Below, piece after piece: positions 1 through 64,000 of a stretch of 64,000 nucleotides of DNA. The notes under the pieces are model-generated. The model was not told the origin of the DNA, searched no databases, and was given only the letters and a program-made list of their open reading frames with translations. How positions within the stretch are numbered: the first letter of the stretch is position 1; the number at the start of each line of letters is the position of its first letter. Source of the DNA: Minisyncoccota bacterium (GTDB lineage: Bacteria > Patescibacteriota > Minisyncoccia > UBA6257 > UBA9933). The stretch lies in assembly GCA_041653755.1 (NCBI GenBank), contig JBAZEU010000001.1:1398-65397 (forward strand). Direction: 5' to 3'. The position numbers and the translations under genes were made by a program.

Positions 1-493
1 ACCATTTCACAGAGTTATCGCGGTGGAAAAGGCCTATCAAGCTGAACTGCCGGACGGAACCATCTTCAAAGGAAAGGCGGACCTCATTTATGACGATGGG
101 GAAGGAGACGTTCTTCTGGACTGGAAAACAACCGGAGGTTATTTTCTGGACAGCCGGCCTGACCTTGATGACCAGTTAACCGCCTACAGCATGCTTTCCG
201 GTATTACCAAAGTGGCTTACGGAGTCCTTCTAAAGAAGAAAGAACCGGAAGTAAACTTTTTTTTCGCCGTCAGGAACGAATCGGACTATCTTGATTATCA
301 GGTAAAGGTAATTAAGACGGTGGCTGATATAGAAGCAGGATTTTTTTACCGGAAGCCGTCTCTCTACTGCGGTTTCTGTAATTTTTGCTTTCTGTGTAGG
401 GGCCAGATGGACAAGGCAAAGGAAGAACTTCGTCAATTGCCGGTGGAAGACAGATACAAAAAGTTGGAGTGCAAACAGGTGTGTTTGCTTTGA
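1..493 (+). CDS. PD-(D/E)xK nuclease, Cas4/RecB-C-terminal-like; 5'-truncated by the window edge.
   Basis: The reading frame is open from nt 2. Motif DLIYDD...DWKTT fits a D..E.K nuclease core. A C-terminal cysteine cluster (C-x-x-C-x-x-C-x-x-C) resembles the Cas4/AddB Fe-S cysteines. Confidence 0.45.
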   Translation, partial: PFHRVIAVEKAYQAELPDGTIFKGKADLIYDDGEGDVLLDWKTTGGYFLDSRPDLDDQLTAYSMLSGITKVAYGVLLKKKEPEVNFFFAVRNESDYLDYQVKVIKTVADIEAGFFYRKPSLYCGFCNFCFLCRGQMDKAKEELRQLPVEDRYKKLECKQVCLL

Positions 494-508
494 AAGGAGA
501 AAAAGCCG

Positions 509-667
509 ATGTACAGTCCGAAGATTGAGCCGGAACAGGTGGGAAAGCTGTACCTCCTGCGGGAATCCTTAGCTCAGGAAGGTGTCAAAAAACCCATAAC
601 AACCCTGGTTAAAGAAGCGATTGAGGAATATCTGGATAAGAGAAGAGAGGAGAACAATTCAGAGTAA
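509..667 (+). CDS. Small 52-aa protein, possibly ribbon-helix-helix (CopG/Arc-like) DNA-binding. Absent from the ORF track because it is under 60 aa.
   Basis: An AAAGGAGA RBS sits at 494-500 followed by ATG 509. The charged helical C-terminus ITTLVKEAIEEYLDKRRE is typical of an RHH second helix. Confidence 0.3.
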   Translation: MYSPKIEPEQVGKLYLLRESLAQEGVKKPITTLVKEAIEEYLDKRREENNSE

Positions 668-678
668 GGATTACTACG

Positions 679-718
679 AGCCAATGGCAAATACTGCATT
701 GGCTCTTTTTCTTTTGGA
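679..718 (+). terminator. Rho-independent terminator.
   Basis: A 9-bp stem gagccaatg/cattggctc is followed by tttttctttt. Confidence 0.5.
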
Positions 719-756
719 AAGCTACCTGATTTGAAGTTTCAAAAGTATCTGAAAAA

Positions 757-765
757 TGCTATAAT
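757..765 (+). promoter_or_regulatory. Candidate extended -10 promoter (TGcTATAAT) for the methyltransferase operon.
   Basis: The sequence tgctataat lies about 100 nt upstream of the ATG at 863. No clean -35 was found. Confidence 0.3.
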
Positions 766-862
766 CCAAAGTACGAGTACCTCAAGATAATTTTTTAGGA
801 AATTCGGTGCGAAACACAAAAAATAGGGTATTTCGATTGGAAATTTGGTAAAATAGAAAACT

Positions 863-2056
863 ATGTATGATAATGTCGTAGCCCAAGAAATTTCTCGGAA
901 ATATAGGCAAACGCCGTTGGTAAATTTTGCCGGTGTCAGCCAATATACAAAGCTCCAAGATTTGAACTTAAACTGGAGAGAAAGAGATTTACCGGAACGA
1001 GCAAGAACAAAACATGTTCACAGATTACACCCGTACATGGGGAAGTTTATTCCACAGCTCGTGGAAATCTTTTTGCGAAAATATCAACCCCGCTTGGTTT
1101 ACGACCCGTTTTGCGGTTCTGGTACAACATTGGTAGAAGCGAACGCCCTCGGCATCGATTCAATTGGCACCGATATTTCCGCTTTTAACATATTGCTTTC
1201 AAAAGTAAAAACCGACGAATACAATTTTCCTTTACTGGAAAAGGAATTATACGAAATCTTAAGAAGGTTCTGCGAATACAAAAACAAATTTTCAAAAAAT
1301 AAAGGAGTTGATAAATTATTTCAAACAAAAAACGAATACATAAAAACTTGGTTTGCGCCTAACACCCAAAAAGAATTACTTTGTTATTTGAAACTCATCA
1401 AAGATTATACCTATCAAGATTTGTTAAGAATAATCTTGTCACGGTCCGCTCGGTCCGCCCGTTTGGTTACTCACTTTGACTTAGATTTTCCCAAAAAACC
1501 GCAAATCACCCCGTATCAATGCTATAAACACGGGCGAATATGCAAGCCGACCGAAGAGGCATACAAATTCCTAAATCGTTATACAATAGATACTCTTCGA
1601 CGAATAAAGGAATTTTCGCGAATAAGAACAAAGGCGAAAGTCGTTCTTAGTAACGATGATTCTCGATCCCTCAATCTTCCCAAAGGAATCGACATGGTTT
1701 TCACCTCTCCGCCTTATCTTGGTTTAATTGATTACCATGAACAGCATAAATATGCTTACGAACTTCTTGGATTGAAAAACAACGAGACGCGTGAAATTGG
1801 AGCGGCGAAAAACGGCCATTCAGATAAAGCAAAACAAGATTATATTAAAGGTATAAACGATGTCTTATTGCATACGCGTGATTATATGGCTAAAGACGGA
1901 TTGGCAATCATTGTCGTAAACGATAAATTTGGTTTGTACAAGCCTGAAGCTACAGGGTTTAAGGCAATCGGCCGAGTCGAAAGACATGTCAATCGTCGAA
2001 CCGGCAGAAGAAAGGGCGCATTTTACGAGAGCATCCTAATTTGGAAAAAAATATGA
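863..2056 (+). CDS. DNA amino-methyltransferase (N6-adenine or N4-cytosine), alpha-class motif order.
   Basis: AdoMet motif I is DPFCGSGTT near aa 80. Catalytic motif IV is FTSPPY near aa 280. The roughly 200-aa spacing suggests a target-recognition domain between them. Confidence 0.8.
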   Translation: MYDNVVAQEISRKYRQTPLVNFAGVSQYTKLQDLNLNWRERDLPERARTKHVHRLHPYMGKFIPQLVEIFLRKYQPRLVYDPFCGSGTTLVEANALGIDSIGTDISAFNILLSKVKTDEYNFPLLEKELYEILRRFCEYKNKFSKNKGVDKLFQTKNEYIKTWFAPNTQKELLCYLKLIKDYTYQDLLRIILSRSARSARLVTHFDLDFPKKPQITPYQCYKHGRICKPTEEAYKFLNRYTIDTLRRIKEFSRIRTKAKVVLSNDDSRSLNLPKGIDMVFTSPPYLGLIDYHEQHKYAYELLGLKNNETREIGAAKNGHSDKAKQDYIKGINDVLLHTRDYMAKDGLAIIVVNDKFGLYKPEATGFKAIGRVERHVNRRTGRRKGAFYESILIWKKI

Positions 2057-2889
2057 CAAAAGAACAAGAAATGAAGGAAGCCATCCAATCTGTCGTTAAG
2101 CTGATGATGAATAGGGTTATGCAAAAAGTTTTAGTGGAGGATCCGTTCATAAAAGAAGAACATAAAGCTAAAAAACCGCTGTATGCCGCTTTAGTTCCAG
2201 ATGAAATATTTAAAGGGGCGCATTTCGAAAGACGCTTTGTCACTCCTTTCGGTGGTGTCTGGGAGAAACTCGCTATTGTGGCTGCAAACAAAGGTCTTGG
2301 ATATGGAGTAAAGGAGCATAGTATTACAGGAACGGTAAATTCTGAACGGTTAAGAAGAATACAAGAAATTTTAAATAATTTGGAACATTCAGAAAAGGGA
2401 AAGAAAAAGATTAGACCGAATTGGGATAGCGAACTCAAATATATCATGGAAGGTAAAAGCGAGAAAGTTATGCCAACTACCGTTATTTGCGATGTGTACG
2501 CCGAAGATAGAAAAAATGACAAAAAATATGCCTTTGAGTTAAAAGCTCCGCTACCAAATAGTGATCAAACGAAAGTAAGTAAAGAAAAAATTCTCAAGCT
2601 ATACAGCATGGAACCAAGACAAATTGATGAGGCTTATTATGCCTTACCATACAACCCTTTCGGAAAAAGAGAAAACTATTCCTGGAGTTTTCCTGCAAGA
2701 TGGTTTGATATGAAAAATGACAAAGCGGTGTTAATTGGAAATGAATTCTGGGAAAAAATCGGAGGGCTTGGGACATATAAAGCTTTTATTGATGCAATAA
2801 ATGAAATAGGCAAGGAATATAAGGACCGAATTTACAGAGAATTTTTGGGTATTGAACCACCGTCTGATATAGATGCGGATAAGTTGTAA
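2041..2889 (+). CDS. Putative type II restriction endonuclease with a PD-(D/E)xK core, cognate to the upstream methyltransferase.
   Basis: It overlaps the methyltransferase stop by 16 nt, implying translational coupling. Motif VICDVYAED...YAFELKAP fits D...ExK. The rest is unique sequence typical of REases. Confidence 0.5.
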   Translation: MEKNMTKEQEMKEAIQSVVKLMMNRVMQKVLVEDPFIKEEHKAKKPLYAALVPDEIFKGAHFERRFVTPFGGVWEKLAIVAANKGLGYGVKEHSITGTVNSERLRRIQEILNNLEHSEKGKKKIRPNWDSELKYIMEGKSEKVMPTTVICDVYAEDRKNDKKYAFELKAPLPNSDQTKVSKEKILKLYSMEPRQIDEAYYALPYNPFGKRENYSWSFPARWFDMKNDKAVLIGNEFWEKIGGLGTYKAFIDAINEIGKEYKDRIYREFLGIEPPSDIDADKL

Positions 2890-2899
2890 TTTAATATGT

Positions 2900-3682
2900 A
2901 TGGAACCTTTTAAACTACCGGCTCTTGAATCTCTTGCGAAAATCGTCGGTGATCGTTATTCAGGAACAGGAATATCGGAATTTTTTCGTAAAGCAGGTTT
3001 TCCTGACGTTGTTCATGACGGTGGTACAAAATGGCGATTTGTGTACGCTTCCCTTGAAAATCTACAGAATCGGGCTTATGGCCCTATTAACGTGGTAAAA
3101 GTAATTCAACAGTTGTGCGATCCTCAGGAGTATTTTTCAACACCAGATCAACATACGGAAATCTGTGACCAAGTCAATCAGATTCTCGGGTTTTATGGAT
3201 TGCTGGTTGGCGAAGATGGTCGAGTGAGAAAACTTGATGAAAAAGTTACATCGCTTTCAAAGCCTATACCGGAGAATGCAAAAATATTTGATAGCCGTCA
3301 GTTTCACTCCACAATTATTTGCCACGCCCGCAAATTATTCGTCGAAGGTAATTATTTTCACGCCATTTTTGAGTGTTGTAAAGTATATGATAAAGAAGTG
3401 CAAAACAAGTCCCAGATGTCTGGCTATGGATCAAGGCTAATGGAGGAAGCTCTTTCTCTTTCGGGGTCACTTAAACTAAATACTCAACGAACCAGAACAG
3501 AAGTTAATGAGCAAGAAGGTGTTATGCATCTTTCGGTTGGTTTGATGAGGGCTATTAGAAATCCTCAAGCTCATGAACCTGCTCTTGATTGGCCAATCAA
3601 TCGAGAAGAGGCGTTGGATTTACTTTCTTTTTTGAATTTCCTATTTCGAAAATTTGATAAGGTAACATACTTTAAACAATAA
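2900..3682 (+). CDS. HEPN-domain protein (TIGR02391/Ymh-like or Abi-like), a predicted RNase. The start may be the upstream ATG at 2873.
   Basis: A C-terminal Rx4H motif (AIRNPQAHEP) sits at aa 229-234 of the 269-aa ORF. The gene overlaps the REase stop. Confidence 0.55.
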   Translation: MEPFKLPALESLAKIVGDRYSGTGISEFFRKAGFPDVVHDGGTKWRFVYASLENLQNRAYGPINVVKVIQQLCDPQEYFSTPDQHTEICDQVNQILGFYGLLVGEDGRVRKLDEKVTSLSKPIPENAKIFDSRQFHSTIICHARKLFVEGNYFHAIFECCKVYDKEVQNKSQMSGYGSRLMEEALSLSGSLKLNTQRTRTEVNEQEGVMHLSVGLMRAIRNPQAHEPALDWPINREEALDLLSFLNFLFRKFDKVTYFKQ

Positions 3683-3686
3683 ATTT

Positions 3687-6560
3687 ATGAGTACTCCATA
3701 TCCAAAAGGTTCGGAATGGCGAAAATGGGATTTACATGTCCACACACCTTCGTCTGCTTTAGCTCATACCTTGGGTAGCGATTGGGATGGATATGTCAAC
3801 CAACTTATTGATGCTATAAAAAAACACCAGATAGCCGCGATTGCTACCGCTGATTATTTTACAATTGAGGGATACAAAAAGCTGCTTGAATATTACAGTA
3901 AAGACACATGTACGCTCTCCGCAAATAGCAAAAGCGTTCAATGTTATTTGATCCCTGGCATAGAATTACGACTCAACATCTTCAACAGCGAAGAAGAATC
4001 TATAAACTTACATATATTCTTTGATCCAGAATGTTGTTCGAGCGAATTCATTACCCAAAATTTCCTTGAAGCATTAAACATCGTTTATAGGGGATCGGAA
4101 GTATTGCTGAAACAACAGAACCTTTTGGCAATTGGAAAGAGCATTGCCGATAATACACCGGCAGATTTTGGCCAGAGTTTTGGCGCATGCAGCGAAGCCA
4201 CAAAAGATGAATATATTAGAAAAGCACTTGGAGCAATAACCTTAAACTATACCAATATCGATGACGCACTTAAAGGTATTGATAAAATATTTGAAAAACA
4301 AAATCTCCCACCAAAAGCTTATTTAATCGCAGTCGTTGGTAAGGGACACGGTGGTATCAGATCGCTTAAATGGTTTGAAGACAATAAAAGTTTCTCTCGC
4401 GCTGGACTTATCAGAGAACATTTGACCTACCAAACAGATGCCATTTTTTCGAATGATCAGAACGATAGGAATTTCTACCTTGGCAGACGGGAAGATGCTC
4501 CCGCAACGGAGATTCAAAATAGGTTTGATAATCTCAAGCCGTGCATTTGGGGTTCTGATAGTCACTCTCTTGATAAATTACTTCATCCATCTAATGGCAA
4601 TACATTGGATTATACGTGGATCAAGGCGGAGATTTCCTTTGAGGGATTTAAGCAAATTACTTACGAACCAGAGCTGAGGGTAAGGGTTCAGCAAGATAAT
4701 CCAGTTGAAGAAGAAGCTTATGCAAAGATCGAAAAACTGGAATTAGATTTCCCGGATGATCTGAAAATCAAAGACAAAGAATCCGAAGAGGCGATATCCT
4801 TTTGTATTCAAGGCAAACAGGAGGTAAACTTTTCATCAAATTTGACATGTATTATTGGTGGGAGAGGATCGGGTAAAAGTACCTTGGTTCATATCCTTTA
4901 TAACCTTGTTCCAAAAAGAGACGCTGACCGACTTTCTAAAGTCAGTTCCCCTTTGTTCAATTTACAACTTGGGTCGAAAGATGAGCTAGGAAAAATTCGT
5001 TCCCAAACTAAATCTAACATACCATCGAGCACAGAATTTTTCTTACAAAATGAGGTTGAAAAATTCGCAAAAGATGTTAGTGAAATGTCTATCCTAATCA
5101 AGACTCGCCTTTACGGTTTATCTGCCATTGATGATGGACAAAAAAATCTTCAAGAAATTGAAAGTGAGTGGCAAGATACTGCCATAGGAATGGAGGAATT
5201 GATTTCCGCCTATGATGAAATCACAAGGATTGATCAACAAATAGTTTTGGTCGTTAAGCAAAAAGATACATTAAAAAAACAGACCGATGTTATCAGCTCA
5301 AAAGATTATAAAAAACTCCAGAAAGAAATTGAAGAAATAGCTAATGCCATCAGTGCTTTTGATACCTACGAAAAAGAATACAGACGATTGTCGCTTGAGA
5401 TATTGACGCTTATAAAAAGCATCGCCAGGCTCGATTGGACTAAATATGAAGGCCAGTCTATTTTGGTTTCCCTATCCGCCGAACTTGATAAAAAGAAAGC
5501 CGAGATTCAAACATTTTTTGAAGAAACAAACAAAAAATATGTTACCGCAGATTACGCAACTAAATTAGGCGATAAAAAAACGCAACTAAAAAACTTCTTG
5601 AAAGAAAAGGGCCTTTCTCCGGAAAATATTGGAGAAATAGCCACCGCTACGCAGCAAATTGCTGAGTTGGATGAACAAATAAAGATTCTGAGGCAGGAAA
5701 GAATACCACACCAAGAAATCTATGACAGTAAAGAAGGGACACTTCAAACATATAGAGAGGCGTACGCTTCTTACAAAGGAGTGTTCGAATCAGTAGCGAA
5801 TAAGCTTCAATCAAATTTAAGTAATCTTAAATTTGACGGCGAAGAGACAAACATTTCTTTTCAATTTAAGACTAATGATCAATTACTAAAAGACGGAGTT
5901 GCTGATTTTATTAAAAGCCATAACACTTCAAGAATTAATTTAAGAGCCGATAACATTCAAAATGTTTTATTTGGGAATAATGATGTACCCTTTTCAGCTA
6001 TAGTCTCTGATCAATTAAAGATAGTGGCGGCCGTAAATAGTTCAGAGGTGGCCGATGCCCACACTCAAATTATTAGGGATCTAATAGGCGACCCAACTTT
6101 TGTTGAAAAACTTTACTTGCGGATGCAACGATACCACTTTGACATCGAAAACGTCCAAGTGCAAACAAAACTTGGCGAGAAATTTTTACAAAACACGTCG
6201 TTTGGCGAGAGATGTGGAATCGTAATTGCTATTGTTCTTGTTGCCGGAACAAATCCTATAGTAATTGACCAACCAGAGGATAATCTGGACGGGAAATATA
6301 TTTCGAAAGTTCTTGTTCCTTTAATCCGTACTCAAAAACATAAACGCCAAATTGTACTTGTTACAAGAGATGCAAATATTGTAATTGGTGGCGATTCAGA
6401 ACTGATATTAATTCTTGATAAAGAAAACCATGGTTCAGTATTACTGCCTGCAACTATCGAGAATAAAGTTATTCGATCCAAATATATTTGGATTCTAGAC
6501 GGTGGCGAAAGAGCATTCAAAGCTCGTGAAGCAAAATACTGTATTCACAAAGCAGCATAA
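3687..6560 (+). CDS. PHP phosphoesterase fused to an SMC/Rad50/SbcC-like ABC ATPase with a long coiled coil. From memory, possibly the TrlF-family architecture.
   Basis: PHP motifs are WDLHVHTPSS, GIELR, NLHIFF and WGSDSH in the N-terminal ~330 aa. Walker A is IIGGRGSGKST at aa 391-399. A coiled-coil-like charged region spans about aa 430-800. Signature-like SFGERCG lies at aa 838-844, Walker B/D-loop VIDQPEDNLD at about aa 860, and H-loop-like VLVTRD near aa 890. Confidence 0.75.
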   Translation: MSTPYPKGSEWRKWDLHVHTPSSALAHTLGSDWDGYVNQLIDAIKKHQIAAIATADYFTIEGYKKLLEYYSKDTCTLSANSKSVQCYLIPGIELRLNIFNSEEESINLHIFFDPECCSSEFITQNFLEALNIVYRGSEVLLKQQNLLAIGKSIADNTPADFGQSFGACSEATKDEYIRKALGAITLNYTNIDDALKGIDKIFEKQNLPPKAYLIAVVGKGHGGIRSLKWFEDNKSFSRAGLIREHLTYQTDAIFSNDQNDRNFYLGRREDAPATEIQNRFDNLKPCIWGSDSHSLDKLLHPSNGNTLDYTWIKAEISFEGFKQITYEPELRVRVQQDNPVEEEAYAKIEKLELDFPDDLKIKDKESEEAISFCIQGKQEVNFSSNLTCIIGGRGSGKSTLVHILYNLVPKRDADRLSKVSSPLFNLQLGSKDELGKIRSQTKSNIPSSTEFFLQNEVEKFAKDVSEMSILIKTRLYGLSAIDDGQKNLQEIESEWQDTAIGMEELISAYDEITRIDQQIVLVVKQKDTLKKQTDVISSKDYKKLQKEIEEIANAISAFDTYEKEYRRLSLEILTLIKSIARLDWTKYEGQSILVSLSAELDKKKAEIQTFFEETNKKYVTADYATKLGDKKTQLKNFLKEKGLSPENIGEIATATQQIAELDEQIKILRQERIPHQEIYDSKEGTLQTYREAYASYKGVFESVANKLQSNLSNLKFDGEETNISFQFKTNDQLLKDGVADFIKSHNTSRINLRADNIQNVLFGNNDVPFSAIVSDQLKIVAAVNSSEVADAHTQIIRDLIGDPTFVEKLYLRMQRYHFDIENVQVQTKLGEKFLQNTSFGERCGIVIAIVLVAGTNPIVIDQPEDNLDGKYISKVLVPLIRTQKHKRQIVLVTRDANIVIGGDSELILILDKENHGSVLLPATIENKVIRSKYIWILDGGERAFKAREAKYCIHKAA

Positions 6561-6708
6561 ATTTTTTCTGCTAAACAACCATCCGCAAGAAAATTTTTGA
6601 ATTAATCACCACTAAAAACCAAACAGTATTTCTCCCAATGCCCCTTAATCCCAATAGTTATTAACACCCCCCTTGTTTTTCCTGCCAGATATCTTAGAAT
6701 TAGATTAA

Positions 6709-8241
6709 ATGAATTTTTCTAAATCACGCAAAGGTTTCACCCTCATAGAACTTCTAATCGTGATAGGTATCGTAGCAGTTCTAGCCGTCGTCGTCTTAAC
6801 AGTTCTCAATCCAGTGGAATTCCTCAAAAAAAGCAGGGACTCTAGGCGTATGGTAGACCTCCAGACCTTGGATAAAGCCCTAAGGTTAGCTGATTTTGAC
6901 AATATCTCCATGGGAACAGCCAATGTGGTATATGTTTCCATCCCTGATGACACAGCAGCCACCTCAACCTGTCCTACCCTATCCTTACCAGCTTTACCAG
7001 GAGGCTGGACTTATCAATGCTCTAATACTACTAACTACCGAAAAGCTGACGGTACTGGCTGGGTACCTGTTAACTTCACCTCTCTTACCACAGTTCCCAA
7101 TCCTTTAACCTTACTACCAGTTGATCCCACCAACAGTACTTCCACCAATCTCTACTATTCATATGTCTCTGGTAGTTGGGAACTTACTGCCTTATTTGAA
7201 ACCACTGGTTACCAAACCAAATACGCAGCCAGCGACAATGGCACTTCCACTGTCCTATTTGAAGTGGGCAACCATCTTAAGATTACCCCTAATGCGGTAG
7301 CTTCAAGGACTAATACCGGAGGAGGGGGAGGCGGAAGTTCCTACACCTTAACCTTTAATACCAGTCCTACTTATTCAGGTTCGGTTACCTTTGACGGTTC
7401 TTCCTACGCCAATGGCGATACTGCTTCCAAATCTTCAGGTTCTTACAATATTTCTGGCACCCCTGGTTCAGGCCGATCCTTTTCCTACTGGTCTCCTACA
7501 GGGATGACTGTCACTGACACCAGTACCTTAAGCACTTCTGCCACTGTCTCAGGCGCTGGCAGTTTATCCATGATTCAGGTTCCTGACTCATACACCAAAT
7601 TACTCCTACATATGGATGGGACGAATGGGTCAACTAGTTTCCCTGATAGTTCTACCGCGGCCCATACGGTTACAGCTAATGGAACCGCCCAAGTAACTAC
7701 TGCCCAACAAAAATTTGGGACAGGATCGGTTCAATGTAATGGAAGTGGTAATTATCTTACTTCTGCTGATAGTGATGATTGGTATTTTGGTACCAATGAT
7801 TTTACAGTTGATTTTTGGGCAAGAAATACAGGCGGAACTAATGTGTATTTAGTTAATCAATGGCACATTAACAGCGGTGGTGTAAGTATGAGTTGGGCTA
7901 TTCTTTGGAATAGTAGCAACGGAGTGCTTATTTTACTTAGAGATCATCCTGGAGCTTGGAATGATTTTAATCAATACAATACTAGTGGGATAACTATGTC
8001 TAGTAATACTTGGTACCATATAGCATTAGTAAGATACAACAACTATGTAGATATTTATGTTAACGGTACGTCTTACTTACACCAGGCTTATTCTCTTTCT
8101 CTCCAAAACAGTGACATGAATTTGGGTATTTGTGATTATATGGGAGCCCAAGGATTTACTGGGCAAATAGATGAAGTTCGTATTTCTAAAGGTATAGCTC
8201 GTTGGACTTCAAACTTTACTCCGCCAACAGCGCCGTATTAA
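6709..8241 (+). CDS. Type IV pilin-like protein (class III signal peptide) with a large S/T/G-rich body and a C-terminal LamG-like lectin domain.
   Basis: The N-terminus SRKG|FTLIELLIVIGIVAVLA carries a prepilin cleavage/methylation motif with E at +5. The C-terminal approx 200 aa (LLLHMDG...FTVDFWAR...RISKGIARWTSNFTPPTAPY) is a concanavalin/LamG_3-like jellyroll and is paralogous to the C-terminus of the 55820 ORF. Confidence 0.7.
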   Translation: MNFSKSRKGFTLIELLIVIGIVAVLAVVVLTVLNPVEFLKKSRDSRRMVDLQTLDKALRLADFDNISMGTANVVYVSIPDDTAATSTCPTLSLPALPGGWTYQCSNTTNYRKADGTGWVPVNFTSLTTVPNPLTLLPVDPTNSTSTNLYYSYVSGSWELTALFETTGYQTKYAASDNGTSTVLFEVGNHLKITPNAVASRTNTGGGGGGSSYTLTFNTSPTYSGSVTFDGSSYANGDTASKSSGSYNISGTPGSGRSFSYWSPTGMTVTDTSTLSTSATVSGAGSLSMIQVPDSYTKLLLHMDGTNGSTSFPDSSTAAHTVTANGTAQVTTAQQKFGTGSVQCNGSGNYLTSADSDDWYFGTNDFTVDFWARNTGGTNVYLVNQWHINSGGVSMSWAILWNSSNGVLILLRDHPGAWNDFNQYNTSGITMSSNTWYHIALVRYNNYVDIYVNGTSYLHQAYSLSLQNSDMNLGICDYMGAQGFTGQIDEVRISKGIARWTSNFTPPTAPY

Positions 8242-8290
8242 AGTAAAGATTAATCAGGTATCAATCTGCGGCTTATATTATATTTTTATA

Positions 8291-8779
8291 ATGTCTCAAA
8301 ACTGGCAATATTTATTTAAAATTGCATACACCAAAGCACAAGAAAGCACTAATCCGTCTACCCAGAACGGAGCTATCCTGATTGACGATAATGGGAACAT
8401 TGTTCTTTCTGCAATCAATAGTTTCCCTGATGGAGTAATAGAAACACAAGAACGGCGAAAGAAACTCTTACGTTATAAATTCAGTGTACACGCAGAACGA
8501 AACGTACTTTACCAAGCCGCACTTCTTGGAATAAAGACAAAAGGGCTTACTATGGTATGTCCGTGGGCGGCATGCAGTGATTGCGCCCAGGCCATAATTC
8601 AAACAGGCATCAGAAGATTGGTAACTCATAAACAAGCTCTTGATAGATCTGATACATGGCAAGAGGACATAGAGCTTGCTTTTATAATGCTTCGCGAAGC
8701 CGGAGTTGAAATTATTATTTTCGACGGAAAGATAGGAGTAGGTAAAATTTTGCGAAGTGGAGAAGTTTGGGAACCATAA
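8291..8779 (+). CDS. dCMP/cytidine deaminase family protein (ComEB-like).
   Basis: Zinc-binding motifs are present: HAE (VHAERN) and PCxxC-like CPWAACSDC. Confidence 0.65.
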   Translation: MSQNWQYLFKIAYTKAQESTNPSTQNGAILIDDNGNIVLSAINSFPDGVIETQERRKKLLRYKFSVHAERNVLYQAALLGIKTKGLTMVCPWAACSDCAQAIIQTGIRRLVTHKQALDRSDTWQEDIELAFIMLREAGVEIIIFDGKIGVGKILRSGEVWEP

Positions 8780-8847
8780 AAGACGGTAATATTAAGAAAT
8801 AATTAGACCCGAACAGATCTAACATCGCAGTCAGCGGAGTTTTCAAG

Positions 8848-9036
8848 GGTAAGTAGTGTAAATATGTCTTCCCGCACATTTTCTCCTATCTTAATTTTTA
8901 TTTCACAAACAGCGAAAATGGATCATAAGAAAAGGTTGGAAAAATATTTTTACGGTTCGTGGAAGTTTTTACTCTTTATTATATTTATCGATGTTCTTCA
9001 GGTAAAAAGTTCTAACATCGTCCACGAGCCTGCACC
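8848..9036. repeat. Dispersed repeat family, full copy A (~190 bp).
   Basis: About 85% identical to 15352-15540. The core gtcttcccgcacattttctcctatctt...cacaaacagcgaaaatg also occurs at 12838-12900 and 13131-13185. Confidence 0.7.
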
Positions 9037-9266
9037 AACGATGACTTTTTAACTCTAATTCACAATTCAGCTAGTAAATACAACAAAATTTTAGGTTCTA
9101 ATCTTTTATCAAATTATAGCAAAAAGGTAAGCACCCCAGAGAGGACTGGAACCATTCCCAAAAAGTTCGAATCCTAGGCACACCGCCAAACGCAGGGAAG
9201 CGTGTTCTTTGAAAAGTCTAAAAAATGTTTAGTTTAAAGACTGAAAGAATGTTAAGATAAAAATAT

Positions 9267-9569
9267 ATGATTTCAGGGATTACAGACAACAAGGCAATTC
9301 ATGAATTGCGAGATGAGCTTAGAGATTTAAATAAAAATCTAAAAAAGGCGAACAAAGAGAATAAAAGGTTAACCATACTCGTAATTATTATTGCTCTAGT
9401 TCAGTTTACGACTTCCTTATTCCAATTTCTGGTAGGCATAATATCTCTATCTCCTAGCGAAATTTGGTTGGGAATAATCCTAGAGGTACTTTTATTCTTG
9501 TTTATTTATAAAATAATCAAGGAATCGAGTTTATTTTTGAAGGAAGATAAGCAAAAAAGGAAAAATTAA
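9267..9569 (+). CDS. Hypothetical small membrane protein with an N-terminal charged coiled segment and two TM helices.
   Basis: ORF only. The hydrophobic stretches are LTILVIIIALVQF and IWLGIILEVLLFLFIY. Confidence 0.35.
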   Translation: MISGITDNKAIHELRDELRDLNKNLKKANKENKRLTILVIIIALVQFTTSLFQFLVGIISLSPSEIWLGIILEVLLFLFIYKIIKESSLFLKEDKQKRKN

Positions 9570-9673
9570 AGAAATTTCTTTGATTTTGAAAATCAAAAAT
9601 TATTGTCGGTGAGTTTGGCTGGTGATGATATCATAAATGATACATTGATATTTCCGCACTAAATTGTTATTCT

Positions 9674-10309
9674 GTGAATGATTACGTTTTGCCGTTAGGC
9701 GATAACTTTTTCCCTATGTCTTATATTGACGAAATTATTAAAAATATACCAAATGGCCTTTACTACCTAGCGGTAGGTTGGGTTGTTTGGCAAGTAGCAA
9801 GGTTTTATTTTATAAGATTCCGAGATTTAGAGAAAAAATCGGATGATATATCTGGTATTAGTAAAAAAATCGACGATAAGCTTGAACCTACTCTTATAAA
9901 AATAAACTCAACCCTTGATAGAATAAGTCGATACATCATTACGAAAGATTCTCTCGATCCAGCTTTTTTCAGCACTAATAGTCCGGTTGAGTTGAATGCT
10001 TTAGCGAATGAACTTTTGGAGAAAAGTGGTGGTACGGCGTTTGTAGATAACACTCTTGATTTTCTAGTTTCGAAGATTGAAGAACGAAATCCAAAAAGTA
10101 TATTGGATATTCAACAATTAGCAGTATCTGTGATTTTCGACCTTGTGGATACCGAAGCATTTAGCAAAATCAAAGACTTTGTTTACCAAAATCCAAAGTA
10201 TAAAAGTCAAGACGTGGACATACCCGTGATCATCAATATTATCGCTTTACACCTAAGGAACAAATATTTCGAGAAACACCCCGAACTCGAAAGTTCTAAC
10301 CAACAATAA
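9674..10309 (+). CDS. Hypothetical protein with an N-terminal TM helix.
   Basis: ORF with coding-like composition. No recognisable motif. Confidence 0.4.
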   Translation: MNDYVLPLGDNFFPMSYIDEIIKNIPNGLYYLAVGWVVWQVARFYFIRFRDLEKKSDDISGISKKIDDKLEPTLIKINSTLDRISRYIITKDSLDPAFFSTNSPVELNALANELLEKSGGTAFVDNTLDFLVSKIEERNPKSILDIQQLAVSVIFDLVDTEAFSKIKDFVYQNPKYKSQDVDIPVIINIIALHLRNKYFEKHPELESSNQQ

Positions 10310-10314
10310 ATTTT

Positions 10315-10740
10315 ATGTCTTACTTCGTTCGACCAACAACAAATCAGGGCATTCACGATAAAGCCGTTAAAGATATTGCACGGAAGCGGTTTGACGGCGT
10401 GAAATATGATGTTTATACAAACCCCGGCGGTGAGAAAAATGCTTATGTTGGATCGAAAACAAATCCGATCCATCCAGATATTCTTGTTTTAGAAAAGGGC
10501 TATGGACTTAGAACCGCGATTGCTATAGGAGAAATCGAAACATCAGATTCTATTACTGATAACGAAGCAGATCAGTGGAAAGAGTATGCGGCAACAAAAA
10601 TACCTTTTTATTTGTATATCCCCGCCGGGAATGCTAGCAAGGCAACGGATATTCTAAAGAAAAAAGGGATAAAAATTTCTGGCTTAAGAACATACAAATA
10701 TGATTCGTTAGGAGAATTAATTGTTTCTAATATCTTTTAA
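10315..10740 (+). CDS. Hypothetical protein.
   Basis: ORF starting 5 nt after the upstream stop, consistent with an operon. No confident motif. Confidence 0.4.
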   Translation: MSYFVRPTTNQGIHDKAVKDIARKRFDGVKYDVYTNPGGEKNAYVGSKTNPIHPDILVLEKGYGLRTAIAIGEIETSDSITDNEADQWKEYAATKIPFYLYIPAGNASKATDILKKKGIKISGLRTYKYDSLGELIVSNIF

Positions 10741-10847
10741 TATCGCCGCCAAAAAATTCGTCAGCCAGCGGAGTTCTCGAAGATAAGGGGCGTAGACTTA
10801 TAAGTTCTACCCCTTTATTTTAATAATCATTAATTTGTATAACTAAA

Positions 10848-11015
10848 ATGTTAAGCACTGAAAAAGTAAAAGAATTGCTAAAAGACCAAGCTATATCTGA
10901 TGAGGAAGCCGAAGAGATTAGGAATGGTTTCCGCGACCTGATCGAGATTATCTTTGAGAAGTGGATGGTTGATACAGGAAGAAGGAAGAGGCCAGATCAG
11001 AATTCGCTTACCTAA
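10848..11015 (+). CDS. Small 55-aa hypothetical protein, absent from the ORF track.
   Basis: ATG 10848 to TAA 11013-11015, followed by a hairpin plus T-run at about 11038-11067. Confidence 0.25.
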   Translation: MLSTEKVKELLKDQAISDEEAEEIRNGFRDLIEIIFEKWMVDTGRRKRPDQNSLT

Positions 11016-11100
11016 AAAACGTATTTTCCCCTCCCTGAACCAGTCTTGACGAAAGGCTGGTTTTTTGTTATCGTCCAACCAGATTTTTGATAATTAAAAC

Positions 11101-11170
11101 TTCTTTTATAGGGTAAATTTGTCCCTGAGAAATTCCTCTCGGGACCAGATAAAACCCTATGAAAGGGAAA
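11101..11170 (+). promoter_or_regulatory. Conserved structured 5' leader RNA motif, copy 1, upstream of pyrF.
   Basis: TTCTTTTATAGGGTAAATTTGTCC, then a hairpin, then CCAGATAAAACCCTATGAAAGGGA. The same motif with compensatory hairpin changes occurs at 14791-14860. Confidence 0.5.
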
Positions 11171-11179
11171 GGAGGGGTT

Positions 11180-11920
11180 ATGGAAGCAAAAGATAGGATT
11201 ATTGTTGCATTGGATGTGGACAGTCTGGAAAAGGCGAAGCCACTCGTAAAAAGTCTTGCTCCGCACGTCGGATGTTTCAAGGCTGGTTTAGAGCTGCTTA
11301 TGGCCGCTGGCGCTCCGAAGATTGTCGAGTTCATTCATTCGCTCGGTGGCGATGTCTTTCTCGACGGCAAGTTCAATGATATCCCAAATACGGTCGGCAA
11401 TTCAGCCAAAGTAGTCGCTGGGTTAGGAGTCGAGGCGTTTAATGTTCATGCCTCGGCTGGCATTGAAGCAATGATGGCCGCTGTCGCCAACAAAGGGGAA
11501 TCGATAGTTCTTGCCGTGACGGTACTCACTTCGTTAGAGGAAAACAATGTTTATTTAATCTTCGGCGCACCGAGCAAAGCTAAGGTTTTGCAATTGGCGC
11601 GTGATGCGAAGATCGCCGGCTGTGACGGTATTATCTGTTCGCCACAAGAGTTAGAATTTCTCGGGAAACAAAAAGGCATCGAGGGTTTGATGAAAGTCAC
11701 CCCGGGCGTTCGTCCAGAATGGGCCGCGGTAGGAGATCAAAAGAGAGTTATGACACCGGCAGAAGCTATTAAGGCCGGAGCAAACTACTTAGTTATTGGT
11801 CGACCAATAACTAAACCACCCGCGGAAATTGGCACGCCTATTGACGCAGCCAAGGCGATTGCAAAAGAAATTCAGGACGCGTTCGTTGATATGGAAATGA
11901 AGCAACAGTTTAAAGGTTAA
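11180..11920 (+). CDS. pyrF: Orotidine 5'-phosphate decarboxylase.
   Basis: Motifs IIVALDV and DGKFNDIPNTV match the OMPdecase D-x-K-x-x-DIPNT signature. An AAGGAGG RBS lies 6-8 nt before ATG 11180, so the track start at 11159 is probably too early. Confidence 0.8.
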   Translation: MEAKDRIIVALDVDSLEKAKPLVKSLAPHVGCFKAGLELLMAAGAPKIVEFIHSLGGDVFLDGKFNDIPNTVGNSAKVVAGLGVEAFNVHASAGIEAMMAAVANKGESIVLAVTVLTSLEENNVYLIFGAPSKAKVLQLARDAKIAGCDGIICSPQELEFLGKQKGIEGLMKVTPGVRPEWAAVGDQKRVMTPAEAIKAGANYLVIGRPITKPPAEIGTPIDAAKAIAKEIQDAFVDMEMKQQFKG

Positions 11921-11956
11921 CGAAAAGAAACAAAACTATGAAAGGAGGTGAAAGAC

Positions 11957-12745
11957 ATGAAAGGACCAGCAAAAAGAGCAAGCGAGTTAGTTTCAATCGC
12001 CAGGTTCGATCATTTGCTAACACTAAAGAGATGTGGCGGATATTATGAATGCCCCATTAGCCCAGAAGGCAAACTTTTGGGTCCTCTGGTTGGTTATGCG
12101 GGTAAGTACGAGGCGCCTGACAAAACCAAAAAACAGTGGGTTGGTATGATATATGCCAATTTTGCCAAAGCAGAAGAATATCCACACGTTTTGTATTGGT
12201 TCGCTCAGCAGATGATTAAGCCAAAGAAAATAGGAGCGGCAATTCTCGGCTTAACTGATGTTTTCTGCGGTGCTCCATTGGGCGGTTACGACTTTGCCAA
12301 GATGCTTGGTTTGGTTCTAGATCGTCGAGCAATCAAGGCTGAGAAAAAAGTAACTGCATTTGCGACAGCCGACATGCGCGAACAATCCACCATGACATTT
12401 GCTCGCCACGAAATAAAACCGGGAGACAGAGTCACAATAGTGGAGGACGTGTGTAATAACTTTTCAACAACCGATCAGCTTATCCAGTTGATCGAACAGG
12501 CGGGCGGTTCAGTAACGGCTATTACTTGTTTACTAAATCGTTCTTTGACCGTTGATTCAATCTACACCCCTCCACGTAAAATAGTGTCCTTGCCGGTCAT
12601 AAGTCTCGTCCGTTTACCGATCGCTGAGTTTAAACAAGAAGATTCTGCGGTCGCTGACGACATTGTCCGAGGCAACGTAGTTTTAAAGCCAAAGGATGAA
12701 TGGGGACGATTGATGGCAGCGATGGATAAGGAAGAAAAGCAATAA
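11957..12745 (+). CDS. Type I phosphoribosyltransferase, probably orotate PRTase (pyrE-like) given its position after pyrF.
   Basis: The PRPP-binding motif is VTIVEDVCNNFSTTDQ. RBS AAGGAGG at 11942-11948. At 265 aa it is longer than canonical PyrE. Confidence 0.5.
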   Translation: MKGPAKRASELVSIARFDHLLTLKRCGGYYECPISPEGKLLGPLVGYAGKYEAPDKTKKQWVGMIYANFAKAEEYPHVLYWFAQQMIKPKKIGAAILGLTDVFCGAPLGGYDFAKMLGLVLDRRAIKAEKKVTAFATADMREQSTMTFARHEIKPGDRVTIVEDVCNNFSTTDQLIQLIEQAGGSVTAITCLLNRSLTVDSIYTPPRKIVSLPVISLVRLPIAEFKQEDSAVADDIVRGNVVLKPKDEWGRLMAAMDKEEKQ

Positions 12746-12760
12746 AAAAACAAAGGGTTT

Positions 12761-12797
12761 AAGCGGCACCCGTCGAAAGACAAAGCCGCTTTTTCAT
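12761..12797 (+). terminator. Terminator after the pyrE-like gene.
   Basis: Stem aagcggc...gccgctt followed by ttttcatttc. Confidence 0.4.
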
Positions 12798-12837
12798 TTC
12801 AAGATTTTTTATATTTTTAATATGTTTCATAGTAGTA

Positions 12838-12900
12838 ATTTATCTTTCCGCGCATTTTCTCCCATCTTGATTTCCTTTTCATAAACAACGAAAATGAATA
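12838..12900. repeat. Partial copy C of the dispersed repeat core.
   Basis: tatctttccgcgcattttctcccatcttgatttccttttcataaacaacgaaaatg is about 80% identical to the copy A/B cores. Confidence 0.55.
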
Positions 12901-13069
12901 TATAAATATTAAAAAGGTTCCGATTCTTCCACAGATGTACCAGATAGAATATCTTTTAACTTCTGCCATCTCTTTAGTTCTTGTATTAGTCGGTTCCAGT
13001 TGAATCTTAAGAAGTGCACAAGTAGGTTAAAATAGCGTGTGGAAGCATATTTACCAGTCTTGACTACAA

Positions 13070-13098
13070 AAAACCGCTTAAAAAGCGGTTTTTTTATT
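13070..13098. terminator. Bidirectional hairpin terminator.
   Basis: aaaaccgctt aaaa agcggttttttt. Confidence 0.5.
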
Positions 13099-13130
13099 GT
13101 TTTTCTCCCCAAAAAGAACCTTTCGAGTAG

Positions 13131-13185
13131 GTAAAACTTGTCTTTAAAGACACATTCTCCTGTCTTGATTTTCCCTAAGGATTAA
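13131..13185. repeat. Partial copy D of the dispersed repeat core.
   Basis: gtaaaacttgtctttaaagacacattctcctgtcttgattttccc aligns to the start of copy B. Confidence 0.45.
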
Positions 13186-13238
13186 TATTGATCATTCCAA
13201 AATCGTCAAAAAGGCGGTTTTGCTGGTATAATATCAAT

Positions 13239-14666
13239 ATGGTTTCTTCTACAAAAGAAAAAATTAGTGCTTATCTTGAAGTATCCCCAAAACAATTAGA
13301 GAAACTTGGGGTTTTTGATGCCATAATAGGCATTGATAGCAATCTTTTTATAGATCCCCACCTCCTCAACAAAATTAAAGTTTTAGAGTTCAAAGAATCA
13401 CGGAAAAAACTTGAAAAATATTTTTCTGAAATAATTACGCTTTTACAATCATCGCAACAGAAAGGTGACAGAGCTTGGCGTGAAGCTCAACGCAGACTTA
13501 TTTTTCATGAGACTCGTGGAGTTTCAATTGGCTACGGAGTTAAAAGTAGCGATGGACGAGCTATTGGTATTGGTTTAGGCAGTAAACTCATAGAAACTGC
13601 TGACGAAATTATAAAAATGGGGATAAAAGACCCAGCTATTTTTGAATTAATAGGATTGTTTGAAGAAAAATTTGGTGCCGATAGGCTAAGCGACATGACC
13701 ATTTCAATCCTTAGTGAAAGTTTTTTGGAGTATACAGAAAGAGTTACAAAAACATTGGCAATAAAGAAAGCTGCTATTTTTCAAACGCCAAGTCGAAAAT
13801 ACCTTCTGCCTATACACCCAAGCGGTAACGAACCGATTATTTTCCTCCCAACTTCTCTGTTAAGAGATTTGCCTGTGGCATTTACTTGGGACGATATAAA
13901 TTACGTTGTTTCAGTGAACCAAGAACTGCGGCAAAGATTGAATACTTTAATTGGCAGGGTTTGGTCAAGAAGAATGAAGTTATTGAAAAGAGATTTGCGA
14001 AGCCTTATTTTCAGTAATCCAGATAACATCAAAATGCTTGTTGAGGCATACAAGAAAAATACGGCTGGAGCCTATGATATAAAAAATGACCCAAGTGGAT
14101 ATTTGGTTTGGTATGAAATTGGAAAACATTTTGCGGAGACAAATAGACTCAAGATAGATAATAGATTACCGAAAACGTTGGCTGAAGTGGAGAAGGTAGT
14201 TGAGGCGATAATAGAGCAGTTTAAGAAAAATATCGAAGTTAATGGTTTAAACGAACACCTTTATGTAAACGGAAAAGTGCGACCAGAACGTTTTAGCCAA
14301 AGACTTTTTTTCAGTGTTGCTGACACATATTGCGCTGCTAATAACGTTGATTTGAGTCGTGAACCAAATGCTGGAAGCGGACCAGTAGATTTCAAAGCAA
14401 GTGGAGGATACACGGCTAGAACCCTTGTAGAAATTAAGCTTTCTTCAAATAAAAGCCTTATAAGTGGATATATGAAACAAATAGAAGCTTACAAAAAGAG
14501 TGAAAGCACAGAAAGTTGTTTTTATGTAGTTATCAAAGTGACAAGATCAGAAAGCAATATAAAACGTCTTCTCGGAATAAGAGATGCTCTACTCTCACAG
14601 AAAAAAGATTGTCCAGAAATTATTGTTATTGACGGGACAATGCAACCTTCAGCGAGTAGAAGATAG
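13239..14666 (+). CDS. Large hypothetical protein with a C-terminal PD-(D/E)xK-like motif. The start could be the upstream codon at 13188.
   Basis: The C-terminus GPVDFKASGGYTARTLVEIKLS has D-x15-E-I-K spacing typical of restriction-endonuclease-fold nucleases. The N-terminal 380 aa have no recognised motif. Confidence 0.45.
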   Translation: MVSSTKEKISAYLEVSPKQLEKLGVFDAIIGIDSNLFIDPHLLNKIKVLEFKESRKKLEKYFSEIITLLQSSQQKGDRAWREAQRRLIFHETRGVSIGYGVKSSDGRAIGIGLGSKLIETADEIIKMGIKDPAIFELIGLFEEKFGADRLSDMTISILSESFLEYTERVTKTLAIKKAAIFQTPSRKYLLPIHPSGNEPIIFLPTSLLRDLPVAFTWDDINYVVSVNQELRQRLNTLIGRVWSRRMKLLKRDLRSLIFSNPDNIKMLVEAYKKNTAGAYDIKNDPSGYLVWYEIGKHFAETNRLKIDNRLPKTLAEVEKVVEAIIEQFKKNIEVNGLNEHLYVNGKVRPERFSQRLFFSVADTYCAANNVDLSREPNAGSGPVDFKASGGYTARTLVEIKLSSNKSLISGYMKQIEAYKKSESTESCFYVVIKVTRSESNIKRLLGIRDALLSQKKDCPEIIVIDGTMQPSASRR

Positions 14667-14790
14667 TGCTCTTCATAACCCTATTTCCCAACGAGCATAA
14701 ATAAAGTACTTTTTAGTATAAATCATCATTCATTGACAAACCTAGCGATTTTTGTTATTGTTCGCTTAGTATTTTAATAATCTACAGTCT

Positions 14791-14860
14791 TTCTTTTATA
14801 GGGTAAATTTGTCCTTGAGTTGAGATTTCCTCAACCTCGAGGCCAGATAAAACCTTATAA
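14791..14860 (+). promoter_or_regulatory. Conserved structured 5' leader RNA motif, copy 2.
   Basis: The flanks are identical to copy 1. The internal hairpin ccttgagttgag/ctcaacctcgagg is longer but preserved by covarying positions. Confidence 0.5.
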
Positions 14861-14872
14861 AGGGAGGAAGAA

Positions 14873-15271
14873 ATGAATGGATGGTTTATTTTTTGGGCTG
14901 TTGTTGTTACGTTTTTCGCTTTGTGCATGAGCTTTCTTCTCGGTTTTAATCTGCGGCCTGAAAAGCAGAATGTTGATTTGGCAAAGATTTTAGCTATGCT
15001 CATGGTTGTCGGAGCTTTAGCGCTTCCATTGCTTTGGAGGTATGTCAACGCCGGAGATCTGCTCGAGGCAGGAGCTTTAAAAGCCAATGCGGTGTACGAA
15101 CTTCGCGGCCAAGTTGATACGGGGAGAGGAACAACTGCTGCTATTTTGGTAGATATGGCAGGGCATATTAAAGCCTGTAAGCTTAAAAGTCCTATCCTTG
15201 CCCCGCCTAAGTTTCTCAGGACTCACGTCTTACCAAACGGAGCAATGGAGCTCCAGCCAATTAGCCCTTGA
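14873..15271 (+). CDS. Small hypothetical membrane protein (2-3 TM helices).
   Basis: GGAGG RBS. Hydrophobic N-terminal half. It sits directly downstream of leader motif copy 2. Confidence 0.4.
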   Translation: MNGWFIFWAVVVTFFALCMSFLLGFNLRPEKQNVDLAKILAMLMVVGALALPLLWRYVNAGDLLEAGALKANAVYELRGQVDTGRGTTAAILVDMAGHIKACKLKSPILAPPKFLRTHVLPNGAMELQPISP

Positions 15272-15351
15272 AAACCATCTTTTCATCATTGTATCGAAGA
15301 CCCCACCACAGCAATTGTGATGGGATCTTTATTTTTCAGACTATATTTATA

Positions 15352-15540
15352 GTAAGGAGTGTAAACTTATCTTCCCGCACAAATTTTCCCATCTTGCTTT
15401 CTTTCTCACAAACAGCGAAAATGAATCATAAGAAAAGGCTGGAGAAATATTTTTAAAGGCTTCGTGGAAGTTTCTATTCTTTATCATACTTATCGATGTT
15501 TTTCAGATAAAAAGTTCTAACGTCGTCCACGAGCCTGCAC
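15352..15540. repeat. Dispersed repeat family, full copy B.
   Basis: About 85% identical to 8848-9036. It ends 1 nt before the ATG of the MBL hydrolase gene. Confidence 0.7.
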
Positions 15541-15541
15541 T

Positions 15542-16192
15542 ATGACTAAAATTACAAAATATATTCATTCAGCGGTTCTAATAGAACATAAAAATAAAAG
15601 GATTTTGATTGACCCGGGGTGCTATTGCTATAGCGAAAATTTTTCCGCAAACGATTGGGGCAAGGTTGATATTTTATTGATTACTCATTCGCACAAAGAC
15701 CATTTCGTGATAGAGGCAGTAGGAACAATAAGACAAAATAATCCTAATCTTGTTATATTCTCTACCAAGGCAATAGAAGAGGTCTTATCTAAAGAAAATA
15801 TTGATTGTGAGGTTTTGAACCCTGACGAGGAAAAATTAGTGGATGGCATTAAAATAAAAGGCGTAAAGCAAGCCCACGGAGATTTACCATCAGGTGATCC
15901 AAGACCGGATGTGATTGGTTTTTTAATTGATGATAAGTTTTATCATCCAGGCGATACAATCTACATGGAAGAAAAGCCAAAGACAGAAGTTCTATTTGTT
16001 CCGTTTAATGGGATTGTTACGATGGATATAAAAGAAGCTGCAAAGTTTTCTAAGGAAATAAATCCTAAAATAATAATTCCAATTCATTATAATAGTCCAA
16101 AGTTTCCGGTTGATGTAAACGACTTCGTAAAAGAAATGGAGGGTTACAATGTTAAGGTTCTCAAAAATGGAGAGAGTATTGAGATAGAATAA
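15542..16192 (+). CDS. MBL-fold metallo-hydrolase.
   Basis: The HxHxDH motif is LLITHSHKDHF. Confidence 0.75.
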   Translation: MTKITKYIHSAVLIEHKNKRILIDPGCYCYSENFSANDWGKVDILLITHSHKDHFVIEAVGTIRQNNPNLVIFSTKAIEEVLSKENIDCEVLNPDEEKLVDGIKIKGVKQAHGDLPSGDPRPDVIGFLIDDKFYHPGDTIYMEEKPKTEVLFVPFNGIVTMDIKEAAKFSKEINPKIIIPIHYNSPKFPVDVNDFVKEMEGYNVKVLKNGESIEIE

Positions 16193-16194
16193 GC

Positions 16195-17115
16195 TTATTT
16201 TAATTCTTTTCTTCGTCTCCCATGAAATGCTTGGTGGACTTCTCTTAACTCTTGGTTGGTTAAATGAGTGTAAATTTGAGTTGTAGAAACATTCTGATGG
16301 CCTAAGATTTCTTGGACTGAGCGCAAGTCCGCGCCGCCGATTAAAAGATCAGTAGCAAAAGCATGGCGAATAGTATGCGGGTGAATATTGGTAGTAATGC
16401 CGGCTTTTATCGCATAGTGCTCCACTAATCTTTCAATAGTTCTAGGAATAATACGGCCGATGATTTTCGGTTCTTTCGCTTTGGTTAAGCTTATAAACAT
16501 TGTCTCTTCGGTGTCATTTCTTTTATCTAAATAATTTTTTATCGCTTTTCTTGCTCTGTCCGAAAGGAAAACTAATCTTATTTTACCTCCTTTTCCGCGC
16601 ACCGAAACCTCTCCTCTTTCTAGATCGAGATAACGATCCAAAGCGCATAATTCGGAAACTCGTAAGCCGGTTGAAAATAAAACCTCTAAAATTGCTTTAT
16701 CGCGCAAAGATTTTAAGTCGTTTCCTGACGGAGCAGAGAGCAATCGTTCCAAATCCTTATATTCCAATATTTTAATTTGTCGTTCTGGGATTTTGGGGAG
16801 CTCGATATTATCTGAAGCCAGAACATCGTAATTATTTTTTGCTAAGTATTTTAGAAAATTCCTGATAGCGATTATGTAATATGATTGGGTATTTTTTTGA
16901 AGAGGTTCATTTTGTTGGGCGCCTTGTTGTTTACTTAAAAATAGTCGAAAATCGCGGACTTTGTCTTGAGTAATATCTTTTTCGGTTTTTATTTTTGAGA
17001 AGCTAAAAAATGCTTTAAGATAGCGCTCATAGTTTTTTTGCGTCTTCGGCGAGCGGTTTTTCTCAATTTCCAGATAGGCCAGGTAATCTTTTAAAAGTTG
17101 GTTTATGTCAGCCAT
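16195..17115 (-). CDS. xerC: Tyrosine recombinase XerC/XerD family.
   Basis: An N-terminal SAM-like core-binding domain. The catalytic region contains R...HTIRHAFAT...LGHQNVSTTQIYTHL with the terminal Tyr. Confidence 0.85.
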   Translation of the reverse strand: MADINQLLKDYLAYLEIEKNRSPKTQKNYERYLKAFFSFSKIKTEKDITQDKVRDFRLFLSKQQGAQQNEPLQKNTQSYYIIAIRNFLKYLAKNNYDVLASDNIELPKIPERQIKILEYKDLERLLSAPSGNDLKSLRDKAILEVLFSTGLRVSELCALDRYLDLERGEVSVRGKGGKIRLVFLSDRARKAIKNYLDKRNDTEETMFISLTKAKEPKIIGRIIPRTIERLVEHYAIKAGITTNIHPHTIRHAFATDLLIGGADLRSVQEILGHQNVSTTQIYTHLTNQELREVHQAFHGRRRKELK

Positions 17116-17200
17116 TAGGGTAAGTATAGAGCATTCAGGGAAGTGTCGCAAAATCTCTCGAATTTGCTTTTTAGAAATATTTGGGCTATAATAGATTCAA

Positions 17201-17467
17201 ATGTTAACACCAAGAAAAAAATCAAAAGTCATTAAAGAGCACCAGATTCACGAGAAGGACACTGGTTCAGCTGAAGTGCAGGTAGGCCTTTTAACTAAAC
17301 AAATTGAAGAATTAGTAAGCCATCTAAAAAAGCACTCAAAAGACAACCACTCTCGACGTGGCCTTTTAAAAATGGTTGGCCGAAGAAAAAAGTTTTTAAG
17401 TTATATTCAAAAAGCCGATCCTAAGAGGTACCAGAAAGTGGTTAAAAAGTTAGGGTTGAAAGAATAA
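17201..17467 (+). CDS. rpsO: 30S ribosomal protein S15.
   Basis: Motif HSKDNHSRRGLLKMVGRRKKFLSYI. Confidence 0.9.
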   Translation: MLTPRKKSKVIKEHQIHEKDTGSAEVQVGLLTKQIEELVSHLKKHSKDNHSRRGLLKMVGRRKKFLSYIQKADPKRYQKVVKKLGLKE

Positions 17468-17471
17468 AAAA

Positions 17472-17999
17472 ATGCGATATAAGGATCAGAGGGTTGGAAT
17501 TTTCATTGATGTTCAGAATTTGTATCATTCTGCCAAACATCTCTACTCCAGCCGTGTTAATTACAAAGAACTTTTAAGATTTTTATTAGCCGGAAGAAAT
17601 CCGATCAGGATTATTGGCTACGTCGTTAAAAGCGAAGGAATTGGAGGCGATAATCGGCCTGACGCATCGAAAAGCGAAAAACTTTTCTTCGATGCTTTGG
17701 AAAAAGCCGGTGTTGAGTTAAGAAGTAAAGATTTACAAATTTATCCTGGCGGACTTAAAAAAGCTGATTGGGACGTTGGGTTGGCAGTCGACGCTATCAG
17801 AATGGCGTCGGCTTTAGATGTAGTCATTTTAGTAACTGGCGATGGCGATTTCGTTCCATTGGTTGAGTATTTGAAATGGGGCTTGGGCAGACAAGTTGAA
17901 ATTGCCGGTTTTTCAAGAAGCGCTTCTGCCAAGCTAAAAGATTCAGCTGATTTGTTTCTAAACATCGAGGAGATCCCAAAGATTTTAATCAGAAAATAA
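17472..17999 (+). CDS. NYN-domain (LabA/DUF88-like, PIN-fold) protein, a predicted RNase.
   Basis: GIFIDVQNLY, then DVGLAVDA, then ILVTGDGDF acidic residues in NYN order. Confidence 0.65.
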   Translation: MRYKDQRVGIFIDVQNLYHSAKHLYSSRVNYKELLRFLLAGRNPIRIIGYVVKSEGIGGDNRPDASKSEKLFFDALEKAGVELRSKDLQIYPGGLKKADWDVGLAVDAIRMASALDVVILVTGDGDFVPLVEYLKWGLGRQVEIAGFSRSASAKLKDSADLFLNIEEIPKILIRK

Positions 18000-18006
18000 T
18001 TCAATA

Positions 18007-20091
18007 ATGAATTTAGATAGAAAACAATTTGAAACCGAAGTGGCCGGGCAGAAGGTCATTTTTGAAGTTTCCAAAATCGGCGAGCAAGCCAGTGCGGCAG
18101 TTTTGGGTAAATATGGAGAAACAGTGGTGTTAGCGACAGTGGTTATGGATAAAAAAGATAGGGAAGCAAACTATATGCCGTTAACGGTTGATTATGAAGA
18201 GAAGTTTTACGCGGCTGGGAAAATTTTAGGCAGTCGTTTTGTCAGGCGGGAAGGAAAGCCGTCGGAAGAAGGCATTCTTTCAGCGCGTTTAATCGATAGG
18301 ACTATTCGTCCCCTTTTTGACCAGAGGATAAGAAGAGGAATCCAGGTGATAGCTACGGTTCTCTCTTATGACGAAGAAAACGATCCTGATTTTATTGCTT
18401 TGATGTCTGCTTCTTTGGCTTTAGCAATTTCTGACGTGCCTTGGAATGGTCCGGTTGGCGGAGTGAGAATAGCTTTGTCAAAAGACGGAAAGATTATTCT
18501 GAACCCGACCAATCTACAGATGGTTGACGCAAGATTCAAAACAATTGTTTCTGGGCCAAAAGGCAAAATTAATATGATCGAGTTAGAAGGCGGTCAGATA
18601 CAAGAAAAAGAAGTTATTGAAGCGTTTAAGCTAGCGACAAGCGAAATAGATAAGCTTGTTGATTTTCAAAACGAAATCGTAAAACAAATTGGTAAGAATA
18701 AAACCGTTGTTCCTTTGGCTGAACCAGAAGCAGAGCTTAAAACCGAAGTTCAAAAATATCTTTCAGATAAACTAGAAGCGGTAGTTTATGTAAAAGAAAA
18801 AACTGATCGCCAATCAAATCTTTTTGATTTAACAAAAGAATTAAAAGATTATTTAACAGAAAAAGGTTTCGCCAATTTAACTTTGGTGGATAATTTAATT
18901 GATGAAGCGATAGAAAATTTAGTTCGTAAAAATGTTTTAGAGTCAGAGAGACGACCAGACCTTAGAAAGCTTGATGAGTTAAGACCGCTTTACGCTGAAG
19001 TTTCTTTATTAAAGCGGTTGCACGGTTCAGCAATTTTCGTTCGGGGCAATACGCAATCATTAGCAGTAACAACATTGGCGGCGCCTGGCTCTGAACAGTT
19101 AATTGAAACAATGGAAACATCTACCAAGCGAAGATTTTTGCTCCATTATAACTTCCCTCCGTTTTCAGTAGGAGAAACCGGTCCGTTAAGGGGACCGGGT
19201 CGCAGAGATATCGGTCATGGCGCTTTAGCGGAAAAAGCCGTACGTAATCTTCTTCCCTCACAAGACGAATTTCCTTATACAATCAGGGTGGTTTCTGAGA
19301 TTCTTTCTTCAAATGGTTCTTCTTCGATGGCCACGGTTTGCGCCACTTCTTTATCTTTGATGGATGCCGGAGTGCCGATTAAAAATCCGGCAGCCGGTAT
19401 TGCTATGGGTTTGGTAACAGACGGCAAGAATCATAAAGTTCTTACCGATATTCAAGGCCCGGAAGATCATTTCGGTGATATGGATTGTAAGGTAGCCGGC
19501 ACCCAAGAAGGAATAACGGCTATGCAAATGGATACGAAAGTTGAAGGACTTGGCATAGACGTTTTAGAAAAAGTTTTGATTCAAGCCAAAAAAGCGCGAT
19601 TGGAAATTTTAGATGTTATAACTAAAACCTTAGATAAGCCACGAGCAGAAATTTCTACTTATGCTCCGACGGTTTTGGCTCATACGATTTTGCCGGAACA
19701 AATCAGAGATGTGATTGGTCCGGGCGGCCGAGTGATTAACGGCATTATGGAATCAACAGGCGCTACTACTATTGATGTTGAACAAACCGGGAAAGTTTTC
19801 GTCGCTGCGTCTTCAAAAGAAAAAGCTGAAGCCGCGATGAATCAAATTAAAGGAATTACTCATAAATATCAAATTGGTGAAATTATTGATGGGGAAGTTA
19901 TAAAGATTTTGGACTTTGGCGCTATTGTCGGCTTCAACGGGAAAGATGGTCTTCTTCATATTTCAGAAATGAAAGACGGTTTTGTCAAAAAAACCGAGGA
20001 CGTTGTAAAGCTCGGCGATAAGCTTAGGGTGAAAATTATCAAAGTTGACGACGATGGTCGGCTTGGATTAACATTGAAAAACGTAGAGTAA
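18007..20091 (+). CDS. pnp: Polynucleotide phosphorylase.
   Basis: Two RNase PH domains, a KH domain (GPGGRVINGI) and a C-terminal S1 domain across 694 aa. Confidence 0.95.
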   Translation: MNLDRKQFETEVAGQKVIFEVSKIGEQASAAVLGKYGETVVLATVVMDKKDREANYMPLTVDYEEKFYAAGKILGSRFVRREGKPSEEGILSARLIDRTIRPLFDQRIRRGIQVIATVLSYDEENDPDFIALMSASLALAISDVPWNGPVGGVRIALSKDGKIILNPTNLQMVDARFKTIVSGPKGKINMIELEGGQIQEKEVIEAFKLATSEIDKLVDFQNEIVKQIGKNKTVVPLAEPEAELKTEVQKYLSDKLEAVVYVKEKTDRQSNLFDLTKELKDYLTEKGFANLTLVDNLIDEAIENLVRKNVLESERRPDLRKLDELRPLYAEVSLLKRLHGSAIFVRGNTQSLAVTTLAAPGSEQLIETMETSTKRRFLLHYNFPPFSVGETGPLRGPGRRDIGHGALAEKAVRNLLPSQDEFPYTIRVVSEILSSNGSSSMATVCATSLSLMDAGVPIKNPAAGIAMGLVTDGKNHKVLTDIQGPEDHFGDMDCKVAGTQEGITAMQMDTKVEGLGIDVLEKVLIQAKKARLEILDVITKTLDKPRAEISTYAPTVLAHTILPEQIRDVIGPGGRVINGIMESTGATTIDVEQTGKVFVAASSKEKAEAAMNQIKGITHKYQIGEIIDGEVIKILDFGAIVGFNGKDGLLHISEMKDGFVKKTEDVVKLGDKLRVKIIKVDDDGRLGLTLKNVE

Positions 20092-20093
20092 AA

Positions 20094-21389
20094 ATGATTG
20101 ATTTAAAAGCGTTAAATCGTTTAATAGAGCAGATTGCGGAAGAAAAAGGCCTTGAAAAAGAAAAGGTTTTAGGCGCGATTGAAGATGCGATTGCGGCTGC
20201 TTATAAAAAAGAGTACGGCGAAAGAGGCGCTTGGGTTAAGTGCGTTTTGAGTTTGAAAACTGGCGAGATGGAATTTTACAGATCGAAAACCGTGGTTGAT
20301 GAAACAACGGTTAGAATAGCGGAAGAAGGAGAAGAGGAAAAAGAAGACAAGAAAGATGGAGAAGATGTTTTACCGAGATACAACCCCGAAAGACATATTT
20401 TTTTGAAAGAAGCGAAAGAAACAAAGAAAGACGCGCAATTAGGCGAGGAGATTTTATTTCCCCTAGAAGAGCATCAGGATTTTGGACGTATTGCCGCCCA
20501 AGTTGCCAAGCAGGTAATTTTACAAAAATTCAGAGAAGCGGAAAAATCTTCGATTATTGAAGAGTTTAAAAAGAAAGAAGGCGAAATTGTCAGCGGTATT
20601 ATCCAAAGAATCGAACACGGTAATATTTACATTAATCTTGGCCGAACAACCGGAGTAATGTTTTTCAATGAAACTATCCCGGGCGAATATTACAAAATTG
20701 GCGATAGGAAAAGGTTCTACCTGCTAGCGGTTCAGGAAGAAACCAAGAGGATGCCGGGGTTGGTTCTTTCCCGAATGCATCCGCATTTTATTAATAAGCT
20801 TTTTGAAATGGAAGTGCCGGAAATTCACGACGGTGTTGTGGAAATTAAAGGCGTTAGTCGTGAGGCCGGCAGTAGAACTAAAATTGCTGTTGCTTCGACT
20901 GTTGATGGCGTTGATCCAGTAGGGAGCTGTATTGGCCAGAAAGGCATCAGGGTAATGACGATTACCGATGAGCTTGGTCAGGAGAAAATTGACGTTATCC
21001 CCTGGTCAGATGATGCGGCAAAGTTTGTCGGGTCAAGTTTATCGCCAGCCAAAGTTAGATCGGTTGAAATTTTACCGCGTCGGGAGGCGTTGGTTTATGT
21101 GCCTGATGATCAATTATCTTTAGCAATCGGCAAAGGCGGTCAGAATGTACGTTTAGCCGCCAAATTGACTGGTTGGAAGATTGACGTCAGATCTCAATCA
21201 AACCCAGAAGAAGTTTTAGAGTGCGGCGTAGCCGGAGTGGTTGAAGAGAAAGAAGAACCGGTGATAGAATCAGAGGAAGTCAAAGAGGTTAAGCCGGAAG
21301 GAACAGAAAAGCCAGTGAAAAAACCAAGAGCCGTGCCTTCCGGCAGGCAGGCTAAAAAAACCAAAAAAGAAGAAAAAACAGAAGAATAA
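20094..21389 (+). CDS. nusA: Transcription termination/antitermination factor NusA with a K/E-rich C-terminal tail.
   Basis: N-terminal NusA domain, S1 and tandem KH ([19 protein letters not shown]). Confidence 0.9.
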
Positions 21390-21394
21390 AATTA

Positions 21395-21979
21395 ATGAAT
21401 TTAATTCCAACAGTAATTGAAAAATCTTTTGACGGCGAAAGGGCCTATGATATTTATTCTCGTCTTTTAAAAGACAGGATAATCTTTTTGAGCGGGCCGA
21501 TCACTGATGCGACGGCAAATACCGTTATTGCTCAGCTTTTATTTTTAGAGCAAGAGGATCCTAAGAAAGATGTAAAACTTTATGTTAACAGCCCTGGCGG
21601 TTCAGTAACTGCTGGTTTGGCGATCTATGACACGATGCAGCATATAAAATGCGATGTAGCGACTATTTGCGTCGGCATGGCTGCGTCAATGGGAGCGGTG
21701 CTTTTAGGAGCTGGTGCGAAAGGAAAGAGATCTGCTTTGCCGAACTCTGAAATTTTGCTTCATCAATTAATGGGCGGAGTTGAAGGTCAGGCAATCGAAG
21801 TGGAAATAGCCGCAAAGCATATCATCAAAATAAAAGAACGACTAAATCAAATCATAGCCAAGCATACTAATCAGCCGTTAGAAAAAATAGGAAGAGACAC
21901 CGACCGTGATTTCTGGCTGACTGCCGATGAAGCCAAGGATTATGGTTTAATAGATCAAATTATAAAGACGAAGAAGTAG
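21395..21979 (+). CDS. clpP: ATP-dependent Clp protease proteolytic subunit.
   Basis: GxSxG catalytic context (GMAASMGA) with His and Asp residues. 194 aa. Confidence 0.95.
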
Positions 21980-22008
21980 TTTCAGAACACTGCATTACTC
22001 TTCGGAAA

Positions 22009-22041
22009 CACGTTTCGTTTGACACGAAGCGCGTTTTTTGT
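22009..22041 (+). terminator. Terminator after clpP.
   Basis: cgtttcgtttgacacgaagcg hairpin followed by cgttttttg. Confidence 0.45.
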
Positions 22042-22109
22042 TTATATTAAAATCTGGATAGTTCGTTGAAAAACCAATAAATTTTTGTAATTAACCAAAG
22101 GGGGTCAAA

Positions 22110-22664
22110 ATGTCAATTTATGAAATGCAGTTGGTCTTGAGATGCACAGATGTGAGATTGAGGAGTGGTTTAAGAATGTTCGCGAAGGAAAAGTTAATGG
22201 TAGTGGATGGTATAGGATTGTTTGTTCGTTATGACGACGAGAAACGGCTTACTCCGGCTATTATTAGAAGCCACTTAATCGGCGGAGAAACTACATATTG
22301 TTATGTAGAAGCTGATTCGCCTGACAAAGCAATAAATAAATTTTATGCAGAATGGGAAGGCGCTAAGATTGGGGGTGAAACTCCAGGATCAAAAGCGCTA
22401 AGAATTGACAGCGCAGAAGAGATCGTTGAGCTCCCGTTTTGCAGCAGACAGCGTAAGAATAAGAAAGGAGAATTTATTTGTGGTGATCCTCTCAAAGATG
22501 GTCAAGGCGAGTTTGGAATGTGTATCATTGAAGGCTACGATGCTCCGGATGACTGCGTAATAGCCGTTTTCCATGATAAATTGTACAAGGCTCATGAGAA
22601 AGGAATTGTGAAGGTAGAAACCGTGAAAGGTTTCCGGTTCGTCAGGGCCAATCAGTTTGTTTGA
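22110..22664 (+). CDS. Hypothetical protein.
   Basis: Strong RBS AAAGGGGG. ORF of 184 aa with no recognised motif. Confidence 0.45.
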   Translation: MSIYEMQLVLRCTDVRLRSGLRMFAKEKLMVVDGIGLFVRYDDEKRLTPAIIRSHLIGGETTYCYVEADSPDKAINKFYAEWEGAKIGGETPGSKALRIDSAEEIVELPFCSRQRKNKKGEFICGDPLKDGQGEFGMCIIEGYDAPDDCVIAVFHDKLYKAHEKGIVKVETVKGFRFVRANQFV

Positions 22665-22681
22665 TCTTTTTGTTGAAACCC

Positions 22682-22718
22682 AAAGCGGTTTATCTCGAAA
22701 CGAGGTAAACCGCTTTTA
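22682..22718. terminator. Bidirectional terminator shared with trpS.
   Basis: aaagcggtttatctcg aaa cgaggtaaaccgctttt. Confidence 0.55.
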
Positions 22719-22738
22719 TATTTCTTTACTTAGAATTT

Positions 22739-23722
22739 TTATATCAACAATCCTAGTTTCTTTTTGACTTCTTCTAACTTTTTCTCGGATTTTTCACGGG
22801 CTTTTTCGGCGCCATCTTTTGCTACCGCAAGAATTTTTGGCTTCAAAACATTTGATTTCTTGTCTTGAAATTCCCGCAAGTTTTTAACAAGCAATTCGGC
22901 CAACGCGGTTTTAAATTCAACATAGGTTTTACCTTTGAATTTCTCTTCGATTTCTTTAGTTGTTAATCCGGAAAATCCTTCGTAAATTAGCATCAAATTA
23001 GAAATTGCTGGTTTATTTTTTTCGTCAAAAATGACTTCTTTTCCGGAGTCGGTTACGGCTCTTCTTATTTTTTCTTGTATTTCTTCTTCGGAATCCTCTA
23101 AAAATAGGCAGCCGTTTGGATCTGACTTTGACATTTTTTTCTCTGGGTCAATTAAACTCATCAGCCGTGGGGTTTTTGTAAGTAACGGTTTCGGCTCTAC
23201 GAAAACCTCTCCAAATTTTTTATTAAATTTTCTGGTTAAAGTTCTGGTAAATTCTAGGTGCTGGAGCTGGTCTTCGCCAACCGGCACAAATCCAGCGTCA
23301 TAAAGGATAATATCAGCCGCCATTAAGACCGGGTAACTAAAAAGTCCGGCATTAATATTCGTTTGCTGCCTTTGCGATTTATCTTTGAATTGGGTCATTC
23401 TTTGGAGTTCGCCTAAGGGCGTAATGGTATCTAAAACCCAAGTCAATTCGGTGCAAGCCGGAGCTTGCGACTGGATAAAAATGGTTGATTTTTCCGGATC
23501 AATTCCAGCTGCCAAGAAATCAGAAACAACGCTTAAAGTTTCTTCGATTTTGGCTTCGGGATTGAAATTTTCCGTTAAAGAATGCAGGTCAGCGACGAAA
23601 AAATAACAATCGTATTTATCCGAGTTTTGAAGCTCGACAAAATTCTTCAGAGCTCCCAAATAGTTTCCTATATGTAATTTTCCGCTCGGCTGAACGCCAG
23701 AGATTAAGATCGGTTTTGCCAT
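22739..23722 (-). CDS. trpS: Tryptophanyl-tRNA synthetase.
   Basis: A HIGH-like motif (GKLHIGNYLG) and a KMSKS motif are both present. Confidence 0.95.
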   Translation of the reverse strand: MAKPILISGVQPSGKLHIGNYLGALKNFVELQNSDKYDCYFFVADLHSLTENFNPEAKIEETLSVVSDFLAAGIDPEKSTIFIQSQAPACTELTWVLDTITPLGELQRMTQFKDKSQRQQTNINAGLFSYPVLMAADIILYDAGFVPVGEDQLQHLEFTRTLTRKFNKKFGEVFVEPKPLLTKTPRLMSLIDPEKKMSKSDPNGCLFLEDSEEEIQEKIRRAVTDSGKEVIFDEKNKPAISNLMLIYEGFSGLTTKEIEEKFKGKTYVEFKTALAELLVKNLREFQDKKSNVLKPKILAVAKDGAEKAREKSEKKLEEVKKKLGLLI

Positions 23723-23726
23723 GTTT

Positions 23727-25430
23727 TTAGACCTCGATTACCACCGGTATTATTACCGGCCGCCTCTTGGTCTTAGTATACAAAAATTGGCCGATTTGTT
23801 CACGAATCAATGACTTTAAATAATCAGCTTCGATTGGTTGATAATGAGGGATTCTCATTACGGTGTGTTTGATTTTGTTCCTTAGGTCTTCGATGAAATC
23901 CTTATTTTCTTTTAAGTAAATAAATCCGCGAGAAATGATATCAGGATTTTTAAGTAAGCTGCCGTTTTGTCTGTTAAGAGTGATAATAATGACTACCATT
24001 CCTTCTTGGGATAGCGAACGTCTATCGCGCATAACGACTTCTTCAACGTCCCCTACGCCGAGTCCGTCAACCATAACGTAATAGGCGGGGACTGTTTCTT
24101 TGGAGATATGGAATGCGTCTTTGGTGAGTTTAATTATTTCCCCGTTATCAGCTAAGATGCAATTTTTTTGCGGGATTCCAACCTCTGTCGCTAGTTCCGC
24201 GCTCTTATATCGCATAAAGTAATAGCCGTGCGTTGGCATGAAAAACTTTGGTTTTATAAGCCGCATTACTTCTTTCAGCTCTTCTTGCGGTGCATGACCA
24301 GAAGAATGGAAATCAACTACTGCTGATTGATGGATGATTGCTCCTTGACGAGCCAAATTATCTTTTAATGTTTGGATTGCTCTTTCATTACCTGGAATAA
24401 CAGAGGCGGAAAAAACAACTGTGTCGCTCGGCTTTATTTTTATAAATCTATGTTCAGCGTTACTGATTTTCATTAAGCTGGCGTTTGGTTCTCCTTGGGC
24501 ACCGGTACATAAAATCAAAAGTTGCTCATCTCTATATTTGTGGATGTCTTGAATCGGAATTGTTGATTGTTTTTTTATTTTTAGATATCCAAGATTTTGT
24601 GCGATGGTGACATTGTTTTTCATCGAAGTGCCGCTAATCGCCACGTATCTTTTTTGTCTTTCAGCAATCTTAATAATCTCTGCAATTCTTCCTAATAAAG
24701 ATGCGAACATTGCGATAATAATTCTTCCTTTCGCTTTTTTCATCATGTCTTCAATGTTTTTCTCGACTACTCTTTCTGAGACGGTATATCCAGGAATTTC
24801 GGCGCTGGTGCTATCAAGAGAAAGAGTGTGAATTCCCATCTCGCCAACTTTTTTAAACATTTCTAATCCTCTAAAATTATCGTTTTCGTCTCGGTCGATT
24901 TTAAAATCAACAATATGGCAGAAATTGCCAATCGGGGTTTTTAACACCATTCCAAAGGTGTCTGGGACATTGTGTTCTATGGGGAAAAGTTGCACTTCGA
25001 AATATCTTGAGATTTGTATCTTATCTTCTGGCTTTACAACTTCTATCTTTAGTTTTGGCGCGTTAGGTACTTCTTCCTGTCTTTTTTCGATAATGGCTTT
25101 GGTGAGAGCTGTTGTATAGATAGTTGGATTGCCTAATTTTTCGATTATATAAGGAAGAGCGCCGATATGGTCGTAATGAGCATGGGTAAGAAAGAGCGCT
25201 TGGATGTTTTCTTTTTTCGATTCTAATGAGGATACATTTGGGATAATGAAATCAATTCCTGGTGTATCTTCTTCGGGAAATTGAAGCCCGGCGTCAATAA
25301 GCACAATTTCATCTTTGTACTCTAGATACATCATATTGCGGCCGACCTCTTCAAGACCGCCAAGAGGAACGACTTTCAAAGAGTCGCCTTGCGGTTCCAC
25401 TGTTTTGTGTTGTCTTTTTGGTTTAATCAT
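23727..25430 (-). CDS. rnj: Ribonuclease J (MBL + beta-CASP).
   Basis: HxHxDH motif (LFLTHAHYDHIGALP), beta-CASP, and a C-terminal domain. The track's N-terminal extension overlaps the tRNA region, so the start is probably ATG at 25430. Confidence 0.9.
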   Translation of the reverse strand: MIKPKRQHKTVEPQGDSLKVVPLGGLEEVGRNMMYLEYKDEIVLIDAGLQFPEEDTPGIDFIIPNVSSLESKKENIQALFLTHAHYDHIGALPYIIEKLGNPTIYTTALTKAIIEKRQEEVPNAPKLKIEVVKPEDKIQISRYFEVQLFPIEHNVPDTFGMVLKTPIGNFCHIVDFKIDRDENDNFRGLEMFKKVGEMGIHTLSLDSTSAEIPGYTVSERVVEKNIEDMMKKAKGRIIIAMFASLLGRIAEIIKIAERQKRYVAISGTSMKNNVTIAQNLGYLKIKKQSTIPIQDIHKYRDEQLLILCTGAQGEPNASLMKISNAEHRFIKIKPSDTVVFSASVIPGNERAIQTLKDNLARQGAIIHQSAVVDFHSSGHAPQEELKEVMRLIKPKFFMPTHGYYFMRYKSAELATEVGIPQKNCILADNGEIIKLTKDAFHISKETVPAYYVMVDGLGVGDVEEVVMRDRRSLSQEGMVVIIITLNRQNGSLLKNPDIISRGFIYLKENKDFIEDLRNKIKHTVMRIPHYQPIEADYLKSLIREQIGQFLYTKTKRRPVIIPVVIEV

Positions 25431-25437
25431 ATTTGTT

Positions 25438-25500
25438 AGTGGGCAGGGCGGGAGTTGAACCCGCAAGGGCGGGGCCCGCTCCGCACCCGCTTCCCCTCTG
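25438..25500 (-). other. tRNA-like element (T-arm plus partial acceptor stem, no complete cloverleaf) between tRNA-Leu and the rnj start.
   Basis: Minus-strand sequence GCGGG-TTCAACT-CCCGC followed by CCTGCCC-A. No matching 5' acceptor strand or D/anticodon arms. Confidence 0.25.
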
Positions 25501-25584
25501 TGCCCCCGAGAGGATTTGAACCTCTAAGAGATTGCTCTCACTGACTCCTGAAGCCAGCGCGTCTGCCATTTTCGCCACGGGGGC
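25501..25584 (-). tRNA. tRNA-Leu (anticodon CAG), type II with a long variable arm.
   Basis: Manual cloverleaf: acceptor GCCCCCG/CGGGGGC, anticodon loop TTCAGGA, variable arm about 16 nt, T-loop TTCAAAT. Confidence 0.8.
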
Positions 25585-25606
25585 GCAACGTTTATCGATT
25601 TTCTAC

Positions 25607-26317
25607 TTAGTTTAAAAATTCGAATTTTTCAGGGTTGTTTGTGAATTCTTGATAAATTGGTTTTTTAAATCGCAGTTGTGAAGGCGAATTTTTCGGCAAT
25701 TTATTAATGTTCAATTTTCCAACGGTTTTATAATGAGGGTTTTTAATATTGCCATTGGAAAGAACATAATACCCGGCGCCATACTTGTTTTTCAAAATAG
25801 AATAATCGGATTGAACCTGATTAGAAAAAAGATCAGCAACAATTAAAGTTTGTTTGGAGGGATTAATGATTAAATGATTATAGAAAGCAGGAATGATTAT
25901 TTTAAAAGGAGGTTTTATCCTTTCAAGATATATTTTTTCGGCAGATGCTCCGGGCTCTTGGAGCAAGACTAACGCTTCTCCGCTTAGCACCTCATAGATT
26001 TCCGGGGTTTTGTGGCAATGGCCGATGGTTTTGTTGAATTCTTTTTTGAATTGATACGGGAAAATAGTGGTTATATCGTATCGAAGATGATTATTTTCAA
26101 ATAAATCTTTGTCTTTTTTTAAGCAAACGCCGCGGTACATTACATAGGCGTTTTTCGAAGCGAGAGATTTGTTCGTTTTCCCTCCATAGAGATACGATTC
26201 CAGTTCCTTGATTTTTCTGCCAGCAATAGAGGAAAGAGCGATTTCTTTGGTTAAAATAAGTTTACCATCTTTAAATTTAATTGGCAAACTGCTGGATTTT
26301 TCGAGATCGATTGTCAT
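25607..26317 (-). CDS. Cupin-domain protein, possibly a cupin-type glucose-6-phosphate isomerase.
   Basis: TIGHCHKTPEIYEV resembles the cupin PGI metal-binding signature TxGHxH...E.Y. Confidence 0.4.
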   Translation of the reverse strand: MTIDLEKSSSLPIKFKDGKLILTKEIALSSIAGRKIKELESYLYGGKTNKSLASKNAYVMYRGVCLKKDKDLFENNHLRYDITTIFPYQFKKEFNKTIGHCHKTPEIYEVLSGEALVLLQEPGASAEKIYLERIKPPFKIIIPAFYNHLIINPSKQTLIVADLFSNQVQSDYSILKNKYGAGYYVLSNGNIKNPHYKTVGKLNINKLPKNSPSQLRFKKPIYQEFTNNPEKFEFLN

Positions 26318-26328
26318 ATCTTTTTAAA

Positions 26329-27972
26329 TTATTTGAAGACCCTTATTGTTTTTAAATACCATTTGTCAACGTTATCAAAACGGGCATTTGGCACGGGGAT
26401 ATTTTGTTCTTCGAACCCTTTCAGGTTTTTGCTGGCGATATAGAGATAATTCGGGGAGAGAAGAAAAATAGCTGGTTGATCGTTGGAAATTATTGTCTGG
26501 AAGTTTTTCCAGTCAATGAGCCGGGATTGAACGTCAAAGTTTTGCCTGATTTTTTCTATTAGGGCGTCTACTGATTTATTTTCGTAGAGAGATAAATTAA
26601 GGCCCGGATAAAATCTTTCCGAAGAGTGCCAGAAAGAAAACGGGTCTGGGTTTCTTCCAAAGATATTGCCGAAAAGTATCATTTGATAATCCCGAGTTTT
26701 AACCGCGTCTTCTAATGAAGGCAATTTGATTAGGTTAATTTTAACCCCGATTTTCTGCCAGTTTTCGATTAAAAGATTGGCAGTGCCGGCGAATAAAGGA
26801 TTTTCTGGAGCTATTAGATTAAGTTCTAAAAGAGTTTTATTCTTCCCACTGGTTTTTTCTCTAATGCCATCACTATTTAATTTCCAGCCATCTTTTTCTA
26901 AAATTTCATTAGCTTTATCTAAAGAGAAAAAATTCTGGTCGATCAGATTCGGGTTAAATCCTTCCATGGTCGGCGTAAGCGGTCCAACAACTTCTGTCGC
27001 CATGCCGCCAAATACTTTGTCAATAATAGTTTTCCGGTCGGTCGCATAATTTAAAGCGATTCTTACATTAGAATTTTTCAACGCTCCGTTGGCGTTTTGG
27101 TTAAGGAAAATCGCATAGTATTTAGGAAGATTAACTCTAAAGGTTTGATGGGGCACAGAAATTTCATTTAAAGTCGTTGAAGATATGCCAGCCAACCCGT
27201 TGATTAAGCCGGAATTGAAAGCATCTTTGGCTTTTTCTTCGTCAGCATAAAAATTCAAATTGAAATTTTTCAGATATGGTTTTTTTACCGCGTATTTGTT
27301 TTGAGTCAAGTGATAGGAAACAATAAATCCGTCCTTTTGTTTTTTATAAGATACATATTTGAACGGTCCGGAGCCAACCGGTTCCAGATTATAATTTGAT
27401 AGTTTCAGATTAGTAGCTGGGATATCTGCGAATACGTGTTTTGGAATTGGCCTTAATTCTTGCAAGGTGCTTTCAAAGAAAGAATAAGGCACGGGGAGAG
27501 TTAAGGTTAGCTCTCTTTCGCTCACTCTTTGGGCAGTTATGCCGCTGAAAGCGCTATAGAGTAAAGACTGGGTGCCTAGTCCTTGGATAGTGTCAATTGT
27601 GAAAATTACGTCGTCGCTGGTTAACGGTTGGCCATCGCTCCAGTGGAGGTTGTCTTTTAACCGAATTCTTATTACTTTCCCGTCATCTTCGAATTTGTAA
27701 CTATCGGATAAGCTCAAGACATCTTCAAAAAGCAATTCGGTTAAATCCCGGTCAGCGTCAGAATTAGCCAAGACAGGATTAATGAAAATCGGCTGGCTGG
27801 TTAATCCTTCGGTAAATTCCCCGCCTTCGATCGGCAAGGCAACGGTTTTTTCCTGAATGAAATTAGCGAAAAGAATAATGGCGCTAATCAAAAAAAGCGC
27901 CAGCGCCACGATGAAAAAAATGCGCTCTTTTCTGGAAAAAGATTGGAATATTTTCTTAAGCTTTAAAAACAA
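26329..27972 (-). CDS. ABC transporter substrate-binding protein, family 5 (OppA/DppA-like, peptide/nickel).
   Basis: N-terminal TM/signal anchor. 547-aa SBP_bac_5-like composition. No cognate permease genes are adjacent. Confidence 0.65.
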   Translation of the reverse strand: MFLKLKKIFQSFSRKERIFFIVALALFLISAIILFANFIQEKTVALPIEGGEFTEGLTSQPIFINPVLANSDADRDLTELLFEDVLSLSDSYKFEDDGKVIRIRLKDNLHWSDGQPLTSDDVIFTIDTIQGLGTQSLLYSAFSGITAQRVSERELTLTLPVPYSFFESTLQELRPIPKHVFADIPATNLKLSNYNLEPVGSGPFKYVSYKKQKDGFIVSYHLTQNKYAVKKPYLKNFNLNFYADEEKAKDAFNSGLINGLAGISSTTLNEISVPHQTFRVNLPKYYAIFLNQNANGALKNSNVRIALNYATDRKTIIDKVFGGMATEVVGPLTPTMEGFNPNLIDQNFFSLDKANEILEKDGWKLNSDGIREKTSGKNKTLLELNLIAPENPLFAGTANLLIENWQKIGVKINLIKLPSLEDAVKTRDYQMILFGNIFGRNPDPFSFWHSSERFYPGLNLSLYENKSVDALIEKIRQNFDVQSRLIDWKNFQTIISNDQPAIFLLSPNYLYIASKNLKGFEEQNIPVPNARFDNVDKWYLKTIRVFK

Positions 27973-28171
27973 GGTTTAGAATAGCTAAGACGATAAAAAC
28001 AGCGACCAGGACTATGGTGGAGTAGAAAATTACGCGTTCCAACCCTCGTCTGGTCTGATAGAATTCTCCGCCATGACCGCCGAAAATTCCGGATACGCCA
28101 CCGCCCCTTTCCTGGAGAAGGATTAACACTATCAAAACAATAGAAATAATTAGCTGGATGTTTATTAGCAT
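27956..28171 (-). CDS. secG: Preprotein translocase subunit SecG.
   Basis: 71 aa with two TM helices and the LLQERGGGVSGIFGG glycine-rich motif. Confidence 0.75.
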   Translation of the reverse strand: MLINIQLIISIVLIVLILLQERGGGVSGIFGGHGGEFYQTRRGLERVIFYSTIVLVAVFIVLAILNLVFKA

Positions 28172-28180
28172 TTTGTTCTT

Positions 28181-28555
28181 TTAGGCCTCGTTCCTAAGCA
28201 CGGATTTGGCGAAAAAGGTGATTATCGTATTAACAAAGCTTACAATTAAAGTGGCAAAAAGTAAAGCTTTCAATGAAGAAATTACGATGTATGCCGGGAA
28301 AAGATAGGCGAGGAGCCACAAAAGGGCAGCGTTGACTATAATGATCCCAAGCCCAAAAGTCAGAAAAATGACGGGCGACAAGACAATTTTTAATATCGGC
28401 CTGATGAATATGTTAATTAACATTAAAACAGCCGACACTATGAGTAAGGCCTTTATGCTATTGGAAACGCTGAAACCGGCCACAAAATGCTTGGCTAATA
28501 GTAGTCCTGTTAAGCTCGACACGAAAAGAATGATGACGTGGTTGACGAACTTCAT
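28181..28555 (-). CDS. Small polytopic membrane protein (4 TM helices; holin-family-like/DUF360-like).
   Basis: Hydrophobicity pattern only. Confidence 0.35.
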   Translation of the reverse strand: MKFVNHVIILFVSSLTGLLLAKHFVAGFSVSNSIKALLIVSAVLMLINIFIRPILKIVLSPVIFLTFGLGIIIVNAALLWLLAYLFPAYIVISSLKALLFATLIVSFVNTIITFFAKSVLRNEA

Positions 28556-28571
28556 AATTGCATTGATTGTA

Positions 28572-30113
28572 TCAAATATTGAGGTATTTTACCAGATTTT
28601 GGCCGGTCATCTCTTCGGCTTTCTTAACTTCTAAGAGTTCCAAGACGGTCGGCGCTATGTCTGATAGAACGCCGATAACGTTTTTTATCTCTTTCTCGGC
28701 TTGGAGCGGATCTTTTTGACGCTGAAGATTTTTCGCTATTAAATAGAAAGGCACCGGATTATTGTTGTGCTTGGTTTCGATTTGGCCGGTCATTGGATCA
28801 AACATTTTTTCAATATTACCGTGGTCAGAAGTCAACATTAAAACCGCATCGTGCCCCAAAACAGTTGTAATGACTTTCTCAAGCATCTGGTCGATGATTT
28901 CCACTACCTTTTTAGTCGCTTCATAATTGCCGGTGTGGGCGATAATGTCAGAGTTGGCATAATTAACCAAGATGAAATCAAAGGCCTTTTCTTCTATCGC
29001 TTGGATAAGACGGTTAGTAATTTCATTGGCTCTCATTTCCGGATGATCGTCCGGTTTTAGATCCATTCGTGATGGGATAAGAATTCTGAATTCATTCTCA
29101 AATGGTTTCTCAACTAGTCCGTTGAAAAAATAGGTGATATGGGCATATTTTTCGGTTTCGGCCAGACGCAATTGAATCTTTCCGTTATCAGCCAAAATTT
29201 TTCCCAAAGGATTTTTCTCTTCTTCCGGCGGGAAAGCAACATTCACCTTGAAATCGTCGCGATAACTTATCATCGTAGCGATATAAAGGTTTTCGAATTT
29301 TTTTACCGGGAACTCTTTGAAATCTTTATTTATGAACGTTTCAACCATTTGACGCATTCTGTCCTCGCGGAAATTAAAGAAAATAACACTGTCGTTATCT
29401 TTAATCCCAGCATCGGGTTTCAGAAACATTGGTTCAACGTATTCATCATTAAGTTTTTTATGCGTTTTTTTGATACTCTCTTCGTAATTTTCAACCGAGG
29501 GAGAATCACCGACTAAAACTTTATAAGTTTTTTCGGTTCTGTCCCAATGCTTTGCCCGGTCCATTGCCCAATATCGTCCGGCTAAACTGGCGACGTTTTT
29601 TACTTCTTCACCAAGGCCCTTAATAAGTTCTAAAGATGAATAAGGTGGGCTGTCACGGCCGTCAGTAAAAAGATGAAGATTATATTTAACGCCTTCCTGT
29701 TTGGCGAATTTTATCAAAGCCATAAGATGTTCGGTGCTGGAATGAACATAAGTGGAAGGCGCGCTTAAAAGACCAACAATGTTTACAGAAGAATTATTTT
29801 TTTTGGCGTTTTCAAAAGCGCCTTTTAGGGCTTTATTTTCAAAAAAACTTCCATCGCGGATTGATAAAGCGATTCTTGGATAATTCTGATAAATTACCCG
29901 GCCTGCTCCCAAAGTAAGGTGACCGACTTCACTGTTGCCCTCTTCGTTCCAAGGTAGACCAACAGCAATACCAGAGGCCTGAAGCAGTCCGCAAGGGTAA
30001 TTATATTTTAGAGAATTAAAAACTTTTGGTTTGGCAGTATAGATAGGATTCGATTCGTTCATCTCTCCTTCTCCCCAGCCATCCAAAATCATTAAAACAA
30101 CAGTTTTGCGCAT
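28572..30113 (-). CDS. gpmI: 2,3-bisphosphoglycerate-independent phosphoglycerate mutase.
   Basis: MILDGWG N-terminus, metal-binding TSDHGN, 513 aa. Confidence 0.9.
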   Translation of the reverse strand: MRKTVVLMILDGWGEGEMNESNPIYTAKPKVFNSLKYNYPCGLLQASGIAVGLPWNEEGNSEVGHLTLGAGRVIYQNYPRIALSIRDGSFFENKALKGAFENAKKNNSSVNIVGLLSAPSTYVHSSTEHLMALIKFAKQEGVKYNLHLFTDGRDSPPYSSLELIKGLGEEVKNVASLAGRYWAMDRAKHWDRTEKTYKVLVGDSPSVENYEESIKKTHKKLNDEYVEPMFLKPDAGIKDNDSVIFFNFREDRMRQMVETFINKDFKEFPVKKFENLYIATMISYRDDFKVNVAFPPEEEKNPLGKILADNGKIQLRLAETEKYAHITYFFNGLVEKPFENEFRILIPSRMDLKPDDHPEMRANEITNRLIQAIEEKAFDFILVNYANSDIIAHTGNYEATKKVVEIIDQMLEKVITTVLGHDAVLMLTSDHGNIEKMFDPMTGQIETKHNNNPVPFYLIAKNLQRQKDPLQAEKEIKNVIGVLSDIAPTVLELLEVKKAEEMTGQNLVKYLNI

Positions 30114-30149
30114 ATGTTTATTTTAACAGACAATTTCTTGAGTACCAAT

Positions 30150-30190
30150 AAATAAAAACCACCGTTAGATCAAAGACCTAACGGTGGGGT
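30150..30190 (-). terminator. Minus-strand terminator upstream of gpmI and downstream of the small ORF at 30218-30439.
   Basis: ccaccgttag...ctaacggtgg hairpin followed by a T-run on the minus strand. Confidence 0.4.
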
Positions 30191-30217
30191 GTTGCGAGGA
30201 GAAATGAATCCAGTTAT

Positions 30218-30439
30218 TTAATCTTTTCGTTTTACTATTTTTACTATTTCCCCTCGGACAGGATCAAAATAGACAGTCTCTTTTTTCTTTGCGTTTAGAG
30301 ATCCTAGATTATGTAGATATCTTCTGCGGCGTCGAAGTTCCCAGAGAAAGATAAACGATTTTAGATTGTCTATCCACGGTGTGAACATACACAGAAGAAT
30401 ATATATCAGAAAGCCGATGCAAACAATTTGCAAAACCAT
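30218..30439 (-). CDS. Small hypothetical membrane protein.
   Basis: 73-aa ORF with one TM helix and a basic tail. Confidence 0.3.
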   Translation of the reverse strand: MVLQIVCIGFLIYILLCMFTPWIDNLKSFIFLWELRRRRRYLHNLGSLNAKKKETVYFDPVRGEIVKIVKRKD

Positions 30440-30559
30440 AAACCTCCTTGATTGTTAAATAGCGAGTCCTTATCACGTCATTGTGATCAAGGGTTAATGC
30501 GATATTCTATATATTAGCACATCGTTACTAAAGTGTCAAGATAGTCCTCTGCCATCGCA

Positions 30560-30588
30560 TTGACTTTTTAAAACGCCGGGCATATACT
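30560..30588 (+). promoter_or_regulatory. Sigma-70-like promoter TTGACT-N17-TATACT, roughly 210 nt upstream of rny.
   Basis: The only strong consensus promoter in this intergenic region. It implies a long 5' UTR. Confidence 0.35.
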
Positions 30589-30800
30589 AAAAGGCGTAAA
30601 CTTAATATTAATTATTTCCCATTCCCTAACGAATTCGGAAAGTACTCGTTAAAGTTTAATGAAAAATTTTAGAATAACTATTGGAAAAGATTCTGAATCA
30701 GGACTATACGATGGAGGGCTCTAACCTTTCCAGCGGTTTTTAATTTTTCTTTCAATAACTTTGCGATTACTCCTTTAGAAGTTAGAGGAAAATTTTTGCT

Positions 30801-32327
30801 ATGAACGCTTTAAATTCGCTTTTTGGCGTGTCTCTATTAATTTTAGGCAGTATTGTCGGCTATTTTTTACGACAAACAATTGTGTCCAAGCGAACCAAGT
30901 CGCTTGAGCAAGTTATTAAAAAACAGCTCGAAGAATCAAAAGCCAAAGTCGCTGATATTGTTTTAAAAGCCCAAGAGAAAGCCGCTGATTTGTTGGAAAA
31001 ATCGACCATCGAAGAGAAAGAAAGGAAAACCCAGCTTTTAAAACTGGAAGAAAGATTGCTAAGAAGAGAAGAAATTTTAGATCAAGAATCAGCTGGATTA
31101 AAAACCAAAGACCAGCAAAATCAGCAAACTGCCAAAGAATTAGAAGAAACGAAAGTTGAAATCAGTAGTCTAAGAAATGAAGCAATCATCCAATTAGAAA
31201 AAGTCAGTGGATTTTCAAAAGACGAAGCCAGAGAAGTTTTGTTGAAAGATGTTCGGGAACAATACCAAAAAGAATTGTCTCAATCGCTTGAAAAGCTGGA
31301 GAAAGACAAGAAAGAAGTGTTAGAAAAAAAGTCGTTGGAAATTATGACTACGGCTATTCAACGTTTAAGCCGTTCTCATGTGGCCAATGTTACTACGACA
31401 AACTTTGATTTAAAGAGTGAGGATTTGAAAGGAAAAATTATTGGTCGGGAAGGAAGAAACATTAGGACACTAGAACGATTAACAGGCGTTGAATTAATTA
31501 TTGATGAAACACCGGATAGCTTGGTTATCTCCTCTTTCGACCCGGTTAGACGTGAAATTGCCCGGTTGACCTTAGAAAAATTAATAGCTGACGGAAGAAT
31601 TCAACCAGCTAAAATCGAAGAAAAGGTTGAAGAAGCCAAGCAGGAAATAAATAAGAGAACCATCGAGGAAGGAGAAAAAGCTGCTTCTGAATTAGGAATC
31701 TATAACTTACCGAAAGAACTTGTTCAGCTTTTAGGCCGTCTTTATTTCCGCTTCAGTTTCGGCCAGAATGTTTTGCTTCATTCAATAGAAACAGCACATT
31801 TATCTTCAATGATTGCTTCAGAATTGGGGATTAAGGTAGAGGTGGCCAAAAAAGCAGGCTTACTTCACGATATTGGGAAATCGATTGACTACGAAGTAGA
31901 AGGCAGTCATGTTGAACTAGGCAGAAAGATTCTTAAAAAATACGGCATTGAAGAAGATGTGATTAAAGCGATGGAGTCCCATCACGAGGATTATCCATTT
32001 GCTACTTCGGAATCGTTTGTGGTAGCAGCGGCTGACGCTATTTCAGCTGCCAGACCGGGTGCCAGAAGAGACAGCTTGGAAAATTACATCAAGCGCTTAG
32101 AAGAGCTTGAGAAAGTGGCTGTTGCTTTTAAAGGCGTGAAAAACGCTTATGCTATTTCTGCCGGCCGAGAACTGCGAGTTTTCATTGAGCCGGAGAAAGT
32201 TGATGACTTTGGCGCTCTACAATTAGCCAGAGAAATTGCTTTAAAAATAGAGTCAGAGTTAAAATACCCCGGTGAGATAAAAGTTACGGTTATCAGGGAA
32301 ACCAGAGCGGTTGAATACGCAAAATAA
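30801..32327 (+). CDS. rny: Ribonuclease Y.
   Basis: N-terminal TM, coiled coil, KH domain (IGREGRNIRTLE) and HD domain (LLHDIGK). Confidence 0.9.
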   Translation: MNALNSLFGVSLLILGSIVGYFLRQTIVSKRTKSLEQVIKKQLEESKAKVADIVLKAQEKAADLLEKSTIEEKERKTQLLKLEERLLRREEILDQESAGLKTKDQQNQQTAKELEETKVEISSLRNEAIIQLEKVSGFSKDEAREVLLKDVREQYQKELSQSLEKLEKDKKEVLEKKSLEIMTTAIQRLSRSHVANVTTTNFDLKSEDLKGKIIGREGRNIRTLERLTGVELIIDETPDSLVISSFDPVRREIARLTLEKLIADGRIQPAKIEEKVEEAKQEINKRTIEEGEKAASELGIYNLPKELVQLLGRLYFRFSFGQNVLLHSIETAHLSSMIASELGIKVEVAKKAGLLHDIGKSIDYEVEGSHVELGRKILKKYGIEEDVIKAMESHHEDYPFATSESFVVAAADAISAARPGARRDSLENYIKRLEELEKVAVAFKGVKNAYAISAGRELRVFIEPEKVDDFGALQLAREIALKIESELKYPGEIKVTVIRETRAVEYAK

Positions 32328-32432
32328 GGGATACTTGACGAAGCTTGATTTAGTTAGATAAAATCTGTATTATTTGGGCAGCAGAATAACAAAGGTCGAG
32401 AAAGACAAAATTTTACAAATTTTTTAAATCAT

Positions 32433-32708
32433 ATGAACAAAGTAGGATTAACCGAAGCTGTAATGAAAGTCGCCGAGATCGAAGTTAAGAAACAGGCAAT
32501 AGCCGCTGTTGACGCGGTTTTCGATACAATCGCTTCAACTTTAGGCCGTGGCGAAGAAGTAGCAATTGCTGGTTTTGGAACTTTTAAGGTTGCCAAGAGA
32601 GCAGCCAGACAGGGAATTAACCCACGAACTGGCGAAAGAATTCAGATCGCCGCTTCCATCAAGCCAAAATTTAGAGCAGGTAAAGCGCTAAAAGAGGCAG
32701 TTAAATAA
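32433..32708 (+). CDS. hup: DNA-binding protein HU.
   Basis: 91 aa. GFGTFKV...RNPRTGE arm motif. Confidence 0.9.
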   Translation: MNKVGLTEAVMKVAEIEVKKQAIAAVDAVFDTIASTLGRGEEVAIAGFGTFKVAKRAARQGINPRTGERIQIAASIKPKFRAGKALKEAVK

Positions 32709-32725
32709 GTACTTAATTTAGAAAC

Positions 32726-32752
32726 AAAAAATCCCCGATCGGGGATTTTTTG
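32726..32752. terminator. Terminator after hup.
   Basis: aaaaaatccccgatcggggattttttg. Confidence 0.6.
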
Positions 32753-32856
32753 TTTGGGGTTGTTTGTCTGAAAACTATTTTATATAATATTTTAAGCAGG
32801 ACATTTAAAAGTTTTTTACAGGGTTTTTCGAGTGGTTGGGTTAACAATAAGGAGGA

Positions 32857-33063
32857 ATGATGTTGCAACAAATTAAGCAAATAATTATCAGGGAGTTTTC
32901 AGAATACATTTATTGTTGTAAAATGCGTGGATTTTGGCAATCACTTGCAACGTTGCTTGGGTTTCTTATTGTCGTCGTTATGATTTATCTAATTTGTTGG
33001 TACGTCAATCGGAGAGTAAGTAATCGGCCGATAAGTTGGCTAAAGCAACAACGCCGAGATTAA
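32857..33063 (+). CDS. Small hypothetical membrane protein.
   Basis: AAGGAGG RBS and one TM helix. Confidence 0.3.
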   Translation: MMLQQIKQIIIREFSEYIYCCKMRGFWQSLATLLGFLIVVVMIYLICWYVNRRVSNRPISWLKQQRRD

Positions 33064-33083
33064 AAATCTGCGGTCGACAAAAC

Positions 33084-33116
33084 GGGGAGGGCACATGCAG
33101 TTGCCCTCCCTTTTCC
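33084..33116. terminator. Bidirectional terminator.
   Basis: ggggagggcacatgcagttgccctccc followed by ttttcc. Confidence 0.55.
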
Positions 33117-33136
33117 ATTTATAAAGTAATTATTTT

Positions 33137-33922
33137 TTACAGTTTTTTTACGACTGCACTCATTTCTATGAATGCTTCGTAGGCGGATTTTATTTTTGTA
33201 AAGCCGTCTTCCAAGAGCAGTTGAAGTTGGGAGGCATCAACTTGACCCTCGTTTATTTCGACATCTATGGTCGAACTCGCATTTGCCGTTGAGGTAGCTA
33301 TCTCTTCGGTTGTCGTGGCCGGAGTAGATGTGGCTGAGAAATAGTCGTCAATGATTGTTTTTGCTTTTTCAAACGATTGGTTGGCGTCTCCAAGATTTTG
33401 TCTGGATTTATCCAAAAGCAGGTTCAGTTGAGTTATTTGGTCAACGCCCAAGTTTCCTAACTTTTCAACGTCTTTTTGGACTTTATTTAATCGGTCATTA
33501 GCAGTATCTAGCATCGCTCTCTGTTGGACTAAAAGGGAAAAGTTGATAATTATTTGAGCTTGAAGATTATAAGTATTTTCTCTCCAATTTTTATATTCGA
33601 CAGCCAAGGTTTTTAAAGAAGCAACACTCTTTGCCTTAGAGATTTTTTCGCTGACTTCCTTATTATAAGCATCAAACCCAGAAAGTATTTCTGACAGTTT
33701 AGTCTTTTCTTGAGCATATTCTGAGTTTCCGTCTAGTTGCAGATCATCCAAACTCTTATTTAGGTTTTGAATTTCTGCATTAGAAAGTTCCATAACCTTA
33801 TGGAAAGATTGCTGGCGGTTGGTGAAATCTTTTGATGGGGTAGCGGCTAAAACAAAAAAAGGGCTTATAGCCAAAGAAAAACAAATAGCTGTGACAAGTT
33901 GTAGCTTAAATCTTTGTTTCAT
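33137..33922 (-). CDS. Secreted coiled-coil protein, hypothetical.
   Basis: Signal peptide, then predicted helical Q/E/K-rich repeats. Confidence 0.45.
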   Translation of the reverse strand: MKQRFKLQLVTAICFSLAISPFFVLAATPSKDFTNRQQSFHKVMELSNAEIQNLNKSLDDLQLDGNSEYAQEKTKLSEILSGFDAYNKEVSEKISKAKSVASLKTLAVEYKNWRENTYNLQAQIIINFSLLVQQRAMLDTANDRLNKVQKDVEKLGNLGVDQITQLNLLLDKSRQNLGDANQSFEKAKTIIDDYFSATSTPATTTEEIATSTANASSTIDVEINEGQVDASQLQLLLEDGFTKIKSAYEAFIEMSAVVKKL

Positions 33923-33961
33923 CTAAAAGCGTTATAGCGGGCAGTACGCCCGATATATTCA

Positions 33962-34429
33962 TTATTTTACTAAATCGTTTAGGAGTTGATCAATTGTTTC
34001 AACAGAAGAAGAGACAGTAGATGTGGTATTGGCAATAGAGTTGTTTTTAGAGATGCTTTCCAGAGTACTCTTGGTAATTTCTTGAGACATCTGATGATAT
34101 TTTATTTCATTCAAATTGATGTTGATAGATTGGTTTATTTGGTCAGCTTCGGCAGAAATATTTTTGTCATTTAAGCCGGGCAAGAATAAAGGGGAAATGA
34201 CAGTGTTTAAATACAAGGCGCTGATGAAAATCACAAGCACTAACGCGCTAGCCAAAACAACGCCGCTGGAAAGTCGAAAGCCAGTAAGCGTTTTTTGCCA
34301 GACAGACGTTGCTTCGATAGGACTAATTCTCGGAGAATTTACAATTAAAGAAAGCGACTTTAAAGAATAGTCGTTGCCTGGCTTAATTGTTTTTAGATTT
34401 TTTAGTTTTCCTTCAATATTTTCCATCAT
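33962..34429 (-). CDS. Membrane protein, a putative anti-sigma factor from its position after the ECF sigma gene.
   Basis: Overlaps the sigma gene stop by 4 nt. A single TM helix near the middle. Confidence 0.35.
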   Translation of the reverse strand: MMENIEGKLKNLKTIKPGNDYSLKSLSLIVNSPRISPIEATSVWQKTLTGFRLSSGVVLASALVLVIFISALYLNTVISPLFLPGLNDKNISAEADQINQSININLNEIKYHQMSQEITKSTLESISKNNSIANTTSTVSSSVETIDQLLNDLVK

Positions 34430-34959
34430 TTTTCCAAAATGTTTCTTAAGCTTTTTAAAGCGCGATGTTGGATGATTCTTACGGCTGTTGGCGTTTTTTT
34501 AAGAGCCAAAGCGATCTCCTGCGGCGATAATTCTTCGATATAGCGCATAATAATCACGTCTTGCTGGTCTGGATTCAATTGCCTGATAGCGGTTCTTATT
34601 TTTTTAACTTCTTCATCTAAATCAATCTTATCTTCAACTTTTTTGTCTTCGCTGGCTATCTCTGGAACTTCTTCTATATCAAGTTCAATCTTTTGCGTTC
34701 GGTAAACATCAATCACTTGATTGCGGGCGATTCGGTAAAGCCAACTCGATAAAGGCAGTTTTTGATAAGTAAATCTTTCTATGCTTTGCCAGGCCTTTAG
34801 AAATACCTGGTGAGTGAGGTCTTCGGCCTCTTCTCTTTTGCTTAGCTTGATATAAATAAATCGGTAAATCTGGGGCTGATAGTGGCTGTAAAGCAGGCCA
34901 AATGCCTTCTCGTCGCCATGGATTGCCTTCTCTATTATATTTTGTTCATTATCTAACAT
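34426..34959 (-). CDS. RNA polymerase sigma factor, ECF (sigma-70 regions 2 and 4).
   Basis: Region 2 is YRFIYIKL...DLTHQVFLKAW. Region 4 HTH is LSPQEIALALKKTPTAVRIIQHRALKSLR. Confidence 0.85.
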   Translation of the reverse strand: MLDNEQNIIEKAIHGDEKAFGLLYSHYQPQIYRFIYIKLSKREEAEDLTHQVFLKAWQSIERFTYQKLPLSSWLYRIARNQVIDVYRTQKIELDIEEVPEIASEDKKVEDKIDLDEEVKKIRTAIRQLNPDQQDVIIMRYIEELSPQEIALALKKTPTAVRIIQHRALKSLRNILEK

Positions 34960-34994
34960 AGAAAACGAAAATGGGCGTATTTAGTTTCATCGTG

Positions 34995-35065
34995 AGCGGG
35001 ATACCGGAATCGAACCGGCGTCTTGACCTTGGAAGGGTCGTATACTGCCACTGTACTAATCCCGC
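34995..35065 (-). tRNA. tRNA-Gly (anticodon UCC).
   Basis: Manual cloverleaf: acceptor GCGGGAT/ATCCCGC, anticodon loop CTTCCAA, T-loop TTCGATT. Confidence 0.75.
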
Positions 35066-35123
35066 GCCAAAATTTAATCTTATCATTTTTGCCTTGCCTT
35101 TTTCAATGAGATTGGTTTAGAAT

Positions 35124-35738
35124 ATGAAGATGATGTCTAAACCCGGCTTTAGATTGCCTAAGAAATTTCGAGCCATTCTTATTTTTATAGTTATTATTTT
35201 GGTTGCCTATCTTTTGATCAGAATGATTCCGACCGGCGCACAAAAAGTGCCGAAAGAATTTTTGGAAGCGAGGGCTAATGCTTCCCCAATTGCTCAAGAT
35301 ATAGTAAATAATTCTAACGACTTGACTAAATCTCTTGATCAAGTTGCTCAGTTTGATTCGGAAAAGAAATATACCGAAGCTATTAATTTTTTAACTAAAG
35401 AAATTGATCGCAACAAAGACATTAATCAGAAAGCTATCAAGCTTTCAGAAGAGTTAGGGAAGATGGCAACGGCCGTTCCGAATATTTCTCCAGCCAGCGC
35501 AAGCCAGTTAGCGCTCCAAGCGATTAGTTCAGAGACCACCCTGATTAGTCGTTTGATCGTTTATAATGGTTATCTTGGCCAACTTTTGGAAGAGTTGCGA
35601 TTAAAGTTTCTTGGTCAGAAAACGGATGGTCAAACAATCAAGGATCTTATAGGTAAAATTAATGACGAGGTGAAAAATATCAACGCGCTTAACGTTCAAT
35701 TCAATTCTTCGATGGACAAACTGGACGGAGGAAAGTAG
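35124..35738 (+). CDS. Hypothetical secreted/membrane-anchored protein.
   Basis: N-terminal TM and helical repeats. Confidence 0.45.
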   Translation: MKMMSKPGFRLPKKFRAILIFIVIILVAYLLIRMIPTGAQKVPKEFLEARANASPIAQDIVNNSNDLTKSLDQVAQFDSEKKYTEAINFLTKEIDRNKDINQKAIKLSEELGKMATAVPNISPASASQLALQAISSETTLISRLIVYNGYLGQLLEELRLKFLGQKTDGQTIKDLIGKINDEVKNINALNVQFNSSMDKLDGGK

Positions 35739-35740
35739 TT

Positions 35741-35811
35741 CGGGCTCATAGTATAGTGGTAATACACCGCATTCGCATTGCGGAAACGCGAGTCCGATTC
35801 TCGCTGAGTCC
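35741..35811 (+). tRNA. tRNA-Ala (anticodon CGC).
   Basis: Manual cloverleaf with the G3:U70 Ala identity pair. Anticodon loop TTCGCAT. Confidence 0.8.
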
Positions 35812-35929
35812 ACATCTAGTTATCCACAATGGACGGCTTCACAGGGCCGTTTTTTTGGTATAATAAAGGAAAGGAAGTAAAGGTCGAAAATTTAAGCATT
35901 TAACACTATTATTTAAGTAAATATAAAAT

Positions 35930-36610
35930 ATGTTAGCTCAAAGTTGGACAGAAATCATGGTTAGCTCATTCCAGAATGTCTGGATAAACGTAATTAGTTA
36001 CTTGCCTACTTTTATCGGCGCTTTGATAGTTTTGTTGGTTGGTTTGGCTATTGCTTCTCTTTTGGGGAAACTCATCGAGAAGCTTTTTAAGGCCATTAAG
36101 ATTGATGAATTTTTCCAGAAAATCGGTTTGACTAGATATGCCGAAAAAGGAGGTTTTCAACTTAAGGTTGCTTGGTTTTTGGGACGGCTAGTTTATTGGT
36201 TTTTTGTCATTGTCATTGTTTTGGCATTAGCTGATAAATTAGGATTTGTCGCTCTTTCCAGTTTCTTGCACGACATTCTCTTGTATGTTCCAAATATCAT
36301 TGTTGCAATCTTGATATTGTTGGCTGTAATCGTTGTCGCTAATTTTCTTCGTTCAATCGTTAAGAAAACAGTTCAGACCACTAAATTTGGCGGCGCTGGA
36401 TTTTTAGCAACTCTCACTTGGTGGGTAGTTGTTTTGTTCGGTGTTGCGGCCGCGTTGATTCAGCTTCAGATCGCAGTAACAATTGTTAATACAATTGTCA
36501 TTGCTGTGATTGCTTCATTCGCATTGGCCTGTGGTTTGGCTTTCGGTCTTGGCGGGAAAGACGAAGCAGCCAGAATGTTGGAGAAATTCAGAAAACATGT
36601 AGAAGAGTAG
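35930..36610 (+). CDS. Polytopic membrane protein with repeated conserved TM-helix units (MscS-N-terminal-like).
   Basis: Hydrophobic repeats only. Confidence 0.4.
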   Translation: MLAQSWTEIMVSSFQNVWINVISYLPTFIGALIVLLVGLAIASLLGKLIEKLFKAIKIDEFFQKIGLTRYAEKGGFQLKVAWFLGRLVYWFFVIVIVLALADKLGFVALSSFLHDILLYVPNIIVAILILLAVIVVANFLRSIVKKTVQTTKFGGAGFLATLTWWVVVLFGVAAALIQLQIAVTIVNTIVIAVIASFALACGLAFGLGGKDEAARMLEKFRKHVEE

Positions 36611-36623
36611 AATTCAGGAAATC

Positions 36624-36659
36624 AAAAAAACAATCCGCCCGAGGGCGGATTGTTTTTTG
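36624..36659. terminator. Bidirectional terminator.
   Basis: aaaaaaacaatccgcccgagggcggattgttttttg. Confidence 0.6.
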
Positions 36660-36688
36660 TTAAATAGTGTTTAATAATAGAACGTAGA

Positions 36689-37927
36689 ATGAATTTCAAA
36701 AACCTGAAAAAAATTGATTCAAGTCTATATGATCTGCTGTTTTCTGAAATAAAAAGACAGCAGGATACGATTAATTTAATTCCTTCGGAGAACATTGCTT
36801 CGGAAGCGCTTTTAGAAGTTTTAGGTTCGCCTTTAACTAACAAATATTCCGAGGGATGTCCGGGAGCCCGATATTATCCGGGCAATTTTTATTATGACGA
36901 AATTGAAAAATTGGCTCAAAATAGGGCTTTGAAGGCGTTTAAATTAAGCTCTAAAAATTGGTCAGTTAATGTCCAGCCCTATTCTGGTTCACCGGCCAAT
37001 TTAGCAATATACGCGGCTCTATTAAAGCCAGGCGACACGATTATGGGGATGAGTTTGTCAGCTGGCGGACATTTAACTCACGGTCATAAAGCAAATTTTT
37101 CCAGCCAGTTATATAAATCAGTTCAATACAGCGTTAATCCAGAAACTGGTTTAATCGACTATAAACAGCTTGAAAAATTAGCAAAAAAATATAGGCCAAA
37201 AATTATTATTTCCGGCGCCACGGCTTATCCGAGGAAAATAGATTTCAAAAAGATTGGCGGGATTGCTAAAAAAATTGGCGCTTATCATCTGGCCGATATT
37301 TCTCATATATCCGGCTTAGTCGTTGCAGGATTACACTCCACTCCGTTTCCATGTAGCGATGTTGTGATGACAACTACTCACAAAACATTAAGAGGCCCAA
37401 GAGGAGCAGTAATTTTTTCAAGAAAAAATATCTCCGAGAAAATCGATAAAGCGGTTTTTCCGGGAATGCAGGGCGGACCGCACAATAATGTAATCGCCGC
37501 TATTGCTCTAACTTTTTCCGAAGCCATAAAACCAAGTTTCAAGAATTATCAAAAACAAGTTATTAAAAATAATAAAGCTTTATCAAATACTTTGCAGAGT
37601 TTTGGTTTTAAGTTAATGAGCAACGGCACTGACAATCATTTACTATTGATTGACCTAAAAAATTTGAAGATTGACGGTTATGCAGCTGAACAGAAATTGG
37701 AGAAAGCAGGGATTATTGCTAATCGTAATACGGTAGTTGGCGATAAAAATCCAAGAAGACCTAGCGGTTTACGCTTAGGCACTCCTTTTGTTACTAGCCG
37801 AGGCATGAAAGAGAAAGAGATGAAAAAGATTGCTGAACTTATCTGCAGAGTTTTAATCAAGAAAGAAAACCCGTTGAGTATTAAAAAAGAGGTTCTAATT
37901 TTGTGTAAAAAATTCTATAAATATTAG
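36689..37927 (+). CDS. glyA: Serine hydroxymethyltransferase.
   Basis: The PLP-lysine motif is VMTTTHKTLRGPRG. 412 aa. Confidence 0.95.
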   Translation: MNFKNLKKIDSSLYDLLFSEIKRQQDTINLIPSENIASEALLEVLGSPLTNKYSEGCPGARYYPGNFYYDEIEKLAQNRALKAFKLSSKNWSVNVQPYSGSPANLAIYAALLKPGDTIMGMSLSAGGHLTHGHKANFSSQLYKSVQYSVNPETGLIDYKQLEKLAKKYRPKIIISGATAYPRKIDFKKIGGIAKKIGAYHLADISHISGLVVAGLHSTPFPCSDVVMTTTHKTLRGPRGAVIFSRKNISEKIDKAVFPGMQGGPHNNVIAAIALTFSEAIKPSFKNYQKQVIKNNKALSNTLQSFGFKLMSNGTDNHLLLIDLKNLKIDGYAAEQKLEKAGIIANRNTVVGDKNPRRPSGLRLGTPFVTSRGMKEKEMKKIAELICRVLIKKENPLSIKKEVLILCKKFYKY

Positions 37928-37931
37928 TGTA

Positions 37932-37970
37932 AGTTGCTATCTTTCGCGGCCGCGAGAGATAGCAACAGGA
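37932..37970 (+). terminator. Long inverted repeat/terminator after glyA.
   Basis: gttgctatctttcgcg gc cgcgagagatagcaac forms a 16-bp stem. Confidence 0.45.
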
Positions 37971-38026
37971 CGAAAACAACAAAAAAGTTTGTGCTTTTTA
38001 TCTTTTAGTTTTAAGCTTAAACGATT

Positions 38027-38887
38027 ATGATTATTGATGGTAGAAAAATTGCGGAGGATATTATAGTGAAGCTTCGCTTTGATATATCAAGCAAGCTTGC
38101 TATTAATGGGCTTAAGATTCAGCTGAAACCCGATAAGATTTTTGCGGCTATTTTGGTGGGTGAAAATCCGCAATCTATAAGCTTTTTAAAGCAAAAAGAA
38201 AAAATTGCCAAAGAATTAGGAATTGATTTCAGGATTTACAAATTTCCTGAAAACATAACGAGCGATGAGCTGAGAAAAGAAGTTGGGAAGATTTCTCAAT
38301 TGAGTAAAGTAGGTGGTGTTATCGTTCAACTCCCGTTGCTGGGGCAAATCAACAGTCAATATGTTTTAAATGCTATCCTTCGAGAGAAAGATATTGATGT
38401 TTTAGGGGAGAGAGCATTAGGTGCTTTTTACGCCGGTAGAAATCCAGTTTTACCGCCATCGGTGGCAACAGTTGATGCTGTAATTCAGAATTTAGAAGTA
38501 AAAATTAAGAATTGTCGCGTCGCTGTTGTCGGAGCAGGATTTTTAATCGGAAAGCCGATTGCGACGTGGTTGGCGGGCAAAGTAAAAGAACTTTATATTT
38601 TAGATATCGGCAGCGATTTATCGATTTTGAAACAAGTTGATTTGGTAATCTCTGGGGTTGGCAAAGTAGGTTTAATAAAATCAGAAATGTTGAAAGAAAA
38701 CGCCATTGTTATTGATTTCGGATATTCAATAGATGAGAGTGGGAAGATTAAAGGTGATTTCGATATTAATGATCCAAGATCCAAGATCCAAGATCCATGC
38801 GTCTACACTCCTACTCCGGGCGGCACTGGCCCGATTTTAGTTGCTAAGATTTTCGAAAATTTTTATACTCTCAATAATGAACAATAA
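38027..38887 (+). CDS. folD: Bifunctional methylenetetrahydrofolate dehydrogenase/cyclohydrolase.
   Basis: VVGAGFLIGKPIATWL Rossmann and PTPGGTGPI motifs. Confidence 0.9.
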   Translation: MIIDGRKIAEDIIVKLRFDISSKLAINGLKIQLKPDKIFAAILVGENPQSISFLKQKEKIAKELGIDFRIYKFPENITSDELRKEVGKISQLSKVGGVIVQLPLLGQINSQYVLNAILREKDIDVLGERALGAFYAGRNPVLPPSVATVDAVIQNLEVKIKNCRVAVVGAGFLIGKPIATWLAGKVKELYILDIGSDLSILKQVDLVISGVGKVGLIKSEMLKENAIVIDFGYSIDESGKIKGDFDINDPRSKIQDPCVYTPTPGGTGPILVAKIFENFYTLNNEQ

Positions 38888-39239
38888 AAATAAAAAGATT
38901 ATTCGTGGTTTCAAAAAGGCCTTTGACGGTTTTAGAGAAACCATAATAAAAGAAACAAGCTTTAAGATAATGCTTGTGATAGCTGTGTTGGTGGTGTGGG
39001 CAGCATTTTATCTCAATACCGGCAGAGAGGAAAAAGCTCTTTTATTTTTTGTGATTTTTATCGTTTTGATTCTTGAATTGATAAACTCAGCGGTTGAAAG
39101 AATAATGGATTATCTTGACACAAACCATGACGAAAGAATAAGAGTTATTAAAGATTTGATGGCGGCGATTGTTCTATTGGCAAGTATAGGAGCGATAATA
39201 GTTGGTCTTTTAATCTTCTGGCCGTATTTTTTTAGATAA
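38877..39239 (+). CDS. dgkA: Diacylglycerol kinase (prokaryotic DgkA family).
   Basis: ELINSAVE motif with three TM helices. Start chosen at MNNKNKK, overlapping the folD stop. Confidence 0.65.
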   Translation: MNNKNKKIIRGFKKAFDGFRETIIKETSFKIMLVIAVLVVWAAFYLNTGREEKALLFFVIFIVLILELINSAVERIMDYLDTNHDERIRVIKDLMAAIVLLASIGAIIVGLLIFWPYFFR

Positions 39240-39321
39240 AATTATTTTTTGACAGACGACAGAAAAAATTATAGTATTGCTATCAAGATTTTGATAGCTT
39301 TTTAAAAATTGGGAGGCAAAA

Positions 39322-39807
39322 ATGGCGAATGATGGGTCTCAAAAGAGAATAGAAGGGCCAATTAAGTTTCTTATAAATAGCATTTTATGCGATAGGCAAG
39401 GGAATGTTTCGGCCGATAACGTTAAGCTTGCAACTCAATTGAGAGAGCACGGCGATATCGCAGTAGATCTTATTCTACGCGAGCTTTATCTTTGTAAACG
39501 AAGTAATGCATTGAAACAGCATATAATTCCAAATGCCTGCCCAGCATTTCATTTGATCGGCGTCGTTTGCATCCTTGCAGATTCGCGGCATGCCAATCAA
39601 ACCGCTCAGATGTTGTTGTGGTGGGAAACGTCCAGGGACCGAAGTATCGTAAGCAGCATACTAAAAACAATAGAGAAAATCGGGGACGGGACGACAATCC
39701 CCATATTAGAGAAATATCTTGCGAACCTTGAAATGACAATAAAGCCAAGCCAATCTGTTATAGCAGAAGTCAAACGAGTAATTGCATCTTGCCAAGAGCG
39801 TGGATAA
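39322..39807 (+). CDS. Hypothetical protein.
   Basis: GGAGG RBS. 161 aa with no motif. Confidence 0.45.
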   Translation: MANDGSQKRIEGPIKFLINSILCDRQGNVSADNVKLATQLREHGDIAVDLILRELYLCKRSNALKQHIIPNACPAFHLIGVVCILADSRHANQTAQMLLWWETSRDRSIVSSILKTIEKIGDGTTIPILEKYLANLEMTIKPSQSVIAEVKRVIASCQERG

Positions 39808-39817
39808 GCAAACAAAA

Positions 39818-39853
39818 AAGCCGTAGGATTAGAAATTAATCTTACGGCTTTTT
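39818..39853. terminator. Bidirectional terminator shared with recA.
   Basis: aagccgtaggatt...aatcttacggcttttt. Confidence 0.55.
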
Positions 39854-39868
39854 AAATTTTAATAGAAT

Positions 39869-40888
39869 TTATTCTTTTTTGTCGTTGACCTCGATTATTT
39901 TCTTTTCCATTTCGTGCTGAAGTTTTTTATTGGCGCTTAATCCTTCTTTAGCTCCTTCTAAGCCAACGCCTAATTTTTCTCCGTTAAAACTGTAAGTGTT
40001 TCCGTTTTTCGTGATGACGCCCGAAATAATTCCGGTGTTTACTAAATCGCCGATGTAAGAGATTCCGTCGCCGTAGATAATATCGAATTCCGCTGTTCTG
40101 AATGGTGATGAAACTTTATTTTTTGCTACCTTAGCTTTTACGCGGTGGCCGATAATTTGTTCTCCTTTTTTTATTTTTGCCGAGGCGCGGATATCGATTC
40201 TAACCGATGAATAAAATTTTAATGCTCTTCCGCCAGGAGTGGTTTCCGGGTTGCCGAACATAATTCCGATTTTCATACGAAGTTGGTTAATAAAGATAAC
40301 CAAAGTATTTGATTTGGCAGTGATAGCAGTTAGTTTTCGCAAGGCCTGGCTCATCATTCTGGCTTGAAGTCCGATGAATTGCGCTCCCATTTCTCCTTCA
40401 ATTTCCGCTCGTGGAGTTAAAGCCGCGACAGAGTCGACAACAACTACATCGATTACTCCAGAGCGAACTAAGCTTTCTAAAATATTTAATGCTTCCTCTC
40501 CGCTGTCCGGTTGGGAAAGTATAAGTTCGTCGGTTTTCACTCCGATTCTTTTTGCGTAATCGACATCCAAAGAATGTTCGGCATCGATATAAGCGGCTTT
40601 CCCGCCGGCTTTTTGCGCCTGGCTGACAACAGTCATCGCGAGGGTGCTTTTACCTCCTCCTTCAGGACCGAAAATTTCAACAATTCTTCCTTTTGGAAGA
40701 CCGCCCACGCCTAAAGCTAAATCCAAAGAAAATGAACCGGTGGAAATTGTCGGTACATCCATTTTTTTGACATCGCCTAGTTTCATAACAGATCCTTCTC
40801 CGTACTTTTCTTGCAAAGATTCTAAAAGCTTATCGATGTCTTTTGATTTTTCTTCTTTTTGTTTATTCATTTTACGGTTGATAGTCAA
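39869..40888 (-). CDS. recA: Recombinase RecA.
   Basis: Walker A is [10 protein letters not shown]1/L2 loops are present. Confidence 0.95.
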
Positions 40889-41498
40889 CTAATCTGGTAA
40901 TTTTTATTTCTTTGCCCAAGAATTTTTTCGCCGTGAATATAATATTATTAGGACCTTGCTGAAGAGTGATATCTTTTTCGAACCAGCCGGTTTGGTCCGC
41001 TACGACTTCCGTGTTGTCAATTATTAATTTATCTTTTGGATCAATGCGGCCGGACACTTTAATCGTTGGTTCTTTTACGATTATTTCCGATACGGCGGGA
41101 TTAATAATTTCAAGCTTCGGCGAACCGAAAATATTATTCCATTGGAAGCTTAAATAAATTATAACAATAATCAGAATGATTACGAACAAAAATAGTTTCT
41201 TGCTTTGCTTGACTGGCAGGGCATAACGGTTAGGGGAAAGCTTGTCGTTCTGGCCGGAAGCTTTCAATGGCGATTCGTTTTTAAATGATTGCCACAATTC
41301 TTCGCCATCAAGCCGTAAGACCTTTGCAATTTTCAAGAGATACCCTCTGGTATAAGGCGCGGACGGTAAATTTTTAAAGTCGCCGTCAATTAACGCTTCC
41401 AAATAACGCTTTGGGATATCGGTTGACTCCGATAATTTTTCTAAGGTGATCCCCTTAGATTCCATTAATTCTTTTAAGGTTTCGCTCAAGGTAGCCAT
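40872..41498 (-). CDS. HTH (XRE-type) plus TM protein, RodZ-like.
   Basis: N-terminal [26 protein letters not shown], a TM helix and a C-terminal beta-rich domain. Confidence 0.55.
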
Positions 41499-41504
41499 AT
41501 TGTT

Positions 41505-43613
41505 TTATTCTTCTTCGATTGGGAAATCTTCTTTTTTAAGATTGTTTATTTTTTCGAAATAGACATCTCGGGGTTTTGCGCCGCTGCCGGGGCCGATTAA
41601 TCCTTTGGCTTGCAAAATATCCAAAAGACGGGCTGCCCTGGCATAACCAACTTTCAGATGACGTTGTAGCAATGATGCCGATGCCTTTTTTGCTTCATAA
41701 ATAATTTCAATCGCTTCATCCAAAAGTTCGTCGTCTTCTCCACCATTAGCGTCAAAATCGCTTAAAAAATTTTCAACCTGATCCGGCTCAAAATCAATGC
41801 TTTCGCTGCCATTCGTTACGATGTCATTATTCTCTCTGATAAAGTCAGTGACTTTTTGAGCTTCTTCTTCGCTGACATAAGCGCCTTGAATTCTTTTTGG
41901 TTTTGAAAATTCTGAGGATATGAAAAGCATATCGCCGCCGCCCAATAATTTTTCTGCACCGGAAGTGTCTAATATTGTTCTGGAATCAACTTGGCTTGGC
42001 ACTTGAAGAGCGACTCTGGCAGTAATGTTGGCTTTGATAAGACCAGTGACAACTTCAACTGATGGCCTTTGAGTTGAAAGGACTAAGTGGATACCAGTGG
42101 CACGTGCCATTTGAGCAAGTCGAACAATTGAACTTTCAACCTCGCGTCCGTAAGTAGTCATCAAGTCAGCCAATTCATCGATTACGATGACTAAAAATGG
42201 AAGGGCTTCTTCGGGTTTCTTTTTGTTAAAACTTTGAACGTCTCTGGAACCGGAGGCCTGAAGCAAATCATATCTTCTATCCATTTCAGAAAGAGCCCAG
42301 CGAAAAACGCCGACTGATTTTTTGAGATCGGTTATCGGCGGCGTTAAAAGATGAGGAATATTTTCGTAGATCGAAAGTTCCACTCTTTTCGGGTCGATTA
42401 AAAGCAGTTTTAATGTTTCGGGAGAATTTTTGTAAATTAAAGAAATCAAAAGAGAATGAATGCAAATACTTTTTCCGGAACCGGTTGAACCAGCGACTAA
42501 AAGATGAGGCATCTTTTCAATATCAGAAAAAATTATTTCACCGGATACATCCCGGCCAAGGGGGAAGGACAACAGGCCGGATTTTGAAAATTCCGGATAA
42601 GCCATAAGCGAACCAAGCCGAACAATCGCCGCCGCTTTATTGGGCACTTCAATGCCGACTAAAGATTTTCCCGGAATCGGAGCTTCAATCCTTATTGGAT
42701 GAGCGGCTAGAGATAATGCTAAATCCTGATTTAAAGCAGTAATTCTTGAAAGCTTTATTCCTTCAGCCGGTTTTAAAGTGTAGCGGGTTACTTTGGGGCC
42801 GATATTTATTTCACCCATTTCTACCGGAATGCCGAAACTTTCCAAAGTTCTTTTTATGATATTGGCGTTGGCTCGCAAGTCGCCGGATGTCGGTTTTTCA
42901 ACCGAAGAACGCAAGAGTGAAAATGGAGGAGCGGTATATCCTTTTATCTTCATTGATTTTGATTTGAGGGGAATTAAAGGTTTGACGTTCTTTTTATCTT
43001 GTTCGGGTTTAATCGGCGCCGATTGCTCTTCTTCAAGGCCTTGCGGGATTTTTAATTCTTTCACATTTAATTCGGAGAAGTCCTCTTCTAACTTTTCTTT
43101 CCTGCGGAATTTTATCGGGACATTAAAAACAGCGATGAGAGATGATAAAAAGATCGCCACAATAATTATTATCGCGAAAGGTTTTCCGAATGGATGTTCC
43201 AGCCAGCCCAAAATTTTTCCAAGCCAGCCGCCATTTTTTAAAGTTATATCTATTAAGCCAAGACCGGCTAATATGAAAATTCCGGCACCGATAAAAGGTA
43301 TTTTTATGGTGGTTACGGAATGAGAAGCGAAAAAAACAATCGCCAGCAATAGTAAGATTAAAGGCAAAAGAAAATATCCTTTACCGAAGAACTTTTCAAA
43401 AATACTGTAAATAAAATTACCGGCTGGTCCGGCACTTTTAAATCCTGCAAAAATAAAAAGAAGCATCAAGGCGACGCAGGCGATTCCCCAAAGAGTTTGT
43501 TTTGTTTCTGGATGAAGACCCAAAGAATTGTGGTTCACGGCAATTTCCTTTCTACCGTTCCCATTTTTTCTTCCATTGTTTCTATTATTTTTTCCGTTAT
43601 TTTTCCGAGCCAT
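41505..43613 (-). CDS. ftsK: DNA translocase FtsK/SpoIIIE.
   Basis: N-terminal TM domain, Walker A GSTGSGKS and a gamma winged helix at the C-terminus. Confidence 0.9.
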   Translation of the reverse strand: MARKNNGKNNRNNGRKNGNGRKEIAVNHNSLGLHPETKQTLWGIACVALMLLFIFAGFKSAGPAGNFIYSIFEKFFGKGYFLLPLILLLLAIVFFASHSVTTIKIPFIGAGIFILAGLGLIDITLKNGGWLGKILGWLEHPFGKPFAIIIIVAIFLSSLIAVFNVPIKFRRKEKLEEDFSELNVKELKIPQGLEEEQSAPIKPEQDKKNVKPLIPLKSKSMKIKGYTAPPFSLLRSSVEKPTSGDLRANANIIKRTLESFGIPVEMGEINIGPKVTRYTLKPAEGIKLSRITALNQDLALSLAAHPIRIEAPIPGKSLVGIEVPNKAAAIVRLGSLMAYPEFSKSGLLSFPLGRDVSGEIIFSDIEKMPHLLVAGSTGSGKSICIHSLLISLIYKNSPETLKLLLIDPKRVELSIYENIPHLLTPPITDLKKSVGVFRWALSEMDRRYDLLQASGSRDVQSFNKKKPEEALPFLVIVIDELADLMTTYGREVESSIVRLAQMARATGIHLVLSTQRPSVEVVTGLIKANITARVALQVPSQVDSRTILDTSGAEKLLGGGDMLFISSEFSKPKRIQGAYVSEEEAQKVTDFIRENNDIVTNGSESIDFEPDQVENFLSDFDANGGEDDELLDEAIEIIYEAKKASASLLQRHLKVGYARAARLLDILQAKGLIGPGSGAKPRDVYFEKINNLKKEDFPIEEE

Positions 43614-43662
43614 TCATCTATTCTAATTAAAATATATATAAAATTCAATAAAAATTGTAGAT

Positions 43663-43690
43663 TTGACTGTTTTCTAAAAACGCTTAAAAT
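43663..43690 (+). promoter_or_regulatory. Promoter TTGACT-N16-TAAAAT.
   Basis: Lies in the AT-rich divergent region about 70 nt upstream of the 43760 ORF. Confidence 0.35.
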
Positions 43691-43759
43691 AGAGGAGATA
43701 ATGAAACATTTTATAGTATCGGGGACTAAAAAGTTCCCGATAATATATAACATGTCAAA

Positions 43760-44236
43760 ATGTCATATTTTATAGGCGCGCAAGGCAAACAATTTGCTCC
43801 GACTGAAGTGGCCAAAGAAATTATTTCTTTTATGGAAGCCGATAATAAAAGGAGTTACCGTATTGTTGTCGGTACGGATTCTTTGCTTTTGGCGGACAAG
43901 ACAGCCGATTTTGTGACAGCCGTAGTAGTTCATCGAGTTGGCAATGGCGGCAAGTATTTTTGGAAACGGCAATCATTTAAAAACTTCTATACTTTAAGAG
44001 ACAGGATTTTGAAAGAAGTTATTCTTTCGATTGATTTAGCTAAAGAGGTTTTGTTGGATTTGAAGAATCTTAAAGCGCCTGATTTCAATTTTGAAATTCA
44101 CGTTGATATTGGCACCAACGGTCCAACTAATGAAATGATGCAAGAAGTTATCGGTATGATTCGCGCTTACAATTTTGAAGTGAAAACAAAACCTGATAGT
44201 TATGCCGCGTCAAAAGTCGCAGACCGGCACGTATAG
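43760..44236 (+). CDS. RNase H-fold protein, possibly the YkuK/DUF458 family.
   Basis: IVVGTDS...HVDIG acidic pattern, assigned from memory of DUF458. Confidence 0.35.
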   Translation: MSYFIGAQGKQFAPTEVAKEIISFMEADNKRSYRIVVGTDSLLLADKTADFVTAVVVHRVGNGGKYFWKRQSFKNFYTLRDRILKEVILSIDLAKEVLLDLKNLKAPDFNFEIHVDIGTNGPTNEMMQEVIGMIRAYNFEVKTKPDSYAASKVADRHV

Positions 44237-44279
44237 ATACAATCTATAATTAAGAATGCAGAATTAAGAATGAAGAACT

Positions 44280-45215
44280 ATGAACAATAAAAAATTAATA
44301 ACAATTATCTTTAGCGTTTTATTGGTAGGTATTTTATTTGGTGCTGCAGGTTCCGTTAAAGCCAATGTTTTTGGCGATATATATAATAAGTACTTGAAGC
44401 CGGTTTTTAATTTTGAGAAAACCGCTTCGCCGACAACTACTCCTCAAACATCACAGGAAATTTACTCTCCGACAAATGATTATGAGCAAGCAGTCATAAA
44501 AGCGGTTGAAAACGCTTCGCCGGCCGTGGTTTCCATAATTATCTCTAAGTATGTGCCGGTGATTGAGCAATGTCCTTATAACCCTTTTTCTGATTTGCCG
44601 CCTGAATTTCGGCAACTGCTTGGCGGCGACCAACAATTTTACACTGAATGCCAAAAAGGTACCCAGCTTCAGGAAGTCGGCGGCGGCAGCGGTTTTATCG
44701 TATCTAGTGACGGAGTAATTGTCACTAATAAGCACGTTGTTGCTGACAAAAACGCTTCTTATACGGTTTTAACCAATGACGGTAAAAAATATGACGCTAA
44801 GGTTTTATTCAGAAATCCAAATTTGGATTTGGCAATTGTTAAAATTAGCGCCACTGGTTTAAAAACGATACCATTAGGGACATCAACTGGCTTAAGATTA
44901 GGCCAAACAACAATCGCTATCGGTAATGCTTTAGGCGAATTCAGAAATACTGTTTCGGTGGGTGTTGTCTCCGGCTTAGCGAGAAGCATAACGGCTTCCA
45001 GCGGCGGCCAGTCGAACGAAAAATTAGAGAATTTAATCCAAACAGACGCGGCGATTAACGCTGGTAATTCCGGCGGGCCATTGCTTAATTTGAAAGGCGA
45101 AGTAATCGGCATTGATGTGGCAATGGTTTCAGGCGCGCAAAATATCGGGTTTGCCGTGCCAATAGATCAAGTCAAGCAATCAATCGAATCAGTATTAACA
45201 AATAACAACAAATAA
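44280..45215 (+). CDS. Trypsin-like serine protease (S1C, HtrA-like, no PDZ).
   Basis: TNKHVV (His), DLAIVKI (Asp), GNSGGPL (Ser) and an N-terminal TM. Confidence 0.8.
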   Translation: MNNKKLITIIFSVLLVGILFGAAGSVKANVFGDIYNKYLKPVFNFEKTASPTTTPQTSQEIYSPTNDYEQAVIKAVENASPAVVSIIISKYVPVIEQCPYNPFSDLPPEFRQLLGGDQQFYTECQKGTQLQEVGGGSGFIVSSDGVIVTNKHVVADKNASYTVLTNDGKKYDAKVLFRNPNLDLAIVKISATGLKTIPLGTSTGLRLGQTTIAIGNALGEFRNTVSVGVVSGLARSITASSGGQSNEKLENLIQTDAAINAGNSGGPLLNLKGEVIGIDVAMVSGAQNIGFAVPIDQVKQSIESVLTNNNK

Positions 45216-45216
45216 C

Positions 45217-47841
45217 TTGCCTCAATTTAATCGTTTCACAATTAAAGCGCAGGAAGCATTAGCCAAAGCTCAAGAAATTGCGAGCTCATATAATCATGGG
45301 GAGCTTTCAGCCACCCATCTTTTAGCCGCTCTTATTTCTGACGGCCAATCAATCGTTACGCCGCTTTTAGTTAAATCGGGAATTGATGTTTCGAAACTTG
45401 ATTCTGCGACTAAAGAGATTTTAGAAAAACAGCCGAAAGTTTTTGCCACGGCCAATGTTTCTCAACTATACCTTTCTCAGGAAGTGATGAAGGTTTTAGA
45501 TGATGCTTCAAAAATTGCATCTCAATTGAAAGATGAATTCATTTCTTGTGAACATTTGGTGTTGGCAATTTTGAATACGCCGTCAACAGCCCAGAAATTA
45601 TTGGAAGAATTCGGTTTAAACAGAGAGACGGCATTGAGAACATTATCTTTATTAAGAGGCTCGATGAGAGTGACCGATGAAACGCCGGAAACAAAAATTC
45701 AAATTTTAGAAAAATACGCCATTAATTTGACCGAACAAGCCAAGCAAGGGAAGTTGGATCCTGTTATTGGCCGTGAGGACGAGCTTCGCAGAATTATTCA
45801 GGTTCTTTCCCGCCGGACAAAAAACAATCCGGTATTAATTGGTGAACCGGGCGTTGGCAAGACCGCCGTTGTTGAAGGGTTGGCTCAAAGAATAGTGTCC
45901 GGACAAGTGCCTGAAATTTTGAAAGGAAAAGAAATAGTGATGCTTGATTTAGGAGCTTTAATCGCCGGCACAAAATTCAGGGGTGAATTCGAGGATCGTC
46001 TGAAAGCGTTTATTAAAGAAATTCAGAATTCAGCCGGCCGGATTATTCTTTTTATTGATGAAATTCATATGATCGTTGGCGCCGGTGCGGCCGAAGGGGC
46101 GATTGACGCTTCCAATCTTTTAAAGCCACCATTGGCCAGAGGAGAATTAAGAGCGATTGGCGCCACTACTACCAGAGAATATCAGCGTTATATCGAAAAA
46201 GACGCGGCCCTTGAAAGAAGATTCCAGCCGGTTGTCGTTGAAGAGCCGGCTATCGAAGACAGCATTAATATTTTGCGCGGTCTGAAAGAAAAATATGAAC
46301 TCCATCATGGCGTTAAAATTTCCGATGAAGCGATGGTTGCGGCGGTTAATCTTTCGGTGCGCTACATTACCGATAGGTTTTTGCCGGACAAAGCGATTGA
46401 TTTAATTGATGAAGCGATGGCTGCCAGAAAAATTGAAGCGGAAAGCACGCCTGCTGGGATTGAAAAACTTCAAAAAGAAATCAGAAGCTTGGAGATTGAA
46501 AAATCAGCTTTAACAAGCGAAAAAAAGGAAAAGAATAAAAAACGGCTGAAAGCAATTGAAAAAGATTTAACTAAAATAAAAAAAGAAGAATCAGGCCTTC
46601 TTGCTGAATGGCGCGCTGAAAAAGGCGGATTGGAAAATTTGAATCAGCTTAGACAAAAAATAGAAAATCTTAAAAAAGAAGCTCAAGTAGCCGAAAGAGA
46701 AGCTGACTTAGATAAAGTTGCGAAAATTACTTACGGAGAATTGCCGCAAATGGAGAAGGATTATAACCTTTTAGAAAAGAAATATTTTTCCCAGAAAAAA
46801 GAAAGCAGGTTTGTTAAAGAAATAATTGATGAGGAAGATATCGCCGCCGTAGTTTCTCGTTGGACTGGCATTCCGGTTTCCAGAATGCTTGAATCGGAAA
46901 AAGAAAAATTCAGGAAGATTGAAGAAACCTTAAGGCATAGGGTGGTTGGCCAGGAAGAGGGTATAAAGGCCTTAGCTGACACTCTGCGGAGGGCCAGGGC
47001 GGGTTTATCCGATAAAGACAGGCCCCTTGGCTCATTTATGTTTCTGGGGCCTACTGGGGTGGGTAAAACCGAGTTAGCCAGGGCATTGGCAGAGTTTATG
47101 TTTAATGATGAAAAGTCGATAATCCGAGTTGATATGAGTGAATATATGGAACGTCATTCAACAGCCCGACTTATTGGTTCTCCGCCCGGGTACGTAGGAT
47201 ATGAAGAAGGGGGACAGTTGACAGAAGCAGTCAGACATCGGCCTTACAGCTTAATTCTTTTTGATGAAATCGAGAAAGCTAACCCGGAAGTTTTTAATAT
47301 CCTGCTTCAGGTTTTGGATAATGGCCGGCTGACTGACGGCAAAGGCAAAGTAGTCAATTTTAGAAATTCCATTATTATTTTGACTTCCAATGTTGGCAGC
47401 GAATATTTCAGAGAAATTTCTAAGATCGGTTTCGAGGTTGATAGCGAGAAGAAATATGAAGATCAGACCAAAACTTTTGAAGATCAGGTGTCGGAAACCC
47501 TGAAGAAAACTTTCAGGCCGGAGTTTCTCAACCGTTTGGACGAAATAATTATTTTTAATCCTTTGCGAAAGCCGGAAATCGAGAAAATCGTTGATCTCCA
47601 GCTTGAACTATTAAAGGAAAAGCTGAAAGAAAAAAATATTGTCGTTTCGGTTGATAATTCAGTGAAAAATTATATTATTGAAAATGGTTTCAGTCCTGAT
47701 TACGGCGCCAGGCCGATTAAGCGCTTAATCCAAAAAACGATTCTCGATGAATTGGCTGATCGTCTCATTAAGGGTGAATTAAAAAATGCTAAAAAGGTTA
47801 AAATTAGCTTCAAAAATTCCGCCATATCCGTTAATAGCTAA
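45217..47841 (+). CDS. clpB: ATP-dependent chaperone ClpB.
   Basis: N-domain, AAA1 (GEPGVGKTA), a long middle coiled coil, and AAA2 (GPTGVGKTE). 874 aa. Confidence 0.95.
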
Positions 47842-48508
47842 GACGCTTTTAATTTTTCTGCTTTTGATTTTGGCGAATTTCCATCAATCAAGTTTTTGGG
47901 CCATTTCCGCTTTTATTTTTTTTGCGGTACTTTTTTATTTTTGGCCTTTGCTCAATTCATCGGATTGGCTGGGATATTTTTTGATTTTTTTGACGGGTTC
48001 TTTAATAACAATACTCTCTTTAGATTTTTCAGTGATAGCCCTGATCGCCATTTTAGGATTAACTATCATCTTTTTTCTATTAATCGGTTCAAAGAATTTA
48101 AATTTAAGCGGTCCTCAATCAATTTTTTTGTTGAGAAGTTTTTTGTTCCTTTTGATTTTTTTCATGTTTTTTTCGGTAAACAAGGCAGAATTGTTTTGGC
48201 TGAAATATCTGGCTTTGATCGCGGCAATCTTCATCATATTCTTTGGATTGCTTAAAAATTACCCCAAGAAAAAACTCTATACCGTCGCCTTAACGTTTTT
48301 ATTGGTGCAAATAGTTTGGGCGATAGGATTATTGCCTATTGGCTTTATCAATCAGACGGCTCTGACTTTGGTTTTCATCCTGATTGTCGAGGAGTTGATC
48401 GTTTGCCATTTTAGCGGCGCATTTAATTATCAAAATATCGTGAAGAATGTTATGATTGTCGTTGTTTTAATGGTTTTAATTTTGGCTTTGTCAAAATGGA
48501 CAATCTAA
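47786..48508 (+). CDS. Polytopic membrane protein, hypothetical. Start uncertain because the ORF overlaps the clpB 3' end.
   Basis: About 7 hydrophobic helices. Overlaps the next gene's start by 13 nt. Confidence 0.35.
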   Translation: MLKRLKLASKIPPYPLIAKTLLIFLLLILANFHQSSFWAISAFIFFAVLFYFWPLLNSSDWLGYFLIFLTGSLITILSLDFSVIALIAILGLTIIFFLLIGSKNLNLSGPQSIFLLRSFLFLLIFFMFFSVNKAELFWLKYLALIAAIFIIFFGLLKNYPKKKLYTVALTFLLVQIVWAIGLLPIGFINQTALTLVFILIVEELIVCHFSGAFNYQNIVKNVMIVVVLMVLILALSKWTI

Positions 48509-50601
48509 AAATATCTAAAATTTTTCTAAAAATTTCTCAAGGATTTTTATACTTAACGCTTTTGACGCCAGTTTTGATATCACGTAATTTATTCTTCCCT
48601 TTCGTTTCTGGAAAGATAATTTTTTTCAAGATAATAGTTGAGCTTGCATTGTTGTTTTATCTGTTGGCGTTCCTGTCTAACCCCAAAAACGAAACGTTTG
48701 AATTTAAAAAGTTATTCAAGAACCCCATCTTTATCAGCGTTTGCGTTTTTACCTTATTGTTTTTCGCTTCAAGTTTTTGGGGGATAAACGCTAAATTTAG
48801 CTTATTCTCGAATTACGAAAGAGGAGAGGGCGGTTTTCAGATGCTTCATTATCTTATTTTCTTTTTCTTGTTGGTGTCTTTATTTAAAACGAAAAAGGAT
48901 TGGAAGAATCTTTTTATCGCCTCGATTCTTGTCTCGCTGGTAGTCTGTTCCTATGCATTAGGCCAGCTTGGAGTAGCAAAATGTCTTGATAGGGCCGGCA
49001 GCAATCAAACGGCTATTCAGGCCTGTCAGACCGGAACTTTTTTGTCGGCGAGCAGCCAAGTTTCCGGGACACTTGGTAATTCTTCTTATCTGGCAGTTTA
49101 TATTTTATTCACTTTATTCTTTATCGGTTATCTAATTCTTGGAGAGAAGAGAAAATGGTTAAAAATAATTTTAGGGATTGTGGCGATTTTTGAATTTTTG
49201 ATTTTACTTCAAACTCAAACCCGCGGAGTATTATTCGGCTTGGTTATAGCTACTATCATATGGTGCTTAGCTGCTGCTATTTTCTACCTTTTCAAAAACC
49301 GTAGTAAGAAAAGTTTGCTATTCGTTTTAGCTGTCCTCGGGCTATTAGCGGTTTTTATGCTTATTCTTTCTTTGATTGCCGTAAGCCATCCATCTTCTGT
49401 TGCTAGCCGGTTCATAAAAGTTTTTAGCCCATCTTATTTACTTAATTCATTAAAAGACCGTTTCTGGGCCTGGGGATCAGCTACGGCTTCTATTATGGAA
49501 AGGCCTTTTGGCTGGGGAGCTGAAAATTTCCCGCAGGCATTCGATAAATACTATAATCCTAAGCTTTTTGGCATTGAAAGTTGGTTTGACCGGGCGCACA
49601 ATGTTTACCTGGATTATGCCTTAGTCGGCGGGATTCCTCTCTTGATTGCTTTTTTGTCGATCTTTTACTTTTTCTACCAACGAATATTTAAGAGGTTTAA
49701 AGTCATATCGGAAGGAGTAGTCTTACAGTACGGCAATGAGAATTTAATTATTTTGTCTTCGGTATTTATTTTGATAACAACTTATTTAATTCAGGGGTTT
49801 GTTCTATTCGACGTAATTTCAACTTACATAGTTTTATTTTTATCCTTGGCGTTTTTTGTAAATTATTTTGATAAGCCGGAAGAAGAAAGAAAAAATTCAA
49901 CCGTTGTTCCTTGGTGGGGGAAGGGAGTTGTCTCTATTTTAATAATCTCGATATTCTTTGGTATTTATTGGCTAGGATTTTTGCCTTATCAGCGTTCCAG
50001 GATTTTGATTAACGCTATCCAAAAATCTCAAGCTGAATTCGTGGATGCGATTCGAACCCAAAAAAGCGATTTCAGCGAAACTTTTACTAAAATCAATTCT
50101 TATTTCGATCCGGCGCTAAATCATAAAGCGTTGGTCGGCGGCAATGAAACTATGATTGCTTTTTGTCAGTCGAATGAAAGCTTCTTAAATTATATTTTGC
50201 AGCAAAATACTTCGCCGACAAAAAATTCTTTTATTTCTTTGGTAAGCTATTTAGATCAAGAATCTGATAAAAAAGAAAAAGCAAACGAATTAATCGGAAC
50301 AAGGCCATTATTATATATAGGTTGGGTTGATTTTGCCGTTGGACGTGCTAGCGGTGAAACTTCATATTATCAAAAAGCAGCCGGATATTTCGATAAAGGA
50401 TTGAAAGAATCGCCGACCAGGATGGAATTCATTTATGTTAATCTTGAAGTTGCTTTGACTCAAAAAGATCAAAATACCGCCAAGTTAATGCTCAAAAAGG
50501 CTTTTGGTTTGAGGCCAGACCTTCAGGAAACGAACAAGTATTACAAAGGAGCTTACGAAGCAGAGTTTGGGACAAAGTTTGATGCCAATATCGTCGACTA
50601 A
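48496..50601 (+). CDS. O-antigen ligase / PglL-type oligosaccharyltransferase family (Wzy_C) membrane protein with a C-terminal TPR-like domain.
   Basis: Multi-TM N-terminus with LQTQTRGVLFG and periplasmic-loop RAHNVYLDYALVGG motifs. Helical repeats at the C-terminus. Confidence 0.55.
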   Translation: MDNLKISKIFLKISQGFLYLTLLTPVLISRNLFFPFVSGKIIFFKIIVELALLFYLLAFLSNPKNETFEFKKLFKNPIFISVCVFTLLFFASSFWGINAKFSLFSNYERGEGGFQMLHYLIFFFLLVSLFKTKKDWKNLFIASILVSLVVCSYALGQLGVAKCLDRAGSNQTAIQACQTGTFLSASSQVSGTLGNSSYLAVYILFTLFFIGYLILGEKRKWLKIILGIVAIFEFLILLQTQTRGVLFGLVIATIIWCLAAAIFYLFKNRSKKSLLFVLAVLGLLAVFMLILSLIAVSHPSSVASRFIKVFSPSYLLNSLKDRFWAWGSATASIMERPFGWGAENFPQAFDKYYNPKLFGIESWFDRAHNVYLDYALVGGIPLLIAFLSIFYFFYQRIFKRFKVISEGVVLQYGNENLIILSSVFILITTYLIQGFVLFDVISTYIVLFLSLAFFVNYFDKPEEERKNSTVVPWWGKGVVSILIISIFFGIYWLGFLPYQRSRILINAIQKSQAEFVDAIRTQKSDFSETFTKINSYFDPALNHKALVGGNETMIAFCQSNESFLNYILQQNTSPTKNSFISLVSYLDQESDKKEKANELIGTRPLLYIGWVDFAVGRASGETSYYQKAAGYFDKGLKESPTRMEFIYVNLEVALTQKDQNTAKLMLKKAFGLRPDLQETNKYYKGAYEAEFGTKFDANIVD

Positions 50602-50749
50602 AAAGTGAAACAAACCTAAAAACCCATCGTTTTATATGTATATAGGCAGAAAGACAGTCCCCGTCATCTCTTGCAAATCAGCGCAAAATCTTTTAAAATA
50701 AAAAATAATGGTTCAGAGTGAGGCTGAACTAAAAAATAATCGATTTCCA

Positions 50750-50925
50750 ATAATTTTTTGGTTATTGGTTTTACCTGCCTGCCGGTAGGCAGGAGTTGTA
50801 AGTTAGTTTATGCCTCGCTCAAAAAGCGAGTTTTTTATTTGTTTTGTCTCCGCCAACGGCGGAGGAACAAAACAAGAATCCGCCTAAGTTTTTCGAAAAT
50901 TTTGGCGGATCTTAACCCAAATGAA
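50750..50925 (+). promoter_or_regulatory. Cluster of four hairpins including a near-perfect 36-nt palindrome.
   Basis: cctgcct/aggcagg; ctcgc/gcgag followed by a T-run; ctccgcc/ggcggag; aatccgcctaagtttttcgaaaattttggcggatc. Confidence 0.35.
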
Positions 50926-51061
50926 ATCATGGTCCGAAAGGATCCTTGTTAATTATTAATGGTCGATCAAGGATAAAGAATTAGATCGATAAAATTAAAA
51001 TAAGGATTTTGTTAAATCCCGATTTATCAGGACTTAAAGAAATCCGATCACAATAATAAAA

Positions 51062-52975
51062 ATGAAATTAGGAATAAAAGTTTTTGCTGTAGTTTCAGCA
51101 TTAACAATGATCGCTCCTATTGCATTTGGTGCAACAACTGCTGAATTGCAAGCTCAAATCACAGCCCTTTTGGCTCAGATTCAAGCTTTACAAACTCAGT
51201 TATCTGCACAGGGTGGGCAAGTATCTTCAGCTACCACTTTTACCAGTAGCCTCACTATTGGTTCACAGGGAACTCAAGTTACTGCTTTGCAAAATCTTTT
51301 GATTTCCGCAAATAAAGGAACAAAAGCTCAAGCATTAGCCGCCGTTGGTGCAACAGGATACTTTGGTTCAATAACCAAAGCCGCTTTAGCCGAATATCAA
51401 GCCGCTGCGAATATTTCACCAGCAGTTGGATATTTTGGCCCAATCACAATGGCCTATGTTAATTCATTGGCCTCAACAGGCACAGGAACTGGAACCGGAA
51501 CAGGAACCGGAACAGGAACAACAGCAGCAGAAGGTTCATATACGGTAGCTTTGGCTGCCTCACCAGCGAATCAGGTTAATGCTGCATCAGGAGTTAACGT
51601 TCCAGTTTACGGAATTGAAGTCAGAGCCACTGGTTCTGATATCAAAATCGACAGATTGGATCTTCAGTTAGCAGTTACAAACACTGCAACAGCAGCTATT
51701 CAAAATCCAGCTTCGTTTATAACGAAGATTTCTATTTTGGATGGCTCAACAGTGTTGTCATCCCAGGTAATTAGCTCTGCTAATATCTATCAGGATGCCG
51801 CTCTTGCTTATTGGACTCGATTAACAGGTCTTAACTTCGTGGTTTCAAAGGATACTGCAAAAACTTTGACAGTAGCTATTGATACTGCGGGCGCAGTTGA
51901 TCAGGGTAGAACAATTGTTGTTAACGTTTATGGTGCCAATGGTATCAGAGGCGTTGACGGAATAGGATTAAATACCTATGCCGCTTTAGCAACAACCAGA
52001 ACACACACCTTTGTAACAGGAGGTGCCTCTGTTTTGACAGTTACCGCTGACCCAAATACCGTGTTAACAAACAACCATGTTGTTGATGGTACTACTGGAG
52101 CCACAGAGGTTACAGTAATGTCTTTCAACGCCAAAGCAACTGTTGACAATGCAGTGATCAGAACCATTAACTTGGTTCAGTCATATTCATCAGCAACAGC
52201 TCCATCAGCAGTTAAAATCTATGATGGTAGCACTTTGGTAGGTTCAGGAGTTGCTTCCGGTCTTGCCGCTGCAAACGCAACCGGTTCAACAGCCTTTACT
52301 AACTTGGCAATTTCCGTTCCGAAAGACACAACCAAAACACTTACAGTAAAGATCGACTATCCAGCTACATACGGCGCAACAGGCGGTGAAAACGCCACAG
52401 TCGGTGTCTGGAGAGCTGATGTTACTGCAAATGGAATTTGGTATCAGAGAGCAGATGGCGTAATAGCCGCTGCAACAATGTCTGGTGCTACAGTTTGGGG
52501 AAATACCCAATACACATTCCGCAGAGCTCCAAGCATCACCTTGGTTAGCGCTTCTGCCTCAAAGGTTGGCGGTGGCACAACAGCTTCAAGCAACCTTATA
52601 ACAACAATGGTTTTGAAGTTGAAAGCCCAAGGAGGAACTTTAGTTGCTCCAGATGGGATAGTAGCTTCAGCCGGAGCCAGCACAACCGTTGCAATTCTTA
52701 AAGCTTCAACAGGAGGCGAATTAGAAGCTGCATCTGGTACAAGTGCTTTTGCTGTTACGTTGAGCCCGAATAAGGCAACTTATGCTGACGGAGAAGAGGT
52801 CACAATGACAATTTCAGGAAATACTGCATATGAAGGTCCTACGACCAATGTCAGAACACCTGAATTCCTTCGCATGAGATTGGCTGATTTTTGGTGGAGA
52901 GTTGGAGACACTGATGCTCAAGTACAAAATTGGGGCATTACAGACTTCGTAACACCATACGTTAGCTTGCCGTAA
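51062..52975 (+). CDS. Secreted surface protein: signal peptide, Q/A-rich coiled coil, PG-binding-like domain, (TG)n linker and a T/A/S/V-rich beta domain.
   Basis: Its N-terminal 130 aa are paralogous to the 55820 ORF. The GSQGTQVTALQNLL...GYFGPIT module resembles a peptidoglycan-binding domain. Confidence 0.55.
   Translation: MKLGIKVFAVVSALTMIAPIAFGATTAELQAQITALLAQIQALQTQLSAQGGQVSSATTFTSSLTIGSQGTQVTALQNLLISANKGTKAQALAAVGATGYFGSITKAALAEYQAAANISPAVGYFGPITMAYVNSLASTGTGTGTGTGTGTGTTAAEGSYTVALAASPANQVNAASGVNVPVYGIEVRATGSDIKIDRLDLQLAVTNTATAAIQNPASFITKISILDGSTVLSSQVISSANIYQDAALAYWTRLTGLNFVVSKDTAKTLTVAIDTAGAVDQGRTIVVNVYGANGIRGVDGIGLNTYAALATTRTHTFVTGGASVLTVTADPNTVLTNNHVVDGTTGATEVTVMSFNAKATVDNAVIRTINLVQSYSSATAPSAVKIYDGSTLVGSGVASGLAAANATGSTAFTNLAISVPKDTTKTLTVKIDYPATYGATGGENATVGVWRADVTANGIWYQRADGVIAAATMSGATVWGNTQYTFRRAPSITLVSASASKVGGGTTASSNLITTMVLKLKAQGGTLVAPDGIVASAGASTTVAILKASTGGELEAASGTSAFAVTLSPNKATYADGEEVTMTISGNTAYEGPTTNVRTPEFLRMRLADFWWRVGDTDAQVQNWGITDFVTPYVSLP
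51478..51522 (+). repeat. In-frame hexanucleotide microsatellite (acagga/accgga)n encoding (TG)8.
   Basis: acaggcacaggaactggaaccggaacaggaaccggaacaggaaca. Confidence 0.6.
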
Positions 52976-53000
52976 TATCAGTTACGATTGTTATGAAAAA

Positions 53001-53028
53001 CCAAAAAAGCCCTTTCGGGCTTTTTTGG
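53001..53028. terminator. Terminator.
   Basis: ccaaaaaagccctttcgggcttttttgg. Confidence 0.6.
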
Positions 53029-53076
53029 TTTCAGAAGTTTTGACTTTAAAACTTTCAGCGTTTAAAATTATTAGGT

Positions 53077-55317
53077 ATGCCATTGATAAAAATTTCCGAA
53101 AGAATATTAAAGACGATTTTATTTTTAGTAATTTTCGCCACTCCTTTAATTTTTGCTAATTCATTGTATATGCCTTATGTTGCCGGCAAGGCGTATTTTT
53201 TCCGTTTGCTGATAGAACTCGCCTTGATCCCGTGGACAGTTCTTCTTTTCAAAAAACCAGAAAGCCGGCCGAACTTTAAAAATCTTTTGGTAATCGCTCT
53301 TCTGGCGATGGTGGTAGTTATGATAATTACCGCCTTCACCGGTGTTGATGTCCGCCGTTCTTTTTTCTCGAACAACGAACGTTCTGACGGAATAATCCAA
53401 TATATCCACTGGATTTTATATTTCTTGATGGCAATTTCCGTTTTTAAAACAAAAAAGGATTGGCAGATAGCTTTATCGCTTTTTAGCTCGACAGCGCTAA
53501 TAAATTGCATCTATGCGTTTGCGCACCGTACAAGTCAGTCGCAGCTTTTTGGGTTATTCGGTAATTCATCTTATTTAAGCGGCTTTCTAATTTTTGCGAT
53601 AGGTTTCTGCTTTTTATTTTTAACGAATTCTTTAAAGCTTTTTGCCAAAAAAATACCCGTTGCTTTTGTTCTTTTAGTTGCCGGTTTGATATTAGTTTTT
53701 TCTATTGCATTGGTTCAAGCTCAAACCCGCGGCGCTTATCTTGGTATATTTCTAGGTTTTATTCTTCTCGTGATTTTGGCTAATTTTTCTTTTTGGAAAA
53801 AATCTTTGCCTGACCGGCAGGCAGAAAAGAAAACAATCATTATTCTCGATGTGATTCTTTTTGTTGCGTTAATTTTCTTAGGACTAATTTTTATTTTTCA
53901 AAATTCCCAATTTGTGAAAAGTCATCCAATTATTAACCGGGTTGCCAACGTTGCTCATACTACTTCTGTCCAAGATCGTTTATCTGAATGGAACACGGCT
54001 ATTAAAGGATTTAAGGACAAGCCGATTTTGGGCTGGGGCCCGGAAAACTTCGATGTGGTGACTAACAAGTACTACAATTATCGCGTAGGTTTGTATGAGC
54101 CATGGTTCGACAGACCGCATAATCAGGCGTTTCAGTATTTAGCCGAAGGGGGAATAATTCTATTTGCCGCTTATCTTTTTCTTGTGGCAATGGTTCTCCG
54201 TTCAATCTTTAAGATTTACAGAAAAGAAAAAGTTCTCGGTTCTTTCTTTCTGGCTATCTATGTTGCTTATATTATTCAAAGCTTGATTTTGTTTGATGCT
54301 CTGCCGATGTTCTTGGGTCTATTTACTCTTCTTGCGCTCGTTTATTTCTTTTCTGAATCGTCACCCGCAATAAATGTTTCTTCTGGCTTGACGCGTCCTA
54401 AAAATAATTCCGTATTTTTCACCGGGATAGTAATTTTAACAATTCTAATTTTAGTTCTTATCAGATATACCGTTTTTATCCCTTTTACCGGCAACAAATT
54501 AATCATTAAAGCCTACGAAGATATTGGCTACGGAGAATACGAGAAATTAAATGTAGATTTCGATAAATTATTTTCGATTAGATCGCCGTATGTTTACGTC
54601 GATGCGAGAAGAGCAATTGGCTGGGAATTCCTAAAGAATGTTTTAGACAATCCAGAAATTACTGACGCGAACCGCGCGGCAATAACAGCTTCTTATCAGA
54701 AAATTGCTCCGGAGCTGGAAAATTGGATGAAGTATCGGCCAGTCGATCCACAGGTCTATTATGTTCTCGGCGCTTCTTACCGGCTTGGTTTCCAAAAATT
54801 AAACCAACAAGATGCATTGCCGAAAGCCGAAGTAGCACTTAAAAAATCCTTGAATTATTCAGCTAACAGAATTGAGTATATAGATGAACTTGGGCAAGTT
54901 CTTGTCTTAGAGAATAAGATAGAAGAATTCAACGAGTTAATGAAGAAATTCGTTTCTGGTGTAGATATTAACGATCCATATCGTTATTTATCTTTAGGCC
55001 ATGCTTATTTCATCCAGGGCAATTATACTTTGGCGATGGACGAATATACGAAAGCAAAAGATCTTGGTCAGAAGTTCTGGCAAAGCGATAGAGATTATTA
55101 CCGATACATACAAACAGCGGAACAGTTACAGGATTGGCCTAAGATTATTGAGATGACCCAAGAGTATTTGAAAAATCGCGGAGAAGACGTGAATAATATA
55201 TTTAATCTGGCGGTTGCGCAGCTTTATGCAGGAGACATAGAAAACGCAAGGATAAATTTCAATAAAGCGGTTCAGCTGAATCCTGATTTTGAACAGTATA
55301 GATCTTCTTTCCAGTAA
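53077..55317 (+). CDS. Second O-antigen ligase / PglL-like (Wzy_C) membrane protein with C-terminal TPR repeats.
   Basis: VQAQTRGAYLGIFLG and RPHNQAFQYLAEGG motifs, parallel to the 48496 ORF. The C-terminal 250 aa are TPR-like. Confidence 0.55.
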   Translation: MPLIKISERILKTILFLVIFATPLIFANSLYMPYVAGKAYFFRLLIELALIPWTVLLFKKPESRPNFKNLLVIALLAMVVVMIITAFTGVDVRRSFFSNNERSDGIIQYIHWILYFLMAISVFKTKKDWQIALSLFSSTALINCIYAFAHRTSQSQLFGLFGNSSYLSGFLIFAIGFCFLFLTNSLKLFAKKIPVAFVLLVAGLILVFSIALVQAQTRGAYLGIFLGFILLVILANFSFWKKSLPDRQAEKKTIIILDVILFVALIFLGLIFIFQNSQFVKSHPIINRVANVAHTTSVQDRLSEWNTAIKGFKDKPILGWGPENFDVVTNKYYNYRVGLYEPWFDRPHNQAFQYLAEGGIILFAAYLFLVAMVLRSIFKIYRKEKVLGSFFLAIYVAYIIQSLILFDALPMFLGLFTLLALVYFFSESSPAINVSSGLTRPKNNSVFFTGIVILTILILVLIRYTVFIPFTGNKLIIKAYEDIGYGEYEKLNVDFDKLFSIRSPYVYVDARRAIGWEFLKNVLDNPEITDANRAAITASYQKIAPELENWMKYRPVDPQVYYVLGASYRLGFQKLNQQDALPKAEVALKKSLNYSANRIEYIDELGQVLVLENKIEEFNELMKKFVSGVDINDPYRYLSLGHAYFIQGNYTLAMDEYTKAKDLGQKFWQSDRDYYRYIQTAEQLQDWPKIIEMTQEYLKNRGEDVNNIFNLAVAQLYAGDIENARINFNKAVQLNPDFEQYRSSFQ

Positions 55318-55324
55318 AAAGTTC

Positions 55325-55558
55325 TTATTGTTTTAAAAATCCTTCAATCTCTTCGCGGTTAAAACCAACAATGATATGGTCGTTTATGTCGATTACCGGC
55401 ACGTTTATTTTCCCGGTTTTTTGGATCATTTCTTCTCGGGCTTTCTCGTCAACCGTAACGTCAAATTCTTCATAATCCAATCCTTGTTCAGTAAAAAAAT
55501 CTTTTGCCATTTGGCAATAAGGACAAGCTGGAGTTGAATAAATTTTGATTTTTACCAT
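55325..55558 (-). CDS. Glutaredoxin.
   Basis: CPYC active site. 77 aa with a thioredoxin fold pattern. Confidence 0.8.
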   Translation of the reverse strand: MVKIKIYSTPACPYCQMAKDFFTEQGLDYEEFDVTVDEKAREEMIQKTGKINVPVIDINDHIIVGFNREEIEGFLKQ

Positions 55559-55559
55559 T

Positions 55560-55730
55560 TTATTTGTTTCCTGTTTTGGTTATTTTTCGAGAGAAGGAAA
55601 AAACAATTAAAATTATGCCTATTATTACCGCATTCCACGTGGCAATATTATATTGAAAAAATCCTAAGAGCCAGGGTGAAACAACAAGCCAGATGCCTAC
55701 TATTAAAATTGGCGTAAAAAATTTTGTCAT
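55560..55730 (-). CDS. Small 56-aa membrane protein with an SPW motif, absent from the ORF track.
   Basis: MTKFFTPILIVGIWLVVSPWLLGFF.... Its stop lies 2 nt before the glutaredoxin start. Confidence 0.3.
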   Translation of the reverse strand: MTKFFTPILIVGIWLVVSPWLLGFFQYNIATWNAVIIGIILIVFSFSRKITKTGNK

Positions 55731-55819
55731 ATGAGTATATTGTATCGAATTTTATTTGATATATCAAAATCCTTAGAGACCTCTTGCTTTCTTTTTTTGC
55801 GTATTGGATAATTAATTAA

Positions 55820-57874
55820 ATGTCTAAACTAGCAAAAGGTATTGCTGTTATTGGAGTGCTCAGTATGTTAGCTCCAACTGTTTTTGGTGTTTCGGTTAGT
55901 GACTTACAAGGTCAACTTGATGCTCTTTTAGTCCAACTTCACTCCTTACAGGCTCAATTAAGCGCGCTAAATACTTCTAATGTCTTCAATTTTAGCGTCA
56001 ACCTAACTTTTGGTTCAGTCGGGAGTCAGGTTTCTGCTCTTCAGAACTTTTTGGTGTCACAGAATGTTGGCCTGGCAGCTCTGGCTCTGGCTCGTCATGG
56101 AACAACCCAGAATTTTGGCAGTTTAACTAAAGCAGCCCTCATTGAATACCAGCAGTCAGCTGGCATTTCTCCAGCTATTGGATATTTTGGTCCCATTACC
56201 AGAAATTACATTAACTCTTTGAGGAATAACACCGACAACACGAATAACACGACTACCAATACTTCTGGTTTATCTTTTTCAACTTCAACAACTTCAAACG
56301 AATTAATTGGTTTAGTTCCAGTTGTTTCTACTAATTCAGCTATCAACGTATATGACACTTCAGCTATTTTAAGGGGAGAAACAGATTCTTCTGCTGGTCT
56401 GGTTGGTTTTGATTACGGTCTGACCTCCAGCTACGGTTCAGAGACCACTTCTACCGGCAATGGAATGTTTTCTTCGTATCTTTCTGGCTTATCAGGCAAT
56501 ACCACCTATCATTTCAGAGCCAAAGCTAAGAATTCAGCTGGCTGGGGGTATGGAGGTGATCAAACCTTAACTACTGCCACGGTCTTAAATTATTCAGTCC
56601 CGCAAGGAGACAATAGTGTGGTTATTTCTATCCCTACTTTAACCACAGATGCAGCTACAGCTTTAGCAGCGACCACTGCTACCTTAAATGGAACTATTAC
56701 TGATGAAGGAGGAGCTTCTTCTACGATAACTGGTTTTGATTACGGTCTGACAAATGCGTACGGCACTGAAGCCACTTCCACCTATGCCGGAGGAGCAGCT
56801 GCGTTCTCAAAAGATATTACGAGTTTAGCCAGCAATACCACCTACCATTTCAGATCTAAGGCTAAAAATTCTGCTGGTTGGGGTTATGGAGCGGATGCAA
56901 TATTAACTACCGCCTTAGCTCCTCCAACTGTGACCACTAACGCTGCCACCAGCGTAGCTACTTCTACCGCTACCTTCAATGGTTCTATCACTTCTGAAGG
57001 AGATGCTTCTTCCACTATTACTGGTTTTGATTACGGGTTAACAGACAGTTACGGTTCAGAAGCTACTTCTACTTACGCAGCTGGAGTAGGAGCATTTAAC
57101 AAAGCTATCACTGGTTTAACTTCTGGCGCTACTTATCATCTTAGAGCCAAATCCTACAATGCAGGAGGTTGGGGTTATGGGAGTGATGGAACGTTAACGA
57201 CAGCAGATCAATACGCCAAACTTCTACTGCATATGGACGGGGTTAATGAGTCTACTAGTTTCCCTGATTCTTCGTTTTATAATCATACGATGACGGCTCA
57301 AGGTGGCGTCCAAGTAGATACCAGCAATTACAAATTCCCGACTGGCGGATGCAATTTTGTATCCGATGGAAATTATCTTTCTTCGGCTACTAGCGAAGAT
57401 TGGCATTTTAGTACAGGTGATTTTACAATTGACTTCTGGGTGAAATTTAATTCGTTGGGTACGGAGAAAGCATTAGTTGTCATATTTGATGCGAATCTTC
57501 CTGCTCCAGTTACCTTGAATGTTGTCAGGACATCAGATAATAAATTAGCGGCTGCTATGAGTACTCCGAATCACGGGCCAGTAACCACTAATGCTGTATT
57601 TACTCAAACTGGAGTTTGGTATCATGTGGCTATTGAAAAAAGTGGAGGATCCACAAACCCTTTATTCTTTATCAATGGAGTGCAGCAAACAATTACTAGC
57701 AGCGCTTGGGGAGATGCTTTGTGGCCTGCAGATCTTCCGTGGAAAACTACCTTATATGTTGGTTATTCTCCTTGGCATGGCAGCGGGATAGACGGATATA
57801 TCGATGAGCTTAGAATCAGTAAAGGCATCGCTCGTTGGACTTCCAATTTTACCCCGCCAACAACTCCGTACTAA
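55820..57874 (+). CDS. Secreted surface protein: signal peptide, coiled coil, PG-binding-like domain, three ~100-aa repeats (YHFRAKAKNSAGWGYG), and a C-terminal LamG-like domain paralogous to the pilin-like protein.
   Basis: The repeats GFDYGLT..YG(S/T)E.TST......YHFR.KAKNSAGWGYG occur three times. The C-terminus is LLLHMDG...FTIDFW...RISKGIARWTSNFTPPTTPY. Confidence 0.65.
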   Translation: MSKLAKGIAVIGVLSMLAPTVFGVSVSDLQGQLDALLVQLHSLQAQLSALNTSNVFNFSVNLTFGSVGSQVSALQNFLVSQNVGLAALALARHGTTQNFGSLTKAALIEYQQSAGISPAIGYFGPITRNYINSLRNNTDNTNNTTTNTSGLSFSTSTTSNELIGLVPVVSTNSAINVYDTSAILRGETDSSAGLVGFDYGLTSSYGSETTSTGNGMFSSYLSGLSGNTTYHFRAKAKNSAGWGYGGDQTLTTATVLNYSVPQGDNSVVISIPTLTTDAATALAATTATLNGTITDEGGASSTITGFDYGLTNAYGTEATSTYAGGAAAFSKDITSLASNTTYHFRSKAKNSAGWGYGADAILTTALAPPTVTTNAATSVATSTATFNGSITSEGDASSTITGFDYGLTDSYGSEATSTYAAGVGAFNKAITGLTSGATYHLRAKSYNAGGWGYGSDGTLTTADQYAKLLLHMDGVNESTSFPDSSFYNHTMTAQGGVQVDTSNYKFPTGGCNFVSDGNYLSSATSEDWHFSTGDFTIDFWVKFNSLGTEKALVVIFDANLPAPVTLNVVRTSDNKLAAAMSTPNHGPVTTNAVFTQTGVWYHVAIEKSGGSTNPLFFINGVQQTITSSAWGDALWPADLPWKTTLYVGYSPWHGSGIDGYIDELRISKGIARWTSNFTPPTTPY

Positions 57875-57890
57875 AGATTTGAATTGTCAA

Positions 57891-57923
57891 AACTAAAAAC
57901 CCCCGATTTTGTCGGGGGCTTTT
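57891..57923. terminator. Bidirectional terminator.
   Basis: aaaaacccccgattttgtcgggggctttt. Confidence 0.6.
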
Positions 57924-57927
57924 AGTT

Positions 57928-58125
57928 TTATCTTCGGAAAGATCCTCGATCTTGTCTAAAAGATCTTACTCTTTCTCGATGACAATCGCGGCACAAGAGT
58001 TTGTCCAATTTAGTTGGATCTGGCTCGAATGGAAGCTCTGTAATATCGCCTCCACACTTTGCACATTTCCAGCTGCCCTGGTACATTTTTCTCTCAAAAC
58101 CGCCTTGGTTATTATCGAAAGCCAT
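57928..58125 (-). CDS. Small zinc-ribbon protein (CxxC...CxxC).
   Basis: CAKCGG...CRDCH. Confidence 0.4.
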   Translation of the reverse strand: MAFDNNQGGFERKMYQGSWKCAKCGGDITELPFEPDPTKLDKLLCRDCHRERVRSFRQDRGSFRR

Positions 58126-58228
58126 TTTGTCGTATTTTAATTAATGATTCGTCCCTTTTAAATTAGCTTGAGACAAAATGGCATAATAGACATTTTTCCA
58201 CTTTGCTTTGCTACTTTCTATTAGTATA

Positions 58229-58897
58229 TCAGTTATTCAAAAATTTATCAATAGAGGTTTTGAAAGCGTCATACGGTTGTTCGCCAACAATTGTTTCGGT
58301 GTTTATAAAGAAAGTTGGTGTTCCTTCCACTTTTGCTATTTGAGCATCATCAGACCATTGTTGGACTTTGTCTAAATATTTTCCCGCGGTATAGCAATCA
58401 GAGAATTTATTTTCGTCTAGCCCTAACTCCTTGGCGATTTTTTTCGTTGAGGGCAAAACATCATCTACGGTTTTAACGTTATCGGTTAGTTCCTGGGTAT
58501 GCTCGAAAAGATAATCGGAAAATTCCCAGTATTTGTTTTGTTCGCCAGCACAAAAAGTCGCTTGAGCCAATTCAGCCGGCAAAGAACGTAAGATAAATTT
58601 TACTTTTCCGGTATCAATGTAATCTTTTTTCAGTTGAGGAAAGGTTGTCTCGTAGAAACTTATACAATGACTGCAAAAATAACTTGAGTATTCGACGATA
58701 GTTACGGGCGCATCTTTACTCCCCAAGAAATTTTCACCGGTTACGTCTACATTTCTTGCGTCAAGAACGCTGGCTGTTTGATTCTGGTTGTTCGGATTAT
58801 TAATTTTTTTCAGATTGATTGTGTAATAAAAAATAGAACCGGAGATTAATACTGCGGCGGCTAAAATACTTATGATTAATAATTTTTGATTTTTCAT
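58229..58897 (-). CDS. DsbA-like thiol:disulfide oxidoreductase, membrane-anchored.
   Basis: N-terminal TM and the CSHC active site in a thioredoxin-fold context. Confidence 0.7.
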   Translation of the reverse strand: MKNQKLLIISILAAAVLISGSIFYYTINLKKINNPNNQNQTASVLDARNVDVTGENFLGSKDAPVTIVEYSSYFCSHCISFYETTFPQLKKDYIDTGKVKFILRSLPAELAQATFCAGEQNKYWEFSDYLFEHTQELTDNVKTVDDVLPSTKKIAKELGLDENKFSDCYTAGKYLDKVQQWSDDAQIAKVEGTPTFFINTETIVGEQPYDAFKTSIDKFLNN

Positions 58898-58926
58898 GTG
58901 ATATATTCTATGCTTCTAAAATATCA

Positions 58927-60393
58927 ATGTCAATCTTAGCCAAAGTAAAACATCTTCTTTTCAGAAATAGGACGGTTGGTCAGACCATTGCTAAGAACAC
59001 TTTTTGGCTAACTTTCGGAGAAATAACAGGCCGGATTTTAAGAACGGGCGTTGTTATTTATGCCGCCAGGGTTTTGGGTGCCGAGGGTTGGGGAGTGTTT
59101 TCTTATGCGATGAGCTTAGCTGCTCTTTTTACAATTTTTTCTGACGTTGGATTAAGCGCGGTTTTAATTCGTGAAGGAGCGAAAAATCCCGAAACCAGAG
59201 AAAAATATTTTGTTACGACTCTTGTGATAAAGTTATTTCTGATAGTTTTTAGTTTCATTGTTGTTATGCTTGGCGCTCCGCACTTTACAAAAATACCGCT
59301 TTCAACCAATCTTTTGCTTTTTATAGCCCTTCTTTTATCATTTGATTCTCTAAGGGGCTTTGGCGTTTCGCTTTTTAGGGCGGTAGAAAAAATGGAAATG
59401 GAGGCTTTTTCTAATATTCTCACACAGGGTGTGATTTTAATTGCTGGGATTTTAATACTTATTTTTTCTCCTTCTCCAGAACATTTAGCTATTACTTACG
59501 CAATAGGCAGTGCAGCGGGGTTGCTATTGACGGTTATTTCTATCTGGCCCTATTTTAAGAAATTTTGGCAACATTTTGATAAAAATTTACTTAAGCCGAT
59601 TTTTAAGGCTGCTTGGCCTTTTGGTGTAGCTGGTCTTATGGGCGCGGTTATGATAAACACCGATACGATTATTATTGGCTGGCTTAAAACAGCGGCAGAT
59701 GTCGGGTATTATTCGGCTGCTCAGAAACCAATACTTTTGTTATATATGCTTCCTTCATTGATTGCTGGCGGATTTTTCCCGGTTTTGGCAAAACTTGCGA
59801 ATAAAGACAATGAAAGATTTAGGTACACTCTGGAAAGAGGATTAGCTTTTGTCTTTCTTTTGGCCATACCTTTTACAGTTGGAATTATTTTAACTTCTGG
59901 TCAGATAATTCATCTTCTTTTCGGAAACGCATATTTTAATTTACCAACCATATTAACGCTTCAGTTTTTAGCCATAACATTGATTACTAATTTCCCAATG
60001 AATTTATTGGTTAATTCTGTTTTTGCGTATGATAGACAAAAAGATTTAATTATTTTTTGGACAATTGGAGCGATTGGCAACGCTGTTTTCGATTTGCTTT
60101 TGATTCCGATTTGGGGAATCGCCGGCGCAGCATTAGCCACGGTTATTATGCAGGCTATTAGTAATGGTTTAATTTGGTGGAAGATGAAAAAAATCAATAA
60201 TTTTTCGGTTTTAAAATATTTTCCGAAAATTATTATTGCGACAATCGTAATGACGATCGTCGTCATTCTTTCGAACCGTTTGAACATGCCGATTTTGGTG
60301 ACTGTACCCGTTGCGGCTATTATCTATCTTTTAACTTTAGTGCTTCTTAAAGAAAAGATGATTCTTCAAATGAAGACCTTGCTTAAAACATGA
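58927..60393 (+). CDS. Polysaccharide biosynthesis protein / Wzx-type flippase (MOP superfamily).
   Basis: About 12-14 TM helices across 488 aa, with a typical N-terminal KNT.W...GE..GR motif. Confidence 0.75.
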   Translation: MSILAKVKHLLFRNRTVGQTIAKNTFWLTFGEITGRILRTGVVIYAARVLGAEGWGVFSYAMSLAALFTIFSDVGLSAVLIREGAKNPETREKYFVTTLVIKLFLIVFSFIVVMLGAPHFTKIPLSTNLLLFIALLLSFDSLRGFGVSLFRAVEKMEMEAFSNILTQGVILIAGILILIFSPSPEHLAITYAIGSAAGLLLTVISIWPYFKKFWQHFDKNLLKPIFKAAWPFGVAGLMGAVMINTDTIIIGWLKTAADVGYYSAAQKPILLLYMLPSLIAGGFFPVLAKLANKDNERFRYTLERGLAFVFLLAIPFTVGIILTSGQIIHLLFGNAYFNLPTILTLQFLAITLITNFPMNLLVNSVFAYDRQKDLIIFWTIGAIGNAVFDLLLIPIWGIAGAALATVIMQAISNGLIWWKMKKINNFSVLKYFPKIIIATIVMTIVVILSNRLNMPILVTVPVAAIIYLLTLVLLKEKMILQMKTLLKT

Positions 60394-61001
60394 TTACTAT
60401 TATCGATTACAAAACAGGGAATATCGGGTCGATACTTAACATGCTTAAAAAAATTGGTGTAGAGGCCAATATTTCTTCCGACATTAAAGATATTAAAAAA
60501 TCTGACAAATTGATTCTTCCTGGCGTCGGTGCGTTTAACACCGGTATGGAGAATCTTCAACAGCTGGGCTTAATCTCGCTTCTTAACGACGAAGTTATAA
60601 ATCATAAAAAACCGATTTTAGGGCTTTGTCTCGGGATGCAATTACTCGCTCGAAAAAGCGAAGAGGGAAATCTTTTTGGTTTGTCATGGCTTGATGCCGA
60701 AGTGGTAAAATTCAAATTTGATGATAAAAATTTAAAAATTCCTCATATGGGCTGGAATACGATAATTCCAAAGAGACAATCATCGCTTTTAACAGGTCTA
60801 GATTCAGATTATAGATTTTATTTTGTCCACTCATATCATTTCGAATGCAGAGATTCAAAAGATATACTTGCCAATACTTTTTATGGCTATGAATTTCCGT
60901 CAATCGTTCAAAAAGGGAATATTTATGGAGTTCAATTCCATCCTGAAAAAAGCCATAAATTCGGCATGAAATTATTAAAAAATTTTGCGGAGTTTTGCTA
61001 A
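60390..61001 (+). CDS. Glutamine amidotransferase, HisH paralogue (WbuY-like).
   Basis: The catalytic triad context is GLCLGMQLL and HSYHF. Overlaps the flippase stop. Confidence 0.8.
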   Translation: MITIIDYKTGNIGSILNMLKKIGVEANISSDIKDIKKSDKLILPGVGAFNTGMENLQQLGLISLLNDEVINHKKPILGLCLGMQLLARKSEEGNLFGLSWLDAEVVKFKFDDKNLKIPHMGWNTIIPKRQSSLLTGLDSDYRFYFVHSYHFECRDSKDILANTFYGYEFPSIVQKGNIYGVQFHPEKSHKFGMKLLKNFAEFC

Positions 61002-61761
61002 TATGCTTAAAACACGAGTAATTCCTTGTCTTTTGTTGCAAAACGATATTTTAGTAAAAACGATCGGTTTCAAAAATCCGAAGTATATCGGCGATCCGAT
61101 AAACGCTATTAGAATATTTAACGAGAAAGAAGTTGATGAACTGGTTCTTTTGGATGTAACCGCTACAATCGAAAATAAAAAACTGCCGATAAAAATCCTT
61201 GAAAAAATTGCTGCTGAATGTTTTATGCCTCTTGCTTATGGCGGTGGAATAAAAACCATCGAAGAAATCAAGCAGCTTTTTAATTTAGGGATTGAAAAAG
61301 TCGTAATAAACAGTTGCGCTGCGGAAAATCCGGCGTTTATAAAACAGGCGGCTGAAAATTTCGGAAGTCAAAGCATAGTTGTTTCAATTGATGCGCGAAA
61401 AAATGAATTGGGTGCATATGAAGTAATCGCCAGCAGCGGCACTAAGTCGACAGGGAAGAATCCTGTTGATTTTGCGATGGAGATGGCTATGATTGGGGCA
61501 GGGGAAATTTTTCTAAATTCCATTGATAAAGACGGCGCAATGACTGGTTATGACGTTGAATTAATAGAAAAAGTTGCAAAAGCCGTAAATATTCCGGTCA
61601 TCGCTTCAGGCGGAGCCGGAAAAATCGAAGATTTCAAGACGGCAGTTGACGCCGGCGCTTCGGCCGTCGCCGCAGCAAGTATGTTCGTATTCTACGGAAA
61701 GAACCGCGCCGTTTTAATAAGCTATCCGACCCAAGAAGAATTAAAAAAAGTTTTGAGCTAA
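60985..61761 (+). CDS. HisF-like cyclase subunit (WbuZ-like).
   Basis: (beta/alpha)8 HisA/HisF family motifs VIPCLLL..., GGGIKT and ASGGAGK. Confidence 0.8.
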   Translation: MRSFANMLKTRVIPCLLLQNDILVKTIGFKNPKYIGDPINAIRIFNEKEVDELVLLDVTATIENKKLPIKILEKIAAECFMPLAYGGGIKTIEEIKQLFNLGIEKVVINSCAAENPAFIKQAAENFGSQSIVVSIDARKNELGAYEVIASSGTKSTGKNPVDFAMEMAMIGAGEIFLNSIDKDGAMTGYDVELIEKVAKAVNIPVIASGGAGKIEDFKTAVDAGASAVAAASMFVFYGKNRAVLISYPTQEELKKVLS

Positions 61762-61770
61762 AATTAAACT

Positions 61771-62904
61771 ATGAGAAGAAAATATCAAATTTGTGCGCGT
61801 TGCATAATGGATACGACCGATCCGGAAATTACCTTCGATGAAGATGGCATTTGTAATCATTGTCGGAAATATGATGAACGGGCAAAGAACGAACTTTATT
61901 ACAATATGCCTGATAGCAAAGAAAGGTTGGGACGATTAGTCCAAAAAATAAAAAAAGACGGTGAAGGCAAAGAATATGATTGTATCATCGGCGTAAGCGG
62001 CGGGAGAGATAGCACGACAGTCGCTCATATAATAAAAAAATTGGGGTTGAGACCGCTTGCCGTCCATGTTGATAATGGCTGGGACGCGGAATTGGCCGTG
62101 TCTAATATCGAGAAAACCTTGAAAAACTTAGAAATTGAACTATACACTCGTGTTCTTGATTGGGAAGAATTTAAAGATTTGCAAATTTCATTCTTGAAGG
62201 CCTCAGTCGCAAATTGCGAAATACCGACTGATCACGCCATAGTAGCAACGCTTTACCGGATGGCTGCTCAAAAAAAGATAAAATATATTTTAAGCGGCGG
62301 TAATCTCGTCACCGAGGGCATCATACCGGAAAGTTGGGGTTATGATGCAAAAGATTTAAAACACATAAAAGCCATTCATAAGAAATTTGGAAAGACGTCG
62401 CTTAAAAACTTTCCGACTCTTAGTTTTTTGGATTGGTTTAATTATGTTATCTTAAGGGGCATAAAATTCATCCCGATTTTGAATTACGTCAAATATGACA
62501 AAAAAGAATCGCGTCAAATATTAGAAAAAGAAATTGGCTGGAGGGATTATGGAATTAAACATGGTGAATCAATCTACACTCGATTTTTCCAGAATTATAT
62601 TCTTTTCAGAAAATTCCACTTTGACAAAAGACGAGCTCATTTATCTACGCTTGTTTGCTCAGGTCAGATGACCAGAGATGAAGCGCTTAAGGAAATAAAT
62701 ATCCCGCCGTATCAGACGGAAAAAGAGATGAGGGAAGACAAAGAATATGTCACAAAAAAGTTAGGGGTTACCGAAAAAGAATTCGACGGAATAATGGCTT
62801 TACCGGTCAAAACATATAAAGATTATCCGAATAATCATTTTCTTTTCAACGAACTCAACTTTATCGTTAAATTAATCAAACGAATGGCCACTCGTAATTA
62901 CTAA
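61771..62904 (+). CDS. N-acetyl sugar amidotransferase (WbpG/WbuX-like PP-loop ATPase).
   Basis: N-terminal Zn ribbon CARC...CNHC, then the PP-loop SGGRDS. Confidence 0.7.
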   Translation: MRRKYQICARCIMDTTDPEITFDEDGICNHCRKYDERAKNELYYNMPDSKERLGRLVQKIKKDGEGKEYDCIIGVSGGRDSTTVAHIIKKLGLRPLAVHVDNGWDAELAVSNIEKTLKNLEIELYTRVLDWEEFKDLQISFLKASVANCEIPTDHAIVATLYRMAAQKKIKYILSGGNLVTEGIIPESWGYDAKDLKHIKAIHKKFGKTSLKNFPTLSFLDWFNYVILRGIKFIPILNYVKYDKKESRQILEKEIGWRDYGIKHGESIYTRFFQNYILFRKFHFDKRRAHLSTLVCSGQMTRDEALKEINIPPYQTEKEMREDKEYVTKKLGVTEKEFDGIMALPVKTYKDYPNNHFLFNELNFIVKLIKRMATRNY

Positions 62905-62905
62905 G

Positions 62906-64000
62906 ATGAAATTATGCTTTCTGATAAATATTAACGACAATCATTGTAGGAAATGGGTGAATTATTTTGCCGAAAAAGGCCACGAAATTCATGTGATTTC
63001 AGAATCGTCGGATTATATAAACGAGATCAAAAAACCAAATATTAAAATACATTTGCTTAAAAGTTATCGCGTTAAAGCTTTAAGCATAATTTTGAATATA
63101 TCTGCTGCCAGAAGATTAATAAAGGAGATAAATCCTGATATTCTACATGCGCTTTATGCCGGTGTAAGCGGTATGCTCGGGTCTTTAAGTGATTTTCATC
63201 CTTTCCTACTAACTACTTTCGGATCAGATATTCTTATTAATTCGAAAGCAAAGTTATTAAAACCTTCCATAAAGTTCATGTTAAATAAGGCCGATTTGAT
63301 AACTTGTAATGGGCAAATGCTTTTCGATGAATTATTAAAGCTTGGAATAAAAACTCAAAAAATAAGATATATTTATTGGGGGACTGATACTAAAAAATTT
63401 AGCCCTGGACCAAGGAAAAAAGAGATTAGAGAAGAACTTCATGTATTTGATTCCCCCATGATAATAAGCTTAAGGAACTTTGAACCCGTATATGACATTG
63501 AAACTTTAATCAAAGCCGTACCAATCGTTTTACAGTCTAGCCCCGATGTAAAATTTGTAATAGCTGGAGACGGTTCTTTGAAAAATAAACTTGTTGATAT
63601 GGCAAAAGACTTGGGTGTTATCGGAAATATCAGATTTGTCGGTTGGCTTCAATACGAAAAACTTCCAGATTATTTAAGGTCTGCTGATGTCTATGTTTCT
63701 ACCTCTTTGTCAGATGGCGATTTAGCGCAAAGCACCCAGCAAGCGATGGCATGCAATGTGCCGATAGTAACTAACGATTTAATAGTTAATACAAACAGAA
63801 TAAATGACGGGGAAAACGGTTTTATCTTTCCGACAAAAGATTATCGTCTTTTAGCGGAAAAAATTATAATATTATTGAAAAATAATGATCTTAGGGTTAA
63901 AATGGGTGAGGCTGGAAGAAGGACAATTGATGAAAATCTTAATTATTATAAAAATATGGAAGAAGCAGAAAATCTCTATAACGAATTGAATAGAAATAAA
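62906..64000 (+). CDS. Glycosyltransferase family 4, 3'-truncated by the window end.
   Basis: The ORF is open to the window end. GT4 C-terminal motif E..G....EAMACNVPIV present. Absent from the ORF track because no stop falls inside the window. Confidence 0.65.
   Translation, partial: MKLCFLININDNHCRKWVNYFAEKGHEIHVISESSDYINEIKKPNIKIHLLKSYRVKALSIILNISAARRLIKEINPDILHALYAGVSGMLGSLSDFHPFLLTTFGSDILINSKAKLLKPSIKFMLNKADLITCNGQMLFDELLKLGIKTQKIRYIYWGTDTKKFSPGPRKKEIREELHVFDSPMIISLRNFEPVYDIETLIKAVPIVLQSSPDVKFVIAGDGSLKNKLVDMAKDLGVIGNIRFVGWLQYEKLPDYLRSADVYVSTSLSDGDLAQSTQQAMACNVPIVTNDLIVNTNRINDGENGFIFPTKDYRLLAEKIIILLKNNDLRVKMGEAGRRTIDENLNYYKNMEEAENLYNELNRNK

What the first reader, a model, noticed from the sequence alone, without database searches (positions are those of the whole stretch)
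863..6560. Four-gene translationally coupled defence operon: methyltransferase, restriction endonuclease, HEPN protein and PHP::SMC-like ATPase
Four same-strand ORFs are packed with 16-nt and 17-nt overlaps and one 4-nt gap, so they very probably form one transcript. The first two make an ordinary type II R-M pair: an alpha-class amino-methyltransferase (DPFCGSGTT ... SPPY) and a PD-(D/E)xK endonuclease. The last two are not R-M components: a HEPN Rx4H protein, predicted to be an RNase, and a 957-aa fusion of a PHP phosphoesterase with a Rad50/SbcC-like ABC ATPase. This resembles nuclease-plus-ATPase effectors such as OLD/Gabija/PARIS, but with a PHP domain where those carry TOPRIM or Mre11 nucleases. 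The HEPN + PHP-ATPase pairing welded to an R-M looks like a layered immunity module: restriction first, then an abortive or DNA-degrading backup. I do not recognise it as a named system.
Basis: partly seen in the sequence, partly recalled or inferred. Interest (0 to 1): 0.85.

Follow-up and report, generated by a model that had tools for sequence, protein, structure and literature searches.

The report
Restriction, HEPN and PHP-ATPase defence cassette
A candidate-phylum (Paceibacterota) bacterium carries one tightly packed four-gene operon that stacks three already-known kinds of anti-phage module (a TdeIII-type restriction-modification pair, a Ymh-family HEPN RNase and a TrlF/Ppl-type PHP-nuclease ATPase); this is a new combination of familiar, independently mobile parts, not a new kind of system.

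Summary
The four ORFs exist as described. With the publicly annotated starts the junctions are a 4-nt ATGA overlap, a 10-nt gap and a 4-nt gap.

All four genes fall into known families:
- **g1:** alpha-class amino-methyltransferase.
- **g2:** TdeIII-family type II endonuclease.
- **g4:** member of the NCBIfam TrlF family (PHP nuclease plus SMC/Rad50-like ABC ATPase), a distant relative of the validated single-gene defence protein Ppl.

The proposed HEPN + PHP-ATPase pairing recurs but is not obligate.
- None of 80 TrlF loci in reference genomes has the HEPN gene.
- None of 12 close TrlF relatives (58-85% identity, excluding a 41% one) has it. They sit after other R-M systems, or alone.
- HEPN relatives of 70% identity or more are always followed by a large NTPase, but it varies: TrlF, AAA_13, LmuB-like, UvrD or helicases.
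- HEPNs 90-91% identical to each other have unrelated partners.
- More distant HEPN relatives sit inside type I R-M operons.

R-M linkage of Ymh HEPN proteins, and the layered-defence reading, were published in 2013. Verdict: a real, co-transcribed defence stack built from known modules. Interest is modest.

The parts
738..765 (+). Best promoter-like site (TTCAAA, 16-nt spacer, TG-extended TATAAT), about 100 nt upstream of g1. Candidate operon promoter.
   Evidence: This is a consensus match only: 20 sites were found against 17.3 expected, so it is weak evidence.
863..2056 (+). g1: alpha-class amino (N4-C/N6-A) DNA methyltransferase. Motif I DPFCGSGTT at nt 1103-1129, motif IV SPPY at nt 1706-1717. 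Deposited as MFA5386060.1 'DNA methyltransferase'.
   Evidence: Pfam N6_N4_Mtase 8.5e-13. PADLOC MTase_II PDLC03249 3.6e-93. Motif positions. Exact protein on record.
2053..2889 (+). g2: TdeIII-family type II restriction endonuclease (278 aa from ATG 2053; the longest ORF starts at TTG 2041). A candidate PD...ExK signature (D147 ... E162-L-K164) was seen by eye.
   Evidence: Pfam RE_TdeIII 1.8e-74, full length. PADLOC REase_II 2.7e-43. The 278-aa protein is on record as 'TdeIII family type II restriction endonuclease'; the 282-aa form is not. ATGA junction.
2900..3682 (+). g3: Ymh/TIGR02391-family protein (260 aa; the longest ORF starts at 2873). It has a conserved helical N-terminal domain (HDGGTKWRF, nt 3014-3040) and a C-terminal HEPN domain with the RNPQAH motif (nt 3557-3574).
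3687..6560 (+). g4: TrlF-family protein (957 aa). PHP phosphoesterase domain at about aa 11-330 (HxH nt 3735-3743; GSDSH nt 4551-4565). ABC ATPase N-lobe with Walker A GGRGSGKST (nt 4857-4883). Antiparallel coiled coil at about aa 488-711. C-lobe with signature-like TSFGERCG (nt 6195-6218) and Walker B/D-loop IVIDQPEDNLD (nt 6258-6290).
   Evidence: NCBIfam NF045780 404.5 bits against a cut-off of 350, covering residues 7-951. PADLOC Ppl 5.1e-25, C-terminal part only. AF2 model. Foldseek hits to JetC/MukB/SMC/Rad50 and to the PHP domains of RNase AM (7ug9) and Pol III alpha. Residue conservation.

Best explanation
The region is a single, probably co-transcribed defence cassette in a Candidatus Paceibacterota genome. 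It stacks three modules that are each known and each move independently.

(1) A TdeIII-family type II R-M pair. The methyltransferase marks host DNA. The SPPY motif suggests N4-cytosine, and the family's GGNCC site is recalled from memory. The endonuclease cuts unmarked incoming DNA.

[quoted passage not shown] I infer it is a latent RNase that stops translation when infection proceeds. Its trigger is unknown. Because this family is found in or next to R-M operons of every type, the trigger is most likely tied to the state of the R-M system, on the PrrC paradigm.

(3) A TrlF-family PHP-nuclease/SMC-like ABC ATPase. By analogy with its relative Ppl, I infer it is an autonomous, NTP-gated exonuclease that attacks free DNA ends. 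Restriction cleavage produces such ends, which would explain why TrlF genes so often sit at the 3' end of R-M operons.

Shown here: gene order, family membership, folds, motif conservation, and neighbourhood statistics. Inferred: all enzymatic activities, the triggers, co-transcription, and any cross-talk between modules.
For: Catalytic residues are conserved.

TrlF is independent of the HEPN gene:
- 0 of 80 TrlF loci in GTDB genomes carry a Ymh HEPN ORF.
- L002 (41% identity) and 12 contexts of relatives 58-85% identical to g4 all lack it (L001 and L002).
- Those relatives follow a PglX-like MTase (85% identity), a CcrM-like MTase (83%), a type IIG enzyme (76%) or a type III R-M plus UvrD (68%), or sit alone among housekeeping genes (72%).
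- Tight neighbours of TrlF in the 80 loci are R-M genes (DpnII, HpaII, XhoI, ResIII, Methylase_S, Type ISP, Vsr), TrlG-like SLFN_AlbA_2/HATPase_c_4 (7 of 38), TIR and ApeA. This is defence-island context.

The HEPN gene is independent of TrlF:
- Of 80 metagenomic HEPN loci, only 5 (3 distinct) have a TrlF downstream.
- The others have AAA_13/PDC-S06, LmuB-like, GajB-like UvrD, REase_III-like or PDC-S28 helicase genes, or type I R-M subunits.
- HEPNs that are 90-91% identical have unrelated partners (L081 TrlF vs L171 PDC-S28; L086 TrlF vs L087 LmuB-like).
- Solo full-length Ymh genes sit in the lysogeny modules of streptococcal prophages.

Other support: GGNCC is depleted about two-fold in the window (60 observed vs 112 +/- 11 expected; CCNGG ratio 0.9, GGCC 1.1). 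Literature: Ymh is 'in operon with R-M' and analogous to PrrC/RloC (PMC3710099); PD-lambda-3 is abortive (PMC13190303); Ppl is an NTP-inhibited, 3'-end-activated PHP exonuclease (PMC12904381).
Against: The HEPN-TrlF junction is very tight (4 nt). The same TAA/TGA-ATTT-ATGA junction is seen in the window, L081 and L086, although their TrlF proteins are only about 28% identical to g4.

TrlF lies directly downstream of the HEPN gene in about 4 of about 15 distinct loci of the close HEPN clade. That is far more than expected for a rare gene family, although clustering in defence islands inflates the figure.

Every close-clade HEPN locus with enough sequence has a large nucleic-acid NTPase immediately downstream, which could mean the HEPN protein needs such a partner.

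PD-lambda-3 is described as a two-gene system, so Ymh-type proteins may not be autonomous.

No experiment supports any activity here. The GGNCC specificity is recalled from memory, not tested.
Confidence: 0.6

Rival explanations
1. The HEPN protein and TrlF form a dedicated two-component effector, a split analogue of PrrC/RloC. The SMC-like ATPase/PHP protein senses phage DNA or nucleotide depletion and switches on the HEPN RNase. More generally, the Ymh HEPN protein is a portable effector that plugs into whichever NTPase is encoded downstream. The R-M pair is simply attached.
For: The HEPN-TrlF adjacency recurs with a 4-nt spacer in four lineages whose TrlFs are only about 28% identical to g4. 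Three of them sit next to three different R-M types: TdeIII (window), type III (L081) and AlwI (L084/L086). All close-clade HEPN loci have a large NTPase directly downstream. Ymh HEPN domains are known fused to paraMORC ATPases, and PrrC/RloC fuse ABC ATPases to HEPN (PMC3710099). One AAA_13 partner gives a weak PrrC hit (2.5e-7).
Against: The nearest relatives of g4 (58-85% identity, 12 contexts) and all 80 GTDB TrlF loci lack the HEPN gene. The partners (Ppl/TrlF, PDC-S06, PDC-S28) are catalogued as single-gene systems or candidates. HEPNs 90-91% identical pair with non-homologous NTPases, so the HEPN shows no sign of co-adaptation to its partner. In the more distant HEPN clade the neighbours are type I R-M subunits, not accessory NTPases.
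Confidence: 0.25
2. g4, possibly with g3, is not immunity at all. Instead it is a DNA-repair or chromosome-maintenance factor of the SbcCD/Mre11-Rad50 type, with PHP replacing Mre11, that happens to lie beside an R-M system. Alternatively it is a growth-control locus, like the Photorhabdus temperature-restriction locus.
For: The fold resembles Rad50/SMC/MukB. Some close homologues (P0006, P0007, P0014) sit alone among housekeeping genes. The founding TrlF was described in a temperature-restriction operon, not in a phage assay (bioRxiv 10.1101/2020.06.02.129163).
Against: The distribution is patchy and spans phyla, including archaea. Neighbours are overwhelmingly R-M, TIR, CBASS, ApeA, integrases and resolvases. 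The related protein Ppl is a validated anti-phage protein (PMC12904381, PMC11482910). No conserved housekeeping synteny was seen.
Confidence: 0.07

Closest known systems
TrlF (temperature restriction locus F, Photorhabdus laumondii; NCBIfam NF045780 'TrlF family AAA-like ATPase')
   Same: g4 matches the family model end to end above the curated cut-off (404.5 vs 350 bits). It has the same PHP ('histidinol phosphatase'-annotated) N-terminus plus ATPase.
   Different: The founding operon is trlR-trlF-trlG, where TrlG is SLFN_AlbA_2 + HATPase_c_4. No TrlG or TrlR gene flanks g4. TrlG-like genes follow only 7 of 38 tight downstream neighbours in other TrlF loci. Here the upstream partner is a HEPN gene.
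Ppl (single-gene PHP + ATPase anti-phage protein; Gao et al. 2020, cited from memory; mechanism summarised in PMC12904381)
   Same: Same architecture: a PHP nuclease fused to an ABC-like NTPase. There is detectable homology in the C-terminal ATPase lobe (NCBIfam 3e-32, PADLOC 5.1e-25). It is probably also an NTP-gated exonuclease acting on DNA ends (inference).
   Different: The score is far below the Ppl equivalog cut-off (111.5 vs 1000 bits) and only the C-terminal 115 residues or so align. g4 is therefore a different family within the same superfamily. Ppl is studied as a stand-alone gene; g4 is the last gene of a four-gene operon.
PD-lambda-3 (two-gene abortive-infection system of E. coli; Vassallo et al. 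2022, PMC9519451; abortive phenotype in PMC13190303)
   Same: g3 is a full-length homologue of subunit B (PADLOC 6.1e-36, residues 10-265 against model positions 4-264 of 270).
   Different: Subunit A (reported to carry PD(D/E)XK PF11645, PMC10952713) was not detected in g1, g2 or g4 by the PADLOC models. The neighbours here are an R-M pair and TrlF.
Ymh (PF09509) HEPN genes embedded in R-M operons; PrrC-EcoprrI and RloC (Anantharaman et al. 2013, PMC3710099)
   Same: A HEPN RNase gene lies next to an R-M system and next to an ABC/SMC-type ATPase. The proposed logic is the same: restriction first, suicidal RNase as backup.
   Different: In PrrC/RloC the ATPase and the HEPN nuclease are one polypeptide and the R-M is type I. 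Here they are separate genes, the ATPase carries its own PHP nuclease, and the R-M is type II.
OLD / Gabija GajA / PARIS AriA
   Same: An ABC-type ATPase is combined with a nuclease. There are weak AriA hits by sequence and fold (PDB profile search 1.1e-3; Foldseek 2-8e-3).
   Different: There is no TOPRIM domain. g4 has a long SMC-like coiled coil. The similarity is at the level of the generic ABC core only.

Membership tests
TrlF family (NCBIfam NF045780) | Whole-protein score above the curated equivalog cut-off, with end-to-end coverage | tested here: met
   404.5 bits against a cut-off of 350. Protein residues 7-951 align to model positions 1-943 of 944.
TrlF family (NCBIfam NF045780) | N-terminal PHP phosphoesterase fold with metal-binding motifs (HxH, E, H, DxH) | tested here: met
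   Pfam missed it. The AF2 N-terminal domain (pLDDT 85-92) matches the RNase AM PHP domain 7ug9 (probability 1.0, TMt 0.58) and the Pol III alpha PHP domain. Conservation in 28 sequences: D15, H17 and H19 26-27/28; E93 and D291 28/28; H109 24/28; H293 19/28. All are present in g4.
TRL operon (trlR-trlF-trlG) of Photorhabdus | Adjacent TrlG (SLFN_AlbA_2 + HATPase_c_4) and the small regulator TrlR | tested here: not met
   The neighbours of g4 are the HEPN gene upstream and a pilin-like gene downstream. No AlbA_2/HATPase_c_4 gene was found within the flanks examined (to about 12.7 kb).
Ppl (NCBIfam NF042955 / PADLOC PDLC02208) | Score above the equivalog cut-off over the full length | tested here: not met
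   111.5 bits against a cut-off of 1000. Only residues 832-947 align.
Ppl | NTP-inhibited 3'-5' ssDNA exonuclease activity and anti-phage protection | not testable with these tools
   Known for E. coli Ppl from the literature only (PMC12904381).
HEPN superfamily, Ymh/TIGR02391 family | Family model above cut-off and a conserved Rx4-6H motif | tested here: met
   PF09509 109.3 bits against a cut-off of 25. TIGR02391 75.9 bits against 39.45. R220-N-x3-H225-E226 is invariant in 31 homologues.
HEPN superfamily, Ymh/TIGR02391 family | HEPN four-helix fold | tested here: met
HEPN superfamily, Ymh/TIGR02391 family | RNase activity | not testable with these tools
   Predicted from the motif only.
PD-lambda-3 (two-gene system) | Subunit B homologue | tested here: met
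   PADLOC PDLC03987 6.1e-36, near full length.
PD-lambda-3 (two-gene system) | Subunit A (PD(D/E)XK, PF11645) encoded next to subunit B | tested here: not met
   No PD-Lambda-3_A hit for g1, g2 or g4 at E <= 0.1. g2 hits only REase_II models.
Type II R-M, TdeIII family | REase family match with an adjacent cognate-type methyltransferase | tested here: met
   RE_TdeIII 1.8e-74 and MTase_II 3.6e-93. ATGA start/stop overlap.
Type II R-M, TdeIII family | Host genome avoids the recognition site | tested here: inconclusive
   GGNCC ratio 0.53, z -4.6, while CCNGG is 0.9 and GGCC 1.1. The site assignment is from memory. Other palindromes (CGCG 0.63, GANTC 0.68) are also depleted.
PrrC / RloC anticodon nucleases | ABC ATPase and HEPN nuclease in a single polypeptide, linked to a type I R-M | tested here: not met
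   The genes are separate, the R-M is type II, and there is no PrrC hit for g3 or g4.
OLD / Gabija / PARIS | TOPRIM nuclease domain coupled to the ABC ATPase | tested here: not met
   No TOPRIM hit. AriA and PtuA hits are marginal (E 0.004-0.04; 1.1e-3).

The most novel reading that the evidence does not exclude
The Ymh HEPN protein of this clade is a universal, portable effector or adaptor placed at a fixed junction between an R-M system and a swappable nucleic-acid NTPase (TrlF, PDC-S06/AAA_13, LmuB-like, GajB-like UvrD, PDC-S28). It is switched on by a signal common to all of them, for example nucleotide depletion, DNA ends, or loss of R-M activity. 'R-M - HEPN - NTPase' would then be a genuine three-layer integrated system rather than three neighbours. 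In small-genome Patescibacteria, TrlF would serve as the post-restriction exonuclease.
Probability: 0.15. Interest if true: 0.65.

Novelty: new member of a known kind. Interest (0 to 1): 0.33.

Why it matters
If the stacked-module reading is right, this is one more example of defence-island modularity, of interest mainly because it lies in a CPR/Patescibacteria genome, where defence repertoires are poorly described.

Two by-products may be useful. First, TrlF-family genes sit preferentially at the 3' end of R-M operons of several types. Given the Ppl mechanism, this suggests a testable 'restriction makes ends, PHP exonuclease finishes' synergy. Second, one Ymh HEPN clade marks a recombination hot spot where at least five different NTPase defence genes are exchanged behind nearly identical HEPN genes. 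That hot spot could serve as bait for finding new defence genes. Neither point overturns current understanding.

Tried and rejected
- **Literature search for 'TrlF' by word start.** It was swamped by TRLFS spectroscopy papers. A whole-word search found the Photorhabdus paper.
- **All-against-all BLASTP clustering of TrlF neighbours.** Too insensitive: the largest cluster had 8 members. I replaced it with aggregated Pfam scans.
- **My own TrlF HMM built from close homologues.** It scored the TrlFs of L081/L082/L086 at only 150-234 bits, so at first they looked like non-members. The NCBIfam model showed they are bona fide TrlF proteins (356-576 bits).
- **PDB sequence-profile searches.** Only marginal ABC hits for g4 and nothing for g3.
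- **A three-way link between TrlF and PDDEXK_1 nucleases.** Considered and rejected. The copies in the window, L167 and L001 are barely related to each other.
- **PD-lambda-3 membership.** Rejected because subunit A is absent.
- **Ppl membership.** Rejected on the curated cut-off.
- **The Vassallo paper text.** It holds no description of the PD-lambda-3 genes; that information is in figures.
- **Not used.** The 1.84-billion-protein representative search and the viral-contig scans. The recognition site of TdeIII could not be confirmed in the accessible literature.


Full report
**Observation.** The 16-nt and 17-nt overlaps belong to the longest possible ORFs.
- The protein on record for g2 is 278 aa and starts at ATG 2053. 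The 282-aa and 272-aa versions are not on record.
- The protein on record for g3 is 260 aa and starts at ATG 2900 (P0121).
- The sequence then gives an ATGA stop/start overlap for g1/g2, a 10-nt gap for g2/g3 and a 4-nt gap for g3/g4.
- The best promoter-like site lies at 738-765, upstream of g1. No convincing + strand terminator separates the genes.

A single transcript is therefore likely, but it is inferred. The window comes from a 194,951-bp contig of a Candidatus Paceibacterota MAG. The downstream genes are housekeeping: a pilin-like protein, dCMP deaminase and OMP decarboxylase.

**What each gene is.**
- **g1** is an amino-methyltransferase (Pfam N6_N4_Mtase; PADLOC MTase_II 3.6e-93). 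Motif I (aa 81-89) lies about 190 residues before SPPY (aa 282-285). This is the alpha-class order by established classification.
- **g2** is a full-length TdeIII-family type II endonuclease (Pfam 1.8e-74). TdeIII is an experimentally documented restriction enzyme of Treponema denticola (PMC12878829).
- **Recognition site.** GGNCC, the site I recall for this family, occurs 60 times in the window against 112 +/- 11 expected. CCNGG and GGCC are not depleted. This is consistent with long-term GGNCC restriction but does not prove it.
- **g4** exceeds the curated cut-off of NCBIfam NF045780, 'TrlF family AAA-like ATPase', end to end (404.5 vs 350 bits). It has weaker, C-terminal-only similarity to Ppl.
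- **PHP domain of g4.** Pfam did not report a PHP domain. The well-modelled N-terminal domain matches the PHP domains of RNase AM and Pol III alpha. The rest matches JetC, MukB, SMC heads and Rad50.
- **Conserved residues of g4.** The PHP metal ligands (D15, H17, H19, E93, H109, D291, H293) and the ABC motifs (Walker A K397, Q454, SFGE 838-841, D861/E864, D868) are conserved.

**What is already known about these families.**
- TrlF was named in the Photorhabdus temperature-restriction locus trlR-trlF-trlG (bioRxiv 10.1101/2020.06.02.129163).
- Ppl is a single-gene PHP + ATPase defence protein. It is now described as an ssDNA 3'-5' exonuclease that is inhibited by bound NTPs and activated by nucleotide depletion and 3'-OH ends (PMC12904381; also PMC11482910).
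- PD-lambda-3 is a two-gene abortive-infection system (PMC9519451, PMC13190303).
- Anantharaman et al. 2013 (PMC3710099) classified Ymh/PF09509 as HEPN. They recorded it 'in operon with R-M' and proposed that Ymh-ATPase fusions in R-M neighbourhoods are functional analogues of PrrC and RloC.

The components are therefore named, and the layered R-M + HEPN idea is published.

**Is HEPN + TrlF a module? The TrlF side.**
- A scan of one genome per species returned at least 562 TrlF relatives across bacteria and archaea, and 80 loci were kept.
- An HMM of the g3 family found no HEPN ORF in any of the 80 loci.
- Tight same-strand neighbours are R-M genes of many types, TrlG-like genes (7 of 38 downstream), AAA_21, TIR, ApeA and PDDEXK.

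Thirteen contexts of closer relatives were examined, 41-85% identical to g4 (12 of them at 58-85%). None has the HEPN gene (HMM check).

| Relative | Identity to g4 | Context |
|---|---|---|
| P0002 | 85% | overlaps a PglX-like methyltransferase |
| P0004 | 83% | follows a CcrM-like methyltransferase |
| P0003 | 82% | follows an unidentified 556-aa gene |
| P0005 | 76% | follows a type IIG enzyme; followed by ThsB-TIR and a TrlG-like gene |
| P0006, P0007 | 72% | among housekeeping genes |
| P0009 | 69% | follows an HNH gene and a small ORF |
| P0014 | 68% | no defence gene among its called neighbours |
| P0016 | 68% | follows a type III R-M plus UvrD |
| P0022 | 65% | follows a PDDEXK_1 gene, beside a CBASS-like pair |
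| P0024 | 63% | near an N6_N4 methyltransferase |
| L001 | 58% | follows a type III-like Res |
| L002 | 41% | no HEPN |

**Is HEPN + TrlF a module? The HEPN side.** A metagenome scan gave 80 loci.
- In the clade 70% or more identical to g3 (L081-L098, plus L171), every locus with enough downstream sequence has a large NTPase just after the HEPN gene, usually after a 4-nt gap. The NTPase varies:
  - bona fide TrlF in L081, L082-84 and L086 (356-576 bits);
  - AAA_13/PDC-S06 in L085, L088 and L094/95;
  - an LmuB/PtuA-like ATPase in L087 and L089/90;
  - a GajB-like UvrD in L091 and L092;
  - REase_III-like helicases in L093, L096 and L098;
  - a PDC-S28 helicase in L171.
- The TrlFs in L081, L082 and L086 are only about 28% identical to g4, while their HEPNs are 75-83% identical to g3.
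- HEPNs 90-91% identical to each other have non-homologous partners: L081 vs L171, and L086 vs L087.
- Three of the four HEPN-TrlF lineages lie beside an R-M system, and each R-M is of a different type: TdeIII (window), type III Mod+Res (L081) and a divergently oriented AlwI (L084, L086). The context of L082 is unknown.
- In the clade 58% or less identical, the HEPN gene sits inside type I operons: Methylase_S in 8 upstream and 8 downstream neighbours, plus HsdR domains.
- Distant full-length Ymh genes stand alone in the lysogeny modules of streptococcal prophages.

**Interpretation.** The constant companion of this HEPN family is an R-M system of any type. TrlF's commonest companion is also an R-M system, and TrlF can stand alone. 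The HEPN-TrlF adjacency is over-represented and has a conserved junction. But near-identical HEPNs carry interchangeable partners, and the closest TrlF relatives lack the HEPN gene. Both facts argue for cassette shuffling at a hot spot rather than a co-adapted pair.

I therefore favour a co-transcribed stack of three autonomous modules, at 0.6:
- restriction by TdeIII-type R-M;
- an abortive HEPN RNase whose trigger is probably tied to R-M status (the PrrC paradigm, inferred);
- a Ppl-like, NTP-gated PHP exonuclease that may exploit the DNA ends made by restriction (inferred).

The rival, a functional HEPN-NTPase unit, keeps 0.25. A non-defence role keeps about 0.07.

**Novelty and verdict.** Every gene belongs to a described family. 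The R-M/HEPN layering concept and the PHP-ATPase defence architecture are both published. The exact four-gene combination is new but is a recombination of known parts, so I rate it 'new member of a known kind' with interest about 0.33.

The most novel reading not excluded is that the Ymh HEPN protein is a universal effector wired both to R-M and to a swappable NTPase. I give this about 0.15. It would merit about 0.65 if true.

Noticed in passing
window 2-493 (+): This is the 3' part of a PDDEXK_1 (Cas4/RecB-like) nuclease gene with a C-terminal Cys cluster (CGFCNFCFLC), cut off by the window start, about 370 nt upstream of the operon. PDDEXK_1 genes also lie near TrlF in L167/L168 and L001, and after HEPN-UvrD in L091. 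The copies are barely related to the window's copy, although L001 and L091 are closely related to each other.
   Followed up: partly
window, whole 64 kb: Palindrome biases other than GGNCC: CCGG is enriched (ratio 1.66, z +7.8), CGNCG 1.48 and GCNGC 1.35. CGCG (0.63) and GANTC (0.68) are depleted. This may reflect other R-M systems in the genome or codon effects.
   Followed up: no
L081 6786-6800; L086 6789-6800; window 3680-3690: The HEPN-stop/TrlF-start junction (TAA or TGA, ATTT, ATGA) and the first TrlF residues (PYPKGS / KYPRGS) are conserved, although these TrlF proteins are only about 28% identical to the window's overall. This suggests recombination inside or just after the start of the TrlF gene.
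   Followed up: partly
L086 4201-5892 (-): A single 563-aa ORF combines a LexA DNA-binding domain, a Peptidase_S24 domain and a D12-class adenine methyltransferase, next to an AlwI-family endonuclease. This is an unusual SOS-repressor/methylase fusion. It could instead be an artefact of my crude ORF call.
   Followed up: no
L081 177-1550 (+): A TrlG-like gene (SLFN_AlbA_2 + HATPase_c_4) lies at the head of an operon that continues with type III Mod, Res, Ymh HEPN and TrlF. TrlG and the HEPN gene can therefore coexist with TrlF in one cassette.
   Followed up: no
L172 5001-7877; L161 5001-7880: TrlF homologues 72% identical to g4 sit alone between metabolic genes, with no defence gene among their neighbours with Pfam hits. 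This shows the gene can be maintained as a solitary unit.
   Followed up: partly
L174 3477-4283 (Streptococcus phage Javan514) and 9 other prophages: Full-length Ymh proteins (about 23% identity to g3) are encoded as solo, oppositely oriented genes between the antirepressor and excisionase genes of streptococcal and lactococcal prophages. They are likely lysogen-expressed exclusion genes.
   Followed up: partly
window 6709-8241 (+): A 510-aa type IV pilin-like protein (N-terminal methylation motif, poly-Gly stretch, C-terminal Laminin_G_3/ConA-like lectin domain) lies directly after the operon, with higher G+C (0.44 vs 0.35-0.39).
   Followed up: no
window 9267-10740 (+): Three consecutive ORFs (100, 211 and 141 aa) have no Pfam match. 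They lie in the lowest-G+C stretch (0.33-0.34), between dCMP deaminase and OMP decarboxylase.
   Followed up: no

Follow-up and report, generated by a model that had tools for sequence, protein, structure and literature searches.

The window analyzed here, a 64,000-nucleotide stretch of DNA from a member of the Paceibacterota, raises the question of what a gene for a putative HEPN ribonuclease is doing inside a restriction-modification (R-M) cluster, and whether its product acts on its own, under the control of the R-M proteins, or together with the large ATPase encoded immediately downstream. The gene (2900..3682, + strand) codes for a two-domain, 260-residue protein of the TIGR02391/Ymh HEPN family, an assignment drawn from the ORF list, PF09509, TIGR02391, PADLOC and NCBI. 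It is the third of four co-oriented genes, in which a Type II DNA methyltransferase of the N6_N4 class comes first (863..2056, +; PF01555 E=8.5e-13, PADLOC MTase_II E=3.6e-93), followed by a TdeIII/HinfI-family Type II restriction endonuclease (2053..2889, +; PF09520 E=1.8e-74, PADLOC REase_II E=2.7e-43), the Ymh gene, and a 957-residue TrlF-family PHP-like/ABC (SMC-type) ATPase (3687..6560, +; NCBIfam NF045780 over its full length). The reading frame is thus real and lies between endonuclease and ATPase, as an earlier note on this DNA had described. The methyltransferase and endonuclease genes overlap by 4 nt (ATGA), and the two junctions that follow have gaps of 10 and 4 nt. A single promoter-like site (738-765) precedes the methyltransferase gene, the cluster contains no convincing terminator on the + strand, and no antitoxin is evident for the Ymh protein. 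Small-genome CPR bacteria (here the Paceibacterota) do therefore carry layered islands of R-M, HEPN and ATPase genes.

Several other genes lie close to this cluster. Upstream of it, the start of the window cuts a gene for a PD-(D/E)XK (PDDEXK_1) nuclease, of which the C-terminal part is present (23-493) and has a Cas4/AddB-like cysteine cluster. The region 6709-8241 encodes a 510-residue protein whose N-terminus resembles that of a type IV pilin (GFTLIELLIV...) and continues into a long body rich in Ser, Thr and Gly. The product of 8291-8779 has 162 residues and a signature, HAE...PCxxC, like that of cytidine/dCMP deaminases. Both descriptions are readings of the translations.

The open reading frame that ends at 3682 (+) has two possible in-frame starts, ATG at 2873 (269 aa) and ATG at 2900 (260 aa), and the choice between them bears on how closely the gene is tied to the endonuclease. 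The 2900 start is used by both the NCBI and Logan gene calls, the matching ATG is called in an independent assembly (L012), and it fits the N-termini of homologues (M-x-L-E-P-F-K-L) in an alignment of 25 homologues with 45-85% identity (alignment A1); an identical 260-residue protein is present in NCBI (P0001) as [quoted passage not shown]. Because this supported start comes 10 nt after the endonuclease stop codon (TAA, 2887-2889), the overlap of Ymh start and endonuclease stop that the earlier note reported is true of the 2873 start only, and the 'stoichiometric co-expression' with the endonuclease that it drew from the overlap is unsupported. The motif it had singled out, AIRNPQAHEP, is present at residues 227-236 of the 269-residue reading, but the accompanying numbering (R229/H234) belongs to the 2873 start rather than to the 2900 start that it quoted, from which the two residues are R220 and H225.

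Profile searches make membership of the TIGR02391/Ymh family close to certain. The protein matches both family HMMs above their curated cut-offs, Pfam PF09509 (Hypoth_Ymh) at E=1.4e-31 and 109.3 bits (cut-off 25) across profile positions 1-118 of 119, and NCBIfam TIGR02391 at E=2.7e-21 and 75.9 bits (cut-off 39.45) across positions 2-123 of 125. These are the HEPN-clan hits whose lack had been named beforehand as the result that would count against a HEPN identity. A full-length match to the PADLOC model PD-Lambda-3_B (PDLC03987; E=6.1e-36, aa 10-265 against profile positions 4-264 of 270) extends the relationship across both domains, the Argonaute-associated HEPN model Aga_HEPN of PADLOC matches more weakly (E=7e-11), and a word-indexed search recovers 168 homologue clusters, all of which contain PF09509. 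The resemblance to Abi_2 families that had also been suggested is not borne out; a Pfam scan at E<=0.1 returns PF09509 and a sub-threshold Copine match only, and membership of Abi_2 (AbiD/AbiF) is rejected. Similarly, a HEPN-MNT (type VII) toxin-antitoxin is rejected, there being no nucleotidyltransferase-domain match in any flanking protein. Much of the family's background is already known: this exact protein is named in NCBI, and the HEPN assignment and R-M context of the family were published in 2013, when Ymh (PF09509) was entered among the HEPN families as one that conserves Rx4-6H and occurs 'in operon with R-M' (Anantharaman et al. 2013, PMC3710099).

The Ymh-type HEPN domain occupies 3296..3652 (+), corresponding to the Pfam match at residues 133-251 of the 260-residue protein, and includes the predicted catalytic Rx4H motif R-N-P-Q-A-H (3557..3574, +), with its arginine and histidine codons at nt 3557 and 3572. 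As read from the translation, R220-N221-P-Q-A-H225 has the Rx4-6H form with a polar residue (N, D or H) after the arginine that marks HEPN domains. A bare Rx4H motif is weak evidence by itself, as it occurs in 34% of shuffled versions of the protein (RNx3H in 1.8%); its significance here comes from the HMM matches and from its conservation. R220, N221, H225 and a glutamate, E158, are invariant in alignment A1, where the tail EALDLLSFLNFL pointed out in the earlier note is likewise conserved. R-N-x3-H is retained in 119 of the 120 listed homologue clusters and at 79 of 80 genome loci, the genes that lack it being truncated in both cases, and the conservation of Rx4H in orthologues on which the HEPN assignment had been staked is thus observed.

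The predicted structure agrees with this assignment. The AlphaFold2 (AF2) model of the protein has a pLDDT of 89.5 and a pTM of 0.53, the latter of which fits two loosely packed domains. Its C-terminal half is wholly helical, and pLDDT exceeds 90 over most of the HEPN domain; the bundle consists of helices at residues 137-148, 152-171, 199-219 and 235-253 together with an insert at 177-185. R220...H225 follows directly on the third core helix (199-219) and precedes the last helix, and the invariant E158 lies in the second. In HEPN domains the motif comes where the third core helix ends, ahead of the last helix (PMC3710099), and the modeled layout of helices and motif corresponds to that arrangement. 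A sequence search of the PDB with the Ymh protein and the A1 profile as queries gave no match at E<=10.

A C-terminal four-helix HEPN domain with an invariant R-N-x3-H and helix-2 glutamate is most likely a metal-independent endoribonuclease, and by analogy with other HEPN RNases it probably works as a dimer. There are HEPN families that lack catalysis (PMC3710099), and literature and PDB searches found neither a solved structure nor a published RNase assay for any Ymh protein, so that the domain might instead be a non-catalytic, MtlR-like binder of RNA or nucleotides that regulates the expression or activity of the neighboring genes. Non-catalytic families have, however, lost the Rx4-6H motif, and because the active-site residues (arginine, the following asparagine, histidine and the helix-2 glutamate) are all invariant here we consider such a regulator highly improbable; the exchange of the N-terminal domain onto TIR and HNH toxins and the abortive phenotype of PD-lambda-3, both discussed below, also argue against it.

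If the Ymh domain is a latent endoribonuclease, what would control it? One candidate is the protein's own N-terminal half, a helical domain of about 124 residues (2900..3271, +) for which there is no Pfam model, which carries the motifs HDGGTKWRF and CDPQEYF and is strongly conserved in alignment A1. The earlier note read this region as alpha/beta; AF2 instead predicts six helices and one beta-hairpin (pLDDT ~90). When residues 1-124 were searched alone against 1.84 billion representatives there were 198 matches at E<=1e-3, in proteins of very varied lengths, and Pfam scans of 20 of these show that the domain is modular. TIR is the partner in nine of the 20, with a tenth (P0153) having a TIR-like match that is sub-threshold only, and HNH, HEPN_Swt1 and Abi_C, an AbiJ-type HEPN, occur once each. 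Where Ymh itself is the partner among the scanned proteins, two combine it with TPR repeats, one with a zinc ribbon and one with an N-terminal extension. Several other matches are only about 115-150 residues long, and their lengths suggest that they are stand-alone copies.

Swappable effectors are a pattern typical of conflict systems. Since the N-terminal domain is joined to varied effectors, the Ymh domain would be the toxic effector and the N-terminal domain a sensing, regulatory or adaptor module; and because its partners elsewhere are other cell-killing effectors (TIR, HNH and other HEPN domains), the protein is most likely a self-contained sensor-effector. The domain may correspond to AbiJ-NTD1, whose published description it fits; AbiJ-NTD1 is helical, has ~140 residues and occurs joined to effectors that include AbiJ, DUF4145 and Ymh (PMC3710099). 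The genomic contexts of two fusions of the N-terminal domain to TIR were inspected (n=2), one being on a contig too short to be informative and the other being without R-M genes.

The setting of the gene raises the alternative that control lies with the R-M proteins. Full-length homologues are repeatedly embedded in R-M operons of Types I, II and III. When Pfam-verified R-M proteins were used as phmmer probes, an R-M-like ORF was found within 5 kb at 18 of 30 loci encoding two-domain homologues versus 5 of 50 loci encoding the Ymh domain only; some of the 30 full-length loci are near-duplicates, and about 12 of 24 distinct contexts with R-M remain when this is allowed for. The gene orders are diverse. 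Type I arrangements include HsdM-HsdS-HsdR-Ymh in Bacillaceae, HsdM-HsdS-Ymh-x-GmrSD-HsdR in alphaproteobacteria and HsdR-Ymh-HsdS-x-HsdM in L029 and L033 (where x is an ORF between HsdS and HsdM), and there are Type III-like operons with the orders Mod-Ymh-Res (L007) and Res-x-Mod-Ymh (L034). Solo copies of Ymh occur in islands and on plasmids, the latter beside toxin-antitoxin pairs, and also in Streptococcus prophages, where they lie in the lysogeny module.

This distribution invites comparison with PrrC, in that the methyltransferase, the endonuclease or both could bind Ymh and hold the RNase inactive until a phage anti-restriction factor disables the R-M enzymes and frees it. The occurrence of homologues in R-M operons of three types, the placement of Ymh between hsdS and hsdR (L072, L073, L078 and L088, and L029 and L033) or between Mod and Res, the excess of R-M genes near full-length over domain-only loci, and the described PrrC/EcoprrI/Stp precedent (PMC3710099) are all in keeping with such a guard. 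The R-M partners nonetheless vary in type (I, II and III) and in family while Ymh stays 45-85% identical, which makes a specific protein-protein contact hard to picture; moreover, no R-M gene lies near roughly 40% of the full-length loci, nor near the copies in prophages and on plasmids, and the translational overlap with the endonuclease is unsupported. We therefore regard guarding by the R-M proteins as possible but rather doubtful, and the solo prophage and plasmid copies count towards the autonomy of Ymh, as expected of a self-contained sensor-effector.

Some of these loci have unusual features of their own. L072 (7771-8601), and also L073, L078 and L088, encode a conserved 276-residue protein with no Pfam match and a weak match to PADLOC PDC-S32 (E=1e-9), whose gene lies directly 3′ of, and overlaps, a PD-lambda-3_B-like Ymh gene; the pair is inside an HsdM-HsdS-...-GmrSD-HsdR operon, the HsdR of which has an N-terminal DUF4145, another HEPN family. 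In L031 (5543-7816) a single 757-residue ORF matches HsdR and a full-length Ymh protein, and is either a fusion of an HsdR fragment to Ymh or a frameshifted assembly. Two loci contain decayed Ymh genes: that of L015 (6962-7591; Saccharibacteria) ends before Rx4H and has genes for an SMC_N/AAA_23 ATPase and an SF1 helicase after it, and that of L030 (6968-7780) is split into two ORFs of 130 residues.

A third possibility is that control lies with the downstream ATPase. The predicted product matches the NCBIfam TrlF equivalog model NF045780 over its full length (404.5 bits, cut-off 350), with the Ppl and Spaf_1101 models matching below their cut-offs, and it has a PHP-like N-terminal motif, WDLHVHTP, that was read from the sequence, no Pfam PHP model having matched. 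Literature searches under the name 'TrlF' returned no paper on this ATPase family, only TRLFS spectroscopy and the trlF of tropolone biosynthesis. The same order, Ymh and then a PHP/ABC ATPase with a gap of 4-9 nt, is present in four CPR lineages, namely the window (Paceibacterota), WWE3 (L013), Vogelbacteria (L014) and Saccharibacteria (L016). The Ymh genes of the latter three are 72-77% identical to that of the window, whereas the four linked ATPases share only 22-26% identity with one another; the nearest relatives of each linked ATPase are Ymh-less, and the other linked ATPases rank 19th to 71st of 71. Because the linked ATPases are divergent and their nearest relatives lack Ymh, the pairing appears to have arisen several times, which could either hint at functional affinity or simply result from a shared preference for R-M-linked sites.

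These observations could be accounted for by a dedicated pair resembling an unfused PrrC or RloC, with the RNase turned on or off by an ATPase that detects phage DNA or damage to DNA. Its attraction lies in the repeated formation and constant spacing of the pair, and in the fusions of Ymh to paraMORC ATPases that have been proposed as PrrC/RloC analogues (PMC3710099). When the ATPases are taken as the starting point, however, none of 80 TrlF-like metagenome loci has a Ymh ORF within 4 kb, including the loci of the two ATPases most similar to that of the window (68% and 59% identity), and most Ymh homologues are without such an ATPase. Many TrlF-like genes, in addition, are independent insertions within R-M operons of Type I or III, as in the order HsdM-HsdS-TrlF-HsdR of L166 and L174, so the adjacency could reflect shared insertion sites. 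The TrlF ATPase is thus rejected as an obligate partner of Ymh, and we think a dedicated Ymh/TrlF switch unlikely. A relative with 59% identity to the window ATPase, in L097 (1190-3943), is preceded not by Ymh but by a 917-residue HmaC/DUF499 AAA+ protein (PADLOC HmaC E=3e-126); there is an overlap between DUF499 and an AAA+ ATPase to which a Swt1/Abi2-type HEPN is joined in some proteins (PMC3710099).

We return, then, to the reading that is best supported, in which the Ymh protein is a self-contained HEPN endoribonuclease, normally latent, that carries a sensor or regulator in its own N-terminal half and probably provides an abortive second line of defense within an R-M-linked island. The gene would be co-transcribed with the Type II R-M pair and the TrlF-type ATPase as part of a layered defense island, and the protein would remain silent until phage infection, with its N-terminal ~120-residue helical domain serving as a separate sensing or regulatory module. 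On infection it would cut host RNA, phage RNA or both, leading to growth arrest or abortive infection. The abortive second layer proposed in the earlier note accords with both the published model for these families (PMC3710099) and the behavior of PD-lambda-3, although the role itself, like the catalysis and its trigger, is something that we infer; RNase activity and an abortive role are each perhaps fairly probable for this protein.

The immediate value of these findings is modest, amounting to the correct annotation of a member of an already catalogued family, one homologue of which, PD-lambda-3 B, belongs to a validated abortive-infection system. Apart from the start overlap, the alpha/beta N-terminus and the Abi_2 resemblance, the interpretation given in the earlier note is supported. 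Two leads nonetheless emerge, namely an N-terminal module that exchanges effectors and shows enrichment in R-M operons, and the repeated pairing of Ymh with TrlF-type ATPases in CPR bacteria. A more ambitious reading, which we think improbable, is that the CPR Ymh-ATPase pair is a new two-component defense module, with a DNA-sensing ATPase gating the RNase and the N-terminal domain acting as a general toxin adaptor; if this were true, the N-terminal domain would be a means of plugging alternative toxins (HEPN, TIR, HNH) into R-M or ATPase sensors. A first study of the RNase or the trigger of any Ymh protein would fill a real gap, and would not require this particular gene.

How does the window protein compare with known systems? 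It differs in nothing essential from the Ymh/PF09509/TIGR02391 family at large, with which it shares an Rx4H motif with a polar asparagine after the arginine and a setting in an operon with R-M genes; its subfamily has the specific ~120-residue N-terminal domain that lies outside the Pfam and TIGRFAM models. Its neighbor belongs with the Ppl/TrlF/Spaf_1101 PHP-ABC ATPases, the C-terminal SMC/ABC head matching the anti-phage protein Ppl. TrlF-like genes in general are usually found without Ymh, a difference that concerns the neighbor and not the Ymh protein.

PrrC and RloC, in which an ABC ATPase and a HEPN domain are joined in one protein, act as anticodon nucleases. The window resembles them in having a HEPN RNase candidate, an SMC/ABC-type ATPase and R-M genes in one co-oriented cluster, and some Ymh relatives sit, as PrrC does, between hsdS and hsdR. 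It differs in that its ATPase and HEPN are encoded by separate ORFs, divided by a stop codon and a 4-nt gap, rather than as one polypeptide, and from PrrC in having a HEPN of the Ymh type and an R-M system of Type II rather than Type Ic. The likeness lies in the genes and in the logic of their grouping, and any anticodon-nuclease activity or regulation by R-M proteins in the window would be hypothetical.

The closest characterized relative is PD-lambda-3, a two-gene E. coli system from the screen of Vassallo et al. 2022 that behaves as an abortive-infection system, infected cells dying without a second round of infection (PMC13190303). Its A and B components were identified indirectly, through PADLOC matches at a locus on an E. 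coli IncHI1B plasmid (p22Q34-1, L179) that carries a near-exact PD-lambda-3 (A, 159 aa, E=2e-100; B, 267 aa, E=1e-179). With this B protein the window protein shares 30% identity over 252 residues (BLASTP E=4e-38), which is too low for it to be a PD-lambda-3 B orthologue. The partners also differ. PD-lambda-3 B has the 159-residue A protein directly upstream, whereas the window has the TdeIII endonuclease in that place and the TrlF ATPase downstream. An A-like partner in the window is rejected, as PADLOC finds no PD-Lambda-3_A match among the window proteins and the endonuclease has no similarity to A; in the absence of this component the window protein may act differently or require another partner. 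The two proteins nevertheless share full-length homology over both domains and the RNPxAH motif. On the plasmid (5500-11481) the A and B pair is followed by a co-oriented Mrr_cat nuclease (477 aa) and a 1040-residue protein and adjoins a BREX brxL gene, and the validated PD-lambda-3 pair may itself be part of a larger island.

What the first reader, a model, noticed from the sequence alone, without database searches (positions are those of the whole stretch)
3687..6560. Single-chain SbcCD/Mre11-Rad50 analogue with a PHP domain in place of the calcineurin-like nuclease
The N-terminal 330 aa carry the four PHP metal-binding motifs: HVH at aa 16-18, GIE near aa 91, NLH near aa 108 and GSDSH near aa 289-293. 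These are fused to an ABC ATPase head that is split by a roughly 400-aa helical insertion. Walker A is GRGSGKST at aa 392-399. The C-terminus carries a signature-like SFGERCG, Walker B/D-loop VIDQPEDNLD and an H-loop-like VLVTRD. PHP domains act as 3'-5' exonucleases in PolX and PolIII, so a PHP-Rad50 fusion would be a self-contained, ATP-driven, DNA-end-processing nuclease. From memory, this architecture may correspond to what NCBI and Aravind's group call TrlF-family ATPases. If so, its link here to R-M and HEPN genes would give that family a defence context.
Basis: partly seen in the sequence, partly recalled or inferred. Interest (0 to 1): 0.75.

Follow-up and report, generated by a model that had tools for sequence, protein, structure and literature searches.

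The report
TrlF-family PHP–ABC defence nuclease gene
The gene encodes a known type of bacterial protein (TrlF family, a relative of the anti-phage protein Ppl) that joins a PHP metal-dependent nuclease domain to an SMC/Rad50-like ATP-binding head; here it is the last gene of a restriction-modification operon, so it is an ordinary new member of a known family with one mildly interesting twist.

The parts
3687..6560 (+). TrlF-family gene, 957 aa. It is identical to NCBI MAG protein WC297_00040 from Candidatus Paceibacterota, annotated there as 'hypothetical protein'.
3687..4721 (+). PHP domain, aa 1-345. Metal-ligand motifs are H17/H19 (nt 3735-3743), E93 (3963-3965), H109 (4011-4013) and D291/H293 (4557-4565). 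Y57 stands where canonical PHP and Ppl have His. An insertion of about 100 aa lies at aa 113-210.
4722..5075 (+). ABC head N-lobe, aa 346-463. Walker A is G391-T399 (nt 4857-4883) and the Q-loop is Q454 (nt 5046-5048).
5076..5819 (+). Long-helix (coiled-coil) insertion, aa 464-711. It has four helices of 43-67 residues, no Cys and therefore no zinc hook.
5820..6143 (+). Mixed, mostly helical sub-domain between the coiled coil and the C-lobe, aa 712-819.
6144..6557 (+). ABC head C-lobe, aa 820-957. Signature S838-FGER (nt 6198-6212). Walker B/D-loop V859-IDQPEDNLD-868 (nt 6261-6290), with Q862 at the catalytic-Glu position. The H-loop position holds R894 (nt 6366-6368).
2873..3682 (+). Upstream neighbour, 4 nt before the TrlF start. 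A 269-aa Hypoth_Ymh/TIGR02391 (HEPN-type) protein with a full-length match to PADLOC PD-Lambda-3_B.
2041..2889 (+). Type II restriction endonuclease of the TdeIII family. Its ends overlap both neighbouring ORFs.
863..2056 (+). Type II N6/N4 DNA methyltransferase, first gene of the co-directional four-gene block.

Best explanation
The gene encodes a TrlF-family protein: a single chain that fuses an N-terminal PHP metal-dependent phosphoesterase to an SMC/Rad50-like ABC nucleotide-binding head split by a helical coiled-coil insertion. It is a distant homologue, not an orthologue, of the anti-phage protein Ppl. The most likely function is the one reported for Ppl. The PHP domain is a metal-dependent 3'-5' exonuclease acting on DNA ends. 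The ABC head, probably dimerising through nucleotide like other ABC heads, acts mainly as a nucleotide sensor or gate rather than a motor, so the nuclease is held off at normal NTP levels and released during infection. Here the gene is the last cistron of a tightly packed block (methyltransferase, TdeIII endonuclease, HEPN/Ymh protein, TrlF), so it is expressed as part of a defence locus. Shown here: family membership, both folds, conservation of the motifs, homology to Ppl, and the defence/R-M neighbourhood. Inferred: the nuclease activity, its polarity, the NTP gating and dimerisation.
Against: No biochemistry exists for any TrlF-family protein in the literature I could search. The identity to Ppl is low: 17% in a global alignment, and NF042955 gives 111 bits against a cutoff of 1000. 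Transfer of mechanism from Ppl is therefore an inference. I could read the Ppl primary paper only through citations. Y57 replaces a canonical PHP His ligand in most TrlF proteins, and H293 is replaced in 7 of 28 close relatives. The active site may therefore differ from three-metal PHP exonucleases, and some orthologues may be inactive. Some of the best PHP structural neighbours are nucleotide phosphatases (3e0f/3o0f) rather than nucleases. The pLDDT of the C-lobe is only 55-75. Dimerisation was not modelled.
Confidence: 0.6

Rival explanations
1. R-M accessory nuclease. In this Arg-H-loop subclade TrlF is not a stand-alone sensor like Ppl. It is a functional subunit or partner of the adjacent restriction system, and it degrades the DNA ends that the restriction enzyme produces on unmodified invader DNA. 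That would do the job RecBCD does after restriction in E. coli.
For: Of 12 independent contexts among relatives with at least 41% identity, 5 have a canonical R-M system directly beside TrlF and co-directional with it. These are type II here, type III in L006 and L008, type I in L092, and L009, where TrlF sits between HsdR and HsdS. L093 has the R-M-like DUF1156/DUF499 pair upstream. Gaps are small: 4, 18, 36 and 60 nt, or overlapping. Across 45 loci with co-directional upstream genes, R-M domains are the most frequent families. Ppl is reported to need endonuclease-generated 3'-OH ends.
Against: The R-M types differ, so a specific protein-protein partnership is unlikely. Defence genes cluster with R-M systems anyway. 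Other close homologues have no R-M neighbour: L004, L088 and L090. E. coli plasmid TrlF and Ppl are solitary genes. No enrichment statistic against a background was computed.
Confidence: 0.2
2. Housekeeping DNA-repair or end-processing enzyme: a true functional analogue of SbcCD/Mre11-Rad50, serving the host chromosome of a small-genome CPR bacterium.
For: The architecture parallels nuclease plus a Rad50-like ABC head with a coiled coil. Rad50 structures are among the Foldseek hits. Some depositors annotate relatives as 'DNA repair protein/ATPase' or 'exonuclease SbcC'.
Against: The distribution is patchy and mobile: 1,133 plasmids carry relatives and 812 of those are conjugative. Neighbourhoods are non-syntenic and rich in R-M, CBASS, TIR, PLD, relaxase and resolvase genes. 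There is no zinc hook. Gln sits at the catalytic-Glu position and Arg at the H-loop. The characterised relative Ppl is an anti-phage protein.
Confidence: 0.07
3. The PHP domain hydrolyses nucleotides rather than DNA, for example (d)NTPs or signalling or bisphosphate nucleotides. The protein would then defend by depleting or clearing nucleotides, or would serve competition between mobile elements (plasmid restriction, as Wadjet does), rather than degrading phage DNA.
For: The two best Foldseek hits are the BAD_1165 phosphoesterase (3e0f/3o0f), a small-molecule PHP enzyme. The best full-length matches are Wadjet JetC heads. Many relatives are carried on conjugative plasmids.
Against: EndoQ, RNase AM and the Pol III/PolC PHP domains, which are all nucleic-acid enzymes, score equally well. 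Ppl is reported as a DNA exonuclease. No JetA, JetB or JetD partners are present.
Confidence: 0.08

Closest known systems
TrlF family AAA-like ATPase (NCBIfam NF045780)
   Same: Full-length match above the curated cutoff. Same length and same order of PHP motifs, Walker A, DQPED Walker B/D-loop and C-terminal LDGG-x-x-AF motif as the RefSeq-annotated TrlF proteins of E. coli, Enterobacter and Burkholderia plasmids.
   Different: Identity to the plasmid TrlF proteins is only 24-27%. The window protein belongs to a separate, mostly metagenomic subclade with Arg in place of the H-loop His and an invariant SFGERCG signature. I found no published experimental work on TrlF, and I could not find the origin of the name.
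Ppl (anti-phage protein; Gao et al. 2020; Xu et al. Mol Cell 2026; NCBIfam NF042955, PADLOC PDLC02208)
   Same: Same architecture: single gene, N-terminal PHP domain, ABC/SMC-like NTPase split by a helical insertion. Same DQPED-x-LD motif. hhalign probability 99.8%. It works in defence as an NTP-gated 3'-5' exonuclease.
   Different: The window protein scores far below the Ppl model cutoff, 111 against 1000 bits, and about 17% global identity. Ppl keeps the canonical D-H ligand pair (SDHN) and the H-loop His (VSHS). The window protein has D-Y and T-R-D. Its PHP domain carries an extra insertion of about 100 aa.
SbcCD / Mre11-Rad50
   Same: A phosphoesterase nuclease combined with an ABC ATPase whose Walker A and signature/Walker B lobes are separated by an antiparallel helical insertion. 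Rad50 heads are recovered by Foldseek at E about 1e-5.
   Different: The nuclease is a PHP domain (TIM-barrel-like), not a calcineurin-type domain. The protein is one polypeptide, not two. The helical insertion is short (about 250 aa) with no CxxC zinc hook. Gln stands at the catalytic-Glu position. JetC, MukB and SMC match better than Rad50.
Spaf_1101 family AAA-like ATPase (NCBIfam NF045781)
   Same: Homologous C-terminal two-thirds: 141.9 bits, best stretch aa 631-951.
   Different: The score is below cutoff (141.9 against 475). Distant relatives in the loci fetched, including two Streptococcus loci (L085, L087), have degenerate PHP motifs (ALQVN for DLHVH) and often a Schlafen AlbA_2 partner gene. 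I suspect, but did not test, that these are the Spaf_1101 family. The window protein keeps the PHP ligands.

Membership tests
TrlF family (NF045780) | Score at or above NCBIfam's curated whole-protein cutoff, with end-to-end coverage of the model. | tested here: met
   404.5 bits against a cutoff of 350; aa 7-951 aligned to model positions 1-943 of 944.
TrlF family (NF045780) | N-terminal PHP-fold domain followed by a split ABC/SMC-like P-loop head. | tested here: met
Ppl (NF042955 / PADLOC Ppl) | Score at or above the curated cutoff of the Ppl equivalog model. | tested here: not met
   111.5 bits against a cutoff of 1000. PADLOC Ppl gives 85.7 bits, best stretch limited to the C-terminal aa 835-947.
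Ppl (NF042955 / PADLOC Ppl) | Homology and shared domain order with E. coli Ppl. | tested here: met
   hhalign probability 99.8%, E 1e-27; shared N-terminal PHP motifs.
Ppl (NF042955 / PADLOC Ppl) | NTP-inhibited 3'-5' ssDNA exonuclease activity and phage protection. | not testable with these tools
   Known only for E. coli Ppl, from the literature.
PHP superfamily | PHP (distorted TIM-barrel) fold. | tested here: met
PHP superfamily | Complete set of canonical metal ligands: HxH, D/H, E, H, H, DxH. | tested here: inconclusive
   H17, H19, E93, H109, D291 and H293 are present. The His of the canonical 'DH' motif is Y57. Pfam PF02811 gives no hit on this protein but does hit homologues.
SbcCD / Mre11-Rad50 | Calcineurin-like (Mre11/SbcD) phosphoesterase nuclease. 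| tested here: not met
   No Metallophos hit on this protein or on the neighbouring proteins scanned. The nuclease domain is PHP.
SbcCD / Mre11-Rad50 | CxxC zinc hook at the coiled-coil apex. | tested here: not met
   No Cys between aa 388 and 843.
SbcCD / Mre11-Rad50 | ABC head with Walker A and signature/Walker B lobes separated by an antiparallel coiled coil. | tested here: met
SbcCD / Mre11-Rad50 | Catalytic Glu directly after the Walker B Asp, and an H-loop His. | tested here: not met
   D861-Q862, and T893-R894.

The most novel reading that the evidence does not exclude
The Arg-H-loop subclade of TrlF, to which this gene belongs, has become a built-in accessory of restriction-modification operons of all three main types. 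It would act as a nucleotide-gated PHP exonuclease that finishes off DNA ends made by the neighbouring restriction enzyme. That is a RecBCD-like 'second hit' encoded within the R-M locus, which could matter especially in small-genome CPR bacteria.
Probability: 0.2. Interest if true: 0.55.

Novelty: new member of a known kind. Interest (0 to 1): 0.3.

Why it matters
As annotation, this turns a 'hypothetical protein' in a Candidatus Paceibacterota MAG into a TrlF-family, Ppl-like defence nuclease. It also shows a four-gene defence block (type II R-M, a HEPN/PD-lambda-3_B-like protein, TrlF) in a CPR genome. More generally, two features point to a TrlF lineage whose regulation and partners differ from the one characterised relative, Ppl: the clean His-to-Arg switch at the ABC H-loop, and the repeated placement of this subclade at the end of type I, II and III R-M operons. 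If the R-M coupling is functional, it would be a simple and testable example of two defence layers wired into one operon. None of this changes the basic picture, because the PHP-ABC architecture and its anti-phage role are already established.

Tried and rejected
1. Pfam on the window protein gave no PHP hit, only sub-threshold SMC_N and AAA matches. Sequence-profile evidence for PHP therefore had to be replaced by structure prediction.
2. PDB sequence searches with the single protein and with the family profile found only weak matches: ABC-transporter and AriA P-loop regions, plus one spurious coiled-coil hit. No Ppl or TrlF structure appeared in the PDB copy by sequence or by Foldseek.
3. 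Literature searches for 'TrlF' returned only unrelated TRLFS spectroscopy papers and other noise. The origin of the name and any experimental work on TrlF remain unfound.
4. The Ppl primary paper (Mol Cell 2026) and Krishnan et al. NAR 2020 are not held.
5. I tested whether the Ymh/HEPN neighbour is a conserved partner of TrlF. tblastn found no homologue in any of the 93 fetched loci, so I rejected a dedicated HEPN-TrlF two-gene system.
6. I tested whether the downstream pilin/LamG gene is linked. There is a 148-nt gap, no recurrence in other loci and no defence-model hit, so I rejected it as a partner.
7. I looked for a zinc hook or Mre11-like partner and found none.
8. Base composition across 1-20 kb shows no clear island boundary, and there is no tRNA within 18 kb.
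9. The promoter and terminator scans were no better than shuffled sequence.
Full report
**1. Observation**

Window 3687..6560 (+) is a single intact ORF of 957 aa with an ATG start.
- H17-V-H19.
- G91-I-E93 and N107-L-H109.
- G289-S-D-S-H293.
- Walker A G392-RGSGKST-399.
- S838-FGERCG.
- V859-IDQPEDNLD-868.
- V890-LVTRD-895.

This is a real gene. The identical protein is deposited as a 'hypothetical protein' of a Candidatus Paceibacterota MAG, and about 1,900 homologues were scored at E <= 1e-5.

**2. What it is**

NCBIfam's curated TrlF-family model matches end to end at 404.5 bits against a cutoff of 350. Weaker, sub-cutoff matches go to the Spaf_1101 family and to the anti-phage protein Ppl (PADLOC Ppl). 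Pfam sees only sub-threshold SMC_N/AAA matches and no PHP hit, so I tested the folds directly.

- **ABC head.** The full-length model has pLDDT 82. It matches JetC, MukB, SMC, Rad50, RecN and Lamassu LmuACB (9hqx_B) heads with their coiled coils (E 6e-9 to 4e-4).
- **Homology to Ppl.** A 25-sequence family profile aligns to E. coli Ppl (WP_015059139, taken from plasmid pM214_FII) with hhalign probability 99.8% and E 1e-27 over aa 263-924. The two N-termini share the same PHP motif series.
- **Distribution.** RefSeq annotates plasmid relatives as 'TrlF family AAA-like ATPase' or 'anti-phage protein Ppl'. Relatives occur on 1,133 plasmids, 812 of them conjugative.

**3. Anatomy and conservation**

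| Region | Residues | Notes |
|---|---|---|
| PHP domain | aa 1-345 | carries an insertion of about 100 aa at 113-210 |
| ABC N-lobe | aa 346-463 | Walker A, Q454 |
| Long helices | aa 464-711 | four helices of 43-67 residues |
| Mixed, mostly helical sub-domain | aa 712-819 | |
| ABC C-lobe | aa 820-957 | |

The layout comes from the secondary structure of the model. I compared the window protein with 105 other distinct relatives: 28 sequences with at least 40% identity, counting the window protein itself, and 78 below 30%.

- E93, D291, K397, D861, Q862, E864 and D868 are invariant or nearly so.
- H17 and H19 are kept in 26 of 28 close and about 65 of 78 distant relatives.
- H109 is kept in 23 of 28 and 77 of 78.
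- H293 is kept in 21 of 28 and 66 of 78.

A minority has lost ligands, and one distant clade has a clearly degenerate PHP site. Three departures from textbook motifs matter for mechanism:

- Y57 stands where canonical PHP enzymes and Ppl have His. This holds for most TrlF proteins.
- The residue after the Walker B Asp is Gln in all 106 sequences (D-Q-P-E-D). In Rad50 and SMC, from my own knowledge of those families, a Glu-to-Gln change at this position traps the ATP-bound state.
- The H-loop His is Arg (T-R-D) in 28 of 28 close relatives and His in 78 of 78 others. This is a clean marker of the subclade.

There is no Cys between aa 388 and 843, so there is no zinc hook.

**4. Surroundings**

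Four co-directional ORFs are packed together:
- an N6/N4 methyltransferase (863-2056);
- a TdeIII-family type II endonuclease (2041-2889);
- a Hypoth_Ymh/TIGR02391 HEPN-type protein (2873-3682);
- TrlF, which starts 4 nt after the Ymh stop codon.

The Ymh protein matches PADLOC PD-Lambda-3_B over its full length at 122 bits. PD-lambda-3 is an abortive-infection system (PMC13190303). Downstream, after 148 nt, come a pilin/LamG gene, a dCMP-deaminase-like gene and pyrF, all unrelated to defence. The Ymh gene is not a conserved partner: no homologue lies next to TrlF in 93 other loci.

R-M adjacency, by contrast, recurs. The contexts of relatives with at least 41% identity are:

| Locus | Neighbours of TrlF |
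|---|---|
| window | type II MTase, TdeIII REase, HEPN/Ymh upstream |
| L006 | type III Mod, Res and UvrD upstream |
| L008 | type III Mod, Res upstream; PDDEXK_1 downstream |
| L092 | type I HsdM, HsdS, HsdR upstream |
| L009 | TrlF lies between type I HsdR and HsdS |
| L093 | DUF1156 and DUF499 upstream; TIR and PLD downstream |
| P0051 contig | MTaX1, a helicase and an SMC-like ATPase upstream |
| L091 | a convergent N6/N4 methyltransferase nearby |
| L090 | PDDEXK_1 upstream; CBASS downstream; resolvase and TraG nearby |
| L088 | HNH upstream |
| L004 | no informative neighbour |
| L089 | contig ends upstream; nothing informative |

Across all fetched loci, the commonest Pfam families among co-directional upstream genes are R-M parts: N6_Mtase, ResIII, Eco57I, MmeI_Mtase, N6_N4_Mtase, EcoEI_R_C, RE_endonuc, Methylase_S, HpaII and XhoI. 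The commonest downstream families are Schlafen AlbA_2/HATPase_c_4, TIR_2 and AAA_21.

**5. How it most likely works**

The only characterised relative is Ppl. It was listed as an uncharacterised single-gene ATPase+PHP defence in 2024 (PMC11482910). It is now described as a ssDNA 3'-5' exonuclease. NTPs bound to both its PHP and NTPase domains keep it off. Phage-induced NTP depletion together with 3'-OH ends made by phage homing endonucleases turns it on (review PMC12904381; Xu et al., Mol Cell 2026;86:180, cited; the primary paper is not held).

The folds, the motifs and the universal Gln at the catalytic-Glu position are all shared, so I take the same scheme as the best model here. The PHP domain is the nuclease, the ABC head is a nucleotide-dependent gate, and DNA ends are the substrate. 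The Arg at the H-loop argues further against a fast ATP motor in this subclade. Folds, motifs, homology and context are shown. Activity, polarity, gating and dimerisation are inferred.

The main rival is that in this subclade the enzyme works downstream of the neighbouring restriction enzyme. That view builds on the same chemistry and is attractive because of the operon embedding, but it has not been tested statistically. A housekeeping SbcCD-like repair role is unlikely given the mobile, patchy, defence-island distribution. A nucleotide-phosphatase role for the PHP domain cannot be excluded from structure alone.

**6. Comparison and novelty**

The protein is a member of the TrlF family (membership test met). 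It is a homologue of Ppl but not a member of that family (111 bits against a cutoff of 1000). It resembles SbcCD/Mre11-Rad50 only in general architecture. It lacks the Mre11 fold, the hook, the catalytic Glu and the H-loop His. The framing as a new 'self-contained ATP-driven' machine that would newly give the family a defence context was not, because that context is already established for Ppl. I rate it a new member of a known kind, interest about 0.3. The Arg-H-loop, R-M-embedded subclade is the only lead worth following.

Noticed in passing
window 2873-3682 (+): A 269-aa Hypoth_Ymh/TIGR02391 (HEPN-type) protein matches PADLOC PD-Lambda-3_B over its full length (122 bits). It is wedged between a TdeIII restriction endonuclease and TrlF, overlapping the first and ending 4 nt before the second. 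No PD-Lambda-3_A partner was detected. It may be an R-M-linked HEPN effector.
   Followed up: partly
window 6366-6368 (R894); A1 and loci L004-L009: The ABC H-loop His is replaced by Arg (T-R-D) in 28 of 28 sequences with at least 40% identity (window included), and is His in 78 of 78 more distant TrlF/Ppl proteins. The same clade has an invariant SFGERCG signature.
   Followed up: partly
loci L041, L067-L070, L076-L078, L085, L087: A distant clade, which includes two Streptococcus loci, has degenerate PHP motifs: ALQVN for DLHVH and AKD[IV]x for GSDAH. In 7 loci it is followed by a conserved Schlafen AlbA_2 + HATPase_c_4 gene of about 410 aa. This suggests a PHP-dead sensor paired with a separate effector.
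   Followed up: partly
L009:925-8288: In a 41%-identical relative the TrlF gene sits inside a type I R-M operon, between HsdR (EcoEI_R_C/ResIII) and an HsdS specificity gene.
   Followed up: partly
window 23-493 (+); L008:8873-9622; L090:4903-5691: PD-(D/E)XK (PDDEXK_1) genes lie near TrlF in the window and in two close-homologue loci. The three are not detectably similar to each other by tblastn.
   Followed up: partly
window 6709-8241 (+): A 510-aa protein with a prepilin N-terminal methylation motif and a Laminin_G_3/ConA-like domain lies directly downstream of the defence block. It is probably a large pseudopilin or adhesin of the CPR host.
   Followed up: no
window 8291-8779 (+): A 162-aa dCMP/cytidine deaminase-fold protein has a weak partial match to the anti-phage dCTP deaminase models, far below cutoff. 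It is most likely a housekeeping ComEB/dCMP deaminase.
   Followed up: no

Follow-up and report, generated by a model that had tools for sequence, protein, structure and literature searches.

A type IV pilin-like protein with a LamG jellyroll head in a Patescibacteria genome is typical of a very large family of modular pilins

A gene on the plus strand of the 64,000-nt stretch of Minisyncoccota DNA analysed here (the window) encodes, at positions 6709..8241, a type IV pilin-like protein of 510 aa with a jellyroll LamG head, an assignment for which HMM scores, comparison with the family and a structure model that is confident for the head all speak. The protein is probably a minor pilin through which a type IV filament displays this LamG head for ligand binding. 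It is a real yet typical member of a large and already described class, the modular pilins, in which a functional module is grafted onto a pilin module (Raynaud et al. 2021, PMC8179133). The reading frame lies exactly where the initial annotation had placed it, and its product is 100% identical to P0001, which comes from a Candidatus Paceibacterota MAG and is called 'LamG-like jellyroll fold domain-containing protein' at NCBI. Calling it a 'giant' pilin was overstated, given that the median length of the family sharing its pilin module (the carrier family) is 409 aa.

The N-terminus carries a class III signal, MNFSKSRKG followed by FTLIELLIVIGIVAVLAVVVLTVL. The leader (aa 1-9, 6709..6735, plus strand) is short and hydrophilic, its last residue being the Gly just before the predicted site of prepilin-peptidase cleavage; the prepilin motif thus reads KG and then FTLIELLIVIGIVAVLA, with FTLIE placing Glu at +5 after the site and about 20 hydrophobic residues in the segment. 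Two profiles score above their cut-offs, Pfam PF07963 (N_methyl, aa 5-30; 31.2 bits against 21.2) and the NCBIfam prepilin cleavage/methylation domain TIGR02532 (29 bits against 16.3), in agreement with the textbook prepilin signal with Glu at +5 that had been read from the sequence. When all six frames were scanned, this was the single prepilin motif of such kind in the whole window. Phe at +1, Glu at +5 and the hydrophobic core-forming segment that follows constitute alpha-1 of the mature pilin (aa 10-63, 6736..6897, plus strand), which was delimited by AlphaFold and a profile match. It is modelled as helices at 12-33 and 35-63, with a pLDDT of 77-88 for aa 11-50 and of 54-68 beyond. Among solved pilins and pseudopilins, the profile of the pilin module matches geopilin (7tgg), GspG (5wda) and Thermus PilA (6xxd), via alpha-1 only.

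Residues 1-203 form a conserved pilin module, 50-97% identical across the aligned relatives. Its invariant positions are F10, T11, L12, E14, R43, D44, R47, Y102, C104, G117, W118, D139, P140 and N142, and C88, kept in at least 90% of the sequences, makes up with C104 a conserved pair of cysteines. The globular part of the module, defined from alignments of relatives (aa 64-203, 6898..7317, plus strand), contains the motifs GW (117-118), DPxN (139-142) and YY(S/T)Y (149-152), and AlphaFold with the curated alignment predicts strands in it at low confidence (pLDDT 34-76). The module is followed by a Gly6 linker (aa 204-209, 7318..7335, plus strand), where homology to sister pilins with other heads ends, and by a small S/T/G-rich beta domain of about 83 aa (aa 210-292, 7336..7584, plus strand). 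This middle domain is 91% identical in the relative P0003 and was modelled at low confidence. Pfam detects Flg_new_2 in four members of the carrier family, and in P0019 the stretch with the Flg_new_2 hit lines up in register with the middle domain, a weak match at 27% identity (E 0.012); judging from this alignment, aa 210-292 are probably of the InlB-B-repeat (Flg_new_2) kind. What had been described as about 280 aa of S/T/G-rich low-complexity sequence before the LamG domain is, therefore, actually a conserved pilin module of about 200 aa, a linker and a small beta domain, the S/T/G enrichment being confined to about aa 201-300 of the 510-aa protein.

The C-terminal head (aa 293-510, 7585..8238, plus strand) is a LamG/ConA-like jellyroll, identified by PF13385, AlphaFold and Foldseek. 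It starts with ..DSYTKLLLHMDG and ends with RISKGIARWTSNFTPPTAPY, and its limits were set by 84 independent local alignments. Pfam Laminin_G_3 (PF13385) matches aa 344-494 with an E value of 1.1e-13 and 52 bits against a cut-off of 27.6, in line with the roughly 200-aa LamG/ConA-like jellyroll proposed in the initial annotation. The structure was modelled with AlphaFold from a curated 49-row alignment with the LamG domain in every row, a single-sequence run on the whole protein having given a pLDDT of only 34. In this model, aa 291-510 fold as a jellyroll and not as something else, with block-mean pLDDT values of 73-98 that exceed 90 over most of the domain. Searching the PDB with the head, Foldseek returned 586 matches at E <= 0.001 with jellyroll domains on top. 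The subfamily to which this LamG belongs, running from LLLHMDG to TSNFTPPTAPY, is used by the small sub-clade that includes the window pilin; the family-typical LamG differs from it, running from GLVGYWKFDEGSG to RIYNRALSAAEIxAxYNATK.

LamG domains bind many types of ligands. Lectin activity and host adhesion would be attributed to this head by analogy. The name 'lectin' might be no more than a fold label here, with the jellyroll binding protein or lipid or acting as a structural spacer, a reading that we regard as rather unlikely. In its favour, Foldseek ranks highest (E 2e-10) the lectin-like HCN subdomain of clostridial neurotoxins and NTNH, for which we know of no established sugar site. 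A phmmer search against all PDB sequences found no solved relative of the head, only two chance antibody matches at E > 0.03, and PF13385 is a generic superfamily model. Against it, Foldseek also matches well a carbohydrate-binding module, domain 4 of the GH43 arabinanase AbnA (5hon), with a TM score of 0.69 on the target; the Streptococcus sanguinis protein PilC and PilX1 of strain TM7x set a precedent for jellyroll pilin heads that bind glycan (PMC9934059, PMC11623550); and the other LamG protein of the window, discussed below, is encoded within a surface-glycan gene cluster.

The architecture of the pilin is not rare. A profile of the globular module alone retrieved 2,621 representatives of 50%-identity clusters at E <= 1e-3, of which 1,102 remained at E <= 1e-30, and the prepilin motif is present in 126 of the 140 top representatives. 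Laminin_G_3 was detected in 87 of the 119 best-scoring representatives from a separate, independent search that used only the carrier module, as well as in 56 of 85 full-length members in an earlier sample. The remaining heads include FGE-sulfatase, Lcl_C, Fib_succ_major, DUF2341, Kelch or NHL propellers, Gly-rich sequence, CBM_4_9, BNR and fibrinogen_C. On these sequence comparisons, the head is exchangeable within the carrier family, LamG being found in about 70% of the members, and the combination of pilin and LamG is the default in this very large family of Patescibacteria pilins, most of which have it. Even sister pilins whose carriers are 91-97% identical have quite different, unrelated downstream parts: among the sister carriers of the window pilin, P0002 combines FN3-like repeats with LamG, P0006 combines them with Lcl_C, and in P0005 and P0015 they precede an unannotated domain of about 130 aa. 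There are also headless versions of about 200-240 aa (L134, P0125, P0130, P0133 and P0134). A second sample, from a homologue search with the globular module alone, comprised 16 short proteins.

These headless forms could be classical major pilins, and one could suppose that the protein or its family builds the body of a thick filament, with LamG heads along the whole shaft. The abundance and strong conservation of the carrier module and the presence of Glu at +5 would fit such an arrangement. We nevertheless consider it very unlikely, since an appendage of about 300 aa on each subunit is sterically demanding and the major pilins known so far from Patescibacteria are small (PMC11623550). The occurrence of several paralogues with different heads in one genome, of which P0002, P0011 and P0026 may be an example if they share one contig, fits interchangeable minor subunits better.

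The pilin gene has no pilus genes in its neighbourhood and is in this sense an orphan. It lies directly after a defence island that comprises a type II methyltransferase and restriction enzyme, a PD-Lambda-3_B/Ymh-like protein and a 957-aa SMC-like ATPase (whose PHP-like N-terminus was judged from the sequence only), and it is followed by a dCMP-deaminase-like gene. Of the 55 ORFs in the window with a length of 120 aa or more, 50 were scanned, and none matched T2SSE, T2SSF, Peptidase_A24, PilM or PilT; genes for prepilin peptidase, PilB, PilC and type II secretion were thus not found in these 64 kb. Rfam reported three tRNAs in the window and nothing else. The same isolation is found across the carrier family, most members being orphan genes: of the 37 loci that span 8 kb or more, only 2 have a T2SSE ATPase near the gene. 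In both of these, a gene for a pilin with LamG adjoins a PilB-type ATPase (T2SSE 392-406 bits, with MshEN) and RuvB. Homologues of pilB, pilT, pilM and pilC have been reported in most Patescibacteria phyla (PMC11623550).

The orphan setting of the gene and of most of its relatives could also mean that no long filament is involved. The class III signal would then serve a processed membrane anchor or a short pseudopilus, and the head, kept at the cell surface, would capture polysaccharide or other nutrients. A model for such filament-independent display is the bindosome of Sulfolobus, in which sugar-binding proteins carry class III signals. Several of the alternative heads look enzyme-like or substrate-binding (FGE-sulfatase, CBM_4_9, BNR/sialidase-type), and the pilin module has GspG-like features, even though TIGR01710 reaches only 25 bits. 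Three observations point the other way and lead us to regard this explanation as unlikely: two family members sit beside PilB-type ATPases, alpha-1 is conserved together with Glu at +5, as expected for packing between subunits, and the published lectin-headed modular pilins are filament components (PMC9934059).

Under the preferred reading, that of a minor pilin, the prepilin would enter the membrane via its hydrophobic N-terminus, a prepilin peptidase would remove MNFSKSRKG and methylate Phe at +1, and a PilB/PilC-type machine encoded elsewhere in the genome would add the subunit to a type IV filament through alpha-1, with Glu at +5 allowing pairing with a neighbouring subunit. By analogy with other pili, the subunit would most likely reside at or near the tip as a low-abundance pilin, because the head appears too bulky for dense packing. 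The LamG head would bind a ligand, most plausibly, again by analogy, a glycan borne by a partner cell, a host cell or a surface. A second LamG of the same subfamily is borne by a putatively Sec-secreted, PG-binding-like protein with an FN3-like stalk, and thus related binding modules may be shown both at the cell wall and at a distance, on the pilus.

This second protein, of 684 aa, is encoded on the plus strand at 55820..57874, within a surface-glycan cluster that includes two Wzy_C proteins, a Wzx-type flippase and a DsbA-like protein. Its N-terminal module (aa 1-135, 55820..56224, plus strand) consists of a signal peptide, read as Sec-type by eye from the sequence, a coiled coil and a PG_binding_1-like domain. 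The stalk (aa ~167-466, 56318..57217, plus strand) is formed by three FN3-like repeats, recognized by the fn3 profile (whole-protein score of 27.8 bits) and by their similarity to stalk repeats of pilin-family proteins, and the LamG head (aa 467-684, 57218..57871, plus strand) scores 57.1 bits with PF13385. The initial annotation had noted this ORF, its Sec signal, its three repeats of about 100 aa and the homology of its C-terminus to that of the pilin, all of which stand; in an alignment of about 309 aa, the two proteins are 37% identical (E 2e-43). The PG-binding-like domain that it also proposed is not secured by this protein taken singly, where PG_binding_1 reaches 18.9 bits and the cut-off is 23. 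It gains support from a homologous module in another surface protein of the window (51062..52975, plus strand), with the same signal/coiled-coil/PG-binding arrangement and an unrelated body, whose N-terminus is 55% identical to the N-terminal 135 aa and passes the cut-off with 26.8 bits.

That one C-terminal module had been reused on a pilus-type and a wall-anchored scaffold holds in part. The same kind of head, from the same LamG subfamily, is indeed found on the pilin and on the Sec-secreted, PG-binding-like protein, but the two LamG modules alone are only 41% identical, no closer than to proteins of unrelated metagenomes, several of which rank before the window paralogue, 11th among the matches to the pilin LamG. 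They are therefore subfamily relatives rather than a reused module or sister copies. The near identity of their ends does exist as described: the last 20 residues differ at one position, and nucleotide identity there, put at about 80%, amounts to 79% when the last 63 nt are compared and to 85% for the last 55 nt, which is what peptides differing by one residue give. The shared final peptide, RISKGIARWTxNFTPPTxPY, is a motif found throughout the LamG subfamily. A looser form of the tail, W[TS]..F.PP, is present in 60 of 120 database hits, often internally as well as terminally because many of these proteins hold two LamG copies. Where the two genes encode identical residues, they agree in the codon at 9 of 19 positions of the tail (47%) and at 32 of 68 in the rest (47%), and thus there is no sign of recent exchange. 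With codon sharing equal in both parts and the motif family-wide, we reject recent gene conversion between the two genes; the near-identical tail reflects purifying selection on a family motif.

It is in the stalk, rather than in the head, that the pilin and wall scaffolds have more in common. Its FN3-like repeats are 60-72% identical to those of pilin-family proteins from other genomes (P0006, P0011, P0034 and P0015). At the nucleotide level, the pilin gene of one relative, L162, matches the window at 6647-7332 with 78.7% identity, up to the Gly linker. Its homology to the pilin gene ends at position 7332, and beyond the linker it matches the repeats of the second LamG gene instead, at 56625-57203, with 72-73% identity. 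Given this sharing of stalk repeats and the recurrence of the N-terminal module in the protein encoded at 51062..52975, these surface proteins are modular at both ends.

The pilin carrier and the PG-binding module could, we propose tentatively, be alternative scaffolds of a combinatorial adhesin repertoire, often housed in defence or mobile islands, in which stalk and head cassettes recombine at the Gly-rich linker. Such cassettes may comprise the FN3-like repeats, InlB-like domains, the two LamG subfamilies, Lcl_C, FGE-sulfatase, propellers and the unannotated domain of about 130 aa. The unrelated heads on carriers that are 91-97% identical, the homology of L162, which stops at the linker and resumes against the stalk of the wall-type protein, and the location of carrier-family genes in island contexts suggest, rather than demonstrate, an exchange of cassettes between pilin and wall carriers. 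If it takes place, it would be a fast-evolving determinant of partner or host range in Paceibacteria.

Patescibacteria live attached to other microbes, and pilus-borne binding domains are leading candidates for the choice and hold of a partner. The functional idea put forward in the initial annotation, that of a pilin-tethered lectin acting as a host- or partner-cell adhesin, is a reasonable one. The gene itself adds one more example and no new principle, and it leaves current views of type IV pili unchanged. What is gained is a delimited family of carrier pilins with more than 2,000 clusters, mostly LamG-headed and sometimes bearing many other heads, together with the finding that stalk repeats and the LamG-subfamily head type are common to pilin and wall-bound scaffolds. 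The carrier family offers a ready catalogue of candidate host-recognition modules for binding assays.

Compared with known systems, the pilin module resembles GspG-type major pseudopilins (TIGR01710) in its alpha-1, in an RDxxR motif after alpha-1 and in DPxN in the globular part, and GspG 5wda matches positions 8-99 of the pilin-module profile. The window pilin differs from GspG in having a large C-terminal extension and no type II secretion genes in the window. Assignment as the GspG major pseudopilin was rejected, since TIGR01710 gives 25 bits against an equivalog cut-off of 88.85; all pilin and pseudopilin equivalogs of NCBIfam score far below their cut-offs with this product.

PilC of S. 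sanguinis, a pilin whose ConA-like lectin module binds glycans, has been modelled in a tip complex (Shahin et al. 2023, PMC9934059). It has in common with the window pilin the Glu5 of the pilin part, the ConA-like lectin module and a large processed size. However, its pilin moiety is very short, unstable and in need of PilA, and its gene lies in a pil operon, whereas the window pilin has a large pilin module and is an orphan by a defence island. PilC was absent among the matches when the head was searched with phmmer against all PDB sequences, and orthology with it was rejected for this lack of detectable sequence homology.

Lectin-like minor pilins have also been described in Saccharibacteria, where deletion of the propeller-bearing PilX2 causes a host-binding defect (Grossman et al. 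2024, PMC11623550). PilX1 and PilX2 of Nanosynbacter lyticus strain TM7x are, like the window protein, Patescibacteria pilins with C-terminal accessory domains and are proposed tip adhesins, their domains being a beta-jelly-roll resembling an L-type lectin and a beta-propeller, respectively, and PilX2 being needed for host binding (PMC11623550). The likeness to PilX1 is drawn from its published description. Unlike these two pilins, which are encoded in pilin loci and have no predicted PilD signal (PMC11623550), the window pilin carries a canonical signal, and its family is of the Paceibacteria/Omnitrophota type.

The closest counterparts are the modular pilins at large, more than 1,200 of which were catalogued in 264 architectures, with PF13385 heads among the 15 commonest architectures and with several representatives in candidate phyla (Raynaud et al. 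2021, PMC8179133). The window protein, with its pilin module (aa 1-203), Gly6 linker (204-209) and Laminin_G_3 head, shares with those combining IPR012902 and PF13385 the class III signal, the pilin module, the short linker and a grafted domain that is not specific to type IV pili (PMC8179133). It stands apart from them in its unusually large and well-conserved carrier of about 200 aa and in the extra small beta domain inserted between the linker and the head.

Directly upstream of the gene for the modular pilin with a LamG head (6709-8241, plus strand), positions 863-6560 of the window form a defence island encoding a type II DNA methyltransferase, a TdeIII/HinfI-type restriction enzyme, a PD-Lambda-3_B/Hypoth_Ymh (HEPN-like) protein and an SMC-like ATPase of 957 aa, whose C-terminus is Ppl-like and whose N-terminus looks PHP-like when judged by eye. 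The counterpart of window positions 686-6672 was found in another assembly (contig L161, Logan SRR18595300), where the encoded methyltransferase is identical and the order of the four genes, from methyltransferase to ATPase, is the same. This contig ends 37 bp upstream of the pilin start codon, a break of the kind that an assembly graph would show if the 5' region of the pilin gene were repeated or varied between strains.

A sister pilin, P0005, is also located in an island (L162 1-21374, ENA k141_2429400), which carries an Eco57I-type restriction-modification gene and genes for LexA, a Multi_ubiq/ThiF pair, a serine recombinase, RuvC, a TraG/VirD4-like coupling protein and an integrase. The start of P0005 was called too far downstream, which cuts off its true N-terminus, MNFSKSHKGFTLMEML. 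Within the window, a stretch of about 190 nt (12830-13019) looks like a recombinase relic because it shares 82% identity with the 3' end region of the L162 serine-recombinase gene, and 3 kb beyond it comes a gene for a tyrosine recombinase (16195-17151, minus strand). The first ~17 kb of the window may represent a degraded mobile or variable island.

The LamG paralogue, a 684-aa Sec-type surface protein (55820-57874, plus strand), is flanked on both sides by a surface-glycan gene cluster (48496-62904), including genes for two Wzy_C (O-antigen-ligase-like) proteins, one with TPR repeats, a Wzx/MurJ-type flippase, a DsbA-like thioredoxin, a HisH/HisF-like pair and a PP-loop protein. Positions 51062-52975 encode a 637-aa surface protein sharing 55% identity with the paralogue across the first 135 aa, which comprise the signal, a coiled coil and PG_binding_1 (26.8 bits in the 637-aa protein). 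Its Ala/Thr/Gly-rich body is unrelated to the paralogue and gave no Pfam matches. Both LamG genes have a raised G+C content (0.415 at window positions 6001-8000 and 0.431 at 56001-58000, versus about 0.38), and the GC skew of their coding strand is negative, features that probably reflect their Ser/Thr/Gly/Asn-rich composition rather than a foreign origin.

Across the wider family, P0005, P0015, P0019, P0020 and P0026, as well as L087, share an unannotated C-terminal domain of ~130 aa (PQxGYVDPNG ... YIYAxYxxVTYT) that has no Pfam matches and that Paceibacteria and Omnitrophota proteins use as an alternative pilin head. In two metagenomic loci, L138 (1436-7258) and L148 (6904-11274), genes for a PilB-type ATPase and RuvB adjoin a pilin gene of this family with a LamG head, and in L138 this group is itself adjoined by dnaA.
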